Shown here: positions 1-64,000 of the stretch, one piece after another
How positions within the stretch are numbered: the stretch's first letter is position 1
Layout: the number at the start of each line of letters is the position of its first letter
Source of the DNA: Xylographa opegraphella
Lineage: Eukaryota
Direction of reading: 5' to 3'
DNA length: 64,000 nt
NCBI GenBank assembly: GCA_022813865.1
Contig: JALDZX010000060.1
Span: 1 to 64,000 of the forward strand
Position numbers and translations under genes: made by a program
The notes under the pieces: generated by a model
The model's database searches: none
What the model was told of the DNA's origin: nothing
Seen by the model: the letters and a program-made list of their open reading frames with translations, nothing else

Positions 1-85
1 TTCTCCATCTTAATCTGGGTTGAAATCGTCCACCTAAAGCTTACGTTCTAGGCGTGCTTGTGTGTTGAGTTGATGAGCCGTAACA
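1..85 (+). mobile_element. 3' end of LTR family B (window-truncated), inserted into a family C LTR
   Basis: Near-identical to 42038-42100 and ends GAGCCGTAACA. Followed by GTATT and LTR-C sequence. Confidence 0.8.
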
Positions 86-274
86 GTATTGAAGTTTATT
101 ATCCTAAGATCATAACATAAGTTGAACACGCCTTTTACAATAAAGGAAATCCTCCGCTCTATATAGAAGTCCTGTTCTATAATGCCTCCTATACCTCCTA
201 CGGAGGCAGAGAAGGCAGCCGAAATAAAATTCCTTCGACTCTTGTTCCACACAACATTGGTTAGAACCTTATCA
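86..274 (-). mobile_element. Part of LTR family C (related to the LTRs of the Gypsy at 19604-26031)
   Basis: Aligns with 15997-16205. Ends AGAACCTTATCA, i.e. TGATAAGG terminus on the minus strand. Confidence 0.8.
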
Positions 275-453
275 ATAACGAAATAAAATACGTATTTAAA
301 CTATTAAAATTATTAAAATTATATAATTAATCGTAATTAAAAATATATCGTGAATAACGTTTATAATAATAAAAAAATCGCTGTACACTCGGTAAAATAA
401 CGATAAAATTTTCAAATTACATAAAGTTAAATTTAAACGTATTTACCTTTGAT

Positions 454-828
454 TTATTGCAGCGTAACTGCTTTAAAAATAAAAGGTTGCAAATTCAGCT
501 TCGGGCGCTAATGAAGTAAAATAATCCGCTCCGATCAGTAGAATATTCCCTCTTTAGGTTTAGCTTCCTCCGGGCCTTGACTTTCCACAACTGCTGCATA
601 CTATTAGCTTCCTCTGGGCCTTGACTTTCCACAACGCTGCATATTGAGCAAGAGATCCAGCTAAGGCGGCCTCTCGCTTAGTATGCAGCAGTTGTGGAAA
701 GTCAAGGCCCGGAGGAAGCGAAACCTAAAGAGGGAATATTCTACTGATCGGAGCGGATTATTTTACTTCATTAGCGCCCAAAGCTGAAATTGCAACCCCT
801 CATTTTTAAAGCAGTTACGCTGCAATAA
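454..828. repeat. Long fold-back inverted repeat, MITE-like
   Basis: Arms 454-603 and 679-828 are near-perfect reverse complements. TA at both outer ends. Internal ~43-bp tandem duplication (560-600 / 604-644). Confidence 0.8.
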
Positions 829-831
829 GCT

Positions 832-877
832 AACCCGCAGGGGCTTAGCGCCCCACACGTCTGAGGTACTGAGGTAA
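832..877 (+). promoter_or_regulatory. 46-bp upstream element shared with 46592-46637
   Basis: AACCCGCAGGGGCTTAGCGCCCCACACGTCTGAGGTACTGAGGTAA, ~105 nt upstream of the SPC2 ATG. Partial second copy at 880-914. Function is inferred. Confidence 0.55.
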
Positions 878-982
878 AGGGATTTAGTGCGCCCCGTCTG
901 AGGGACTGAGGTAAAGTTTCGCACTTTCGACTACTTTGGCTCCTGCTCAAGGACGCTCAGTCCCCATATCACCTAAATTGTA

Positions 983-1672
983 ATGGCTTCTCCAATCGCA
1001 GTATACTCTCTGCCTGGTAAGTCTCCAAGCCCACGTTCTGCTCTGAAGAAGCTCAGCCGCCTATACCAGATCTTAAGAACACTACCGACGACGCACTTCC
1101 CAATTACCTTACTTCCCTGGACTTCGAACAAACACATTTTCTCACCGATATACGTTTAGTATTGGGCTACAGCGCAGTTATTATTGCCGCTGTTACGTTT
1201 GCCTTTGATTACCAGTGTGGCTGGGATGAGACCAAGGGATACACTTATTGGGCCGTCATCACGTATTTTCTGCTGAATGGCGCTTTAACATTTTGGATTT
1301 GGTTTGCGGAGAAAGGAAAGGTCTTTCAGGGATTGACACAGAACGGGACACTTGTATGCTGAACAGGACTCAGTGGTATCAAGCAGTGGTTGCTGACGAA
1401 GTCGGCAGCTCACAATCGCTTCTAGCGTGCCTAAGCACAATCCAACATACCAGATCGTGGTTCGGTGGACAGATCCCAAAACTTCGGAAGCTTTTGACTG
1501 GGAAACTCGCGAAATATCCGCACCATTCACTACCTGGTTTTCTCCCGACGGGCAATTTATTGCAAAGCCCTTTCAACAGTGGTTATCCTCGAAAATTCCA
1601 GTGATCGCAGCCGCAGATGGAGCTGGCTCAAATAAGAAGACTGAAAACAAACGCGCTCGGTCAGGGTTATAA
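983..1672 (+). CDS. SPC2: Signal peptidase complex subunit 2 (SPC25 family); exons 983-1016, 1070-1353, 1409-1672; 193 aa
   Basis: GT-AG introns join in frame: MASPIAVYSLPDLKNTTDDALPNYL...TDIRLVLGY...YFLLNGALTFWIWFAEKG...PFTTWFSPDGQFIAKPFQQWL. Two hydrophobic helices, typical of fungal Spc2. Confidence 0.92.
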
Positions 1673-1764
1673 GCATGATAATGCAGAGCAAGGAACATGC
1701 CACATACATAAATCCTCGGAAAGGAAAAAAGTAGTTGCTTCACGATCAAATAATGCTTCAGCTC

Positions 1765-1990
1765 CCCAGCGTGGCAGTAGACCTTTACGTGGTGCTTGGG
1801 ACTATTACCTATTTTAATAAGGAAGCTAAATACTCGCCGAAAGATGCGCGAAGCGCAGGTAAAAAGCATAATCACGACAATTAAATAGTAATAACGAAAT
1901 ATAGTAAAGCGCAAAGTTTATACCTTTATAATACGAATATAATAATCATCGATATATATATAAAATACGCGCTAGGCGCTATTTTTATAT
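1765..1990. repeat. Unclassified dispersed repeat, second copy at ~32185-32410
   Basis: CAGCGTGGCAGTA(G/T)ACCTTTACGT...GCCGAAAG...CGAAGCG...AAATACGCG is shared. The copies differ mainly by C>T/G>A changes. Confidence 0.7.
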
Positions 1991-2264
1991 ATAAAAAATA
2001 TTAAGATATAATCGATTTAAATACGAATTCTGTCGTAAAACGGGCGCCGCTGAAATTGTACGAAATAATCGATTAAAAATTATACAAAATAATTAATTTT
2101 AAAAGATTATATTTATTTAAAACGTAAAAAAGTATTTATTTTATTTTAATAATCGCCCAGCGTAATCGAAAGAAAACGAGATTTTTATTTTGTTGAATTT
2201 AAAAAATATAAAATTAAATTTAATAAAAATAAGAAAATATTCAAGGCGGAACCCTGAATATATC

Positions 2265-2495
2265 TGTAACGGCGTGTTACATGGCACCTTAACAAGTGAT
2301 AGATGGAACGGGACTAAAGCGCGTCCGGGANNNAGGCTAGTTCGAAAGCGGTTAGGAGTCTTGGCGTTAGCACTGTTTATTTTAACTTCTACGTGTATTA
2401 CTAAACTTGCTTCCTTGTATTATTCAAGGTTGAAATCGCTCACCTATAGCTGAGGTTCTAGGCCTGCTTTTCTGGTGAGATAGCGAGCCGTAACA
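2265..2495 (+). mobile_element. Solo LTR, family A
   Basis: TGTAAC...GTAACA termini, 5-bp TSD ATATC. Copies at 23258 and 55050. Confidence 0.9.
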
Positions 2496-3814
2496 ATATC
2501 CTTTGTTAGTTATATTTGGAAGGTTCGAAAGGAAATAAAAAAATAAAAGAAAACTGGCAGAACCTTCGTTTATTTTTTGAAAACTTTTATCCCCGGGTAA
2601 TTATACTCGTCTCGAAGGCCCCCGTCGGGGGCGCCTTTTGAAAACTCGAGTTTATAGGCTCCCATTTTAGTATAAATAAATATTTAACATTAATTTTTTA
2701 CGGTAAGGAAACTTTTTAATGTAAAGAAATTACGACTTCTTAATTAATTATAAAAATTATATAAATGATTTAAAAAAGCGATTGTTTTATCGTAAAATTA
2801 AAAGTCAAAGTTTTATAAATCAATACGAATCGATACATAAAATAAAGATTTAATAAAAAACAAATAATGATTTATAACGCAAGATATTGAATTTATAATT
2901 AAAATTATTGGCATAATTTATATTGAGAAAATCAATATAGTACGTAAGAAAGTCGAAATAAAAAATATATTAATAAAATAAAATTATTTTATTGATTTGA
3001 ATACGATTTATTTAAATATTTAAAAAATTCGTTTTAAATAAAAGATTTAATTTTTTCAAATATTTAACTATGAAACGATTTAAATTTTCAGAATTCAATT
3101 CGCTTTTATATTTTTATTGTTGAGACTTTCTATTAAAAATATTAAAAATATTAATATTATAATATAACAAATGTATATTGAAATACGAAAATAATGCGGT
3201 TTTTTATTTTTATAAAAGTTTCAATTCGATTTTTATTATATATTAAGAGTAATATTAACTTTAAATTATTTTTGATTATTAAATATTACGTATTCAAATT
3301 TATAGTAAAATATTTTGATTATAAATATAATTCTTAAGTAATTGTTATATATTTATTGAATTACGTAAAAGGTGAAACAAATTCTTGAAATATAATTATA
3401 TTACAATTAATTCGATTATTATACGCATAATAGTAACCGTTTAACGTTTTTATACGCTTTTTGCGATAAAGGGCGTAAAATACTTATAATACTTTAATTT
3501 CGACGCGTTAAATTAATTGTACTAATAATATAAAATATGCAACGAATTTTAAAAATAATCAATACGTCGTTAAAAAATATATAAACTTTTTAAAACTTTT
3601 TTCAAAAATATATTCGTTAAATATTATTTTATAAAACGCCAGAACAACGCCGAGTTCGCGAAATTTAAGGGGAAAAAATTTATTTAAAATAATTAAATAA
3701 ATTTTTTTATTAACAATCTCGAGTATTTAATAAAGTTGATTAAATTTTGATTTACCTATTTAAACAAATACAATCATAAAAAAATAAAATAAATAAACGT
3801 TCATTTAACGTTTT

Positions 3815-3997
3815 TGTTAGAAATAGAGTCCCGGCCTGCCTGCAGGATAGCGAGAGCTCGGGCCGCCGTAGGCCCGGTGACGCTAGTGCGCGAGCATATA
3901 GTCTCGTAGTTGTTCATAGCTAATACAACACACTTGTTTACCCATATATTCTGCTAGAATGACCACTGCGCTTCAGTACCCATCGTACCTTTCAACA
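3815..3997 (+). mobile_element. Solo LTR, family F
   Basis: TGTTAG...TCAACA termini, TSD GTTTT. Inverted copy at 59895-60091. Confidence 0.9.
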
Positions 3998-4742
3998 GTT
4001 TTCTTGATCAAAAAAGCAAAAAAAAATAGTAAAAGTAAAGGTAAAAATCACGGAAAATCAAAGAATTAAAATTAAAATAAAAGCTCGATTTAACCGTTAC
4101 AGACTTTTAAAAAATATAAAATAAAAAATAAATATTAAACGTTTTCCCAACGATAATATAACGATTTACGCGATGACTATAAATATAATGAAAAATTAAA
4201 AAATTCGCCGCGTTCGCATAAATTTTACGTCAAAAGTTTTTTATATTAATATATAAAATTCGAATTATAGTAAAAATTAAAAATAAAAAAACTTTCGCGA
4301 AAAATTGTATAAAAGAAACAAAAAACTTTATTCGAGTGTAATTTTTTTTTAAATAATTTAATTTCAAAAAGTATTTAAAAGCAATAAGATCTTTTTATTA
4401 ATTATCGCAAAAATAATCAGCGAAACGATAATCAATTATATATTAAATTACGAATTACTAGCATTATATTAAAAACATAAATATAAATATTTTAAAAAAA
4501 TTATAAAATTATAATTGCTATAAATACGAATATATAAAAAAAGGTTATAAAATCTCTTTATTTTGCTATAAATATAAAGGTAATTACGAGGTAAAAAATA
4601 TACGAAAAAATATAAAAATATAAATATCATATAATATATGCAAATAATATTCATAAACTGTAAATAAACGCGTATTTAATATAATAGAAATTAATATTAT
4701 TTTTTATAATAAATTAATAACATTTTTATGCAATATTATATA

Positions 4743-7700
4743 TATCACGGACCGTTAAGTACTATAACAGAATAAGGCCCTAAAAGCAGCCCGAATAATA
4801 AAAAAACCTAGATACTCGCAGTTAATAATAATAATTATAGTATAAACATAAAGTACTAAAACGAATATTACTACTATTATTATAATAGCAGACTTATTAT
4901 ATAATTATAGCAGAAGTCCCGAAGACTCTGATCATATTTAATTTATATATCGAAGGCAATAGCTAATTTTAAATAAACAACCCTTTTTTTAATATTTTTA
5001 ATCGCTGCTACTATTTTACCCCCTATGTAAAGGAATTTTACCATTATATTTTAAACATTATTTTAGCAGAATACGCAGAACGGTTAAGGTAAAATATTCA
5101 TTTTAAAATACGTTAAACCTAAACGATCGCAAGTTCGACAAGTCAAAAAAAAGATTATTACGTTTAAAAAGCCCGACGACTGGTATAAAGAACGTATTAA
5201 ATTAAAAACGTTTCTTCTACAGATCGATGCGTATATATAAAACAATTAAAAACAGTTTTGAATAGAAAATAAAGTAAAATTCGCAGTAAAATTCGCAGTA
5301 AAATTCGCAGTAAAATTCTGTAAGTGCAAAATTTTTGTTTATATTTAACTATATTTATCTGACTTCCTCAACAAATAAAAAGCAGATCAGAAAACTACTA
5401 CAAAAAATCTTTGATGATTGAAACGAATTTCAAAAAAACGCATTTAAAAACGTAACCCTAAAAATTACTTTAAAAAGAATTATTCGTATTGGTCCAAAGG
5501 GGTTTTGCATCAAAATACGCCTTTAAGCTTTAAAGTATTATTATCAATATTAATTGAAACGAATCCGCCTAAACTGCGTAGTTTTATAAACAATTTAAAA
5601 ATAACATTAAAATAATATATTTAAGGGAAACAAACCAGAAATATTCAAAAAAAATCAAAAAAATCAAAGCTATAACAATCGACAATCGATATTATAAACG
5701 ACGTATAAAAAGAAAAATGGGCATCGTACGCTTATTATTTTAAATAAAAAACGAAAGAATTATAAATTCGATAATTTTTTTTATTATTTTTAAAATTCCA
5801 AGCTCGGTAGTGATAAATTTTGAAAGGAAATAAAATTAAATGCAATAACGAAACGCCCGAAATAGTGTCGAAAGAAATAAAAAATATATTAATAAAAGTT
5901 TAATTAAAGAAAAAAATACTATAATTACAATAGAAAAAAATAATTCGCTAAAAATTATCGTTAATAAAAGAAAACTACCGCTAACACTATTAAAAAAAAT
6001 AGAAAAAGAATACTTTACTTTAATAAAAGCTCGCAGCAATACTAATAAATTATAATAAGCTTTCGTGAACGGTATACTACGACGACAATTATACTGATTT
6101 ATTTAAACAATAAAAATAGTTCTTAATAATTCTTAATACCGTTAATAAAAAAGATAAACTGCAAGCAACAAGTAAAAAACTAAAATTAATATAATTTAAG
6201 AAATAATCAAAGTTAGCCAAAACGAAATTTAACGCTACGTCGCTAAAGTTATAGAACGAAATTTGTTTAAATCGAATAATTCAATTATCGACTTTTTACA
6301 GAAATTTACTACGTATATAATAAAAAAATCTTTACAATAAAAATCATTCAAAATACTCAATGTAAATTAAACAATACGGCAAGCAGGAAAAATCAAAGCC
6401 ATTAACGAATATATTGTAAATAGGCATTATCAAAACTTCGACGATATGATAATAAAAAACTTAAAATTTACTGACAATAAATAAAAAGAAAATTTGATTA
6501 ATAATAACGAAAATTTTAAACTAAAATTAATAATCGCAAGAAACTTATCTTGTAAAAAAAATATACGACTCGATATTAAACGTGCTTAAATTTTTTTAAA
6601 AAGCAGAGTTTTTTTAAAAGAAAATCAATGATTTTCGCGAAAGATTAATATCATAGAAAAAAAGGGAAAATAATAATTTTTTAACATATAATTTATTAAA
6701 AATACTATAATATTTTAAAAAATAAATTAAAATCAATAAAAATGCGGTTTAACTAGCTTACGACCTAGCTCGATATATTCAAATTAATATTAAAAACGAA
6801 TATTAAATATAAAAATATTATTAAGGAAAATATATTTATAAAATTTTATTTAGAATAAACGAAAAGTACCTAACCCCGAACGAAAAAAATACTTTTAAAG
6901 AATTTAAAAAAGTAACTTAAATATTTAACAAAAAATACGAGCGTTAGAGGTTTAAGCGATACGAAAGCAAAAAAGTTCACGCAAAAATTTTTAAATTTTT
7001 AAAATTTTTGGACCCCGCGTTAAAAAATTAGTAAGCCCTTTGATAAGGTCAACGAAGGCGTTTTATAATAAGCCTTCGAATAAATATAAAAGCACTTAAA
7101 TAATAAAGATTTATTATTTAAAGAATACCCTCATAGCAATAAATTATATAAAAACTCTTTAAGTAATAATTCGTATAGACCAGTACTGCGTAAAAATTTT
7201 AATAAACTTTATATCGCCGAATATCGCGAATAAAACTAGCGTCGATTTTTAAAAAAAGACATTTTTACTCAGTAGTAACGATAGGCGAAATTCTTTTAAA
7301 GTACAATCAGGAACAAATTAATTAAAATATCAAATATAGGAAAATTCGAATTGAATTATATATTATAGCTATATAATTTAATATTACTATAACAGAAGTT
7401 TATAATATGATATTAAAATTATTTTAATTTAAAAGAATGAACTTATAACTCAACTAGGCTAGGCAAATAATGTACTTTTTAAAAAAAAAAAATTTTGAGC
7501 GAAAATTTGTTAGAAAACGGAAAAAAATACGCGTTTTTATTCCATTAATTTAAAAAAAAATTCGAAAATATCCAGGACAAGCATAGATTTTATGAATTAA
7601 GTTTATTCAAAAAATTAGTACGTTATTTAACGAAAAAGTATCAAAAAGGCTTTTCCCGCATATTATCCGGAAAATTATACTATATTTATAAAAAAGGGGA

Positions 7701-10700
7701 TAGAGTTAAACAAGTTTTTAATTTATTTTTAATTAATAAAGAAGTTAAACGCACTACAAGGAGCATCTTAACGAAAATTTAAAAAATTTTTATTGAAAAT
7801 TCGCAGTCGTTAGTTAAATACCCTACTTTATTCGTATTAAAAAACGGCAAGTTTCGACTTTATATCGATTATCGAGAATTAAATAACATAATTATAAAAA
7901 ATAGTTACCCGTTATTTTTAATTTCGAAATTATAGAATCGACTTTAAAAAGCCATATAATTCACGAAATTTAATATATCAAAAGTATATAATCGAATTCG
8001 AATAAAGAAAGGTAGAAAATAAAAAACCGCTACAAAAACGCGCTTCGAACTTTATAAATGTACAATTATATCTTTCGGGTTGATTAACGCTTTAACCACC
8101 TTTTAAGCTTATATTAACAATATATTTTAAAAATATTTAAATGTATTCCTAATAGTATATTTAAATAATATACTAGTATATTTCACTGACGAAATCAAAT
8201 ATATAAAATACGTTAAATAAATACTGTATATTTGAAAAAATGTAAACTTACGTATTAAATCAGAAAAATACGAATTTTATAAATTAAAAAATCGAGTTTT
8301 TAAGTAATATCGTTTGAAATAAAGATTTAAAAATAAATCTATTCAAAATAAAATTAATTTTGAAATAATTTACATTTTACTTAATAAAAAATGTACAATT
8401 TTTTCTAGACCGGCGAACTTTTATCGAAAATTCGTAAAAAACTACTCTCGAATAATTTAGTACTTAATAAATATAATTAGAAACAAAGTATTATTTCAAT
8501 AGAACGCTTTTATGCAAAAAGCATTCAACAAACTAAAATATAAATTTAATACAAAATTAATACTAATCATATTTAATTCAGGCAAAGAAATTCTTATAAA
8601 AATAAACTTTTTAAATTTTGTCATGGGAGTATATTTAAATTAAAAAAAACGACAAAAATGTCACCCAATAGCGTTTTACTTTAAAAAGTTTAATACATTA
8701 AAGCAAAATTATAAAATTTAACATAAAAAACTACTAGCGATTGTCGAAAAATTTAAAGAATAAAAAATATACTGCGAAAATTTATATATTCTATTTAAAT
8801 ATATATTAACTAAAAAATTTAATATACTTTGCTACGACCAAAGTTTCTAATGAAAAACAGATTGAATAATTCGAAAAACTATTAAACTACAACTTCGAAA
8901 TCCACTATCAAAAAGAATTTAAAAATGCAAAAGCAAACGCTTTTAACAGACGATTTAACTATATAAAAGAACGACTAAAAACTAAATAGTCAGTTTTGCA
9001 AAATACAGACAAGAATACGTTAAAATATAATTATTTATTTATAATTACGATAATGATCCAGAACCACGATTTAAAAATAAAAATTAAATCAGCTTACGTT
9101 AAAAATAAGCAAGTATAAAGAATTCTTGAAGAAAAATAACAAAAATGTACTACCTTCAACAACGATTTAATACTGTTTTAAGGATCAGTATATATACTTA
9201 GCTGTATAATAAAAGAAGTTATTTAAGAATATTATAATAAACTAATAAATAACCATTTATGTATTAATAAAACAATTAAACCGATAATTCGAATTTACTA
9301 CTCTTTATACATAAAAAAAGTTAAAAGGTATATTAATAGATATAATTTGTGCCACAAAACGAAATCAGCAAAGTATTAATCATATAAATGATTTAAATCA
9401 TTAAAAATACCCTTAAAATTATAATCTTTGATAGCATTAGATTTTGTAGTTAAGTTATTATTATCGAAAGAATTTATATAAAAATTTAATATAATTCTAT
9501 TCTAACGATTGTAAATAAATTTACCAAAGAAGTTCGTTTTATTTTATATATAAAAAACTCGAACACAAAGAATTTAATATATATCTTTTTAAAATATACA
9601 GTCTTTATATAGTTACTGCTGAATAAAATCATATTTAATAAAAATAAACTATTTACATCGAAGTTTTGGCAAATATTAACTAAAGAATCAAAAATAAATT
9701 ATAAACTATCAATTAAATATCACCCGCAGATAAATAAACAAATAAAAAATATAATAGTCGAATAATATTTCTATACATATATAAATTATCGATAAAATGA
9801 CTAAATTATATTACTATTAATAGTATAATTAATATACAACAATAATACTAACGAAATTACTAAATAAACGCTATTTTACGTCAATCGTAAATATTATATA
9901 AAATTGTTTCAAGACTCGAGGCCTATAGAAAAAATTAACAAGTTAATAAATATATTAATTAAAGAATTTCGACGACTATATATCGACTTGAAAAAAAACA
10001 TTAGATTCCTAAAGTTTAAATTAATATTCTACGTAAACCAATATAAATCTAGGGGCCCTATATTTAAAAGGGGAATTAAAGTTTATCTACTTTAAAAAAC
10101 ATCGAAATAACAAAATCAAGCAGAAATGAAATTATATTAGAATTAAATTTTTTAGAATCATTCGCAACATTAAGAATATAAATTTTGAGCTTAAATTATT
10201 GAAAAAAATATACTTAATATTTTATAAATTACAACTAAACGTAGTATCGCCAGAAATTTCAAAGTTGATATAAGTATCGAACAACTAACTATTTAATAAA
10301 ATAAAAGCAGAAATAAAAAGTAAAGAAATTTTTTAAATAACAGTTAAAATTTCGACGATAATATATATAAGTATTTTATTAAATAAAAGAAATATTTAAA
10401 TAACGAGAATACTTGGGAATTAGTAGTTAACCTTAACAATTATAAAATACTTATTGAACAGTACCATCAGAAAGTACGAACTTCAGGGGAAAAAGGCAAT
10501 AAAAGTAAAAACCCGAAATCGACGTTATTAAAATTAGATACGAGACTTCCTAGAAAAAATAGCCCCCGATGTCGATAAAAAAGTTTTTTTTTCTTTTTTG
10601 TTACCTTTTATTTTTTTTAAGGTTTAAACAACTATTTTCGCCTTACGCTTTATTAAATATTATTTTATATTATTATTCGACGACGTTTTAACAAGGCAGC

Positions 10701-11300
10701 CTTTATTTGTTTTTTCGCCGTTGTTAATTTAACGTTCAAACGACTTCGTTTTTTTTATCAACCTTTGCGAAATTGAAATTAAAAAATATTTTTATATCGT
10801 AAAAACGACCACGCTTAAGGCAGATAAAATACGATTTAAAATAATCGAAAATTACGCAATTTAATTACGCCTTTTAACAGGTTACGTATTTAAACGCCAC
10901 ATAAATACCTCAGTATTTTATTTTATAATAATTATTTTTAACGTAAAAGCGATAGAAAAAAAATACTTTTTTTAAAAATAAAAACCTCAAAGGGGGGAGT
11001 TAATATTACGAACCGCCAAGTATTATAATAAAGTAAAATTTTAAGGGTAACCCGGATAATAAAAAAGCCTAAATCGAGCAGTTAATAATAATAATTGTAA
11101 TATAAGCATAAGGTATTAAAACGACTATTATTATTATATAATTATAACAAAAGTCCCGGGGACTCTGGCTATATTTCATTCATATATCGAAGGCAATAAC
11201 TAATTTTAAATAAACAACCCCCTTTTACCTCCACCTTTTTTAAACATCTTTGATCGTTGCCATTATTCTGCCCTCTGTTTAAAGGAATTTCACCATTACA
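4743..11300 (+). mobile_element. RIP-inactivated Ty3/Gypsy chromovirus (element 1)
   Basis: LTRs 4743-5048 and 11004-11300. TSD ATATA/ATATG. PPT AAGGGGGGAG at ~10990. RT motif VYLNNILVY (RIPped YLDD) at ~8155. Integrase YHPQ at ~9718. Chromodomain relic IK*KKY..NENTWE at ~10380. Confidence 0.9.
10560..10960 (-). pseudogene. RIPped antisense ORF in Gypsy element 1: Zn2Cys6-like cluster plus coiled-coil-like tail
   Basis: 10888-10799 reads YVTC*KA*LNCVIFDYFKSYFICLKRGRFY. The Tyr codons at positions 1, 20 and 30 are one G>A change from Cys. ORF ends are approximate. Confidence 0.6.
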
Positions 11301-11449
11301 ATATGAACGTATAACGCAAGTCGATTTAGCAATATTGAATAATTAAAGTTTTATATTTAGCGAAATAATTGAAAGTATAAACTTTATAAATTAATAATAA
11401 TAAAAAACGTTAAATAAATTCAAAAAATTCGACTTTGAAATTACGGCGA

Positions 11450-12750
11450 AATTATTTAAAACAAAACGTAATTCGCTTTAATTAGTAACAAAAAGAATTT
11501 AAGCAATTTATATTTTTAATGTTATTAATAAAAACGACCAACTGATAAACTTTTAATAAATATTAAATTTTATGAATATTATAATACAACACGAAAAAAC
11601 CATTAAACGTAATTGAAATATTATTATTGAACAATTTATTATTTAAAGATATAAAAATATATTAATAATATAAAAATCAGAACACAGCCCCGCCGTTATA
11701 AAATCGTATAACGCAAATATTCACAAATTTTATTTTATTAATAATTTAAACCTCTTATTATAAATATATATTTATATAAGTAAATAAAAATAATAATATA
11801 TAAAACGCAAACGCGGCGGAAAAAAACCATTATAATATTGTAATTACTATTTAAACTAGCGCTAAACTAAAAAACACGATATATTTATATAATATTTATA
11901 GTTCGTTTTTTATTAATAAACTTATAAAAAGACTTTTTTTAATTCTGCTTAAATTAAATATTAAATTATAGTAACAAAATATATTGTAATAAAAAAATTC
12001 ATTTATATATACTATTCGTGTTAAAACAAAAGGAATTATTTAAATATTTATAATACGTTCGCTTAATTTATGAATTCGAAATAGCCGATAAAATTAACAA
12101 GGTCGATATTTTAGAATATATAAAATAATTACATTAAATCTTAAAATATTTTCAAAATAATTTAATAAAGCAGAGAAAAAATTTACATTAAAATAAAAAT
12201 ATATATATAAATAATTTATTAATAGTAATTTTTATCGCGATCGCGAAAATTTATATATTACAAAAGAAAATACGTATTAATAGTTATATTGTAATTATAA
12301 TATAATTTGTAATTAATAATTAAAAATAATAGTAACCCGGTCTCAGAAACAAAAAAATAATAAAAATAATAATTTAAAATTTCTAGCGAAATTTAAATAA
12401 AATACTATAAAGGTAAACAATAAATATTTACTCACGAAAGAGATTTTAGCGATTTAAACTTATAAAGAAATTTTTTATAAATCTTTATTAGCGTAAATAA
12501 GCTTTTGCATAATTTAAAATATAATAAAATTTCTAATTATTTATTATTCGATTATTTTATCGAAAGTTGCGCTATTTAAATAAAAGAAATCACAAAAATT
12601 ATAAAAAAAATTTAAAATACCTTTTATGTATTATAAGTATTTATAGCAGTTTTTATAATAATTTATTAAAAGTTGCCGTATTTAAAATCTGAAATTTATA
12701 AAAAATAATCGCTTTACAATTTTTGTTCGGCAGTTAAAATAACACTATAA
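11450..12750 (+). pseudogene. Possible RIPped DUF6589-like transposon protein relic
   Basis: Degenerate motifs in the expected order: FINNLNL (~DNIN), KINKVDI (~INEA), NNLLI (~GDLLT). Heavily degraded and tentative. Confidence 0.25.
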
Positions 12751-13614
12751 ACAATTTTAATTATAATTATCAATAATTTTTTTCATATTTTGAAATAATA
12801 ATTTTTTTTCCCTTAATAATTATAATTATAACGCTAAAATTAAAATTTATTTTGAAATAAAGATTTAATTTAACGGGCGTTAAATTTAGTGCTTTAAGAA
12901 TTTTCAAAATTTCTTTCAACTTTATCTTTATAAATTTTATCGATTGTCGGTTGACTTTTTTTATTAAAAAAATTATGAAACGAAAATACAAATAAAAAAA
13001 TAATACCCAATTTATTTCGCGTCGTGCTTAAATTCGCTTAATATACTGAATTAATAATATTTAATAATTTATTATTAAATATTAATTAAACATTCGGCCC
13101 TTTTTAAAAATCGCTATAACTAGTTTTTTAATATAATTTTTAAATATTATGGTCTAAAGAATTATTCGAATTAAATATTAAACCTTTTAATTAATAGTTT
13201 CTTATTATATACGATATTTTTTTTAACTTTTAAAAAATTTAAATTATACAGCATTTATCTCCTAAAGTTTTTATAATCAAAAAAAAACTTTGTATTTATT
13301 TTATATTTTTTGCCTATTTAAAGTTTTAAAGTTTTAAAGTTTTTTATTTGTAAAAGTTTAAAAGTTTATTATAAGTTTAGACGTGATTTACTTATTTATA
13401 TAAAACATAAAAGATCGCGAATCGATTTGGACGTAGATTTTTTATTTATATGAAAGGCAAGAGGTCGTAATCGATTAAAAAATATTTTTTTTATTTATAT
13501 AAAGGGTAAGAGGCCGCGATCGATTTAAATATTATTTTTTATTTGCGAAAAAACAAGGGCCGTACTCGTTTGTTTTTTATGTAATTAGTAATTTAGCTTA
13601 ATTTTAATAAAATA

Positions 13615-13790
13615 AAATAAATATAAGAAAATTAATACAATAAAATTGATATAATCCAATTAATATAATCAAATTAGTATAATAAAATTAATACAATAAA
13701 ATTAATAGAATAAAATTAGTAGAATAAAATTAATAGAATAAAATTCATAGAATAAAATTAATATAATAAAATTAATATAATAAAATCAAA
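13615..13790. repeat. Degenerate 15-bp tandem repeat
   Basis: Repeated ATAAAATTAATA(C/G/T)AA units. Confidence 0.7.
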
Positions 13791-15509
13791 GAACGTTATT
13801 ACTTTTAGTTTATTTTTAAATTTTTTAATGATTTTTTATTGATAATATACACACTAGCAGAAATTCTTATGCGATAATCAATTAATTTGATTTCTTAAAT
13901 CATTTATTAAACAAATAATGATTTCTTTTACTAAAAATTTTATGAAAATTTAATTTTAATTAATATTTTTCATATCTTAATTTTTTTGTTTAATTATACT
14001 ATTGGGGACTTTTTAAAAAAGTTTTATATTAACAAAATAAATTATAATCGAGATTTTAATTTTTACTACTATTTGATTTATAGTTAAAATTAATTTATTT
14101 AATTTATTCGTAAACAGGATTTATTGCGAGTAATTAATAATTAAATTATTATTATTAATCGTTTTAACTTTATTCGATAATTAAAGTTATTAATGAATAA
14201 ATAATAACATTATTTATCTAAACTTCAGCCTTTATAAATATTTGAATTATAAAATTAAAATTTTAATTTCGCCAACGACGTTAAATCAATTTAAAAATTG
14301 CTATAACTTTTATAATTAAATTATATATATCATTACTTTTTCGTTTTCTATATTTTATGTTATTATTAATATTAATTTGCGATTACTATTTTAATTTTTT
14401 TTAATCAATCTTTATTTTATTTAATATAGTTAAATAAGTTTTAAATCTTTAAAAAATTTAAAAAATAAAAATATTAAAAATTGCCGAACGAACCTTTGAA
14501 TTACGATATACGAAATAAATTATCGTATAAAAATTAATTATTCAAATTATATATTACGTTATTGTCGCAATAGAGTTCGTATTAAAGAAGAAATTTATAA
14601 TTAAAAATTATTCAATAAATAATAAACTTTAACCTATTATAGAATTTAAAGTCAATAAAAGGTTTTTATTTGATAAAAATTCCAAATTATTATTTTATTT
14701 GATCGTATTACTTTTATAATTTAAATCTTTAATTTTAAAGTTTAATTTAAAATGCGACGTATTAATTCTATTAAAAGAATTTTTGTATATTTATAATCGT
14801 TACGGCTCGATGCGAATTCTTTTGAAATTTATTTATAAAAATAAACGAATTAATTAAAATAATATGTTAAAATTTGTAAGCGTTTTTTACATACTACGAT
14901 AAATCATTTTTTAATAATTTATATTAATAGTTAAAATATAAAAAAAATATTGCCGATAACTATAAAGAATAACTCGAGGGTTAATTATTAAATTATAATA
15001 TAATATTTATCTATTTTTTATTATATCGCAGTATATTTATACCAAAGTAATAAATATATTCATTGCAATAAAAAATAGAAATGAAAATATTAAGCGCTCA
15101 AGTTAAAATAGTTTGATAAATAATATTAATTACTATAAAATTTATTATAATTTTAAGCCTTATAAATAATTTTTTTAATTTTTATATTAATTATATTTTT
15201 AGCTGTATAGTAACTCGTTTCGCGTATATAATATATGAGTTATTTATTAATTAAATCAATAAAAGTATTTATATATAATAAAACTGTATTTTTTAAATTT
15301 TATTATTATTAACATTTTTATTATTTTTTATAAAATTATTAAAATAAATATTAAATCCGTAAAGACTTAATTATTCGATTTAATGAATTTAAATTTTTTA
15401 TAATTTCTTTGATTACTTTAGTAAACAATCGTTTAAAAAGTAATAATTTATAAAAAAAATTTAAAAGCGTCGTATTCTACGTAACACTCGAGCTGTATTG
15501 TAATTTATT

Positions 15510-15580
15510 ATTATAAATATTATAAATATTATAAATATTATAAATATTATAAATATTATAAATATTATAAATATTATAAA
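15510..15580. repeat. 9-bp microsatellite (TATAAATAT)n
   Basis: Perfect tandem units read directly. Confidence 0.85.
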
Positions 15581-15873
15581 ATAAACGATTCAATATTTAT
15601 TACTAAATTTTACTCGATACATTTTGCGGCTTAAATTTATAATTATTATTTTTATCAAGTTTTTACTAACGCGAGGTAATTTTACTATTGTTATAAAAAA
15701 ATTTATTTTCAAAAGTTTTAATATTATTTTTATAAAAATAGTTAAAATTAAAGGGATGATATGAAATCTTTAATAATAAAGTTTTTAATAATAATAAAAA
15801 AACGAAGGCGGAAAAAAACGGAAAATCAGGTTTATAAAATTAAATGATATTGAAAAATGAGCGCCTGACTAAA

Positions 15874-16205
15874 TGTTACGATCCTGCCTCTCACTAGTAT
15901 AGTTCGATTAGGGATCTGGGTTGGATTCGTCAATGAGTNNNNNNNNNNTCACGATGCAGTCTTAATGCTCCAGTCTAATAGTCTTCGTACAGTATTGTAT
16001 TGAAGCCTAGTAGCCTAAGATCATAACGTGAGTTGAACACGCCCTTCTACAACATAGGAAAACCTCCACTCTATATAGAAGTCCTGTTCTGCGATACCTC
16101 CTATGCCTACCCTGCCTCTGTAGCCGGGGCCGCAGAGGCAATGGAGGCATCGGACTATAGTTCTTCCAATCCTTGTTTCACACAGTATCGGCTAGAACCT
16201 TATCA
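15874..16205 (-). mobile_element. Solo LTR, family C, inside the family D LTR
   Basis: TGTTAC...TTATCA termini, TSD CTAAA. Reverse complement resembles LTR 19604-19966. Confidence 0.88.
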
Positions 16206-17264
16206 CTAAAGAATTTATAATCGCGTAGTAATATAAAAAAACTAAATTTTAACTATAAACAAAAGGTTTAATTATATAGTAACTCGCTAGAATATTTAAA
16301 TAAAGTAAAAAAAAAGTTTAAATTAAGTTAAAGGTTAAAATTTAAAGTTTATAATAAATCCCTTTAATTATAAAAAATCTAATATTTACGCTTAATAAAA
16401 TTTATATATTAATATAAATACGTTTAAATTTTTTTAATCGACCTTTTTTTTCCGCTGGTAATAACACGTTAGTATTATTTTTTTCTATCGATTTTAATAA
16501 TTTTCGACCGGGCATATTAAATATATATTTTTTATCGTTTTATTATAATCGTTAATGAACTTTCGTGCGTGGTTTAAATCTTTTTTCTTATTATTTATTA
16601 TATTATATTCCATACTTTTTCTATTTAATTAAATTTTCTACCATAAGTTTTCTACGAAGTACCTTTTCCCGTTTATTTAATAATTGATTTAATTTAAAGG
16701 AATTATTTTCATAATTATTAATATATACCACCGCAAGTTAATTAAAAATAATTTTATAATAAAAATCGAGCTTTAAATCTAGCGTAAAATCAAGCAATAC
16801 GATCGTAAAAATTAAATAAATTTTTTAATCTATTAAAAATTCGAATTAATATATTAATTATTTTGCTTTTTTAAATTTTTTTAAAAAGGTTTTGAATATT
16901 AAGGGAAAAGTTTTCTACTAAAAAATAATAAAAATATTGTATTTTTTATATAAATAAATTATCGCGAAATTGTCGACTAATACAAAAATCGCGGTATATT
17001 TCCTATCGTAATATTTCTTTGTCGATATATTCGCAAAAGTCATTACTCTTTGACCTTTATTTTATATCGCTAAAAATAATAGGCTATTTCTTTTTCGTCA
17101 AAATTTATTAAAAAATTCGCTAAATTTAATATTTTAAATCCTTCGTTTAGACGTATTTCTTGCGTAATTTCGTTAACGATTTTTATTATAATCGAATTTA
17201 TAAAATTATTGAACGTTATTTATAAAAATAATAAAAGATTCAATTAATTCTTAAATAATTTTAA

Positions 17265-17521
17265 CGTAAAGAAATTCGTAGGAAGTCCGCAGCAGTTTAA
17301 TCAAATAGGCAAAGAAGTAGGCAAAAGAATCGAATCAGGGTCGCAGCTGGGTCAAGTCTTTTCTGAATAAAGTCTTTATCCGTTCCACAGACAGTGAAAA
17401 GAAGGGGAAAAATGAATTAATTGCCGTTGTGGCTCTGCTGCTTTATTGCTATGTATAAATGCATGAGGAAAAAAGCTTCAAATCAGAAAGCGCCCAAAGG
17501 ACCCGCCCCGAATACACCACA
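17265..17521 (-). mobile_element. Solo LTR, family E
   Basis: Matches 58958-59213 and the reverse complement of 46241-46380. Absent from the homologous site at ~54325. Flanked by TTAA. Confidence 0.8.
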
Positions 17522-20500
17522 TTAATTTCGCGATCATATATCGCAGGGTTATTTTAATAAGTTAATTAATTTTTTAAACTAACCGTTAATTTAAAAGTAA
17601 TATATAGTAAAGTATAGCGATTTTACTTTTGGAATTTAAAAACCCTTTTTTTAAGTTTCGGTAAAAACTTTCGATCCCTATTTGATAATATAATATTCAG
17701 AATAAATTATTTAATAATTTAAAAATATACAAAAAACTTTTTAATTTAATTCTTTGCCGTATAAATACTTTTCCCTAATATTATATCAATTTTTTACTAA
17801 ATTTCTATATTATAATAAAGCAGTAATCGTATTTCTATTATAATTTTAATAAAGCGAGGATAAAATCTATTATTATAAAATAATAAAAAATATTAAGCAT
17901 TAAAATTAGCTAAAGATTTCTTTAAAATTTATGCCGCTTAATTTAATTTTTAAAATGTTATTAATAAAATTTAATATACGCTTTAAAACAATATTCAAGC
18001 TGGTAAATATATAAAAAAATCGTAGTTATTTTATAAATATAATAATATTCAGTATAATCGTATACATCGTACGTTATATTTTATATAATACGTTTTTTAT
18101 TGAATCGTACGAAATATACAGTTTTTTCGATTATTTTTATAATTTAATAAATAAAAATACTTATTATTTTTTTATATAGTAAAGATATCGCGTACGTATT
18201 CAAAATATCGTTTTTATAATTTTTTTCAAAGATTTTATGCTAATGAGTATCGCTTTCGTATTTAACAATGAATTTAATTTCAAAATTAAATAACATTTTT
18301 ATTATAATTGTTTAATAATTATATAAATAATTAAATTTATTATAAAAATTATTATAGTCGTTGCGCGTATTGTCGCTATTTAATTTAAAAATAACGTTTA
18401 ACATAATATAAAATCAATCGGGCTTGTACTTAATAATAAATTTAAATTTTTGAAAATATTTTAAAGCTTTGATAAATCGTAGATTAAATTTTTTAATCTT
18501 TATAATTAACAGGTTAATTTAAATTACGATAACAGTAATTATAAAATAATTAATACATATTATTGCGATTGATTTTCTTACGACTTTTAATATATATTAA
18601 ATTTTTTTAATAATCCAGATTAAATATGCTATATTTATTTTAATAATCCAGATTAAATATGCTATATTTATTTTGATAAATTAATATCTTTTTTTATATT
18701 GATTAAGGCTTTGCTAAAAAAATATAATATATTGAATATTAAAATATTTTAATATAAAAATAGATTTATAATCTTAGCGTTCATTATTTAAAAAAATATT
18801 TTAACATCGAATAAAATAATAAACGTGTTTTTATATTCGTTAATATTTTTAATATAACAAATATAAAGTTTTATTTCGCGTTTTTAAAACGTATCGATAT
18901 CGTAGAAAAGCCATCGTAATAAATTAAAATACGCCAAAATAAACAAATTATTAAAAACGTTTTTAAATTTTTAAAAAAATTCAGTTCAACTAAGGTTAAA
19001 TTATTTATAAATAAATTTATTGCCGGTTTTCGTTATACATTATTAACGTTATATTTTACGAAATTTTGATTAAATATTTTTCTGCGTTTTTTTTAAAAAC
19101 GATATTAAATAAATATACCTCGCGACGTAATTACAAAAATCTTTAATTATTTTTAAATATATTTCAAGTTTATATTATAGAAATATTTAAAAAAAATTAT
19201 TTTAAAATTATTTTCTATCATTATGAAATCGAAGATATTAATCTTTTAGCGTGATAAATTTACATTTAAATAATTTAAAAAAGATTTATTTAGGGCTAAA
19301 TATATATTATATTTAAATAAATACGAAGAAACTGCGTATAAATAAAATAATATTTTTTAACATATTTAAATAAATTACTGCGCTATTAATATACATTTTA
19401 CAGTAAATCTTATATTCTTTATAATATCGTTGATTTTTTCATATATAAACAAAGCTATTACAGTAATTTATTAATATAATGTTAAATATTTTTTGTTCTG
19501 ATAAGACACGACTGAGAGGCGATTTTAATAAAAATTATAAATTTATTATTACTAAAGAAATTAATTATAGTTTATTATCGATACATATATTGCTTTGCGT
19601 ATTTAATAAGGTTTTAACCAATGTTGTGTGAAACAAGGGTCGGAGGAACCTTATTCCGGCTGCCTCCTCTGCCTCTGTAGAAGGCATAGAAGGAGTGACC
19701 CCTGAAACCTCGATGGCCTCCTCGGGAGGTATAGAAGGCATTTTAAAACAGGACTTTTATATAAAGCGAAGGATTTCCTTACTGTAAAAGGCGTATTCAA
19801 TTCATGTTATAATCTTAGAATAGTAAGCTTCAATATAAATCTCTTATACGAAAACTATTATTCTTAAAGAATTATTAAACTGTTACTATGCCTTCCTATT
19901 TATTTATTAACGAATTCAACCAAGATCCTTAGTCGAAATATATTAATAAGAAGCAGAATCGTATCACTTTAAACATTTTTAAAATAAGTGTATCAGGAGC
20001 ATAATCAAACTTTCCCCCAAGTATTATAAAAAATAATAAAAAAATACCACAGAAGAAAATAATCGCGTCAAGGTAAAAAGACCTAATAAGTATAAAGAAA
20101 ATAGGGATCATTTAAAAAATTAGCTTATATAAATGGATTTATTCTTTGAGTTCCAAGGAAATAGTATCCCAGAGTTAAAAAAATCACTTTTCGCTATCAC
20201 GTACATGCGAGGACAAGCTTAGAAATAAATTATCTTTTATTTTAAGAAATATTTCGAAAACCCTAACAACGAAGACTTTAGGTGGTTAAAAAAACTTTAC
20301 AACGTTTAAGGTCGAAATTCGAAAAGTTTTCAGATCATTAAACAAGAAAAACACGGCAATACGAATCATACAGCATTTTAGACAAAAGAGATTTTGTGTA
20401 AAATACTCAAGTCGATTTCAGCAGTTTGCGATACAGACTGAATAAAACGATAATACTTTGATTGTAATATACCGTAAGGGACTTAAAGATTCGGTAAAAA

Positions 20501-23257
20501 ATAAATTAATAAGGACTGGTGCTGCAATCAAGACTATGGATCAGATAATCGAAATATGCATAAAAATTTACGACAAGCTATAAAAAAAAGCCATAGAACG
20601 CAGACACGAAATCGAAGGCACAACAAGAATTAAATCCTAGAAAAACGGCTTTCAAGCAAAGAAAAAATCGTACAAAACGTCGAATTCTTATGGACTGATG
20701 CCAATAGAGGTAAATGTATTTTAAAAGCAAAAGCAGAGTTTTAAGAAACAGCACTTACGGGGTAAAAAACCAGGGATTACCTGTTACGTATGTAAAAAGA
20801 TCGGCTATATTGCGAAGAACTGTCGGTCGAAAAACAAAATGCCTAGACCATAAATAAACGTACATTTAAAATTTTCGATCAAAACGAAATTTAGAAAAAA
20901 AGACCATCAGCTGTCTTTATGCAAGAAAGAGAATACAGAACTCATCTTAATTTCAAGCAATCAGGCCAGTACAAGCAGAAACAACGAAAAGGTTGATACC
21001 CAGAAAGACATTACTTTATATCAAGAAGACAGTCTTTGGGTAGAAATCAACAACAACGAAGAAAGCAACTCAAATATTAGCAGCCTACAAATCGGGGGGG
21101 ACCCCAAGGAACAAAATATCGAGTTAGACAATCCCGACAACTAGACCTATAAAGAAACTGACGAGCCAAAAAAGTCGAAGAATACAGTAAATAATCACTG
21201 GGATTATCGAGTAGATCCAGAACATCCACGTTACGAAATAATATATTATAGTGCTTATACAAGCATTTACTACAGAGTTTATTAAAAAGATCATAAATAC
21301 AACGGCCGCATAGATAAAGTCTGTTATAAAACTTAAATTTGGGATAAATGCTTTAAAAACGAATGCCCATGGCATTTAAGAGAAATACGAAGGCATTTAT
21401 CCTTTCCGGAATATATACAAGAATTCTGCAATAACTTAATTATATACGGAACCCGTCCAGAGAAAAATAACTACGGAAACTCGTTATAACAATGGTATTT
21501 CCATGGATGATGTATAATATACATAGAAGTCAAAGAAATTTACGGCTATCTCGAACAGGGAAAAAAATAATCCCATATATTATGAAAAAATATATAAAGA
21601 TTAATATAATATACCCCAAAACACACTGGAAGGAGCCAGACTGTGTAAATTTTATAAAGATTTCGATTATTATAAACAGTTATTGAACAACCGTATTATT
21701 AAATATTAGAATTAATTTAAATTATATATTCAGCACTTTCGCGAAGAGCTGTGACTTCGAATCATTAGTTTTGGAATAGATTCAAATAATAATGGCCGAC
21801 GGGTTATCAAGAAAAAAAAAGAGCGACACACAAGATCATTTCCTGTCGCTATTTATTAATATCATGAAAAAATAATCTTTAGTATAATTATCATGGCCAG
21901 GTACTATATCATTCTAGGCTTATTTTAGTAAATCAAGCATAATATATTCCTAAACTGGGACAGAGAAGTACTTATCAAGAAGCATATTAATCGCGTTATT
22001 AATATATATTCTATACATCGACAAAGAACGATAATAAATAAATAAAAAAACCGAAAACCGGTCGAGATTATAGATATTTTATTTTTAAATAAAAACGATT
22101 TTACTCTAGGGTTCGGCTTGATACGCACTAGTATAGATTAGTAAAACAAAATAAATCAGAGTTTGAAAAGAAGTAACGCATCTTTTGACATCCCTAAAGA
22201 GTATAAAGCATGGACATGACTTTTTCAGGAAAAGGAAGGACTTAATGCTCTACCTAAGCACCAACCTTAGAACTGTGAGATTAACGATATGTTAAAAAAA
22301 GGACTTTAGGAGCTTTGCAAGTACATCGAAGAAAGTCTAAAAAAGGGATTTATACGCGAATCAAAATTCTTAGCAGAATATTCAGTAATATTTATATTTA
22401 AGAAAGACGGAAGCTTGAAACCTTGCATCGATTATCGAAAATGAAACGATATTATTATTAAAAATCGATATTCGCTACCGAAAATTAGCGAGATACGGAA
22501 TAAACTCGATAAAGCCAAAATTTTTATCAAGCTCGACCTTAAGGGCGTATACAATTTAATCAGGATAGAAAAAGGTAAGAAATAAAAGACTGCATTTCGA
22601 AGCAAATATGGGTATTATAAGTACCAAGTTATGCCTTTTAGGTTAATCAACGTATTTATTATTTATTAAACGTTAATCAACAACCTATTAAAGGCGTACT
22701 TGGATTCAATAATGATAATCTATTTGGACGATATACTTATTTACTCAGAATTAGCAGAGGAACATATAAAATATATACAGAAAATACTTACTTATTTAGG
22801 AAAAGCAGGACTACTTTTTAAATCAGAAAAATATAAATTCAGTAAAAACAAGGTAGTCTTTCTAGGATTCGTATTTAATAAAAAAAATCAAAATAAACCC
22901 AGGAAAGATAAAGACCATACTCGAATAGCCTTAACCAATAATAGTAAAAAAAATTTAAAATTCCTAGGATTTGCAAACTTTAATAGAACTTTCATTAAAA
23001 ATTACTTTAAAAAGGCGATATCTTTAACAAACCTGATACATAAGGATGTAAGCTTCAAATGGGATTCGAATCAACAACGAGCCTTTAATATTTAAAAAAA
23101 AATTCTATACAACCACCAGTTTTAATAATATTCCAGGTAGAAAAACCTGCAAGAATGGAGATAAATGTATTAAATTTAGCCATAAAGGCATGTTTATTGC
23201 AGATGCAAAATAGGAAATAACACCCTATTATATATTATTCAAAAAAATGTTACAAGC

Positions 23258-23506
23258 TGTAACGGCGTGTTACATGGCACCTTAACAAGTGATAGACGGA
23301 ACGGGACTAAAGCGCGTCCGGGACTNNNNNNNNNNNNNNNNNNNNNNNNNNNNNNNNNNNNNNNNNNNNNNNNNNNNNNNNNNNNNNNNNNNNNNNNNNN
23401 NNNNNNNNNNNNNNNNNNNNNNNNNNNNTATTATTCTAGGTTGAAATCGCTCACCTATAGCTGAGGTTCTAGGCCTGCTTTTCTGGTGAGATAGCGAGCC
23501 GTAACA
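23258..23506 (+). mobile_element. Solo LTR, family A, inside the RNase H region of element 2
   Basis: TG...CA termini, TSD CAAGC, spans an N gap. Confidence 0.9.
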
Positions 23507-25105
23507 CAAGCAGAACAAAATTATAATATTTACAATAAGGAATTACTTGCTATGTTAATATAGATTTAAAACTGAAAAGTATATATAGAAAGTTGTTCAG
23601 AACTGATTATATATATAAATTATAAGAATTTATTAAGCTTTACCACGATAAAAGTACTTAACAGAAAGTAAATACGATAAGCAGAACTATTAGAATAATA
23701 TAAATTCAAAATCATATATATATCAGGTAAAAATAATGGAAAAGCAGAAACACTCAGCAGAAGAAAAAACCTTATAAACAAGGAATTAATAAATAAAGCC
23801 CTATTACGAAAGAATAGCAACGGAGCTTTTATTCTAACAAAACAAATTGTAGCTTTCGAAATAAAAGGAATTACAAAAGATTTGACAGAATCGTCAGCAG
23901 AAAAAATAATCAAATATTATCACGATAAGACAATTAATAGTTATTTAAAAATTATTAAAACGATAGAATTTATAAAAAGAAACTATGAATTCCCGAACAT
24001 GAAAAAACATATAGAAAAGTATATCAAAAAGTGTATACCATGCCAAAAGAATAAATCAACAAGAAACGTAGTATATAAAAACATTTAGTTTTAAAAGGTA
24101 TTAAACAGACCATAGAAATAGATCTTGATCGACTTTATTACCAAATTGCTAAAATTAGAGTATTCAATAACGGGATAAAAGTACGACTTAATAATAATAC
24201 TTATAAATAAACTTACGAAATACTTTATTATTATTTTTTAAAGAAACGTTTACAGTAGAATAGTTGATATTCCTTTTGTTAAACAGATTGATAAGAGATT
24301 ATGGTTTTTTAGCTAAAATTATTTCCGATAGGGACAAATTGTTTACATTCAACTTTAAAAGACTCCAATGTCTAAACTAGGAATTAAATTAAGAATGTCA
24401 ACAGTTTATTACCTACAGACAGATAAACAAATTAAAAAAATAAATCAAAACTTGAAAGTATACCTACGGCGCTTTATAAATTCAAAACAGAATAATTAGG
24501 TATTATTATTGCTTTTAGAACAACTGGCATTAAATAATAAACAATCTGCGATTACAGGACTATCGCCTTTCTTCGCGAATTCAGGGCGTCATTCTTAATT
24601 ATTTAAAGACAAGAGACCAGAACCTAATGCAAACAAAGCAATAATATTAGCCAAAGATTTAAAGACTACGCATAAGGCGTTATTCAAGAAAATCGAACAA
24701 AGTAACGACAAATTCGCTGCAACAAGATATAAAGATATCAAGAATGGACCTTAACTAAAGAAGAGGGATAAAGTTTACCTTCTTACGAAGAACTTGATAA
24801 TCAGCAAGAAACGAAGCAAGAAACTTAATTATACTAAAGTCGGACCATCCTTAATTAAGCAAGTCAAAAGACCATTTAATTACCTTCTCAACCTGCCAAA
24901 AGATGCGAAAATATACTCAGTATTTTATATGTCCTTATTAGAACCTGCGGACGCCAGTACTCCAGTATAAATAACCTTTTAATATAAAAAAAAAGAAGAA
25001 CAGGAATTCGAAGTGAAAAAATCTTGGACAAGCAAGGTCAGAGATATTTGGTTAAATAAAAAAGTTACCCAGAATCGAACAATACTTGGGAACCACTTAC
25101 TAGCC

Positions 25106-25612
25106 TTAGGAATTGCCAGGAACTTCTTTAACAATATTACCAAGCAGAGCAAGAATCTTAGAAGAGGAAACTTCCAAAGCCTCAGAAAAAAAAAAGGGAG
25201 GAGAGAGGGCCCCGTAGGAACCGCTGGTAAGGGCTTTCGCCTCTCGTCGTTTATTATCTTCCAGGGCCTCAATGTTGAACATTTCGCGTTGGAACATTTC
25301 CCGTTTCTCGTCCTTAATATTCAAAAGCCGACGTTCCTCTCGACCTAAAGCCTTTCTTAACTTAACCACGCAACGTTTTATTTTACTCTTCCATTTCTTT
25401 AAATCTCGACGGTCGGCATCAATAATAATTAGAAAATATTAAGCTTTAACTGCTACGCAGTTCGCGCAGAATTCTGACTTTAAAGAAATCGTATAGAGAA
25501 AACATTCTTTAATACAACGATCATAAGGGTGCATTGTGAATTTTCCTTTATTATAAATACTATGCGACTGAACCTTTCGATGATAAGCGCTGGTTAATTT
25601 GTATTTTAATAT
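25106..25612 (-). pseudogene. Antisense ORF of Gypsy element 2 (~168 codons, one RIP-type stop): Zn2Cys6-like cluster plus coiled-coil-like tail
   Basis: Single frame ...MHPYDRCIKECFLYTISLKSEFCANCVAVKA*YFL...DADRRDLKKWKSKIKRCVVKLRKALGREERRLL, continuous with ORF 25106-25369. Confidence 0.7.
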
Positions 25613-28600
25613 AATACAGAGAAGCTACTGGAATTCTTTCGAAGCAAGAATCTGGCGGGGGAAGCTAGTAATAAGGTTTTAAACAATATTGTGTGAAACA
25701 AGGGTCGAAGGAATCTTATTCCAGCTGCCTTTTCTGCCTTTATAAAAGGCATAAAAGGAGTGACCCCTAAAGCCTTGATGGCCTTCTCGGGAGGCATAGA
25801 AAGTATTTTAAAATAGGATTTCTATATAAAGTAAAGGATTTCCTTACTATAAAAGGCGTATTCAACTTATATTATAATCTTAGAATAGTAAGCTTTAATA
25901 TAAACCTTTTGTACGAAAACTATTACTTTTAAAGAATTATTAAACTGTTACTGTGCCTTCCTATTCATTCATTAACGAATTCAACCCAGATCCTTAATCG
26001 AACTATATTAATGAGAAGCAGAATCGTAACAGTATTATAGTAATAATCTTTATTTATAAAAGAATAAAATATAAATTCGAAACTAAATTTTTACTTAAAA
26101 ATTGTATATTAGCTACGACACGATTTTTTAATTTTTTTTTAACTTTTTTCTGAATTACGAAATATAAATAATTAAATAGTATAGTATTTAAAAATTAATT
26201 CATTTTATTTTAAACATAAAATTTATTAAATTATTTATTAACAATTTCGCGGTTTTTAGGGGCGAATAAATATATTTTAAAAATTGATTTATAAATTAAT
26301 AATCAATTGTTGATTAATAACATCTTTTTTTATTTTGCTTTTAAAATATTTATTACATTATTATTATTTATCTATAACCGGGGGAAATTATTTATTATTT
26401 CGACAATTTTTACTATAGTGATTAATTTTTATTATATATAATAACTTTATGTAAAAGTATTCGTTTTATCTCTTCGACGATATATTATATCAAAAAATAT
26501 TTAAAATTATAATTAAAATTAAAATATATATATTTTTTATTATTTTTAAAATATACCGCCATATTTGCTTCGTTTAAAAATATTAAAAAATATTTATTAA
26601 TATTATATTTTACAAGATTGCTACGGTTAATTTTCTATAATATTATTATAAATTAAAACATATTATTTATTATATAAATATAAAAAAATTACGTTTACTA
26701 CGTATATATAAAAGTTTTTATATGTTAATTCGAAAAGAAAATTACGATCGAGGGGAAATTGTTTAATATATTAAACTACGATAGGTGTTTTAATATAAAA
26801 TAAAAATATAACGTTTTTTAAAATAAAAATACTTTTTTGAATTTTTTGTTAATACGTAGCGTAATAACTATATTAATAATTATATTTTTATAATTATTAA
26901 TAATTACTCTGTTTTAGCGAGGATAAAAATTAAGATTTTTAGGCAAAAAATTTACTTCGATAAAAATTTTTACTTTAAAATTCTCTATAAATCACGTTTT
27001 TTAAACGATATAAAGTATCGCCAGCGTATCGTTTGCGAAAATACTAAAAAAATAAATATTTAAATTAATATATTTACTAATTCGATATTGATCAACATTA
27101 ATTCTTTAAACGATAAATAACGAAATAATTTTTTAACATATTCGCCTTTTAATTTTATTCGAGTAAAAAATCTTAATTAACTAAAATTATCGTATAGTTT
27201 ACATCGAAACATATTTAAACAAAAAATATATTTAATGAAAGGTTTATTTAAATTATAATATAATATAATTTTCGAAAGCTTAAATCACCCGTTTGTAATT
27301 AAACGACGTTTAATTTTAACATATAGAAATAATTACGATAAATTGTCGATTGCTATAAACTCTGATCTGGCTATTTTTAAAAAAAAAATAATATATATTT
27401 AATTTTTTTTTGAAATGAACGAAAAGGTTATACTAAAATTTGAAGATTGTATGATACGTATTGTGTTAATATTCAAATATTACGAAGTATACTATAAGTT
27501 TACTATTTTTAAGAGGGGTTTAAGATTATTTAAATAAATATCGTAACTTTAATTTTATATATTATACATTTATTCGTTTTGCGCGTTATAATAACTTTAA
27601 TTATAATAAATTTTATAGTAACTTTAATCATAATAAACTTGAACTTATTTATTGTTAAATTTCTTTTTAATATTAATAGCAGTAAATTTTATATTTTTAA
27701 TATTTTTAATATTTTTAACGTTTTTAACGTTTTTATTATAATAAATTATTAATCATCACTTCGAGTGCTAATAGTTATTTTAATAGTCGTTTTAATTTCT
27801 TAAAAATCCTTTCAAATATTTCGGCGCTTTTTCGACCGCGTTGTTCGTATTTTAAATTTTAAATTAATTATTTCACGTATTTTTTTTAAATAAATAACAA
27901 CAATTGCCTTGATTGTTGAACTACCTTGAAAAAGCGTTAAAATAAAAAACGGCTAAAATAATCTTGAAAGAAAATTTAAATTTTTTATAAAGAGATAAGT
28001 TTACAAAAATTGTAAATTTTTTTTAGATTTTTTGAAATATTCTAAAAACCATCTCTCAAAAAATTCAAAAAGCCTTGATTTTAATTATTTTTAAAGCTAA
28101 ATTTAAATTAAATTTAATTATTTAATTACGAATAATTAAACGATTTATCTTTATTAAATTAATTTTTTTATTTCGATTTTAGAGTTTTAAGAGATATTTA
28201 TATAAAAATAATAATATTTAGCTTATTTAATAACTTTTTTAAAAAATACATTAATATATATTCGGGTTTAAATTACGAATTTAAATTTATTTTCGCTTTA
28301 ATTATATTCTTTTATAACAATAATAAATATATCAATATATTTTACGCGGTTACGGCTATTTCGTAAATTTTTCATAATATAACGCGTATTAACATATTTA
28401 TTAAAAAGTTTCGCTCGAAATCGTTCGAAAACGTCGTTTAAATATTTTACAAAATTCTTTAATGCTATTTAAATAAGCTATTAAATTAAGTTTTATAATT
28501 TTATTATTTTGAATGTTTTATTATAATTCGGCCTCCCCACGGAAATACGTATTTAAATTTTATCGTATTTTTATTATATTTTTAGTATTTACTGCGATAC

Positions 28601-31600
28601 GTAATTGTTTTGTAAAATTATAAATATTTTTTATAATAATTCTTTAAATTTTTATTAATAATATTTTTTGCTTTAGTTTATTAATATATTTAGGTAAGAT
28701 AAATTAATTTTAATTAATTTTTAATTATTATTGTTTTTGTTTTTATCGTTTTAATCGTTTTAATTGGCTAGGCCAAACGAATCAAAATATTCAGGAAATT
28801 TTAATTAAGCAGAGGTTTATATATATTAAATTATTAATTTTGAAAAACTTTTCTATTAAATTTTATTAAATTCAATGTTTTAATAATGATAATTATTATT
28901 ATCTATAATTTTTATCTTTTAATCTTCTAAAATATTAAAGAGATCGAGTACGTTCCATTTCTCGAATCGGTTTTCGTTACGAATATTTGATCGATTATTA
29001 ATTAAAATAGTAAAATTCGTAAAAAAAAAATTTATAATAAAGGCTCTCTCGATATTTATTTTCTATAAAAATACTAATAAAAAATGTCATACGATTTTAA
29101 TCAATCTTTTTACGTTAAATTTAAAATTTATTTTATTAATTATTTAATTAAAATTCTAATTTAAAATTTTTGAAAATTCTGCCCGTATTGCCTGAGGTAG
29201 GCCAATAAAATCATTTAAGTAAAACCGATTAAACTAAAAATCAATAAAATAAATGTTATTAATCGTAATTTATTTGGTGAAATTTCCAAAAAACGAAAAA
29301 ACGTGTTGAATAAATTAATAATCGATTTTATAAAGGCTTCGAAACGAAAGTAAACTTGATTTATTATAACGTTCTCAATCGAAAGAACCAGGGTAAATAT
29401 AAAATAATTTATTGATTTTTTTAATAATGCAAATTAAAGGTTTTTTCGAAAAAAATAAAAAGGCCACGTTACCTATGAAAAACACGCTTCAGGAAATAAT
29501 AAATATATTAGCTTAAAAAGGCATTTTTATATTTATAAAATAAAATAAATTAAAAAAATTAAAGATTTTTGCGGAAATGGTATTAAATTTCATTTAGAAA
29601 AATAATAATTCGCGAAAGAGTTAATTTCTTGACTGTTAAAATAAACGAGCTATTTTTAATATTTTGAGTCATTGAATAATATCGTTAATATTACTATTTA
29701 GAAAATAAACGCTTGACTATAAAATCTTTAATCGTATAATGGTATAAAAAAGTTGAATTGTAATTATAAAAGAAATTCAGCTATATAATGGCTCGCTAAA
29801 ATGTGTAAACAGAGCAAAAAGAGGAAAGCATAAATCAAGTTAAAGTTCAGAATCCAAAACCCGTGACAAATATTTTAACTATTTTAAAAATCAATGTAAA
29901 TAATTAAATTAATTAACGTTGAACATTTTGGCGTTATTCCCTTTTTGCCGAAATTATTCTTCGTCTTTTTTAATTAATAGTATTAATATTAAATTACTTT
30001 AACGATTTTGATTTTTAATGTTAACACGAAATTTTTTTAAATTTTTTTTTGTATTTTTTTTGTATTTAATAACAAATTTAATTTCAAGTCGTTAAAAAAC
30101 AACACAATTGAAAACTTAAATACAATACGTTTTAAAATAGGCAGCAAATACAATAATTGTTATTTATACGAAAAGAATATATAAGTTTTAAAAAATAATA
30201 GCGACGTATATTATAATATTATTTAAATAATCAAAATTTAAATTAACTTAATATATTATATTCTAAAAGTTTATTAAACTATTAAAGGCGTAGAATTTTT
30301 AAGAAAAAAAGTAATAATTATAATATATTATCAATATATTCTTTTGTACAAATTGAAATTAAATACATAATTTAATACGTAGAATTTGATAGCTATTACA
30401 ACATTTTAAAAATTAAGGGATTAATATAGTTGATTTTAAATCAAAGTTAAAAGTAAAATATAAATATACGTTTAAATTATTCTTTTTTAAATTATTATTA
30501 AAATTGCTGTACGTATATTCTATTATAAAAAACCAACTATTTTAAAACATAAATTTACGTAAATAAAGTTTTTTTAAAAAATTAAAAACATCGCCAGAAA
30601 ACTTCAATAAATTACTATTTTAAATAATTATAACTTTAAGGCTTTTTATACGAACTATAAAACTTTTTGAATTATAACGATTATTTTATTATTTTAATTG
30701 CAAAATGATTATTTTTTTACTACAATTATTAAGCGATATATTACTCAACAAGTTAAAGTTATATAAAATTAAATTAAAAATAACTTTTCTAATAATAATA
30801 TTCGGATATTACTGGCGTTTAACACTTAAACTCTTTTTAATTAATAAAACTATATAATCGTACTGGCTTATTATATTTATAACGATTAAAATTATAATAA
30901 AATATTTTTAATATCTTAATTTATCTTCAAAATCTACGTCAACTTTAACATATCTGCTTTTTTATAATAAATTTTATAATAATGTGATTTTTATCAAAGA
31001 CTTTTCGTATTAACAACTAATAATATTAATATAATAAAATAATAATAATAATAATAATAATTATAAAATAATATTAATAATAATAAAATAGTATTAATAA
31101 TAATAAAATATTTGGGAAATCACTAAAGATTTTATAAACATAAAATATGAAAATTTTAAATACGAAAAAACGTAATATTAATTATACATTAATTATATAT
31201 TATTTTACTGGCGTTTTAAATTATGTTAAATATAGTTTATATTAATTTCATTAAATAAAAACTATAAAAAACTATAAAAACAATATAAATAAAGTTAAAA
31301 TAATTGATTAAACTTTTAGAATTTTAATAACGCTGGCAAAAATAATTATAATAATTTTTATAATAATTATAATATTAAATTATTGTTTATACGCGTATTA
31401 TTAAATTTGTTCAACCTTTAAATATATTAACGTAAATAGTAAATGCAAAATAAAGTTTTAGATTTAAATAACAGTTATTACAAATAAAATAGTAAAGAAA
31501 ATAAATAAATAATTTAATCGTAACGCAAATAGTCGCCGTAAGCGCGATATATTATTAAAATTACTGCAAAGTACGCTGGGATTTTGTATATTTATCATTA

Positions 31601-31937
31601 ATTTAAAGTCGAAAATTCAAAAATATTATTAAATAAATTCTAAAATTTAAGAATAAAGTATAATGACGTTTAAAAATATTAGATAAAAATAAATTAAATA
31701 TTTAATAAATTAACCTAAGCTATTCTGTATACATATATATATAATAAATCGGCGAAACTCGATTTTTAACTATTTATTAAACTTGTATAATTGATAATTA
31801 TTTTTTATATTTATAAAAACCGCCGAAAAAACTAACTTTAAAAATATAATTATGAAAAAATATGCGAAAATTAATAAATCTGATTTTTAATAAGTTAAAA
31901 AAATATTATAATAAGTTAATTTTTTTAATTTTTTTTA

Positions 31938-32137
31938 TGTTGGATATAGCGTTACCTGGCAGAATGCCCTCTATGTTGCCTGCAGGCAACATAGACGCTA
32001 ACCTGCTTCTAGACTAGCGTGGCCGTATATAAGGGAGCTTTCTTCCTTAAGAAGAAAGCAACCTTCTTACGCATCTTGACAGGTAGTTCAATGAAGCACT
32101 GGTTCCACCATACTGATTCCACCCATTCATTTCAACT
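31938..32137 (+). mobile_element. Nearly un-RIPped Copia 5' LTR with PBS stub
   Basis: TGTTGG...TTCAACT followed by GGTTAT. Homologous to the LTRs at 32799 and 37938. Confidence 0.85.
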
Positions 32138-32798
32138 GGTTATATAATTGAATTATTTTATTTATTTTAAACTTTAAAAATTTTCAGCGTGGCAGTATAC
32201 CTTTACGTAATATCAAAAATTATTATTTATTTTAATAAAAAAGCTGAATACTGGCCGAAAGGTACACGAAGCGTAAATAAAAAATATAATCACAATAATT
32301 AAATAATAATAACGAAACGAAATAAAATATAAACTTTTTATTTTTTCTATACAAATATAATAATAATCGTAGTATATATAAAATACGCGTTAAACGCTGT
32401 TTTTATATAGAAATGTATAATTTATTGATATTTTTAAGCTTTAAAACGGCTTTTTTAATAAACAAGTCAAATAAAAATAAAATTTTACTATATATAAATT
32501 TCTTTAAATTATAGTGATTTTATAGTAGTTCAATTTAATATTAATATTTATTTCAACATTAATGAAAGGCTTTGTCAATAAAAGTCTTTTGAATATATAA
32601 AACATTAAAAGAAATATACGCTACGTTTTATAAAAATAACGCGTAATATTCTCGTAGTATCTGCCGCTAGGGTAAAATATAAATATTTATTCATCAATAT
32701 TAAATATATATATAATTGTTAACAAGGAGAGTATCGCTCTAAAAAATTGATCATATATATAATAATTAAATATTATAAATAACAGTAAAACTAAATAC

Positions 32799-35700
32799 TG
32801 TTAAAAATAACGTTGCCTGGCAAAATATTTTTTATATTGCCTGAAAATAATATAAACGCTGACCTGCTTGTAAATTAACGTATTTGTATATAAAAGAGCT
32901 GTTCTCCTTGAAAATAACCTTTTTACGTATTTTAATACATCAGTTAATAAAGTATTGATTTTACTATTTTAATTTTATTTATTTATTTTAATTGATTATA
33001 AATTCGAATTCCCGTAACGATTGAAATAATTAATCGTACGAAATAGTTTAATATTCGATAATTTACTATAAAATATAACATAAATAAATATTACGGCTAT
33101 TTATTACGCGTTTTTTACGGTAAAAATAAATAAATGTATATTAAACGATTTTTACTACGCGTTTTCAAGAAGTAAATAAACTCTGCGATTATTTATTATG
33201 CGATTATCTCGATAAAGATAAATAAACATATATTCGCGGTTATTGTTACGCGTTTTTAAAAATTAAATAAATATTTTATAATTTAAAAGTTTACGATACT
33301 CGCGGCAGCTGATTACGCAAAATTAATATATATCTATTTCTGTTAACAATTTAATAGAATAATAAATACTTTATTTTAATAATATTTTTTCTATCGTCGT
33401 GAGTCGAATTTTATATTATTGAAAAAAAAATTTAATTTGTTTATAAATAAATTAAAATACGATAAACGATATCGTATATTATAATTTTATATATATATTC
33501 TTTATAAAAGGTTTATCGCTATAAACTCTATAAATATTATGATTTTAAACGCTCTTTTATTACGAAGAAAACCGAATTATTTTTAATAGTTTATTTTCGC
33601 CAAAGTTATTTTATATTTAAATAAATATTTTATATAATCGAGTAAATAATTAACGTTTACGCCGCAGTTGCTTTTATAGATTCGAATGTTATTTTAATCA
33701 ATAGTTTAACTGCTTTATTATTTAGTTTTCTACTAAATAATTTAGGTTTTATCGTTATATTTTAATAATAATAAACGGGTTAAATAAATCAAGAATAACG
33801 TAAAAATGTACTATTAAATAATTATTTATATTAATAATATTAATTAAAAACGCGTATAAAAACTTTTAATGATTAAAAATCAATGAAACTTGTTAAAACG
33901 TAAATATATGTATTTTTTTACTAATCGATCGACAAGCAATAAATGAATTTATTAATTATAAAAATTCAATTCGATTACGATTAAAAAAGTTTAAATATAT
34001 TTAAATTTTTTTTTAGAAAAATTGTAATAATAAATATTATACTAGCAATTATTTTCGATATTATAAAAAAAATTTAGCTACTTTCATTCATTTTTTAAGG
34101 AATATAAAATAATTAAGAATAATTTTAACGTACAAAAAGTTTACGACGTTAAAGATTCTTTATTAAATCATTAAAAAAAAGATTTATTTTAGAACTTTAA
34201 ATAATGTCGCTTTTTAAAGTAACTAAAACACCGGCGAAAAAAATTAAAGTAATTTTTTTCGTAATTGAAAAAATCATTTAATTTCGAACAATCGAAATTT
34301 TGTTATAATAAATTTAATAAATATTTTTTATTAAGAAAAATATCGTTTAATAAATTATCATTAAATTCTTTTCGTTAAAAAATAAATTAATACGAAATAG
34401 TTAAATAACTTTTTTAAATATAAATTATTTAATAACAAAAGTGTAAATAAAAATAAAGAAAGTTTACGAAATAATTAAAGCAAAAATTATTGTAAATATA
34501 TCGATAAAAGTTAATTAAACGATAACGAATCAACGAACTTCGAATTTGAGTTTAAAAATAAAATAATCGAAATTATCTTTTTTTTTAAAAGATTTTATTA
34601 ATAAAGATTTTAAATTCGACTAAGCAATTGATTTCAAAGTTTTTTTCTATATAATTAATCAATTTAGATTCTTTAGTAAGTTTTTAATTAATACAAAAAA
34701 ACGCCGAATAAATTTTTTTTATATATCAACTACGCTGGCACGATTACTATATAAAATTTGAAAAAAAAATTTACTTTTAGTTTTTTTTTTTTTTTATTTT
34801 AATTTTAATATTAGTCTTTGTTGATAAACAAATATGCGAGAAAAACTTGCGTAGTAGTTTTCATAATAAATAAATAGTTATTATTTATAAAATAGATAGC
34901 GTTTATATTATTAAAAAAATAATAAAAAATTTAATATTTTCGTTTTCGTTATTTTCACTCGCAGCAAAGCCGAGTATATATTATTTATTTAAAATATAAA
35001 AATAGTTTAACCTCCCGAAACAGTTAATATTTCTATATTTAATTAAAAGTAACTTAAATCATTAATTAATAATAAAAATTTTACATTTAAGTAAAAAGGA
35101 TTTACGTTATTTAAAAATAATATAGCTTGAGAAATAAAATATACTTTTCAATATTATTGTTTCGCGTGTTTTAAATACGCCAAAATAAGAAAATTATATA
35201 AAATCAATAAAATATAAAAATTAATCGTTATTTTTTACAACATCGACGATATTTGCGAAACTTACGTTTTTTTAAAATTTTAAAATGAAAAAAATTACGT
35301 TATAAATAAACGTAAACTTAAAATCTTTATTTTAATCTCGATTAATATATATAAAACTTTATTAATATTTTGCGAAAGCTATTTTCACCTTTCTTTTTAT
35401 CGTAAATTATTACTTTAAAAAATTGAAAATTTTTATTAAAATATAAATTAAACGCGATCGCCGAGTAAAATAAATGAAAATAAGTTACAAAATATTAATT
35501 TTAAATAAAATTTATAGCAATTTATAGTAGTAACGCTTTTAAGTTTAAATTTATTTTGAATTATTAAAAAGTAAACATTAAAATCGTTTCGTAACATATA
35601 ATATTTTGTAAATCAATATAAATTAGCGTCATTAAACGATTAATATTAATCTCGAAAAATTTAATACGGGTTATATTAAAAAATGCAAATTTTTTTTATT

Positions 35701-38137
35701 AAATTTTAAATAAAAATTGATTTCATTAATATTTATTAAAAAAATCGAATGAATATTGAATTTATAGTTAACGACAAATTAATATCGCTTTAAAAAATGA
35801 AATAAATATTATTTTTAATATCGAGTATATGAAAGTTTAAAAATATAAATATTATTTTTACGTCAATTCGATATTACTATTTTAAGGAAAAAATAAGTTT
35901 ATACCGCGCGGTCGTATAGAAGTATTTATAAAATATATTAATAAAATTAATAAATAATAACGTTTATAAATATTGAATTTATAACGCGTTACTAAAAATA
36001 ACACGATAAGATTCGAGAAAAATATATTCAAAAAGTTAATTGATTTTAAGTTTTTAAAATAAACTGTAAATATTTTATTTATTTAAATTTTTATAAAAAA
36101 ACTTCGTATATTGTCTGCAAAATATATGAATATTATATCAATTAAAAAATATCGTTAAAAAATCTCGAAAAAATCCTTAAAAATCGTAAGAAATTTAAAC
36201 AGTTGATTACGTTTCAAAGTTTATTAAATAAGTTTTTTTTATTTATTTAAAAAGATTTTTTATTAGCAATTAAATATTTTTTATACATAACGATTTTTAA
36301 GCGAAACAACTTGATCAATTAAAGTATTTAAAACGCGTTAATAATCGTCAAATTTTCCTTTGCTTAATTATTTAAAGAATATTTGATAAAGTTAATTTCG
36401 ATAAGAATTAAATTATTATAAATTTCTTTCGCTTTGATTTTAATAAAATTTACTATCAAAAAGTTATTTTTTATTTTTAAAAGGAGATTCGACGAAATAG
36501 ATTTTATTAATTAAAATTAAAATCGTTATAAATAAATAAATATTTAAATCGAAATTTTACGTCAATAATTTGCTAAATAAGTTTAAGGCTTCTATCGTAA
36601 TAAGAAATTCTTTTAAAATACGATATATTTCGCCTTTTTAACGTCAATTATTATAAAGAATTTAAAATACGATTGAATAAATATTAATAACGTTTTTTTC
36701 GAACTTTAAAAAAATTTATATATCGCCCCTATCGAGAATTAAAGTTAAATCAAAATACTATTAAAAAATATTACGAAAGTTTTACCATTTTAAGCAAATA
36801 ATTTATAATTAATATAAACGCTATATTCAAAATTTTAAAGGAATCGATTTTAAATAATATAATATTAATCTTTATTTATTAATTTATTTTAATAAGGAAT
36901 TTTAGCTATTTTTATACGTAAATAATATCGAAATCGCAGTATTTTATTCAGTTAAAATTAATTATTTTAAGATTGAATTCGCGAAACTTTTTAAAGTTTA
37001 AGTTTTAAAAAGAAATTAAAATTTTAAACATTCAAATTACGCGCGATAAAAAAATCGTTTAATTCGTTTAAATTAAATTTATTGCTTAGAAAGTTTTTCG
37101 CAAAATTATGTATAAAAATCGATAAATATAAAATAGTAAAATTTTTAATAAACGAGTATAATTTGCTTCGATTAACCGACCTGGGGAATAAAAAAATCGA
37201 TTAACGCGAATATTAATACGTAATTAAAAATAGAATATACGTGATTATATATACGCGTTTTAATATCGGCTTTATTTCAAAAAAAAATTAAATTGATATT
37301 TTAATAATTTTATAAAATATTACGACTACGTATTAAAGACTTTATTTCGTTATATTTAGTTAATAATTAATTTTAAAGTAATTTCAAAATTAATAAAAAC
37401 TTTAGTTTTATTAATTATTTTGATTTCAATTACGCGATAAATAAACAGAATCGAATATATATTTTTAAATATATATATATATTTAGCGAAAGGTTAATCG
37501 TTTAAATAAGTCAAAAATAAGAGTCAGTATTTATTTTAATTATTAAAATCGAGTATATAGCCTTATTAAGCTGCGCGAAAAAAAACTTTAAATTATATAA
37601 TCATTTAAAATTTTTCACTGCAGTAAATATTTTAATATCGATTTAAACAGTATTAATATTATAAAAACTCGCCGATGTAGTTTAAAAAATTTAACGTTAT
37701 TAACGCTAATGAAAAACGTTTATATTTACAAAAAATTGAAATATATTGATGTTGCTTATTATTTTATTAAAAGTCTTTATTAAAAAAAATAATTCCAGGT
37801 TAATTTTATACCTACATAAAATATAATCGTAAACGAATTGATTAAATCGCTGCCTAAATTTAACTTTAAAAAATTTATTACTTGATCAAATTTTAAAAGT
37901 AATAAGAGTTAGCGATTTAATAAATATTAAACAAAAATATTAAAAATAACATTATTTAACAGAATACTTTTTATATTGGTTAAAAATAATAATATAAACG
38001 TTAATTTATTTTTAAACTAGGGTTATCGTATATAAAGGAGTTTTTTCCCTTAAAAAAATAATATTTTTACGTATTTTGATAAATAATTCAATAAAACATT
38101 GATTTCATTATTCTGATTCCATTTATTCATTTCAATT
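32799..38137 (+). mobile_element. RIP-inactivated Ty1/Copia retrotransposon
   Basis: LTRs ~32799-32993 and ~37938-38137, TSD AATAC. RT LYVNNI (RIPped YVDD) at ~36915. RNase H KYIDVAYYF (KHID motif) at ~37740. Confidence 0.88.
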
Positions 38138-40118
38138 AATACTTTTATTTATAATTAACGAATTTAATATAGTTAATAATACGTTTATTTATAATATCGT
38201 TCTGGAACTTGTAATTCGAGAGCAAGAATTAATTATTATATAAATTACGCAGTATATAAATAATTATATAGAAATAATAAAATTATCGTAGTCGTTATTA
38301 TTAAAAATATTTACGAATAATGATATTAAGCGTTTATATTTTTAGCGACCCTCGACTCTTATATTTATAAGCGAAAAAGTATTTAAACTGAAAAATAAAC
38401 ACGATATCGTACGCTCAAAGTTTTTAAATATGATATTTAATTTAAATAAAATTATGATTTTTTAATATTTATAATAATTAAATATATTAATAATATTTAT
38501 TTAAGTCAAGTTATTACGTTACTTGCAGAAAACAATAATATAAAAAATTTCTTTTAATCATTTAGAAAAATAGCCAAATAGTAAGTATAGTAATTAAGGC
38601 ATTAATAATATTAATAATATTTATTAATTCTTTAGTCGTTCTTTAACTAATTTAAATAATTTAAAGATTAATAAAAAAATTAACAATATTTAAATATTTC
38701 GCAAATACTAATATAATTATTAAATAATATAAAATATATAGTGATTAAAAGCAAATTAATAATATTATTTAATAAAACCAAACTCCGTAAAAGTAAAAAA
38801 TAAGCGACGATTATTACAAATAATTATATAAATAAAAATTATTGAACTGAATAATTCGAATGCAAAAAATTATGAGATAATAATGTATTTTCGAGCTCGT
38901 AAAAAATAATCGAAAATAATTATTAAAAGTAAAATTTATAATTTATAGCGAATTTTATAGTGATTTTCGATAAAGCTTAGTTATTCGAATTTGGAAATAA
39001 AATATTTTACAATTATATATAAAATTGATGTTGAATTTACGCTTATATAATTTTAAAATTATTTTATTTTATTTTATTTTAAAATTTAATTTAAAATTCT
39101 GAGTGAAATTACGACCTATTTTAATCCAATTTAAAATTTAATTCAGATTTAATTTCATTTTTAATTCATTGAATCAATTTAATTTTTATCGCAGTATAAC
39201 GACGGTTTATTATTTTTTGAAAGTAATAAAATTTAAATTCTATTTACGTTACGAAATCACGTTTTTAAAGAAAAACTACGATATGTTAATAGCGATATAT
39301 TGTAAATTAATTAAAATATTTTATTTTATTTATAAATATCATTATTAATTCGAGTTTCAAGGTTTTGTTCGGGATTGTATAAAAATATGCGAAATAGTCT
39401 AAAGAATAAAGGTATTTCGTATAACATCGAAGTAAAAACTGCAATTATTGTTTATTTTTAGCTTTTTTAAAAAGAATATGTTTATTAATATAATTATAAA
39501 AGTTTTACTTTTATATTTTTAGTCGATAAAGATTATCATTTAAGATATAACTCGATTAGAACTGTAATTAATAAATTCATTTAAATTATTTATTTTATTT
39601 TATATTATACAAAAATAAACGCGGCTTAATTCGAGTATTCAATTATTCAAAAAATCTTTAAATATTATATAACATAAAAATTAATGGTAAATAATAAAGA
39701 TATTTTATTTATATTATAATTCTGGAAAATACTATTTAAAATATTGAAGATTGAATTTAAATTATCGACGATGTATTAAATTTGATTTAATAAATAAATT
39801 TTAAATATAATTAAATAGTAAAATCATATTTATAAACTTTTATTAATTACAACTAGATCGATTAAATAAATTATTTATCGCTGGATAAACATATATATAA
39901 TAATAATATTAATAATATATTCATAACAATATTGGTTTTTTTTTCGAAGGAAAAAGAAAATATCAACGATTATAAATAATAATAATAAACGATAAATTTA
40001 ATAAAATATTAATTTGCGCTATAATTTACGCGGAAAATATTTAATAAAAATATATAAAATTAAAATATATAATAAAAATCGCATAGAAAATATAAGCGAA
40101 ATATAATATTAAGTATTA

Positions 40119-40822
40119 TATCAGCAAAAAGAAAAACAAATATTCGATCAAAAAGTATACTTTTTGCGCAAAAAGAAAATTTGCAGAAATAGCACAAAGT
40201 TTTTAATTTTTAATTTTTATATATTTTTTGCATACTTTTTACGTATTTAATACATTTAGCGGGTTTAACACGTTGAGCAAAATTTTTATTATATTGAAAA
40301 ATAAATAAAAGTCCCAAAATGATTAAATTCGCTCAAACAATATTTAAAAAATATTAAAGATAAATAAAAACTAATTAAATAAAAAGAATTTCGAACTTTT
40401 TTAAATTCCTTTAAGCAGGTCTTTTACTAGGTTTATATAAACAATATAACTACGTAAATGAATCGATTTTACGTAAAATTTTAAATTCGTTAAAGTTTTT
40501 GAACTACGTTAAATATTCGTAAAGTTACGGCGTTAATAAATATTCACGAATAATACCCGTTGATTTGAAACTTTATTATTTATTTTATTTATAGTTATTT
40601 TTAATTATTTTTAGCTATTTATAATTAGTTTTAGCTATTTTTTTTTAAAAAGGTATTTAAACGGTATTTCAAACGTATTTTAAATATATAAAATATACTT
40701 TGAAAAATTTAAAAAGTAAAAACTTTTGCTAAACGTTTTGAAACGAGTTAAATACGCAAAAAGCATATTTTTGATCGATTCATAAAACCTTGAATTTTAA
40801 GTAAAAACTTTTTCTGCTGATG
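40119..40822. mobile_element. MITE-like DNA element (Tc1/mariner-type TA flanks)
   Basis: TA-(T/C)ATCAGCA...TGCTGATG-TA ends and a subterminal inverted motif TCGATCAAAAA..TTTTTGCG. Inverted copy at 55845-56478. Confidence 0.7.
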
Positions 40823-41067
40823 TATTTTTCAATCAAATTTTTACAAAACGACTTGATTTTCCTGCGAAATACAAATATTCAAATTTTACGCCTATTAAAA
40901 AAATTTAATAATTGATATTTTATTTTATTTGAAATTATTAATCGTCTTAAAATATAATTTTATAAAATCAATTTTTAATATATATAAAATTTGTGTTACT
41001 TTTTACGTAAAATTTCTTAAAATACGAAAAATAAATACGCGAACCCCGATTATTTTATTTTCATTAA

Positions 41068-41255
41068 AATAATAGATAATAGATAATAGATAATAAATAA
41101 TAAATAATAAATAATAAATAATAAATAATAAATAATAAATAATAAATAATAAATAATAAATAATAAATAATAAATAATAAATAATAAATAATAAATAATA
41201 AATAATAAATAATAAATAATAAATAATAAATAATAAATAATAAATAATAAATAAT
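41068..41255. repeat. 7-bp microsatellite (AAATAAT)n, first units AGATAAT
   Basis: Over 20 tandem units read directly. Confidence 0.9.
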
Positions 41256-41917
41256 ATAATTATCGAGCTAATAAAAAGTGTTTATAAAATATTTTTTTTC
41301 GCCCCAGGCCTATTATTTCCTAAATAATTATTCAAAACTTTATTGCAATAAATTTATTAATTTCTAATTCGTTTATATTTATATTTTATTAATAAATTTA
41401 CGTTACGTTTATATTATATTTATTATTTATTATTTCGTTTATATTCGCGAATTTTTATATTACGTTTATATTTGTATTATTTTTCATTTCGTTTATATTT
41501 ATTTTATACGTTATGTTTATAATGTATTTTATATTTCGCTCGTATAAATAATTTTAAATCTTTTTGAAATTAAAAAGTATGAGAAGAGGAAAAATACTAT
41601 AAAATTTAAAATTTAAAAAAGCGTTTGATTTATTGATTTATTTATTTATTAGTTTATTAATTTATTTATATTTTAAACGTGATTTTTGCCTGCTCGTATT
41701 TTGAGCGTGGCTTTTTATTTAGGAAATTCAATATATATATAGTTAAAATTTACGATTTTGAATTTCACTCTTTAATTTTAATTTAATAAATGAAAATACG
41801 TATTTTACATCTCGAATTCACAATCTTGCATTTCACATAATTTATATAAATAAATCTCTTATTTGAATTTGAAGGAAATAATATTTTTAAATATTAAACA
41901 ACTTTTTTCGTTATTGC

Positions 41918-42100
41918 TGTGACGGCTATGACATCAGTCACAGGTAATAGGGGTCAGGCTGGATCAGGACTAGCACCTTTAGTATATAGTCTCGCCCATG
42001 GAGCAGCCTCACCGCTTCTCCNNNNNNNNNNNNNNNNAAATCGTCCACCTAAAGCTTACGTTCTAGGCGTGCTTGTGTGGTGAGTTGATGAGCCGTAACA
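41918..42100 (+). mobile_element. Solo LTR, family B
   Basis: TGTGAC...GTAACA termini, TSD ATTGC, internal N gap. Confidence 0.88.
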
Positions 42101-42239
42101 ATTGCGTATATGTAAAAACAGGCTTAAAAGTAAATAATATTTTATTTTAAAAACACTTTCAAAATTGAAATAACGCGGTTATAAAAATAATTTCAAAAAC
42201 TTATAATATTTAAAATTAAAATAAAGATTTTTTAAATTA

Positions 42240-43080
42240 TTTAACGGAAAAATATAATCATGAAAATATAATCATAATTTAAATAAAAAGAATTTATACG
42301 AAATATTCGACTGGTTATCAATAATTCGCGATCCAAATTAAATAAAACGACAACGCCTTAATCGTAATATATCGAAAATATTAAAACCTCGATTAAAAAT
42401 AAATTAATGAAAATTATTATTACAATCGAAATTATAAATTAATTGATTAAAATATATATCAATATCGACGATAAAGTATAGAAATAAACTTTAAAACGAA
42501 AGTACGAAATCGAAAAATCAAATAAATTAAATTATTAAAAAAAATACCTTTAAATTAATTTTTTTTTATAAAATATTAAAATTATATGGATTAATGCATA
42601 TAAGAATTAATATATTTTAGAAATGAAAGCAAAATGTAGAAAAATAATATTTTTAAGGTGAAAAAATATATATTATTTATTACGTATATAAATTGTTTTA
42701 TTATATTGCGAAGAATTGTCGATTAAAGCATAAAGTGTTTAAAGTATGAATAAATATATATATAAAAATCCCGGTAAAGTCGAGGCTTATAAAAAACGAT
42801 TGAAAATTCTTAAATAAAAGAAACAATACGAAATTTGCCTTCATTTTAAACGATTAATTTGAAAAAGTTATAAACGAAGTAAACTTAATAGATTATTTTT
42901 ATAAAAATAAAAATAATACTATAGAAAAATTACCCCTGGGTAAAAAGGAACGGTAATAAAAATAGCGGTTTAAACGTTAATGTTTTATAAATTAAAAAAA
43001 CTCGACGATAAAAACGTTACATCAAATAATTTCGAATTTTAGATTTATAAAGGAATAATAAAAATATCGAATTAAAACTT
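42240..43080 (+). mobile_element. Heavily RIPped gag fragment related to Gypsy element 2
   Basis: Colinear with ~20350-21200, including knuckle relic ...TATATTGCGAAGAATTGTCG at ~42700. Confidence 0.65.
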
Positions 43081-43115
43081 GTTATGAACACTGTTAAAAG
43101 CGAAATAATAATAAT

Positions 43116-43312
43116 TATTAAAAGGCACGCGTATTTGGATCAGGGCGGGGGCAACAGTAATCGTATATTCGGTGAAGTTCGGTATAGGCCACGAGAACGT
43201 GACATATACCTCCTACGCTAGTACAGTACTACGCTATACATAAATAGAACTAGCCTTCAGGTATTCCTTTATGCCTACCAGCAAGTGATGCTTCTACCAA
43301 TTAAGAATAATA
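43116..43312 (+). mobile_element. GC-normal short repeat family H (probable solo LTR)
   Basis: 5' part matches the reverse complement of 62037-62098. Both copies share the terminus TATTAAAAGGCAC. Confidence 0.6.
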
Positions 43313-43314
43313 TA

Positions 43315-45000
43315 AATTGAAATAAATGGGTAAAATCAATATAATGAAATCAATGGTTCATTAAATTACCTGTTAAAATATGTTAAAAAATTACTTTTTT
43401 TTATGAAAAAAACTTCTTTATCAACGATTACGTCGGTTTAAAAAAATTAGCGTTTATATTATTTTTAAATTATATAAGAAGTATTCTGCCAATTAACGTT
43501 ATTTTTAATATTTTTATTTAATATTTACTAAATCGCGATTTTTTACTACCTTTATAATTTAGCTAAATAATAATTTTTTGAAAATAATTTAGCCAGTAAT
43601 TTAATTAATTCGTTTACGATTATATTTTACGTAAATACGAAATTATCTTAATTCTAATTTTTTAAATAAATATTTCTAATAAAATAATAAATAACGTTAA
43701 TATATTTAAATTTTTTACAAATATAAACGTTCTTAACCAGCGTTAATAATATTTATTTATTATTTTCTAATTTTATCTACGAGTTTTTTTAATATTAATT
43801 ATTCTTTATAAGATTAATACTATTTAACTCGATATTTAAAAATTTACTGCAGTCGAGATTTTGAAATAATTATATAATTAAAAATTTTTCGCGCAGTTTC
43901 ACAGAGCTATATATTTAATTTTGATAATTAAAATAGATATTTGTTTTTATTTTTATTTTATTTAAAGAATTAACTTTTCTCTAAATATATATACGTATTT
44001 AAAAATTAATATTTAATTCTGCTTATTTATTGCGTAACCAAAATCGAAGTAATTAATCAAATTTAAATTTTTATTATTTTTATAAATTACTTTAGGATTA
44101 ATTATTGAATGAACGTAATAAAATAAAAATTTTAATACGCGATCGTAACATTGTATAAAATCATCAAAGTATAAATTCGATTTTTTTAAACTAAAAACGA
44201 TATTAAAATACGTATATTCAATCGCGTATATTAATTTTTTAATTGCGTATTGATATTCGTATTAATCGATTTTTTTATTTTTAAAGCCGATTAATCGAAG
44301 CAAAGCGTAATTGTTTATAAATTTTTTATTATTTTATATTTAACGATTTTTATATATAATTTTACGAAAACTTTTTTAAATAATAAATTTAATTGAAGCA
44401 AGTTAAGCGATTTTTAATCGCGCGTAATTTAAATATCAAGAATTTTTTAATCTTTTAATTTTAAATCGATAAATTTTAATTTGACGCGGTACTGCGCCTT
44501 TGATATTATTAAGGTATAAAAATAATAAATTTTTTTTAGAAATAAAATTAATAAATTAATAAACAAGTATTAATATCATATTTTTTAAAATTAATTCGCT
44601 TAAAATTTTAAATATAATATTTATATTAATCACGAACTGCTTATTCAAAATTGTAAAAATTTTTATACAATTTTTAAATAGTATTTTTACTTAATTTCAA
44701 TATTCGATAAAAAATAATATTTATAACTTTTTTTAAAAAAAAATTTAATAAAAATATTATTAACGTTTATTCAATCGTATTTTAAATTTTTTATAATTAT
44801 TAACGCAAAAAAAATAAAACAAATTATATTTTATCGTTAAAGTAAAAGTATTATCGTAATTTACGTCGTATTGTTAAAAGAATTTTTTTTACTACGATAC
44901 GAGTTTTAAATTGATTTAATAAATCATTGACGTAAAACTTTAACTTAAATTTATTTATATATAACGATATTAACGTTTTTTAATGAAATTTTTTTTTTCA
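43315..45000 (-). mobile_element. Copia fragment (3' LTR plus RT), same family as 32799-38137
   Basis: Reverse complement aligns with ~36500-37650 and with the LTR (43315-43510). Confidence 0.75.
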
Positions 45001-45519
45001 AATTTTGTTACATACAAATACGACAATTTTCGCGTTTATTCATTTTTTTAAATCGTTAATCGCTTTTTATACATTAACGAAATAAAAATTATATTTAATT
45101 TCATAACTAATTTATCGTTTTTATCCTTTTTCCCTGGTAGCGTTAATTATATTATATTGTATGATTGATTTTTTTTAATTTTAAATAATAAATTTTTTGA
45201 ATTAGCTTGAACTATTTTTATTATTTTTAAATTTTAAATTAAAATTTTTTATTTCGTTAAATTTTCATTTAAAATTAAAAAATTTTAATAATAAATTTTA
45301 TTTAAATTAAAGCGAGAAAAATCTATAATATTTAATTATTATCGAAATTAACCTTGCTAAAAAATTTTAAAATATTAAATAAAAGATTTTCGACGATTAA
45401 TAACGTATTTTAAATATTTTAGTCGATCGAGTCGTTTCCCTTGGGAATCGTCATATTTTAAAAAAATTTAATTATTAATAAAAAAATTAAATAAACGAAA
45501 AGATTTATTTAAATAAAAC

Positions 45520-46240
45520 TTTTAATAAACGATTATAATTCATTTTAATTAATCGATTTTAAAAACAATAGAATCGATTAACGCGAATATTAACACGTAA
45601 TTAAAATTTAATATATACGATTATATATACGTGTTTTAATATCGTTATTACCCGAAAAAAAATTAATATTTTAATAATTTTGCAGAATATTACGATCGCG
45701 TATTGAAAATCTTGTTTTATTACGTTTACTTAACGATTAATTTTAAAATAATTTACGAAAATAATAAAAACTTTAATTTTATTAATTATTTTAATTTTAA
45801 ATACGCGATAAATAAGCAGAACCGAAAGTTTATTGTTCAATATATATATTTAACAAAAGGTTAATTATTTAGATAAATTAAAAGTAAAAATCGATATAGG
45901 TTTTATTTATTAAAATTAAATACATAACCCCTGTGAGTTACACGAAAGAAAATTTAAATTATATAATTATTTAAACATCTTTATTATAATAACTATTTCA
46001 ACATCGATTTGAATAGTATTAATATTTAAAAAAAATTAATATTGAAAAAACTCGTCGATATAATTAAAAAAAGAATTAAATATTAGATTAAAAACGTTTA
46101 CATTTACGAAAAATCGAAATACATTAATATTATTTATTATTTTATTAAAAAGATTTATTAAAAAATTAAATTCAGGTTAATTTTGTATTTGCGTAAAATA
46201 TAATCGTAAACAATTTTATTAAATTATTGCTTAAATTCAA
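45520..46240 (+). mobile_element. Copia RT/RNase H fragment
   Basis: Colinear with ~37140-37865. Confidence 0.75.
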
Positions 46241-46380
46241 TGTGGTGGATTCGGGGCGGGTCTTTTGGGCGCTTTTTGATTTGGAGCTTCCTTCCTCAGG
46301 CATCTACATATAGCGATAGAGCAGCAGAGCCACAACGGCAGTTAACTCGTTTTTTCTTCTTTTCACTCTCTGTCGGACGA
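46241..46380 (+). mobile_element. Truncated LTR, family E
   Basis: TGTGGTGGATTCGGGGCGGGTC start is the reverse complement of the ends at 17521 and 59213. Confidence 0.8.
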
Positions 46381-46591
46381 ATTAACGAGCGAACGGCTTT
46401 AATTATTGCAATATATATTAAAATATTAAAATAAATTACAAATTTAAATAAATGACGTACGAGATTTTTCTATTAAACGAGTAAAATAACGATAAATTTT
46501 TTAAATTAAGCGAAGTTGAACTTAAAACGTGTTTGCTTTTAACTTTTTAGTTAGAAATTCGCTAACCCGAACAGTCTTAGCGATGGACGCG

Positions 46592-46637
46592 AACCCGCAG
46601 AGGCTTAGCGCCCCTCACGTCTGGCGTACTGAGGCAA
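46592..46637 (+). promoter_or_regulatory. 46-bp upstream element shared with 832-877
   Basis: AACCCGCAGAGGCTTAGCGCCCCTCACGTCTGGCGTACTGAGGCAA, ~195 nt upstream of the PXMP4-like ATG. Partial copy at 46561-46582. Confidence 0.55.
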
Positions 46638-46832
46638 GAAATCAACTCATTTCGAGTTGTTATACCTATTTAATGTACTTCGTACTGTATTACCAAGCCA
46701 TAGCCCATCCCCATTTCACCGACATTCGCTGTGACTCTTCCTTATTAACGCTCCGTAACCCTTCGAAGATTTACATGATGAGCTAGTGACGTGCGTCGAC
46801 CGTCCTGCTTTCATTCCGCAAGGAAGATCAGC

Positions 46833-47650
46833 ATGGATACTCTGAATGTTCGTCCTTCACTTTCCTGCACAACAGTGCTCTGATTCAGGTATAGATGGCC
46901 ATTAACGATTTCATACTCAAGCCGCAATATACTGAGTATCTTGCGCTCATCAAAGCTGCACGTAATGGTGCGGTCTACGGTGCCAAAGTTCGCTTTCCGC
47001 ATGCTCTTGTGTAAGATTTGCTATCTCGGGGTAGGCAAGAAGCTTGTGTACTTATACCTTTGGTGCACACAGCATGGTATTTCTCTTTCGATCGGGCTCG
47101 TAGGTTTCGTCCTTCTCCTCCATAATCAAACCTTTCGCGTTATGCATTTTGTTGACTTCTTTTGGGCCATAGTCTGAAGGAGAAGCTTAGGATTATCTTC
47201 AAAGCGACTCGGACGCATGCGCACAATCTTGCAACATTTGCTGTCATTTACAAAACTACCGTCTTAATTCTCCGCCGTGCTTCGCGGTCTGGGGAAGAAG
47301 CATCGTACCACACTTTCCTAGCGGGTCTCCTGGGTGGCTATATTGTCTTTGGTCGCAACTCTCAATCAAGCGTCAACCAGCAGATCGTCACCTATGTCTT
47401 TGCGCGCGTCATACTTGCATTGGCAAGGATGTTTGTGCAGAAAGGTGGTATACTGCCGCTGCAGCTTCGAGAACAACTAGCTGGAAATGCATGGCCAACG
47501 TTCGCGGCGGTGAGCTGGGGAGCGGTGATGTGGCTCTTCCGGTGGTATCCAGAGACAATACAACCAAGTATGAGGAGTAGTATGCAGTATATATATACCA
47601 ATGCAGATCATTGGGGCGGGTTTCGGGATTTCCTTATACACAACAAATAG
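46833..47650 (+). CDS. Peroxisomal membrane protein 4 (PXMP4/PMP24, Tim17/Tim22/Tim23 family); exons 46833-46847, 46895-47010, 47073-47099, 47173-47650; 211 aa
   Basis: Spliced protein has RNGAVYGAKVRFPHALVMVFLFRSGS, THAHNLATF, SSVNQQI and SSMQYIY, characteristic of fungal PXMP4. Exon phases are consistent. Confidence 0.92.
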
Positions 47651-48187
47651 GACCATGAGGCTTTGCTTGCGAGGTCTTTTAATTAGAGTCCTTGGTTTTC
47701 ATAATGGCATAATAGCACTTCCGTGACGGTACTGTTCTCGGCATTTGCATTGGGATGCGCAGGCATAAGTGTGGTTAGAAACCACGGCTGAATTCAGTAT
47801 GTACACAGGGTTTTGCTAGCAGGAACCACATTTCGAGATGCTTTATAGAGATTCGTTGGGCAACTGATCACTTTCACCTGATTAAGTTCTTCATACTTCT
47901 TTCAGCATTGCATGTTATGCAAAGCCTGGTCAAGGGCAGCGGCACGAGGTGAAATGGAATTTTTCCGATGGAGGCCTAAAATCTCATGTTTCCAACTTAC
48001 AAATTCCAAAACGATGCCCATTGTCATGAATCGTTGTGATTTCCATCCGTTCGATACCAAACACACCCGCCGAAGAACGAGACTGCTTGAGAAGCTGGCC
48101 AGTCATATATCGGCCAATAGTACATGAGCCCACCCGTGGCTCCAAATATGAGCCTCAATGTTGACTCATTCCATGAAAGAGACAGCC

Positions 48188-50858
48188 TCACTCCTCCATG
48201 GGCAACAAATCGCTCATCATCAGTTGCTGCGACCAATTTGCTGGTACGTTGAACGTCGACAGGTCCTGGAACATGTCCTCGTCCCCGGTGGTATTCGTAC
48301 TCGAACAAGCATCTCGACTGTCAAATAGAGAAAAGTCGCGTGTAGGCTTTATTACTTCGTGATTGAAATCAACAAACCCTTCATCTGCTGATAGATCGTG
48401 AGAATATATCGAATAAGGAGAGTAGAGCATGGCGTCTCCCTGTGCGCCTGGGGAGAGAGAAGGAATCTGACCACATGGTGGTGCTTCTTGAGATATTGAG
48501 GGGTTCCGGCTAAACGCATCGAAGGGATGCGTTTGAACCGATGTAGCAGGTGTGATAAGCTGAACGTTAAGAGGGGCTACATCGTGATCCATGTTGCTCC
48601 AATCAAAGTTGTTGCCAAAGATTGGTTCCTCTTCATGCGAATTATCGGATGTAGATGGAAGAACCGGAGGCTCGCTCAGCGCTGCATCCCAGGACGGGCG
48701 ATGTGATTCGGTAGAGTAGTCTATCATATTGCCCGCACCGAAATGATCGTTCTGCCCATTCCATGAGAAAGCTGGATCAAATGCACCGAAGGTGTCAGCA
48801 AAGCCAGTCATCCCGTCGTTTGCATACGGCCCAGCCAATTCTGTGGCAATTCTGGATCCGCTAGTAGTGTCGACGTCACGATCTGTATATGATGGTTCGT
48901 AATAAGCTGTTACATCGTTGAACTCTGATGTAGCAGCATCAAAGATGTAAGATCCTGGAGTAGATACTTGGGGCGTTGCCGGAGTGATTCCATTCTGAGA
49001 CTTCTTGCCATTCTTGCCATTGTTCTTGGAGCGAACGTATTGCCACCCGTGAGCCTTCTCCATGTGTTGTTTGCAATTGCTTTCACGTTTACTCTCGTAA
49101 GGGCATGGCGAGTATTGACACTTATACATCGACGGAGTAGATGAATGCTTGTCGTTAACATGACGATCCCGCTCTTTCTCTGTTGGCCATCCATAAGAAT
49201 GGTACTTGCAGCTGATGTCATTGCACTTCCACGGTCGAGAGTGCGTCTTTTCATGCTTACTGTGACACAAATAAGCAATTTAAAAGCTATCAAGGTAAGG
49301 AAGTAGCTTACGTCAAGTCACAGGGTCGCTTGAAGGCCTTGTTGCACTCATTGCACTTCTGAATGTCCTTGACAGTAGGCTTAGCAGACTTTCGTCGCCG
49401 AGCCATGGAACGTAGGACATCTTCATCGGAATCTTCGCTAGCCGATCTCTTTATGCCATGCTGATACGAAGCAGAAGTATAATCAATAAAAACCTCTTCA
49501 CCCGTTCGCAGCGAGATTGATCGACCATTTTTCGTCCTAACAAGCTCAGCTTCGCGACCCGTCTGGCATAAACCACCAAAAAGATGAAGCCGTTCTTCGT
49601 CACTACTTTATGTTAATTGAGGAAAAGGTATACACTAGGATGGTGACGCCTACTCAGGTTGCTCCGGCTTTGCAGGCTCCAAAGCTAGCCTTGCTCTTGA
49701 TGCTGCTAACATTGTTGCGTATTGGCGGACCTGTTCCACAAGATCAAGGAAGTAACCGTTAGTATATGCTCTGTCAGTGGGGCGTCGTTGATCATGTTCG
49801 TTGAGGTGGTTGACCGTTGTGTGTATACACTGGATCGACGTCTCGCAGAAGTTGAGGAACGAGGTTTTGCTTGCCGACCATTTCTTTTCGCCAAAGATCA
49901 GATCCCAGACCAAACTCCAAACCGCAACGGAGAGAAAGGCTTACCGGTGCCAACCATAACAGAACTTTTTCTAAATCACGTAGGCACGTAATCTCCTTTC
50001 GTGCCACACGGTACGGGATTCCGCTGACAAGAGGATGGAAATCTTTCAACTTATCCTCGCGAATGATAGGCAGTATCAGGTGCTTTTGAATTTGCCTGCA
50101 AGCGTATTCACTCAACGTATGTTGCATGCCCGACACAGATCCGGGAGTAGCTACTGTAAGCCCGTTAATACCAGTCTGAACACAGGCGTCGTTCAAGGCC
50201 GAAGGATCCGTGGAGATGGCGTTATTACTATTCTTGTTGCTGCTGCAACGCTCGTATACTTCACGGTGTATAGGTAAGTCACAATAACGGTGATTGAAGA
50301 ACTAGCCATACCTTGCTTGATTCGTGCATGATCTCCGTCCAACGAAACTTCTGAGCTGCTCACAGTAGAACCGATACCACTGTCCGACGTGTGATGTTTC
50401 TTAGATACAAGTCGTTGATGCGATGCCCTGGAATCAAGGTAGTCATCGTTCAGATCTTGATCTACCACCATAACTTCAGAGTCATCGACTCTGCCATACA
50501 GCATGAAGAGAGGGATGGGCGGGGTATTGGCAACCAAAGTTTCTTCGCTATCCGATGAAAATGTTTCCAGGCCAGAAAGGCTTCGATCAACAGCACCTAT
50601 GATCTGCGCAATGCGATTGTCGTTACTGGTGAGGGCGCCCAAATCTGCAGCAGATGTGAACGATCTTCTCGCCAACGACGGTATACTCAATACGGGGTCG
50701 TGTTCTCCAATTGGTGACGTTGGGTTATGAAACGTGCCATTCTTTCTCAAGGAATGAGAGGCCGTGGTGGTAGACAAAGGTGATGTGGCGAGTACCGTGG
50801 TGACGGGGCAAGTATTGTGCAGAGTTCGGCGTCGAGGATTAGATTTTGGGGAATCCAT
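48188..50858 (-). CDS. ace1: C2H2 zinc-finger transcription factor ACE1/SltA; exons 50858-50312, 50258-49945, 49883-49654, 49602-49312, 49259-48188; ~817 aa
   Basis: SNPRRRT..LRKNGTFHNPTSP, SDSGIGS, CLRDLEK, RAYTNGYFLDLVEQVRQYA, and three fingers KRPCDLTKHEKTHSRPWKC...TEKERDRHVNDKH...SKRESNCKQHMEKAHGW. GT-AG phases are consistent. Confidence 0.92.
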
Positions 50859-53800
50859 TCCCTAAAGGTTCGGCACCCACCAGTTTGATATGATGGGAAG
50901 TGAAACTGGAGTGATAAATGTTATGGAGGCTCCTAGTACCATGTTTAAGGAGGGTGACTCACAATTCGTGATCCGAGGATCGGAATCGCAGCTTTCGCTT
51001 TCACCCTCGAATGCCTGTATCCCAAGGTTGAAAGGTTTGGGTTTCTGGTGTATTACTGTAGAAAGCGCAATTCAAGAAGTACCAATAATTGGAAGCCAAA
51101 GCAAGTACACGATATTTCGACGTTCCAGGGTGGCCGTGATGATTCCGCCCAAGACAGAATTTCACGTCGTTGCAAGTAGTTTATAGGGCAGCAATGATAC
51201 AAGATCAGAATGAGGAACGCATGAGGGGATGAAAGGATGAGGGACTTTGCTTCGCGCCGTGGCGGTGCTGGGGGGAAGTGCAAGGCTGAGCTGGCACAAG
51301 AGCCTTAATAGGAGTGAATAGGTAGCAAAGGGACAGAACAACACGAAGAATGCGCACACACAACAGATGGTTTAGACATCAAAGCTCGCTCCACGACACG
51401 ATGTTGCAAAGAAGAAAAAAGATATGATCTGATCGGTGAAATCGAGGGGATTGTCATGACTTTGTCAGCACTCCAGGCAGCAGCACTCAATAGGGCATTA
51501 GCGTCGGAATATCTTACCACGTCTCACCGATTCCGATTGGGGAATGACGAGCACGAAATGAAATTGTTCGGTCACAACTATCATGGTAATGCAATAAACA
51601 ATCATTCTGAATGAGAAAGATGTCGTTGCGCTGAATCGATTACAGTTTTTTTCAGCCTCTGTTTGATGGCAGTCAACTCTCATCATTGGTTGATGAAGTG
51701 AGCATCGACATTGAAACACGCCTTGTCGAGGTCTATGAACCAAACCAACAATAAATATCAATAATACTCGACGACAAGAAATACACCTCGCCTCGTTTAA
51801 TTAAAATAAGAATTCGATAATGATCGATAATTTCGCAATTCTTAATAAATAAAATTTTAAATATATCGTATAATAATTTATAATAATAATTATATACTTT
51901 ATATTATCGATTATTATAAATTTATGAAAGAAATACTTGAATAATTTTATAAAAATTTGAAAATTAATTTTATAATTGAAATATCCGAGTCACGATAAAA
52001 TAAAATAAAATATATACATTTTTATAACGTCGATTTTAATCGATTTATTAAGAAATTTATTTAATAATTTATTACAATTATAAATCGCAGATTTTTGCTG
52101 TATTACAAATTACAGATTTGGAAATTACAAATTTTAACTGCAATTACCCTGATTACTTATTGAAGCTTTTATTATATATTATTAATAAAAGTTTTTTATT
52201 TAATTAAAAACTCTCGTATATATATAAATAAATTTTCGGTTTTATAATTTTTTATTGATTATATAATTACCTCATTTTTAATTATATTTGTATAATTTAA
52301 TAACACTGTTTAATCCATTAGCAATTAATTATTAAATAATTGTTTCCTCAAATTTATTGATTAATTCGAATAAATAGTTCGAGTATTATTTCAGTTTTTT
52401 ATTATTTTAATTAATTATATATATTTTATTTTATTTTATTCCACTTTTTCGAATCAACTGTTTTAATTTAATTTTATTTTATTTTATTACCTTTGTTTGT
52501 TTATTTCTACGGCATTCGTCAAATTTTTTAATATAAAAAATACAAATTAAAAATTTAATTTAATTTATTCGCATTTTTTATTTAAAATTTAATTAAATAA
52601 TAAATCTTTTGAAATTAAAATTGAATAGTAATTCAATTAATCAAATCTTATCTACGTTATTTATTAATATTTTTAAATTTAAACAAAGATATTTTATTTT
52701 TCGTTATTTTTCTACGTTTATTATATTTTACTATACGTAAAAATTCGTTCGTGATTTCAATAAAAACGTTAAATTCATGTTTTATTATTTTTACTCGTAT
52801 TTTTATTATATTCATAATAAAATTCGTTTATTAGCTGAATTATTATTTTTTAAATTTAAAATAAATTTGTATGTGATATAATTTAAAAAAAATTGAAAAT
52901 TAATACGTATTTTGATGAAATATTTAAAAATATTAAAATTGAACTATGAAAAATTCGACCGGTTAAAGCACTTTTTTAAAAAAAAAATTTAAGCGAATAA
53001 TTAATCAACGTCGTAGCCAGTTCCTCAAATTTTCAAATGTTTCGATCGAATTTTTATAGATTCTTTATAAATTCTTTCTAAATTCTTTATAAACTCTTTA
53101 TAAATTCTTTATAAATTTATTATATATTTAAAGTCAAAAGATTATATCAAAATTTCACCTTTACAGAATAAATCGCGCCAACGAATTTATAAATTTTCAT
53201 ATTCCCGAGTGCTATCAGAAAGGGTATTAAAAGTTGCTATTAAATATTGTTAAAAAAACATTAAAAATGTGAAATAAACGCCTGACTACAAAATCTGTAA
53301 TCGTGTAACAAAATAAAAAAGCTGATTTTTAATTATTTAAAAAAAGTTTTGTTATATAATAACTCGTTAAAATGTGCAAACAAAGCAAAAAAAGAAAAAT
53401 ACAAATCAAATTCAGGTTCAAAACTCAGAATTCGTAACAAATTCCTTTAATTAAAAAATTCAGCGTTAACGCTAAACAAAATATATATACGAATATAAAT
53501 ACGCTTAAATTATTTTTAATTAATCTTTTTTTTTCGTTAATAATAATATATTAATATTATTTCTTTTGATCAATTTTAATAATTTTCGATTAAATATGTT
53601 AAATATATATTTTCTCGTAATTTTATTATAATCGTTAATAAGCCCTCGTATTTCGTTTAAATTTTTTTTAATTATTTATTATATTCTGCTCTATATTCTT
53701 TTTATTCAAATAAATTTTCTACGATAAATTTTATACGAAATACCCTTTCCCGTTTATTAAATAATTAATTTAATTTAAAGAAGTTATTTTCGTAATCGTT

Positions 53801-55049
53801 AATATATTCCGCCGCACATTAATTAAAACTAAATTTATAATTAAAATCGAATTTTAAATTTGATACGAGATCAAGCTGTACGATTATGAAAATTAAATAA
53901 ATTTTTTAATTTATAAAAAACTCGAGTCGATATAGTAATCGTTTTATTTTTTAAAAACTTAAAAAAATATATTATAAAAAAAGCTATTTATTAAAAATGA
54001 TAAAAATATTATATTTTTTATATAAAAAAAATAATCGCGTAATCGCCGAGCGATAAAAAATCGCGGTATATTTCCTGTCGTAATATTTTTTACTAATATA
54101 TTTATAAAAGTTATTATTTCTTTAACTTTTATTTGATATCGCTGAAAATTATACTTCCGTTTTTTGAGATTTATTAAAAAATCCGTTAAATTCAATATAT
54201 TAAATTTTTCATTTAAACGTGTCCCTTGCGTGATTTCGTTAACAAATTTCGCAGTAATTAAACTTATTGAATTATTAAATATTATTTATAAAATTAGCGA
54301 GAAAATCGATTAATCTACGAGTATTTTTAATTTTATAATTATATATCGCAGGGTTATTTCGACAGTTTAATTAATCTGTTTAATTAATCGTCCATTTAGG
54401 AATAATATATAATAAAATATAATAATTTTATTTTGAAAAGTCGAAAAGGCTTTTTTTATAATTTTAATAAAAAAATAATTTTTATATAAAATTAAAATTC
54501 TGAAAATAAACAATTCGACGATTTAAAAATATATTAATTTTTTTAATTTAATTCTTTATCGTATAAATACTTTTTTTATATAATATAATTTTTTTACTAA
54601 ATTTATATATTATAATAAAATAGCAATCGTATTTTTATCATAACTTTAATAAAGCGAGAATAAAATTTATTATGACGCAGTAATAAACAATATCGAACGT
54701 TAAAATTAATTAAAAATCTCTTTAAAATTTATGCCGTTTGATTTAATTTTTAAAGTATAATTAGCAATATTTAATACATATTTTAAAATCATATTCGAGT
54801 TGATAAATGTATGAAAAATCGTAATTTTTTTTATAAATATAATAATACTCAGAATAGTCGTATAAATCGTACGCTATATATAATACAATTTTTATTAGAT
54901 TATACGATATATATAATTATTTTCGGCCATTATTAAAGTTTATTACATAAAAATATTCGTTATTTTTCTCATACGGAAGAAATATCGCGTATCTATTTAC
55001 AATATCGTTTTTACGATTTTTTTTTAAAGATTTTACGTTAACGGGTATT

Positions 55050-55298
55050 TGTTACGGCTCGCTATCTCACCAGAAAAGCAGGCCTAGAACCACAGCTATA
55101 GGTGAGCGATTTCAACCTAGAATAATACAAGGAAGCAAGTTTANNNNNNNNNNNNNNNNNNNNNNNNNNNNNNNNNNNNNNNNNNNNNNNNNNNNNNNNN
55201 NNNNNNNNNNNNNNNNNNNNNNNNNNNNNNAGTCCCGGACGCGCTTTAGTCCCGTTCCGTCTATCACTTGTTAAGGTGCCATGTAACACGCCGTTACA
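55050..55298 (-). mobile_element. Solo LTR, family A
   Basis: Reverse complement of 2265-2495, TSD GTATT. Empty homologous site at ~18248. Confidence 0.9.
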
Positions 55299-55844
55299 GT
55301 ATTACTTGCGTATCTAACAATAAATTTAGCTTTAAAATTAAATAACATTTTTATTATCGTCATTTCATAATTATACAAACAGTTAAATTTACTACTAAAA
55401 ACTATTATAATTATTACGCGTATTATCGCTGTTTAATCTAAAAATAATATTTAATACGATATAAAATCAACCGGGTTTGTATTTAACAATAAATTAAAAT
55501 GTTTAAAAAATATTTCAAAACTTCAACGAGTCGCAGATTAAATTTTTTAATATTTATAATTAATAAATTAATTTAAATCGCGATAACAATAATCGCAAAG
55601 TAATTAATATATATTATTACGATTGATTTCTTTCCGATTTTTAACATATATTGTTTTTATAGTAATAATTTAAATCAAATACGTTATTTTTATTTCAATA
55701 AATTAATTTTTCTTTTCGTTTTAATTAAAATTTTACTTAAAAATATAATAAAATAAATATCGAAATATTTTAATATAAAAAACAAGTTTATAACCTTAAC
55801 ATTTATTATCTAAAAAAAATTTCAATATCGAATAAAATAATAAA

Positions 55845-56478
55845 CTTCAGCAAAAAGAATTCTTGCTTAAAATTCAAGGTTTTACAGATCGATCAAAAAG
55901 TATGCTTTTTGCGCATTTAATACGTTTAGTACGTTCAGTTTAAAAAATAAAAAATATTGCTTTTAACTCTTTTAGTAAATATTTTATATATTTAAAATAC
56001 GTTTAGAATACGTTGTTAATACCTTTTTAAAATATTGCTAGAAATAAAATAAAATATTAAGTTTTAAATTAACGAATATTATTCGTAAATACTCGCTAAC
56101 GCTGTAACTTTAACGAATATTTAACGTAATTTAAAAAATTTAACGAATTTAAATTTTTTTACGAAAAATTAATTCAATTACGTATTTATATTATTTATAT
56201 AAATTTGATAAAGGGCCTGCTTCAAGGGATTAAAAAGATTTTTTTCGAAAAATATTTTTTACTTAATTAATTTTTAATAATTTTTAAATATATTTTCTAA
56301 GCGAATTAATTATTTTGAAACATTTTTTTAATTTTTTAATTTTATAAAAAATTGCTTAACGTGCTGAACGTATTAAATGCGCAAAAAGCATATAAAAAGT
56401 ATGCAAAAATTAAAAACCTTATACTATTTCTGCAGATTTACTTTTTGATCGAATTTTCGGTTTTCCATTTTACTAATG
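55845..56478. mobile_element. MITE-like element, inverted copy of 40119-40822
   Basis: Absent from the homologous family D site at ~18825. Ends match the ATCAGCA terminal motif. Confidence 0.7.
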
Positions 56479-57319
56479 AATATAAATTCCTATTCCGCGC
56501 TTTTGAAACGTATCGATATTATAAAAAATCATTAAAATAAGTTAAAATATATTAAAATGAACGAATTATTAAAAGCGTTTTTAAATTCTTCCAAAACCTT
56601 TGATTTAATTAATGTTAAATTATTTACGAATAAATTAATTCTAATTTCTTTACGTCGTATATCAATAACGTTATATTTTACGAAATTTCGATTATGTATT
56701 TTTTGTATTGTTTTTAATAATAACCCTAAATAAATATACTACGCAATATAAATAGAAAAATATTTAATTACTTTTAAATACGTTTCGAGTTTGCGTAATA
56801 TCGTAAAAAATTTTAAAAAAATAATATTTTTATTTTTATTTTCTGCGGTCACGAAATCGAAAGTATTGATTTTTTAATTTAATAAATTTACGTTTAAGTA
56901 ATTTAAAAAAAATTATTTAAGGTTAAAAATATATTAAGTTTGAAAGTAAAAAAAAACTACGTATAAATAAAAATTACTTTTTTAATATATTCGAATAAAT
57001 TACTACGTCGCTAATATATATTTTACAGTAAATGTTATATTTTTAATAATATTTATTTTTATGTACGCGAGGTTATTACAGTACTTTATTAATATAATAT
57101 TAAATATTTTCTATTTTTAATAAAATACGAGGACGAGGCGATTTCGATAAAAATTATAAACTCGTTATTAATAAAAAAATTAAAATTTATTATCAATATA
57201 TATATTATTTCGCGTACTGCAGAGATAATCTTTGTTTATAAAGAATTAAAAAATAAATTCGAGATTGAAATTTTATTCAAAAATCGTATATCGACTACGA
57301 TACAATTTTTACAATTTTT

Positions 57320-57680
57320 ACATTTTTTTCCATTTTTTCCATTTTTTCCATTTTTTCCATTTTTTCCATTTTTTCCTTTTTTTCCTTTTTTTCCTTTTTT
57401 TCCTTTTTTTCCTTTTTTTCCTTTTTTTCCTTTTTTTCCTTTTTTTCCTTTTTTTCCTTTTTTTCCTTTTTTTCCTTTTTTTCCTTTTTTTNNNNNNNNN
57501 NNNNNNNNNNNNNNNNNNNNNNNNNNNNNNNNNNNNNNNNNNNNNNNNNNNNNNNNNNNNNNNNNNNNNNNNNNNNNNNNNNNNNNNNNNNNNNNNNNNN
57601 NNNNNNNNNNNNNTTTTGTTACTTTTGTTACTTTTGTTACTTTTGTTACTTTTGTTACTTTTGTTACTTTTGTTACTTTT
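57320..57680. repeat. Compound 9-bp tandem array (CATTTTTTC / CTTTTTTTC / TTTTGTTAC) spanning a gap
   Basis: Read directly, with an N run in the middle. Confidence 0.85.
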
Positions 57681-58319
57681 ATATATAAATTTTATTAAAT
57701 TATTTATCGACGATTGCGTGATCTTTAAAATTGAATATATATATTTTAAAGGTTAATTTATAAATTAATTGCCAGTTATTAATTAATAATATTTTTTATT
57801 TCGCTTTTGAAATATTTACTACGTTATTATTATTTATTTATGATTTTAAAAAATTATTTACTACTTCGACGATTCTTGCTACGACGATTAAAATTTTATC
57901 ATAAATAATAATTTTATTTAAAAATACCTATTTTATCTTTTCAACGACATATTATGCTAAAATATATTAAAAGTTAAAACGAAATTTTGCGAAATTTTGA
58001 ATATTTTATAAATATACCGGCAAATTTACTTCGTTTAAAAATATTAAAAAATATTAATTAACGTCGTATTTTATAAGGTTGCCAAGGTTCGTTCTTTACG
58101 ATATTATTAAAAAACATCTATTTATTGTATATATATACAAAATGTTTACGTTTATTACGTATACGTAAAACTCGTTATATATTAACTAAAAAAATCGCGA
58201 TCGAGAGAAAATTCTTCGATATATTGAACTACGACAAACGTTTTAATTTAAAACAAAAATATAACGTTTTTTAAAATAAAAATACTTCTCTCGATTCTTT
58301 CGTTAAAATAAAATGTAGT

Positions 58320-58445
58320 AATTATATTAATAATGATATTAACGATGATATTAACGATAATATTAACGATGATATTAACGATGATATTAACGATGATATC
58401 AACGATGATATTAATAATAATATTAATAATAATATTAATAATAAC
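58320..58445. repeat. 12-bp tandem repeat (AACGATGATATT)n
   Basis: Read directly. Much shorter at the homologous site ~26860. Confidence 0.8.
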
Positions 58446-58722
58446 TCTTTTTTTAACGAGATTAAAAACAAAGATTTTGAAACAAAAAAAATTTATTTCG
58501 ACAAAAATTCTCGCCTTAAAATCTTTTATAATCATAAACTATATTTTTCGAATAATGTAAATTATCGCGAGCGTACCGTCTGCAAAATAATTAAAAAAGT
58601 AAATATTTAAATCAACATATTTATTAATTCGATATTGATTAAAATCGGTTCCGTAAATAATAAATAGCCACATTATTTTTAAAATATTCGCCTTCAAATT
58701 TTATTCGGGTAAAAAACCTCGA

Positions 58723-58957
58723 TGTCACGAACCCGCGATAAGTAATGGCAGAATAATGCCTAAAAAGGCCCGGCGAAATTATATAGTGAAATATCAAGAG
58801 ATTTTTAATAATCTTAGTATTATTAGTAGATATTAAAAATACTAAAAATATTAAAATTATAATAGTAAAATATTTATATAAAAACGCTAGAAATTCTGAA
58901 AATTCTGACGTATTTGATTTATATATCGCAGGTAATAAATAGTTTTAATATAAATAT
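58723..58957 (+). mobile_element. Truncated LTR related to the Gypsy element 1 LTR
   Basis: TGTCACGA start and shared ...TTTATATATCG(C/A)AGG motif with 4743-5048. Confidence 0.6.
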
Positions 58958-59213
58958 TGTAAAGGAATTCGTAGGAAGTCCGCAGCAGCCTAGTTGAGTA
59001 GGCAAAGGGGTAGGCAAAAGGATTGGATCGGGGTCGCAGCTAGGTCAAGTCTTTTCTGAATAAGGTNNNNNNNNNNNNNNNNNNNNNNNNNNNNNNNNNN
59101 NNNNNNNNNNNNNNNNNNNNNNNNNNNNNNNNNNNNNNNNNNNNNNNAGATGCGTGAGGAAGGAAGCTCGAAATCCAAAAAGCGCCCAAAAGACCCGCCC
59201 CGAATCCACCACA
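58958..59213 (-). mobile_element. LTR family E (no matching TSD)
   Basis: TGTAAAGG...CACCACA, matches 17265-17521. Confidence 0.8.
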
Positions 59214-59894
59214 CTTGAAAAAGTGAAAAAAAAATTAATAACAAAATTTCGGCCTTCGTTAATAAAATTTAAACTCGAAAAATTGATTAATTGTTATACT
59301 TTATAGCCTTGGCAACAGATTACAATAAATAATTTTAAATAATTATATAAAAAATACAAAAGCATTAAAAAATAAAATGTTTATATAAAGCGAAAAACTC
59401 TTTACATTATAAAAAACGTATTCAATTTATGTTATAATTTAATTTATAAAATAAAAAATTTTAATATAATTTTATACAAAAATTATCATTTTTTGAAAAC
59501 GATAAAATTGTTATTATATTTTTCTATTTATTTATTAACGAATAAACCCAGATTTCAAATTAATTTATATTAGTGAAATTTAAAATCGTAATAAATAAAC
59601 GTTAATAACGTTTTTATCGAATTTTTTTAAAAAAAAATATATATATCGCCTTTATTTAAAATCGAGGTTGAATTAAATTATTATCGTAAAATTTTATAAA
59701 AATTCTACGATTTTAAATAAATAAGTTATAATTAATATAAATGCTGTATTTAAAGTTTCAAATGAATGAATGTTAAATAATACGACGATAATTTATATTT
59801 ATTAATTTATTTTCAAAAAAATTAATTATTTTTATACCTAAACAATATTAAAATTATAGTACCGCGTTAAGTTGAAATTAATTAATTTAAAATT

Positions 59895-60091
59895 TGTTGA
59901 AAGGTACGATGGGTACTGAAGCGCAGTGGTCATTCTAGCAGAATATATGGGTAAACAAGTGTGTTGTATTAGCTATGAACAACTACGAGACTATATGCTC
60001 GCGCACTANNNNNNNNNNNNNNNNNNNNNCCCGAGCTCTCGCTTAGCAGCTCTCGCTATCCTGCAGGCAGGCCGGGACTCTATTTCTAACA
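59895..60091 (-). mobile_element. Solo LTR, family F
   Basis: Reverse complement of 3815-3997, TSD AAATT. Confidence 0.9.
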
Positions 60092-60877
60092 AAATTGAAT
60101 TTACAAATATTTTAAAAGTTAAAATTTTGAAAAAAGTAAACTTTATCAATCTTTAAATTACGTGTGATAAAAAATCGTTGAATTCGCTTAAAAATATATC
60201 ATTTAAAAAGAAATGCAAAGTAATATATAAAAATCAATAAAAACAAAAATTTAAAATTTTTAATTAATAACTACGATTCGTTTTAAGCAGTCGATTTCAA
60301 AAATAAAGATAAATTATTGTCAATATTAATATATAATCGAAAGTTTAATATACGTGATAATATATACCAGTTTTAATATTGTTTTTATTTTAAAAGAAAT
60401 CATATCAATATTTTAATAACATTATAAAGTACCATGGTCGCGTATTAAAAACTTTTATTTATTATATTTAACTAACGATTAATTTGAAAATAGTTTATAA
60501 AAATAATAAAAAAGAATTATTTTATTTATTATTTCGATTTTAACTATAAAATAAATAAATAAAATCCAATTTTAATTTTAAATAAATATAATGAACTTAA
60601 AGAAAAATTAACTGTTTAAATAAATTAAAGATAAACATTAATATTCATTTTAATTATTGAAATTAAATATATAATTTTATGAAGCTGCGGTGGAAAAACT
60701 TTAAATTATTTAATTATTTAAAAACATTGGCTTTCGTAAATATTTAAATATCGATTGAAATAATATTAATATTATAAAAATAATCAAATTTAAAAAAAAC
60801 TCGTCGAGACAATTAAAAAATTAATTGATTATTATTAACGCTGGTTAAAAACGTTTATATTTCCGAAAAATTGAAAT

Positions 60878-61069
60878 TGTTAGGGAGCGACTATAAGTAG
60901 TTTCAATAGTGCTGCATTGGTTAACTAAAATTTAAAACTAAAGAAGGAAAAGGTTCAATTACAGAAAGAAAAGCCTTCTTGTACCTTTTCGCTTAGCCCA
61001 ATAACATTTCCGGATATATAACACATGATTATTTCAGCCAGTTTGTAAGGCTGCGTTCGAGCTTTAACA
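60878..61069. mobile_element. Solo LTR, family G
   Basis: TGTTAG...TTAACA termini, TSD GAAAT/AAAAT. Interrupts the Copia KHID region. Confidence 0.75.
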
Positions 61070-62036
61070 AAAATATATTAAATATATTTATTATTATTTT
61101 AAAGATTTTTATTTAAAAAAATGAATTTTATACTTACGTAATATATAATCCTAAGCGTATTAATTAAATTATTATTTAATTTTATTTTTAAAAAAATATT
61201 ATTTAATTAAATTTAAATAATAATGTAAACTAGCGATTGAATAAATATTAAATAAAAATATGAAAAATAACGTTATTCTGCGAATTATTCTTTATATTAT
61301 TTATTAATAAATTAAACGTCAATTTACTTTTAAACTAACGTAATCGTATATAAATTTTATTTTGAAAAAAGGAATCTTTTTACGCATTTTAACAAATAAT
61401 TCAATAAAGCATTAATTTTATTATATTGATTTCACTCATTCATTTCAATTAAAATTTTAATAATGTATTAATAAATTAAGTCGTTCAAGAAAACGAATTC
61501 GTATATATACTCGTAGGTTTATTTGAAGAATAAATAAAATATAATTCAATAATTTAAAAAAATGAAAATATTAATTAAATGTCAACTTTTATATATATTA
61601 ATAAAAATACAATGTATTATTCAAAATCGCGGAAACCTTTATTATTGAAAAATAATATTATTATAATTTTTATATTTAAATCATTAAGGCCTCGATATTA
61701 TTATAATTTATCAAAGTAAATTTAAATGAAATTAATTTAATTGTTTATAACGAAATTTTGCAGCGATATTGATTAAAATTTCTTATAATTTAATTTTAAT
61801 TTAATTTTATCAATGAATTCATAAATGCGATATCTTCAATGAAACCTTGATAATAATAAAAAATTTAATCAAAGTTTTAACGTATTCGTAAACGAACACT
61901 TTTAATTAATAAATTTAGCAAAATAATAATTTAATTACTTATTAATAACATAATAATTTAATTACTTATTAATAACATAATAATTTNNNNNNNNNNNNNN
62001 NNNNNNNNNNNNNNNNNNNNNNNNNNNNNNNNNNNN

Positions 62037-62098
62037 CTTCACCGAATATACGATTACTGTTGCCCCCGCCCTGATCCAAATACACGTGCCTTTTAATA
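62037..62098 (-). mobile_element. Family H repeat end (gap-truncated)
   Basis: Reverse complement of 43116-43177. Confidence 0.7.
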
Positions 62099-62731
62099 CC
62101 ATGCATATAATAAAAAAGGAATGCTTCGTTGTGCTTTTTCTTTTATTTTATAGAACTAGGAGCACGTCTATCCGATTTCTACCCCAGATGTCCTATTCTG
62201 CTGTCATATCCTATGCTACAATATCATCCCCTACCCCATCCCCATCCCATCATCCCATCATCCCATCATCCTCCCACCCCTTCCAACTCCACCAAGTTCC
62301 ATCCGTCCCACACATAACCTTCCGCACCCCCGCCCCCCTCTCTATTCCGAACCCATACAACGACGCTGTCCCACGCAACGCCACGCTGCCTCCTCACTCT
62401 CCGCGCTTCTCTTCGCACGGCCGAGGGAGCTAGGCTGTGATGCCGAAAGCCGATAGGACGAGGTGTGAAATGGTGAGGCGGCAGGAGCCGCTGCCGCTGC
62501 ATCGGAGGTGGGAGTTGTGGCTGAAGCCGTGCGGTGGCTAGAGTTTTGGCTTTTCGTACTGCACTTCCGTACTGTGCTTCCGTATCGTGCTCGTCGTAGT
62601 CATTTGATGCGTCCGTCGTCCGGAATGCCCAACCGGGCACATCTCCCAGTCCCAACTTCCCCTACCCCAAATCCCAACCGTTCCCATCAAGCATAACCGC
62701 TCGTCTATATCTCCAAATCCATCAAGAAATC

Positions 62732-64000
62732 TCACAACGCCAAGCCCGAGCCATCGCCCGTCCATCGGTACAGCGAGAGGACCTCCCGCCGCCGCAGCTG
62801 CTGCTCGCCAAAATCTTCCGACACGCGGCCTTTGACCTGCGCAAGGGCGGAGCGCATGACCTTGCGGAAGTTCCGCTGGCCGATGGCGTTAGCGCGATGC
62901 CAAAACGGTCTAGTTTGAAAAATAAAATAAAAATTGGGAAAAACAAAAGACGAATCTTACCTGATACTCCGTATTGAGCGTCACGACGCACGCCTCGTGC
63001 GCGCGCACAATCGTCTCGCACGCCTTCACCACGCTCGGGCTCGCTTCGCCCTGCAACTTGTCGGCGATGAGGAGCAGCAGGAAACTGCCCTGCAGGAGGT
63101 AGATGCCGAAGAAAAAGGGCATGAAGCTGAGGTCGGGGTCGTACTCGAGGATGTCGCTGATGGCTTCGGCGGCGCTGACGGCGTGGCCGGTCGCGCTGAT
63201 GAACGACTGCGAGCTGATCCACAGGTCGTTGTCGTCCAGCAGAGAAATAGGATCCCACTTCCCCGTCAGGAGAATGTGCAGCACGTGCATGACGTGCGTG
63301 CCGTACGCGACCACCGTCTTGGTCTGGATGATGGACTCGGTGATTCGGGACGAATTGGAGTTCGCCGATCGGACGGAAGGGGTCCCCATGTCGCCATTGA
63401 CGTGCTCCGATTCTGTTGGCTCGGTCGAGTGCATGTTCGCAGTGTAGCGTGTTTCGAATTCCTTCAGGCTTCGTCCATACGCCTCCAGTTGCTGCGTGAT
63501 TTCGGCGGCTTGGTCGTCCCATTCATTGCCCCCTCGGAAGCCAAGACCAAATCTGGGATGATTGCGCGCGTGATTGAGGTCGACAATTTCGCCCAGGATC
63601 GTCATCAGGGGTAAAAAGTACCCATAAATACTGTGACCGGTACACTCGAAGCTGGGGCCGGTTCGACGGTACTGTGGAGTATTCGGACTTCCTGAATAGA
63701 TGCTGGAATTTCCCGAATAGAAATCGCCAGCCTGCCAGACCGTGTCGCTGATTGGTTGAAGAAGTCCATCACATTCGATGTCCAGCAGAAACAGCGGGCG
63801 ATTGTAACAGAGTGCCAGATGTCGATCCACGGTATATAGTAACCACCATATCCGCCGGCGCTCTTCACGCTCCTCCTCGCTCACCGTCCCCGGTGGTACT
63901 GGGTCATTGGTGGATCCTGGTATTCCGTTCGCCGGTTCCTGCTCCGCCATGTCAAGATCGACCTCTCCATCCGCATCCGCTTCATCTCCCTGCACATGAT
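62732..64000 (-). CDS. xlnR: Xylanolytic transcriptional activator XlnR/Xyr1, 3' part; exons >64000-62961 and 62875-62732
   Basis: [70 protein letters not shown]...[13 protein letters not shown]. Hallmark XlnR C-terminus with a GT-AG intron. Confidence 0.96.

Follow-up and report, generated by a model that had tools for sequence, protein, structure and literature searches.

A 46-bp sequence shared 5' of SPC2 and PXMP4 in Xylographa opegraphella: a candidate relic of a short dispersed repeat with a gene-side end spared by RIP

Introduction

Short repeats lying close to the 5' ends of genes have been described in several filamentous fungi whose genomes are exposed to repeat-induced point mutation (RIP), a fungal defence. 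In Epichloe festucae, the EFT families of degenerate MITEs and other short repeats have a length of 81-524 bp, share 49-90% pairwise identity and include many deleted copies, are weakly affected by RIP owing to their size, and are located within 500 bp 5' of ORFs in 357 of 1,077 cases, which amounts to a moderate enrichment (PMC3227409, PMC6218096). In Fusarium oxysporum, the miniature impala elements (mimp) are always present in the promoters of the SIX effector genes, and deletion pointed to no direct role in expression (PMC3599309). RIP is furthermore described to leak from repeats into the adjacent DNA and to fade with distance (PMC2973834), and the control of heterochromatin spreading in Neurospora is attributed to the JmjC domain protein DMM-1 (PMC9023284).

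Here, a 64-kb stretch of ascomycete nuclear DNA, called the window throughout, was analysed with respect to a 46-bp sequence that occurs 5' of two unrelated genes. A prior reading, based on the nucleotide sequence only, had presented this 46-mer as an element in its own right, either a composite housekeeping promoter with fixed spacing, or a boundary that shields isolated genes from heterochromatin, or a domesticated short repeat. The SPC2-side locus is designated copy 1 and the PXMP4-side locus copy 2.

Results

Setting of the two loci in RIP-affected DNA

The window contains three gene islands (approximately 458-1886, 46541-51755 and 62144-64000) with a GC content of 0.47-0.57, surrounded by a sea of DNA with 16-25% GC. 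The RIP index, calculated as (CpA+TpG)/(ApC+GpT), is 0.67 in the AT-rich sea (26001-45000) and 1.2-1.3 in the genes. Stop-riddled Ty3/Gypsy relics are carried by this AT-rich DNA: when read through the stops, positions 20001-26001 give matches to gag, RT, RNase H, integrase and chromodomain, and positions 4003-12000 give matches to RNase H. Fragments of LTRs of the same Gypsy family were noticed at 87-283 and 15997-16213. A GC-rich stretch of about 150 bp was also noticed in AT-rich DNA in three copies (46233-46385, 17528-17375 and 59219-59148; 84-94%), and seems to have escaped RIP despite lying in a longer repeat (45956-46385/17792-17375).

The identities of the two genes located 3' of the copies, proposed earlier as SPC2 and PXMP4, are confirmed by matches to PF06703 and PF02466 (Table 1), with the start codons at 984 and 46895 and the first intron of SPC2 read off the sequence. 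SPC2 constitutes a lone island of 1.4 kb amid AT-rich DNA. The leader of PXMP4 contains an upstream ORF of 16 codons (46833-46883), 12 bp before the ATG. A long gene on the - strand of the same island (48188-50861) exhibits a Cys/His spacing that by eye resembles C2H2 zinc fingers, and the four ORF pieces of it that were searched gave no Pfam match at E up to 0.01. In the promoter of this gene, which is turned towards the AT block near 51755, no copy of the 46-mer is present.

Table 1. Features of the window that bear on the shared sequence (positions within the 64-kb window)
Feature	Position	Strand	Evidence or remark
AT-rich block, copy 1, GC 0.16	392..458	+	77.9% to 46481-46548
Foldback of 375 bp splitting the repeat, copy 1 only	454..828	.	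arms, GC, RIP index
GC-rich core, copy 1 (46-mer plus 3 bases)	829..877	+	41/46 ungapped; 5 CpA/TpG sites intact
Tandem partial copy, 3' two-thirds of core	880..916	+	858-879/895-916 95%, alignment
Weak extra collinear match, copy 1, just 5' of SPC2 ATG	961..980	+	16/19
SPC2/SPC25 gene, 3' of copy 1	984..1672	+	PF06703 E 1e-37, 1.3e-13
AT-rich block, copy 2, GC 0.22	46481..46548	+	BLAST, RIP-tolerant score, contig matches
Spacer with partial tandem copy of core 5' part (AACCCG..CTTAGCG)	46558..46588	+	alignment
GC-rich core, copy 2	46589..46637	+	BLAST match; 5 CpA/TpG sites intact
Weak extra collinear match, copy 2	46708..46727	+	alignment to copy 1 counterpart
PXMP4/Pmp24-type gene (Tim17 family), 3' of copy 2	46895..47650	+	PF02466 E 6.4e-12
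RIPped Ty3/Gypsy relic	19604-26031		LTR pair 19604-19966/25669-26031, 88.7% over 363 bp
MITE family A, full copies	2265-2495, 23258-23506, 41918-42100	+	termini TGTAACGGC..GCCGTAACA
MITE family A, full copy	55298-55050	-	termini TGTAACGGC..GCCGTAACA
MITE family A, 3' end	1-85
N runs	2331-2333, 15939-15948, 23326-23428, 42022-42037, 55144-55230, 57492-57613, 59067-59147, 60009-60029, 61987-62036

The core match between copy 1 and copy 2

The claimed ungapped match of 41 out of 46 positions between 832-877 and 46592-46637, in the same orientation to the downstream gene, was reproduced, and both copies are found on the + strand, in sense and 5' of + strand genes. The five differences (copy 1/copy 2: G/A at 841, A/T at 855, A/G at 864, G/C at 865 and T/C at 875) comprise three transitions (841, 864, 875) and two transversions (855, 865), which is the same count of transversions as given before. 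BLAST widens the match to 829-877/46589-46637 (87.8% of 49 positions, E 9e-12). In a shuffle control over the rest of the window (n = 100), the top ungapped score had a mean of 23 and a maximum of 26/46; since the shuffles never exceeded this value, the match is beyond chance and represents real homology.

A RIP-tolerant scan in purine/pyrimidine code, covering both strands of the whole window, revealed no core copy beyond these two, and the runner-up sites, with 36/46 in that code and 14-18 exact matches, are noise. No RIPped copy of the 46-mer was thus found in the AT-rich DNA, which makes up approximately 55 kb of the window. Further copies could be hidden in masked N bases (493 in total), the runs of which lie mostly in or adjoining copies of MITE family A (Table 1). 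Pattern scans of metagenomes with core patterns of 30 and 22 letters gave 0 matches each, and a 12-letter piece of the core, used as a literature string, matched no paper. A coding reading of the core was dropped because the frame left open in copy 2 is interrupted by a stop in copy 1. Possible motif resemblances to Reb1/Tbf1, CreA, STRE, FarA (CCTCGG) and the Neurospora mitochondrial PstI palindromes carry no weight as evidence.

The shared unit extends beyond the core

The element cannot be regarded as 46 bp long, as had been assumed, since homology goes further, to an AT-rich block in each copy (392-458 and 46481-46548; 77.9% over 68 bp by BLAST). This pair of blocks attains a RIP-tolerant local score of 85.5, with the next-best score in the window at 50.5 and the median at 33.5, and its 67 aligned positions contain nine transitions and five transversions. 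The RIP index of the block is 0.43 in copy 1 and 0.38 in copy 2. Block and core are collinear, with order and orientation unchanged between the loci, and are separated by 40 bp in copy 2 and by the 375-bp foldback in copy 1; the shared unit accordingly covers approximately 160-250 bp in copy 2 and extends from 392 to about 916 in copy 1. Extension of the homology into 278-391 was rejected as unspecific, other AT-rich places scoring equally or better, and a BLAST extension to 16354 was discarded as low-complexity AT. The DNA upstream of copy 1 contains a MITE 3' end (1-85) and a piece of the Gypsy LTR in reverse orientation (87-283), and upstream of copy 2 a different repeat is located (45956-46385), which matches 17792-17375. 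Given this divergence of the loci farther upstream, the shared unit is short and independent and does not constitute part of a larger common element.

Adjoining partial copies of the core had been placed at 880-914 and 46561-46582, and alignment confirmed them as real. In copy 1, 858-879 and 895-916 are 95% alike and 880-916 aligns with 841-879 with small indels, and in copy 2, 46561-46579 aligns with 46592-46610 at about 15 of 19 positions. The duplicated part of the core differs between the loci, comprising the 3' two-thirds in copy 1 and the 5' part in copy 2. The twin CTGAGG that had been listed as a module holds for copy 1; in copy 2, CTGGCG is followed by a CTGAGG. A third, weak collinear match (961-980 with 46708-46727) reaches 16/19, a score equalled by 1% of 500 shuffles, and may suggest, as a hint only, further shared homology.

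A foldback splits copy 1

The arms of the foldback in copy 1 (454-603 and 679-828) are 150 nt long and 96% complementary. Because its GC content is 0.45 and its RIP index 1.70, the foldback is not RIPped. At the outer end of the left arm, three G-to-A changes in relation to the right arm are present (481, 483 and 484), which fits with RIP tapering off where the AT block ends. A tandem unit of 44 bp is contained within the foldback (560-643), and no second copy of the foldback occurs in the window. Kinship of foldback and core was considered on account of a common 9-mer and rejected, as 20-26% of shuffles score as well. The foldback is situated directly 5' of the SPC2 promoter, and its ends fit a TA target duplication, which is ambiguous owing to the palindrome. 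Either a foldback element that is mobile or an inverted duplication of local origin could account for it.

Further loci carrying the AT-rich block

Contigs of the likely source sequencing run were aligned on 46400-47300 at 80% likeness. Two contig records stem from other loci: record 3 spans 46427-46499 and record 4 spans 46480-46527, with nine mismatches each. Their unaligned ends carry the homology onward and their flanks differ from copy 1. The homology begins at the same place, at approximately 46480-46481, in copy 1 and in record 4, and the latter runs on like copy 2 without the foldback. Thus, the AT-rich block belongs to a dispersed repeat family with at least four loci, and the foldback, missing from copy 2 and from record 4, is peculiar to copy 1. 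Pieces of 21 and 24 bp from a further record (record 2), which may be chance matches of AT-rich DNA, were left out of this locus count. The core itself is known at two loci, records 3 and 4 covering the AT-rich block. Over the core, only the source contig aligned. Copy 1 served as a positive control, with 88% likeness over 49 bp and 13 bases in its longest exact run, and since it was missed as well, no firm copy number of the core follows from the contigs of the source run. Of two other runs of the same study, each from another organism, one (X2), from a relative, gave one coding piece (46952-47004) and one piece of 37 bp, and in the other (X3) nothing aligned on 46400-47300 at 80% likeness.

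Presence of a second collinear block and its recurrence on further contigs argue for likeness by common repeat descent, instead of independent promoter sites for the same factor, and lend support to the short repeat that the sequence-only reading had listed as its alternative. The same data bear on whether a single event of segmental duplication or of gene conversion, affecting the two upstream regions and involving neither a mobile element nor a function, could explain the match. Such an event would be in line with only two known copies of the core, with terminal repeats and target-site duplications not having been found, and with a homology that is interrupted and contains many indels, as in DNA duplicated long ago. 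It is nevertheless improbable, since the AT-rich block is found on other contigs with different flanks, so that this part at least is dispersed.

What class of repeat the unit could represent

MITE family A provides an internal comparison within the window. Its members measure 183-249 bp, are not RIPped, and show perfect 5-bp duplications (ATATC, CAAGC, ATTGC and AATAC) in four out of four full copies. One copy was noticed to be nested in the Gypsy relic, the interior of several copies reads N, and a variant whose end is similar is located at approximately 15860-15996. The 46-mer unit resembles this family in being short, un-RIPped and repeated in or adjoining AT-rich blocks; however, MITE family A has defined termini and perfect 5-bp duplications, and neither was found in the 46-mer unit. 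In the unit, terminal inverted repeats are missing: no inverted copy of the core exists on either strand of the window, and the left end of the unit (GTAAAATAACG) and its right end (..ACTGAGGTAAAG) are uncomplementary. Direct repeats at the edges of homology (CGAGT at 46478 and 46653 in copy 2; TCGG/TCGA in copy 1) are within chance, as about two exact 5-mer matches are expected, and no convincing target-site duplication was found at the unit edges. Lacking the clarity of MITE family A, the unit is old, degenerate or not a classical transposon.

Other classes did not fit better. For a SINE-type element, a tRNA-like head was sought with ARAGORN, which reported 0 genes, and no Pol III boxes are common to both copies; a B-box-like site with one mismatch to the box consensus occurs in copy 2 alone, with about 0.2 such sites estimated to be expected by chance. 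A solo LTR was rejected: the ends can be read as RIPped TG and CA, yet are without a duplication, and the unit is unlike the Gypsy LTR pair of Table 1. Rfam gave 0 matches for the whole window at the gathering threshold, and at E up to 10 sub-threshold miRNA-hairpin models fell on the foldback and none on the core. Finally, no fold better than that of shuffles was obtained (z-scores 0.26, -0.81, -0.38 and -0.41).

Conservation and spacing in relation to a regulatory role

The core differs between the copies at 5 of 46 positions and the AT-rich block at 14 of 67 (Fisher p = 0.20), and transversions account for 2 of 46 versus 5 of 67 positions (p = 0.70); the core is thus not demonstrably the better conserved of the two. 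Between the end of the core and the start codon lie 107 bp in SPC2 (68 bp if counted from the duplicate) and 258 bp in PXMP4. The proposed composite promoter with fixed spacing finds no support in these unequal distances, in tandem duplications that differ between the loci or in the p value of 0.20 for conservation, and the data constitute mild evidence against a fixed architecture.

A less rigid version holds that the core is an exapted cis-regulatory module, derived from a repeat, selected in the promoters of SPC2 and PXMP4 and binding one or more transcription factors. It predicts that both known core copies lie in sense 5' of genes, which is what is seen and which counts against a repeat relic; both are moreover within about 300-310 bp of the start codon. 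The core is the best-matching block (89% versus 78% for the AT-rich block), all five CpA/TpG targets of RIP in each copy are intact beside RIPped DNA, and sub-parts of the core are tandemly duplicated at both loci, as in arrays of binding sites. Enrichment of Epichloe MITE families just upstream of transcription start sites, reported in PMC6218096, agrees with such a use. Against it stand the unequal spacing to the start codons, duplicated sub-parts that are not the same at the two loci, the twin CTGAGG missing in copy 2, an excess of conservation that is insignificant, and the outcome of the mimp deletion (PMC3599309). In addition, there are two copies only, and the chance that both would lie in sense and 5' of a gene is approximately 0.07, if survival is limited to un-RIPped non-coding DNA (about 3.3 kb); because of the number of copies, the positional association is weak. 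Taken together, an exapted module appears doubtful.

Position at the edges of gene islands

To our knowledge, filamentous fungi have no described DNA motif that marks RIP blocks on their euchromatin side, and none of such a sort is known for DMM-1. Such a role was weighed for the core, as a boundary or insulator that would keep heterochromatin (H3K9me3, DNA methylation) or RIP of the AT-rich block from reaching the genes isolated there. Position is what speaks for it: copy 2 lies about 40 bp past the end of AT-rich DNA, copy 1 is placed between the transition and the gene, and SPC2 is marooned in its island. The contention that both copies lie close to where RIPped DNA ends holds for copy 2; it does not for copy 1, where the shift in composition occurs at about 458-485, 375 bp before the core, with the un-RIPped foldback in between. 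The 46-mer is found at the 5' edge of only two islands, and the other island edges (approximately 1886, 51755 and 62040) are without a core copy on either strand, even in the purine/pyrimidine scan. The B-box-like site is confined to copy 2, and spreading in Neurospora is controlled by a JmjC protein, DMM-1 (PMC9023284). The boundary is very improbable. A repeat-recruited 'keep open' signal, by which the core would drive transcription and at the same time restrain RIP-associated heterochromatin at isolated housekeeping genes, is likewise very improbable.

Discussion

The reading that we favour, at a probability of roughly 0.55, is that the two loci carry relics of a short, non-autonomous dispersed repeat whose gene-side end escaped RIP. 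The 46-mer would then be the best-preserved, RIP-free stretch of a dispersed repeat of small size and old age, which most likely derives from a small non-autonomous mobile element. Two of its copies would have landed, or survived, directly 5' of unrelated genes, and in copy 1 the repeat would have been interrupted by insertion of the foldback. At this size the unit was probably too short to trigger RIP alone; instead, the long retrotransposon relics on the far side may have been the source of leaking RIP that eroded the distal AT-rich block, as the gradient in composition suggests. At the same time, the GC-rich end facing the gene would have kept its CpA/TpG sites, five in each core copy, possibly aided by selection on the promoter.

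A relic of this kind resembles the Epichloe short repeats and the mimps in position and history, and appears to differ from both in the features by which MITEs are recognised, terminal inverted repeats being missing and no convincing target-site duplication having been found. The Epichloe genome is likewise shaped by RIP into AT-rich and gene-rich blocks, and the unit is likened to its repeat families by description, with the core known in two copies; however, the Epichloe families have terminal inverted repeats and target-site duplications, neither of which was found in the unit (PMC3227409, PMC6218096). Mimps share with the unit the recurrence of a short repeat 5' of unrelated genes in repeat-rich DNA, as a positional association, whereas they are described as clear MITEs of the Tc1/mariner type with inverted termini and about 100 copies (PMC3599309), and the unit is without inverted termini. 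The associated genes also differ, being effectors in the case of mimps (PMC3599309) and housekeeping membrane proteins in the case of the 46-mer. Leakage of RIP was studied at effector genes (PMC2973834), and the gradient proposed here is drawn from composition and from two copies.

If the repeat relic is the true explanation, the finding is an ordinary one, as ascomycete genomes moulded by RIP are well known to contain short relics near the 5' ends of genes. It would provide an example of RIP eroding one side of a short repeat and sparing the other, and would matter beyond that only if the core turned out to have been reused as a module for regulation or against silencing.

Follow-up and report, generated by a model that had tools for sequence, protein, structure and literature searches.

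The six-position cysteine/tyrosine module at 10799–10888 on the minus strand of the 64-kb stretch of DNA analysed here (the window) probably belongs to a dead copy, mutated by RIP, of an accessory gene whose protein has six cysteines near its N-terminus. An ascomycete lineage of Ty3/Gypsy chromoviruses carries this gene in antisense orientation between pol and the 3′ LTR. A gene with this location and orientation is not new in itself, having been published for Boty elements as brtn (see the passages of the citing papers discussed below). What is new is that one such gene gains a definable protein family, whose members combine six cysteines at the Zn2Cys6 spacing with a helix and an acidic tail.

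Two degraded chromoviruses of different families

The GC content of the window is mostly 0.16–0.25, the gene islands lying at 46–51.5 kb and at both ends. This AT-rich composition has the look of RIP-mutated ascomycete repeats. A host ORF at 48191–49279 (minus strand) has its closest ESM Atlas clusters in Ascomycota. Comparison of the window with itself revealed two LTR pairs, 4790–4983/11051–11220 and 19604–19963/25669–26028, which delimit the elements named here element 1 and element 2.

In element 1, the part of the 5′ LTR that is visible as a repeat (4790–4983, plus strand) is 83.5–88.9% identical to 11051–11220. The RIP-degraded pol occupies 7783–10515 (plus strand) and includes RT, RNase H, integrase and, at 10360–10473, a chromodomain. 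A polypurine tract (PPT; 10992–10999, plus strand) adjoins the 3′ LTR (11000–11220, plus strand). The BLAST pair corresponds to 11051–11220 of this LTR, its inner edge being set by the PPT junction, which at 10992–11000 is recognisably similar to the LTR-end/PPT junction of the intact loci described below. Pfam searches of the plus strand of element 1 gave degraded RNase H, integrase zinc-finger and chromodomain matches (RT_RNaseH_2, 4.7e-14; Chromo, 19.3 bits against a cut-off of 25.1, the copy being degraded) while the minus frames, unlike the plus strand, gave no Pfam domain matches. With RT, RNase H, integrase and a C-terminal chromodomain on the plus strand, flanked by LTRs, element 1 is a chromovirus.

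Element 2 contains a degraded gag-pol at 20046–25186 (plus strand), the 3′ end of which overlaps the antisense gene by roughly 110 nt, and a 3′ LTR at 25665–26028 (plus strand) with the PPT complement just inside it; the paired copies of this LTR are 88.9% identical. The pol remnants of the two elements are, as they stand, 30–39% identical, and no DNA similarity was detectable when their pol–LTR spacers were compared. Judged by these comparisons, elements 1 and 2 are different families, which bears out an earlier, sequence-only reading of the window in which the module had been ascribed to a second, different Gypsy family.

A six-position pattern shared by both elements

The sequence-only reading had also described the minus-strand wording of element 1 and a tail that follows after a frameshift. 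Both were found: 10640–10900 (minus strand) translates as ...KYVTC*KA*LNCVIFDYFKSYFICLKRGRFYDIKIFFNFNFAKVDKK..., and the tail, LTTAKKQIKAALLKRRR, is present in another minus frame. When the six frames of the 64-kb window were scanned for the strict pattern [C/Y]x2[C/Y]x6[C/Y]x8[C/Y]x2[C/Y]x6[C/Y], two matches were obtained in all, one at 10799–10888 (minus strand; Y, C, C, Y, C, Y) and the other at 25436–25525 (minus strand; Y, C, Y, C, C, Y), each with three Cys and three Tyr at the six positions and the latter with one extra Cys. The x2-x6-x8-x2-x6 spacing is thus common to the two elements, and both fit CX2CX6CX8CX2CX6C if TGY>TAY changes are allowed.

Block shuffles that preserve dinucleotides, 300 in all, gave on average 0.063 strict matches per window; one match was present in 19 shuffles and two were present in none. 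The pattern is rare in shuffled sequence, as the earlier proposal requires. A looser Zn2Cys6-type pattern was less clean, yielding five matches against a shuffle mean of 1.01 and a shuffle maximum of 5. Both strict matches lie on the strand opposite gag-pol, between the chromodomain and the 3′ LTR. The first Cys codon is 112 nt inward of the PPT/3′ LTR junction in element 1 and 139 nt inward of it in element 2, so the module does occur antisense at the same position in the two elements, as had been stated. The distance from the first Cys codon to the PPT is 134–139 nt in element 2 and in the protein family to which it was compared.

A family of six-cysteine proteins related to the element 2 copy

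The antisense-gene remnant of element 2 (25106–25612, minus strand; 168 codons) was read through its one stop, entered as X, for database searches. A HMMER search of 1.84 billion representative proteins returned six matches, the best of which (P0001) had E = 9e-15 and 46% identity. These are proteins of about 170 aa (∼145–185 aa), and all carry CX2CX6CX8CX2CX6C: where the matches have MRPC-x2-C-x6-C-x8-C-x2-C-x6-C, element 2 has MHPYDRC...Y...CANC...Y. Intact homologues of element 2 thus have all six cysteines at x2-x6-x8-x2-x6, and the expectation that less-mutated relatives would restore them held for this element. A word-indexed protein search with the element 2 read-through gave no match and one with P0001 gave P0001 itself only; Pfam searches of the raw read-throughs of both window copies gave no family at E ≤ 10.

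In a RIP-aware alignment, element 2 scored 72.2 bits against the family profile over columns 5–175, and in module-profile scans of the window its module ranked 1 of 124,214 positions. Its start codon is ATA, one stop lies in frame, and three of its six cysteines have become tyrosine. By sequence similarity over most of its length, element 2 is assigned to the six-cysteine antisense-gene family.

This family was defined by alignments A3 and A5, comprised 35 proteins after a profile search, and has members in many fungal assemblies. Its sole named protein is a hypothetical one from Lasallia pustulata, for which the UniRef name is Zn(2)-C6 fungal-type domain protein. In the ESM Atlas, the closest clusters consist of ascomycete proteins annotated as hypothetical, and they share no Pfam family. 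Among 17 full-length members, conservation is complete or almost complete at the methionine of the initiating region, the six cysteines, a leucine and an Asn-Ile pair. In one sub-group (that of loci L039 and L004) the two x6 spacers are replaced by x8 and x7.

The gene lies antisense between pol and the 3′ LTR in intact elements

A metagenome contig scan with a second alignment (A4) returned 80 loci, drawn from 89 confirmed relatives among 340 pattern matches; the first alignment (A2) had given no loci in metagenome or viral contigs. All 80 loci come from one assembly series with related accession prefixes, and the breadth of the family across fungi therefore rests on the protein matches, which derive from several sources. 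The C-terminal end of a Gypsy pol was found on the opposite strand in 77 of the 80 loci, at −118 to +420 nt from the gene end. In these 77 the median gene/pol overlap was 58 nt, the gene being convergent with pol and usually overlapping it; the overlap is confined to the last ∼60–120 nt. The three exceptions consist of one locus with a flank of 106 nt only and two identical loci in which the gene is interrupted after the fifth cysteine. The pols at the loci are 32–100% identical to the reference pol, with a median of 41%.

Locus L039 is an intact element in which a 171-aa antisense ORF overlaps pol by 116 nt. Its gag contains Retrotrans_gag and a CCHC knuckle, and its pol contains protease, RT, RNase H, integrase, SH3 and a chromodomain, all of these domains being above the Pfam cut-off except rve. 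The arrangement in L004 is the same. An LTR pair was found in 15 of the 17 long loci examined, the gene lying 42–118 nt (median about 49) from the inner LTR end in these 15. The order at the junction is conserved, the LTR end being followed by the PPT complement, about 35 nt and the ATG. Element 2 has the same junction, with the gene start 52 nt from it. Since the gene starts ∼50 nt inside the PPT/3′ LTR junction, we infer that it must be transcribed from a promoter within the 3′ LTR or right beside it.

Purifying selection in intact elements and decay in RIPped ones

Outside the pol overlap, dN/dS was 0.10 for L004/L005, 0.06 for L004/L007, 0.10 for L005/L007, 0.21 for L031/L039 and 0.26 for L001/L039. 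These are the five pairs for which the ratio was computable; the other ten gave no estimate because synonymous sites were near saturation. The antisense gene is clearly under purifying selection in intact elements. Values of dN/dS far below 1, and an unchanged location and strand in 77 of the 80 loci, bear out the sequence-only proposal of a conserved third gene of a chromovirus lineage as opposed to a chance capture.

In the heavily RIPped loci L038, L043, L046 and L071, all six cysteines are tyrosine, and in many loci a conserved tryptophan is a stop. The Cys→Tyr change in these loci is the same as that earlier proposed for the window. Both window copies are pseudogenes with no present function, bearing Cys→Tyr changes (TGY>TAY) and stops and, in element 1, frameshifts as well. 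A profile that takes the mutations into account makes it possible to place such RIP-wrecked copies in families.

The probable decayed copy in element 1

The antisense-gene remnant of element 1 (10582–10891, minus strand) is far more decayed than that of element 2, has a GC content of about 0.22, and aligns to profile columns 29–130 with frameshifts near 10767, 10757 and 10665. A scoring that took the maximum over RIP ancestors proved too permissive, and a RIP likelihood model, which ignores sequence context, was used instead. When the 41 non-Cys columns of the 47-column module profile were scored at fixed register with this model, element 1 stood at the random level (rank about 51,000 of 124,214), and two other scorings gave similar results. 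The case for family membership is accordingly built on four things: the Cys pattern, its location, a single restored cysteine and a gapped, frameshifted alignment.

In the gapped RIP-aware alignment to the 176-column family profile, element 1, in the frame given by the sequence-only reading, scored 30.9 bits and was the best of the AT-rich windows; the null of 2,700 windows had a mean of 12.5, an SD of 2.2 and a maximum of 22.1. The Cys columns, together with a Gly-Arg pair and an Asp, contributed most of these 30.9 bits. With a frameshift-tolerant profile the score was 34.6 bits, which none of 558 null windows reached (maximum 24.3), and with the Cys columns zeroed it was 23.6, again reached by none of the 558 but by a small margin (maximum 22.1). 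The frameshift path leads from the module to the LTTAKKQIKAALLKRRR frame and on to the frame holding 10597–10737, which is aligned to the helix-end motif. Sibling copies in contigs of what is probably the same genome cover 10754–10852; two other runs of that study, X2 and X3, contain almost nothing of this stretch. Among the rows listed, two sibling contigs have 10800 T>C (plus strand), which turns the sixth TAC of the module into TGC, so that a cysteine is restored for element 1 too; the same two contigs carry further C>T changes of their own.

The second-best ungapped module match in the window, at 10597–10737 (minus strand), lies 160 nt further on in element 1 and is register-specific. It was considered as the true Cys module of the element and rejected, having Cys at one of the six positions and being too far from the LTR. 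It is interpreted as a later helix motif that resembles the module end; the helix-end motif does resemble the module end within the family, which explains the odd second match. As an ungapped second block, the helix-end motif ranked 22 of 125,054 in element 1, which is suggestive and not significant. Weak second-block matches near 14.4 kb (plus strand) were discarded as a third copy because pol/gag similarity is absent there.

Element 1 very likely retains this antisense gene in decayed form. The contrary view, that only element 2 has the gene and that in element 1 TAY/TGY codons happen to fall into the pattern because RIP has left the DNA so AT-rich, is improbable. It would account for the random score of the non-Cys columns at fixed register and for the small margin left once the cysteines are masked, and a lone strict match did turn up somewhere in the window in 19 of the 300 shuffles. 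The match in element 1, however, lies on the right strand and 112 nt from the PPT, compared with 134–139 nt for element 2 and the family; about 500 of about 128,000 positions qualify in this sense, and ∼2.5e-4 chance matches are expected there. Two profile scans, including one made without the Cys columns, placed element 1 first among the AT-rich windows, and its sibling copies restore Cys 6. A different explanation would be that a fragment of a host transcription-factor gene was captured, once or several times, by single elements, or that the open frame arises merely because pol is encoded on the other strand. Modules of this type are known otherwise from fungal host transcription factors, yet this explanation is very improbable, given that the position and orientation are retained beside pols down to 32% identity, that a by-product could concern no more than the short overlap with pol, and that dN/dS is 0.06–0.26 outside this overlap. 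Ultimately the gene may well stem from a capture, which would then be old and single.

Protein architecture and likeness to zinc clusters

The proteins of the family share a plan in which a basic N-terminus (MPP..KRS...RRR) precedes the Cys module, followed by a long helix of ∼75 residues that ends in RELQNIEELEADER; after this motif or its like come an acidic/hydrophobic stretch (DDLLFDVSSE.FE.P..FDW) and a C-terminus ending in ...AEAPGSSQGS. The Zn2Cys6 consensus is CX2CX6CX5-12CX2CX6-8C, and the six-cysteine spacing of the family fits this binuclear cluster of fungi. Pfam Zn_clus (PF00172) was matched at E ≤ 1 by nine of the 17 members, the best match having E = 0.0033, and the matches cover half of the model. 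The gathering cut-off of PF00172 (21 bits) was not reached by P0004, the one score seen (17.3 bits), and Zn_clus was matched at E ≤ 0.1 by none of three locus-encoded proteins. When the family profile was compared with PDB sequences, coiled coils came first and Put3 appeared at E = 1.9; a profile of the module alone matched no Zn2Cys6 chain among PDB sequences.

An AF2 model of P0001, made from 22 sequences, had a pLDDT of 79.8. It predicts short helices at residues 31–36 and 50–55, each starting just after the first cysteine of a CxxC pair, and one long helix at residues 65–142. The Foldseek matches listed for it in the PDB are all Zn2Cys6 proteins (Pho7, Leu3, Gal4, AlcR, Lac9, Put3, Hap1, Ppr1 and Cep3), all of them weak (E 0.45 to 7.7); VIA-align superposed the model on Leu3, Lac9 and Gal4 with an rmsd of 2.0–2.1 Å over 33–36 residues. 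As the tests for a zinc cluster were only partly positive, the module is termed Zn2Cys6-like and the family is not filed under PF00172.

A two-copy model with zinc, made without the family alignment, scored 0.50, the best of three controls scoring 0.01. The 0.50 mark is reached by 21 of 30 proteins solved as one-chain pairs and by none of 23 solved as single chains. The dimer runs had at least 98% of contacts in common, with a partner pLDDT of at least 84. The modelled dimer is antiparallel, residue i facing about residue 188−i. The model supports the idea that the protein forms a homodimer.

Relation to known antisense genes of retrotransposons

The gene brtn has been described as an antisense gene of Boty-like Gypsy elements in Botrytis cinerea (Zhao et al. 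2011, as cited in passages of PMC8365987, PMC7264820, PMC4227169 and PMC5987419), and in the same passages it is also reported from Sclerotinia. In its passage on the subject, PMC7264820 lists brtn beside plant cases and gives its function as unknown. A Monilinia transcript is said there, in the passage of PMC5987419, to contain a chromodomain, the pol end and similarity to BRTN, which would fit a tail-to-tail overlap. As described in these passages, brtn resembles the present gene in that a fungal chromovirus carries it as an extra gene, antisense, with pol on one side and the 3′ LTR on the other; unlike the present family, it is not associated in the citing passages with cysteines, zinc or a Zn2Cys6-type domain. 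On the described position and orientation, the present family may well be brtn itself. The feature at 10799–10888 probably represents a gene of the brtn kind, as far as those passages describe it, and for this gene a protein family and a Zn2Cys6-like domain plan are now available.

The supplements of PMC8365987 contain no mention of brtn, PMC3248453 mentions neither zinc nor antisense, and a match to ‘brtn’ in PMC9409477 was set aside as an author's name. Full-text searches, made largely outside subscription journals, found no paper that links a zinc-cluster domain to a gene of a fungal LTR retrotransposon. Among plant Ty3/Gypsy elements, RIRE2, Grande, Retand and PvRetro13 have antisense ORFs between pol and the 3′ LTR, which are conserved within families and of unknown function according to the passage in PMC7264820. 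Their position and orientation are those of the present gene; their hosts are plants, and the passages concerned make no mention of a six-cysteine module. The antisense genes of plant Gypsy elements and of Botrytis Boty have thus been known for years with their function listed as unknown in these sources, and for the present family the question can now be put to the test: whether the protein contains zinc, whether it is a dimer, and whether it binds the LTR and activates a reporter.

A possible element-encoded transcription regulator

Factors of the Gal4/Put3/Ppr1/Leu3/Hap1 type resemble the present family in the six-cysteine spacing, the short helices at the CxxC pairs, the long dimerising helix and the acidic tail. 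Unlike them, the family stays below the Pfam threshold, has no profile match to solved members, lacks a long regulatory ‘middle homology’ region and is encoded by a retrotransposon; its modelled dimer is antiparallel, whereas the coiled coils of Gal4-type factors are parallel. In Gal4, a lysine pair between Cys 2 and Cys 3 contacts DNA. Inspection of the family sequences showed no lysine pair in the Cys 2–Cys 3 stretch, and the modules of P0001 and P0004 are net acidic. Another point of comparison is HBZ of HTLV-1, a dimerising bZIP transcription factor that is encoded antisense and transcribed from the retroviral 3′ LTR. The likeness is one of logic, and an analogy, in that both would be coiled-coil nuclear regulators encoded by an antisense gene next to the 3′ LTR; HBZ differs in being a bZIP protein of a vertebrate retrovirus with no sequence kinship to the present family.

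According to the mechanism proposed here, the six-cysteine module would be a divergent cluster of the Zn2Cys6 type and hold two zinc ions, the long helix would make the homodimer, and the protein would act in the nucleus as an element-encoded transcription regulator, most likely on the LTR of its own element. This last role is put forward tentatively, with a likelihood not far short of even. The more specific proposal, that the lineage encodes its own Gal4-like factor, which has a zinc cluster and an acidic activation tail, pairs through a coiled coil, is expressed antisense from the 3′ LTR, binds palindromes near the LTR end and so sets the sense and antisense transcription of its own element, is unlikely in its entirety. 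If true, such a factor would be the fungal counterpart of retroviral HBZ or Tas, and possibly the identity of brtn.

The gene could also be real without its module being a DNA-binding Zn2Cys6 cluster. The module might then be a zinc- or disulphide-stabilised interaction knob on a long antiparallel coiled coil, with a role in particle assembly, nuclear import, integration targeting or the countering of host silencing and none in transcription. We regard this, the main rival reading, as a serious possibility, though distinctly less than an even one. The unmet Pfam threshold, the lack of a sequence match to solved Zn2Cys6 domains, the acidity of the module in some members and the missing basic pair between Cys 2 and Cys 3 all point that way, as does the antiparallel modelled dimer, which puts the two modules at opposite ends. 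Against such a knob stand a spacing that fits the Zn2Cys6 consensus, the Zn(2)-C6 name given by UniRef to one member, and a set of listed Foldseek matches that are all Zn2Cys6 and superpose at about 2 Å over the whole small domain. The order of basic stretch, cluster, coiled coil and acidic tail is, besides, that of a minimal Gal4-type activator.

Upstream of the gene, short palindromes are present at a distance of 25–30 nt from the inner end of the LTR. Depending on the sub-group they read GGACC-N3-GGTCC or GAACC-N3-GGTTC, both arms having changed together between the sub-groups; in other sub-groups the palindromes were different or none was found. These LTR-end palindromes are a possible target of the protein. 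In element 2, a palindrome lies at the same place and reads GGAAT-AAG-ATTCC.

Helix-end motif and modelled dimer of the antisense protein

When the entire window was scanned for ungapped matches to the Cys-module profile, the second-ranking match fell within element 1, at positions 10597-10737 of the minus strand, where cysteine occupies only one of the six module positions. The most plausible reading of this match is the helix-end motif of the antisense gene, a conserved motif that lies later in the same protein and that, across the family, is similar to the module's end (..RKCDLVVSPLE.. vs ..KRK.ELVERELQNIE..).

In a two-copy model of residues 25-145 of P0001 (the intact protein homologue that best matches the antisense frame of element 2), the homodimer was an antiparallel coiled coil, with contacts such as those of residue 78 with 110 and of 92 with 96. 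Such an arrangement would place the two Cys modules ∼75 helix residues apart, and the modelled dimer differs in this from the parallel dimers of the Gal4 type.

Palindromes, decay and interruption of the antisense gene

Upstream of the antisense gene, short palindromes lie at a distance of 25-30 nt from the inner 3' LTR end in metagenome-contig loci L005 (9800-9863), L007 (6520-6581), L039 (380-425), L048 and L053, and in element 2 (GGAAT-AAG-ATTCC, window positions 25690-25715, minus strand). One sub-group has GGACC-N3-GGTCC, and a second has GAACC-N3-GGTTC, with the two arms altered jointly; in the remaining sub-groups palindromes of other sequence, or none, were found. A binding site or a hairpin is a possible reading of these palindromes.

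In most RIPped loci (L002, L006, L008, L011-L030 and others) an in-frame stop stands in place of the conserved family Trp (SP.EW), ∼15 codons past the sixth Cys, a change that is a RIP signature (TGG>TAG/TGA); in some loci all six Cys read as Tyr. In the two identical loci L075 and L076 (10001-10749), unrelated sequence truncates the antisense gene past the fifth Cys, and the closest pol is 3 kb off; the element has probably received an insertion here.

Other features of the window

Amid otherwise strongly diverged RIPped DNA, the window contains short stretches, adjoining N-masked runs, that are mutually 97-100% identical (2264-2496, 23257-23506 and 55050-55302; and, as a pair, 3812-3997 and 59895-60094). 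The middle of each is masked by N runs, and near-identity of this degree is odd for RIPped repeats.

The GC-rich island of the window holds two host genes: one for a C2H2 zinc-finger protein (48188-49279, minus strand), whose closest Atlas cluster (score 0.94) has the ACE1_beta family in 55% of its members, and a 164-aa open frame (47156-47650, plus strand).

Follow-up and report, generated by a model that had tools for sequence, protein, structure and literature searches.

A probable inactivated copy of a conserved antisense accessory gene, encoding a Zn2Cys6-like protein, in an ascomycete Ty3/gypsy chromovirus

The stretch of Xylographa opegraphella DNA analysed here (64 kb, hereafter the window) contains a complete Ty3/gypsy chromovirus of 6,428 nt on the plus strand, which we refer to as element 2. 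A decayed open reading frame (ORF) lies on its minus strand toward the 3' LTR. The features of the element and of this ORF are as follows.

19599-19603, no strand: target-site duplication GTATT, left copy, directly before the 5' LTR and repeated at 26032-26036
19604-19966, plus strand: 5' LTR of 363 nt, 88.7% identical to 25669-26031, with boundaries TAATAAGG...CA
19967-25668, plus strand: internal region of the Ty3/gypsy chromovirus, with many stops and Pfam domains across two frames
25012-25143, plus strand: chromodomain of pol (PF00385, E 3.3e-09), residues 1682-1725 of the frame starting at 19969
25106-25230, no strand: antisense overlap of the ORF tail with the end of the chromodomain and the pol tail, approximate, with an uncertain upper bound
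25106-25612, minus strand: decayed antisense accessory ORF, with ATA where a start codon is expected, identified by homologue and HMM matches
25232-25420, minus strand: charged helical, coiled-coil-like segment, aligned with helix 65-145 of the model of homologue P0001
25436-25525, minus strand: six-position cluster Y-x2-C-x6-Y-x8-C-x2-C-x6-Y, aligned with the six Cys columns of the family
25439-25441, minus strand: in-frame TAA within the cluster, the sole internal stop of the ORF by codon reading
25654-25664, plus strand: polypurine tract (PPT) GGCGGGGGAAG, a stretch of purines that ends 4 nt before the 3' LTR
25669-26031, plus strand: 3' LTR, recognised by the identity of the LTR pair and the candidate promoter site for the antisense ORF
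26032-26036, no strand: target-site duplication GTATT, right copy, matching the left copy

Assignment of the host element to the Ty3/gypsy chromoviruses is based on its LTRs, target-site duplication, PPT, gag, reverse transcriptase, RNase H, integrase and C-terminal chromodomain; the Pfam families recognised in the internal region were Retrotrans_gag, RVT_1, RT_RNaseH, Integrase_H2C2, SH3_Tf2-1 and Chromo. The TpA/ApT ratio was 1.04 in the internal region (GC 0.30) versus 0.71 in the part of the window that carries genes, and the dinucleotide indices of the element fit RIP-type decay. Its RNase H region is interrupted at 23257-23506 by a short repeat that is richer in GC and has an N-masked core, and the flanks of this repeat recur at 2264-2495 and 55050-55299 with 98-100% identity; it looks younger than the RIP-type decay that surrounds it. 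Elsewhere in the window, GC-rich islands between the AT-rich repeat blocks carry host genes, encoding an SPC25 signal-peptidase subunit (about 1070-1600, plus strand), a Tim17/22/23-family protein (about 46940-47400, plus strand) and a Fungal_trans transcription-factor domain (62037-64000, minus strand) with an N-terminus that lies beyond the window edge.

On the minus strand, 25612 to 25106 comprise 169 codons, that is, 168 codons and a terminal TAA at 25108-25106. The translation given by an earlier sequence-only reading of this DNA, with its one internal TAA, was reproduced letter for letter. The same reading had taken the ATA at 25612 for a mutated start codon, and this codon aligns with the Met of the "MP..." N-terminus of the homologues described below. 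It had also placed a long charged helix after the cluster, which agrees with the helix predicted in the model of P0001 and aligned to the window. The conserved helix motif of the family reads FNIEALEDNKR in the window copy, and its N and L are invariant in the 25-row family alignment. The first codon is separated from the PPT by 41 nt and from the 3' LTR by 56 nt, which would place any promoter within or beyond the 3' LTR. The proposed location between the chromodomain and the PPT was accurate in that the ORF fills the space from pol to the PPT; at its other end it needs correction, as the last codons overlap the chromodomain envelope (25012-25143) and the pol tail. The antisense stop codon stands opposite the Leu-Arg codons (CTT AGG) of the C-terminal helix of the chromodomain; the upper bound of the overlap is uncertain because pol is broken there.

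Within the cluster, the window copy retains three of six Cys codons, at 25516-25514 (TGT), 25468-25466 (TGC) and 25459-25457 (TGC), and the other three positions are Tyr codons, all TAT (25525-25523, 25495-25493 and 25438-25436), which gives a Cys-or-Tyr spacing of x2, x6, x8, x2 and x6. The losses of Cys to Tyr are G-to-A changes of the RIP type. With an ATA in place of its start codon, one in-frame TAA, half of its cluster Cys residues now Tyr and a stop-riddled pol beside it, the window copy is a dead fossil without function. We searched all six frames of the 64-kb window for the exact spacing with Cys or Tyr at each of the six positions and found two occurrences; in 100 first-order Markov resamples the mean was 0.03, and a match with three or more Cys and no more than one stop occurred in one of the 100 only. 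The second occurrence starts at 10888 on the minus strand and coincides with the second-best match of the family HMM in the window (minus strand 10745-10918, i-E 0.4, not significant). It lies in another gypsy element, element 1, which has LTR pieces at 4894-4989 and 11131-11226 and a chromodomain at 10360-10473, and it is placed antisense between chromodomain and 3' LTR, as in element 2. The match probably represents this kind of gene in another element, in a much more advanced state of decay.

Taken alone, the window ORF had no Pfam match at E ≤ 10, and a word-indexed protein search with it gave 32 candidates, none at E ≤ 1. A phmmer search against 1.84 billion representative proteins revealed eight relatives at E ≤ 1e-3, the best of which was P0001 (177 aa, 44% identity, E 1.9e-19), followed by a match at 8e-14. 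A profile search started from these relatives examined 3440 candidates and retained 38 proteins at E ≤ 1e-3, most of them from ENA or JGI assemblies and without a name; the UniRef name of one member, which comes from the lichen fungus Lasallia pustulata, is "Zn(2)-C6 fungal-type domain-c...". When these data were turned back on the window, the decayed ORF matched P0001 in tblastn at E 9e-31, and the family HMM covered 25600-25103 with an i-E of 4.4e-30. A search with P0001 returned P0001 itself only, without a name. In the ESM Atlas, P0001 stood beside unnamed Ascomycota clusters of 62-210 members; overall, the Atlas gave unnamed Ascomycota clusters only, of 52-646 members and with no Pfam family in common. 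A scan of viral contigs with an alignment of the family gave 75 pattern matches, none of which was confirmed.

The family proteins are 145-190 residues long and share a layout of a short basic N-terminus (RRR/RRK), a six-Cys module with the spacing C-x2-C-x6-C-x8-C-x2-C-x6/7-C, a long helix with the motif R-E-L-x-N-I-E-E-L-E-x-D-E, and an acidic or Ser-Pro tail. Quantification of the six columns in the 25-row alignment (150 cells) gave 122 Cys and 28 Tyr, which together fill every cell. All six positions were Cys in 15 rows, and the remaining rows deviated by Tyr only; outside the six columns, Cys made up 0.2% and Tyr 0.7% of 3,886 residues. Since Tyr is the G-to-A product of the Cys codons TGY and the homologues hold Cys at these positions, the proposal that the three TAT codons of the window copy were formerly Cys is borne out rather than assumed. 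The assertion that their spacing falls in the GAL4 range also holds at the level of the family, with C-x2-C-x6-C-x5-12-C-x2-C-x6-8-C present in 15 of the 25 rows. Among all 43 collected proteins, the spacing expression was matched by 15, and many of the others are truncated or RIPped.

Can the association with a retrotransposon be seen beyond the window? Scanning metagenomes with a sub-alignment of the family yielded seven loci (L001-L007), and in each of them Pfam recognised a gypsy pol by SH3_Tf2-1 and/or Chromo; these domains lie on the strand opposite the ORF and immediately 3' of it. The window and all seven loci share the placement between pol and the 3' LTR as well as the antisense orientation relative to gag-pol. 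Three loci (L001, L002 and L007; GC 0.48-0.53) showed no RIP signature and carried intact antisense ORFs with six Cys, of 172, 161 and 191 codons, respectively. The other four had in-frame stops and Tyr at some cluster positions, and their RIP-type dinucleotide indices were clear in L003-L005 and weak in L006. The pol frame of L007 is open over 1103 codons from its first ATG (1138 from stop to stop), and its antisense ORF is open at 1517-2092 from the Met taken as the start and at 1364-2092 from the first ATG. L007 itself is a metagenome contig of 6209 nt with the order pol, antisense ORF, one LTR and gag, which resembles what a circularly permuted element, or a tandem assembly of one, would give.

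The antisense ORF and pol overlap by 92 nt in L001, 80 nt in L002 and 89 nt in L007. In these three loci and in the window (four of four), the ORF stops within the sequence that codes for the chromodomain, with codon position 1 opposite codon position 1. This shared phase at the end of the chromodomain indicates that the antisense ORF and pol constrain each other, and the conserved C-terminal "...PGSS" tail of the family follows from the fixed overlap. Between elements, the antisense proteins were 50, 37 and 37% identical, and the C-terminal 110 residues of pol shared 57, 43 and 41%; with identities this near to those of pol, the antisense protein has been kept about as well as pol. Our data agree with the view that a retrotransposon-borne accessory gene lies here outside gag-pol, as it is conserved across diverged elements and stands beside the end of pol in all seven loci. 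We regard it as very likely that the ORF family is a real conserved gene.

We then asked what kind of protein the family encodes. An AlphaFold2 model of P0001, built from 25 sequences (pLDDT 81.6, metal free), contains two short helices (31-36 and 50-55), each beginning at a CxxC pair, an arrangement known from Zn2Cys6 binuclear clusters, followed by a single helix of 81 residues (65-145, pLDDT 97-99). Foldseek comparison of this model with 350,542 PDB chains gave 16 matches at E ≤ 10 (E 0.9-7), and all 13 matches listed out of these 16 are Zn2Cys6 proteins (Pho7, GAL4, PUT3, LAC9, LEU3, PPR1, HAP1 and AlcR). Re-alignment of the matches gave Z scores of 2.1-2.8, the tightest superposition being an rmsd of 1.9-2.2 Å over 33 residues of 1cld (LAC9). 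A model of the domain only (residues 1-75 of L001, pLDDT 67.9) was compared with 48,161 representative chains without Foldseek, and PPR1 ranked first (Z 3.2, rmsd 4.4 Å, 49 residues); Zn2Cys6 domains made up 6 of the 15 chains at Z ≥ 2, and the others were BTB domains and assorted helices. Each of these structural scores (Foldseek E 0.9-7, Z 2.1-3.2) is insignificant taken singly. Weak scores are to be expected for a domain of 33 residues, and it is the repeated enrichment of Zn2Cys6 that carries weight. A homodimer prediction for residues 25-150 of P0001 scored 0.31 against a mark of 0.32.

Sequence profiles gave a more reserved answer. More members matched Zn_clus than any other Pfam family (14 of 25 at E ≤ 10, with a best E of 0.0033), and the match pairs the first half-cluster of the family with the second half of the model. 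The gathering score of Zn_clus (PF00172), 21 bits, was reached by none of the 25 members. The HMMER comparison with PF00172 that had been suggested accordingly came out against a plain Zn_clus assignment, with no match for the ORF itself and every member below 21 bits. The family profile compared with all PDB sequences gave 21 matches at E ≤ 10, all of them coiled coils and none a Zn2Cys6 chain. A PROSITE-style signature of GAL4-type clusters calls for basic residues at C2+1 and C2+4, and it fits none of the 15 six-Cys members, which have Arg or Lys at C2+2 and C2+5 and most commonly Gly at C2+4. The recognition helix is thus unlike that of GAL4-type factors, and binding to CGG should not be assumed. 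Pairs of CGG/CCG upstream of the ORF, on the LTR side, showed no enrichment in the two loci examined, L002 and L007 (6 versus 10.1 expected, and 3 versus 3.6 expected). Given the sub-threshold Zn_clus scores and the misfit to the signature, we use the term "Zn2Cys6-like" for the family and leave it outside PF00172. A Zn2Cys6-type fold is nonetheless quite probable for the family.

The comparison with GAL4-type Zn2Cys6 factors is one of both likeness and difference. The six-Cys spacing of the family lies within the GAL4 range, and, in the model, helices that begin at CxxC pairs are followed by a helical coil and then an acidic tail, as in those factors. Unlike them, the family has a far longer helix (81 residues in the model) in place of a short dimerisation coil, lacks the Fungal_trans middle domain, measures 145-190 residues in all, has shifted basic residues in its first helix and is encoded on a mobile element.

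One potential explanation for the window ORF is that it is a chance frame in the AT-rich, RIP-mutated 3' region, or else a fragment of a host gene or an unrelated insertion unique to this copy. Tyr codons of the form TAT are common in RIPped DNA, the pattern requires that three Tyr be taken as Cys, and the window ORF by itself finds neither a Pfam nor a word-indexed protein match. The significant homologues recovered by phmmer and by the profile search speak against a chance frame, as do the same arrangement in seven of seven independent loci, the conserved overlap phase, and a pattern frequency of 0.03 expected per window. The homologues, the loci and the Cys columns argue equally against a host-gene fragment and a nested foreign insertion, and together they refute this group of explanations unless all homologues are gene-caller artefacts without common descent, which leaves it hardly credible. 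A second potential explanation is that selection keeps the antisense RNA, as a regulator of copy number or silencing or as a source of dsRNA, with the open frame arising incidentally. Other LTR elements, for example Ty1, are regulated by antisense transcripts. Botrytis retrotransposons are rich sources of small RNAs, according to excerpts of PMC8365987. Conservation in the family is nevertheless at the level of amino acids: the six columns hold Cys, or Tyr in decayed copies, the peptide motif is kept at 25-35% overall identity, and the frame is intact in all three non-RIPped loci. We consider an RNA-only role highly improbable.

The alternative that bears most directly on function accepts a real, conserved accessory gene and holds that its six-Cys module is a zinc knot with a structural role, borne by a long coiled coil. 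Such a protein would not bind DNA and would make contacts with protein or RNA, for instance in Gag/VLP assembly, in targeting by integrase or chromodomain, or with host silencing factors. Residues of the recognition helix that are off the canonical Zn2Cys6 pattern (signature fitted by 0 of 15 members), Zn_clus scores below threshold, CGG pairs that are not enriched on the LTR side and a model helix of 81 residues, far in excess of GAL4-type dimerisation coils, all speak for a zinc knot. The best structural matches, on the other hand, are all DNA-binding Zn2Cys6 domains, and the basic stretch before the cluster and acidic tail after the coil form the layout of a small activator. In our judgement a structural zinc knot is unlikely. 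The protein could instead be a DNA-binding regulator, and we hold this reading tentatively.

Is the gene new? An antisense gene at the same place has been published as brtn, from the Boty elements of Botrytis (Zhao, Virology 417:248, 2011; cited in PMC8365987, PMC7264820, PMC4227169 and PMC5987419), and the novelty implied by the sequence-only reading was in this respect overstated. Excerpts of the citing papers report that brtn occurs in BcGypsy1 and is missing from the current B05.10 annotation (PMC8365987), that it has been grouped in a review with plant antisense aORFs of unknown function (PMC7264820), and that a Monilinia transcript matches both a truncated Pol with a chromodomain and BRTN (PMC5987419), so that Pol and BRTN would lie side by side there too. 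As described in those excerpts, brtn resembles the present gene in being an extra antisense gene between pol and the 3' LTR of a chromodomain-bearing fungal Ty3/gypsy element. It differs in that the excerpts mention no zinc cluster, coiled coil or pol overlap, and in that the window copy is decayed. The name BRTN appears on none of the homologues from the profile and P0001 searches. Compared by position, orientation and element type only, the present family is likely to be the brtn family. Searches of the literature by title and abstract found nothing linking such an antisense gene to a zinc cluster, and the 2011 description of brtn may say more; the zinc-cluster reading and the overlap rule may be new.

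Plant Ty3/gypsy elements offer a further comparison. Grande, RIRE2, Retand and PvRetro13 carry antisense ORFs between pol and the 3' LTR, according to the parts of the review that treat them (PMC7264820). These ORFs have the same position and orientation, and their conservation is described there as comparable to that of the other proteins of the element. The plant elements differ in being mostly non-chromoviral, with long 3' regions; no sequence relation to them was seen, and the same parts of that review report no zinc cluster (PMC7264820). Overall, the window ORF is probably the inactivated remnant of an accessory gene that ascomycete Ty3/gypsy chromoviruses have conserved, about 145-190 codons long and of the brtn-like kind. 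The gene starts a few tens of bases inward of the 3' LTR/PPT and runs antisense to gag-pol. A transcript from a promoter in the 3' LTR would yield the protein, which is predicted to hold two zinc ions through its six Cys and to oligomerise through the long helix, and which would act as a putative nuclear, nucleic-acid-binding regulator of the element's own expression.

HBZ of HTLV-1 is a bZIP factor that is encoded antisense and transcribed from the 3' LTR. The present protein would resemble it as a small antisense product beside the 3' LTR that combines a DNA-binding-type module with a dimerising helix. The folds are unrelated (bZIP versus zinc cluster) and HBZ belongs to an animal retrovirus, which makes this an analogy of layout only. 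Ascomycete chromoviruses may encode a transcription factor of their own, with a divergent Cys6 two-zinc cluster, a long coiled coil, an acidic tail and an antisense promoter in the 3' LTR. Such a factor would bind the LTR or nearby chromatin and switch sense transcription or counter heterochromatic silencing, and an ancient antisense overlap of 80-92 nt would tie its frame to the chromodomain. This full proposal is doubtful; if it is true, the chromovirus-encoded factor would be the fungal counterpart of HBZ.

LTR retrotransposons are usually viewed as gag-pol machines that depend on transcription factors of the host. With a conserved Zn2Cys6-like protein encoded by the element, fungal chromoviruses would possess their own regulator, and this bears on how they evade or exploit silencing. 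Botrytis retrotransposons have been linked to small-RNA-based pathogenicity, as stated in excerpts of PMC8365987. A profile, six Cys columns and a constant phase of overlap with the chromodomain now define the family, which is thereby easy to annotate and to test, and its decay from Cys to Tyr provides a clean read-out of RIP.
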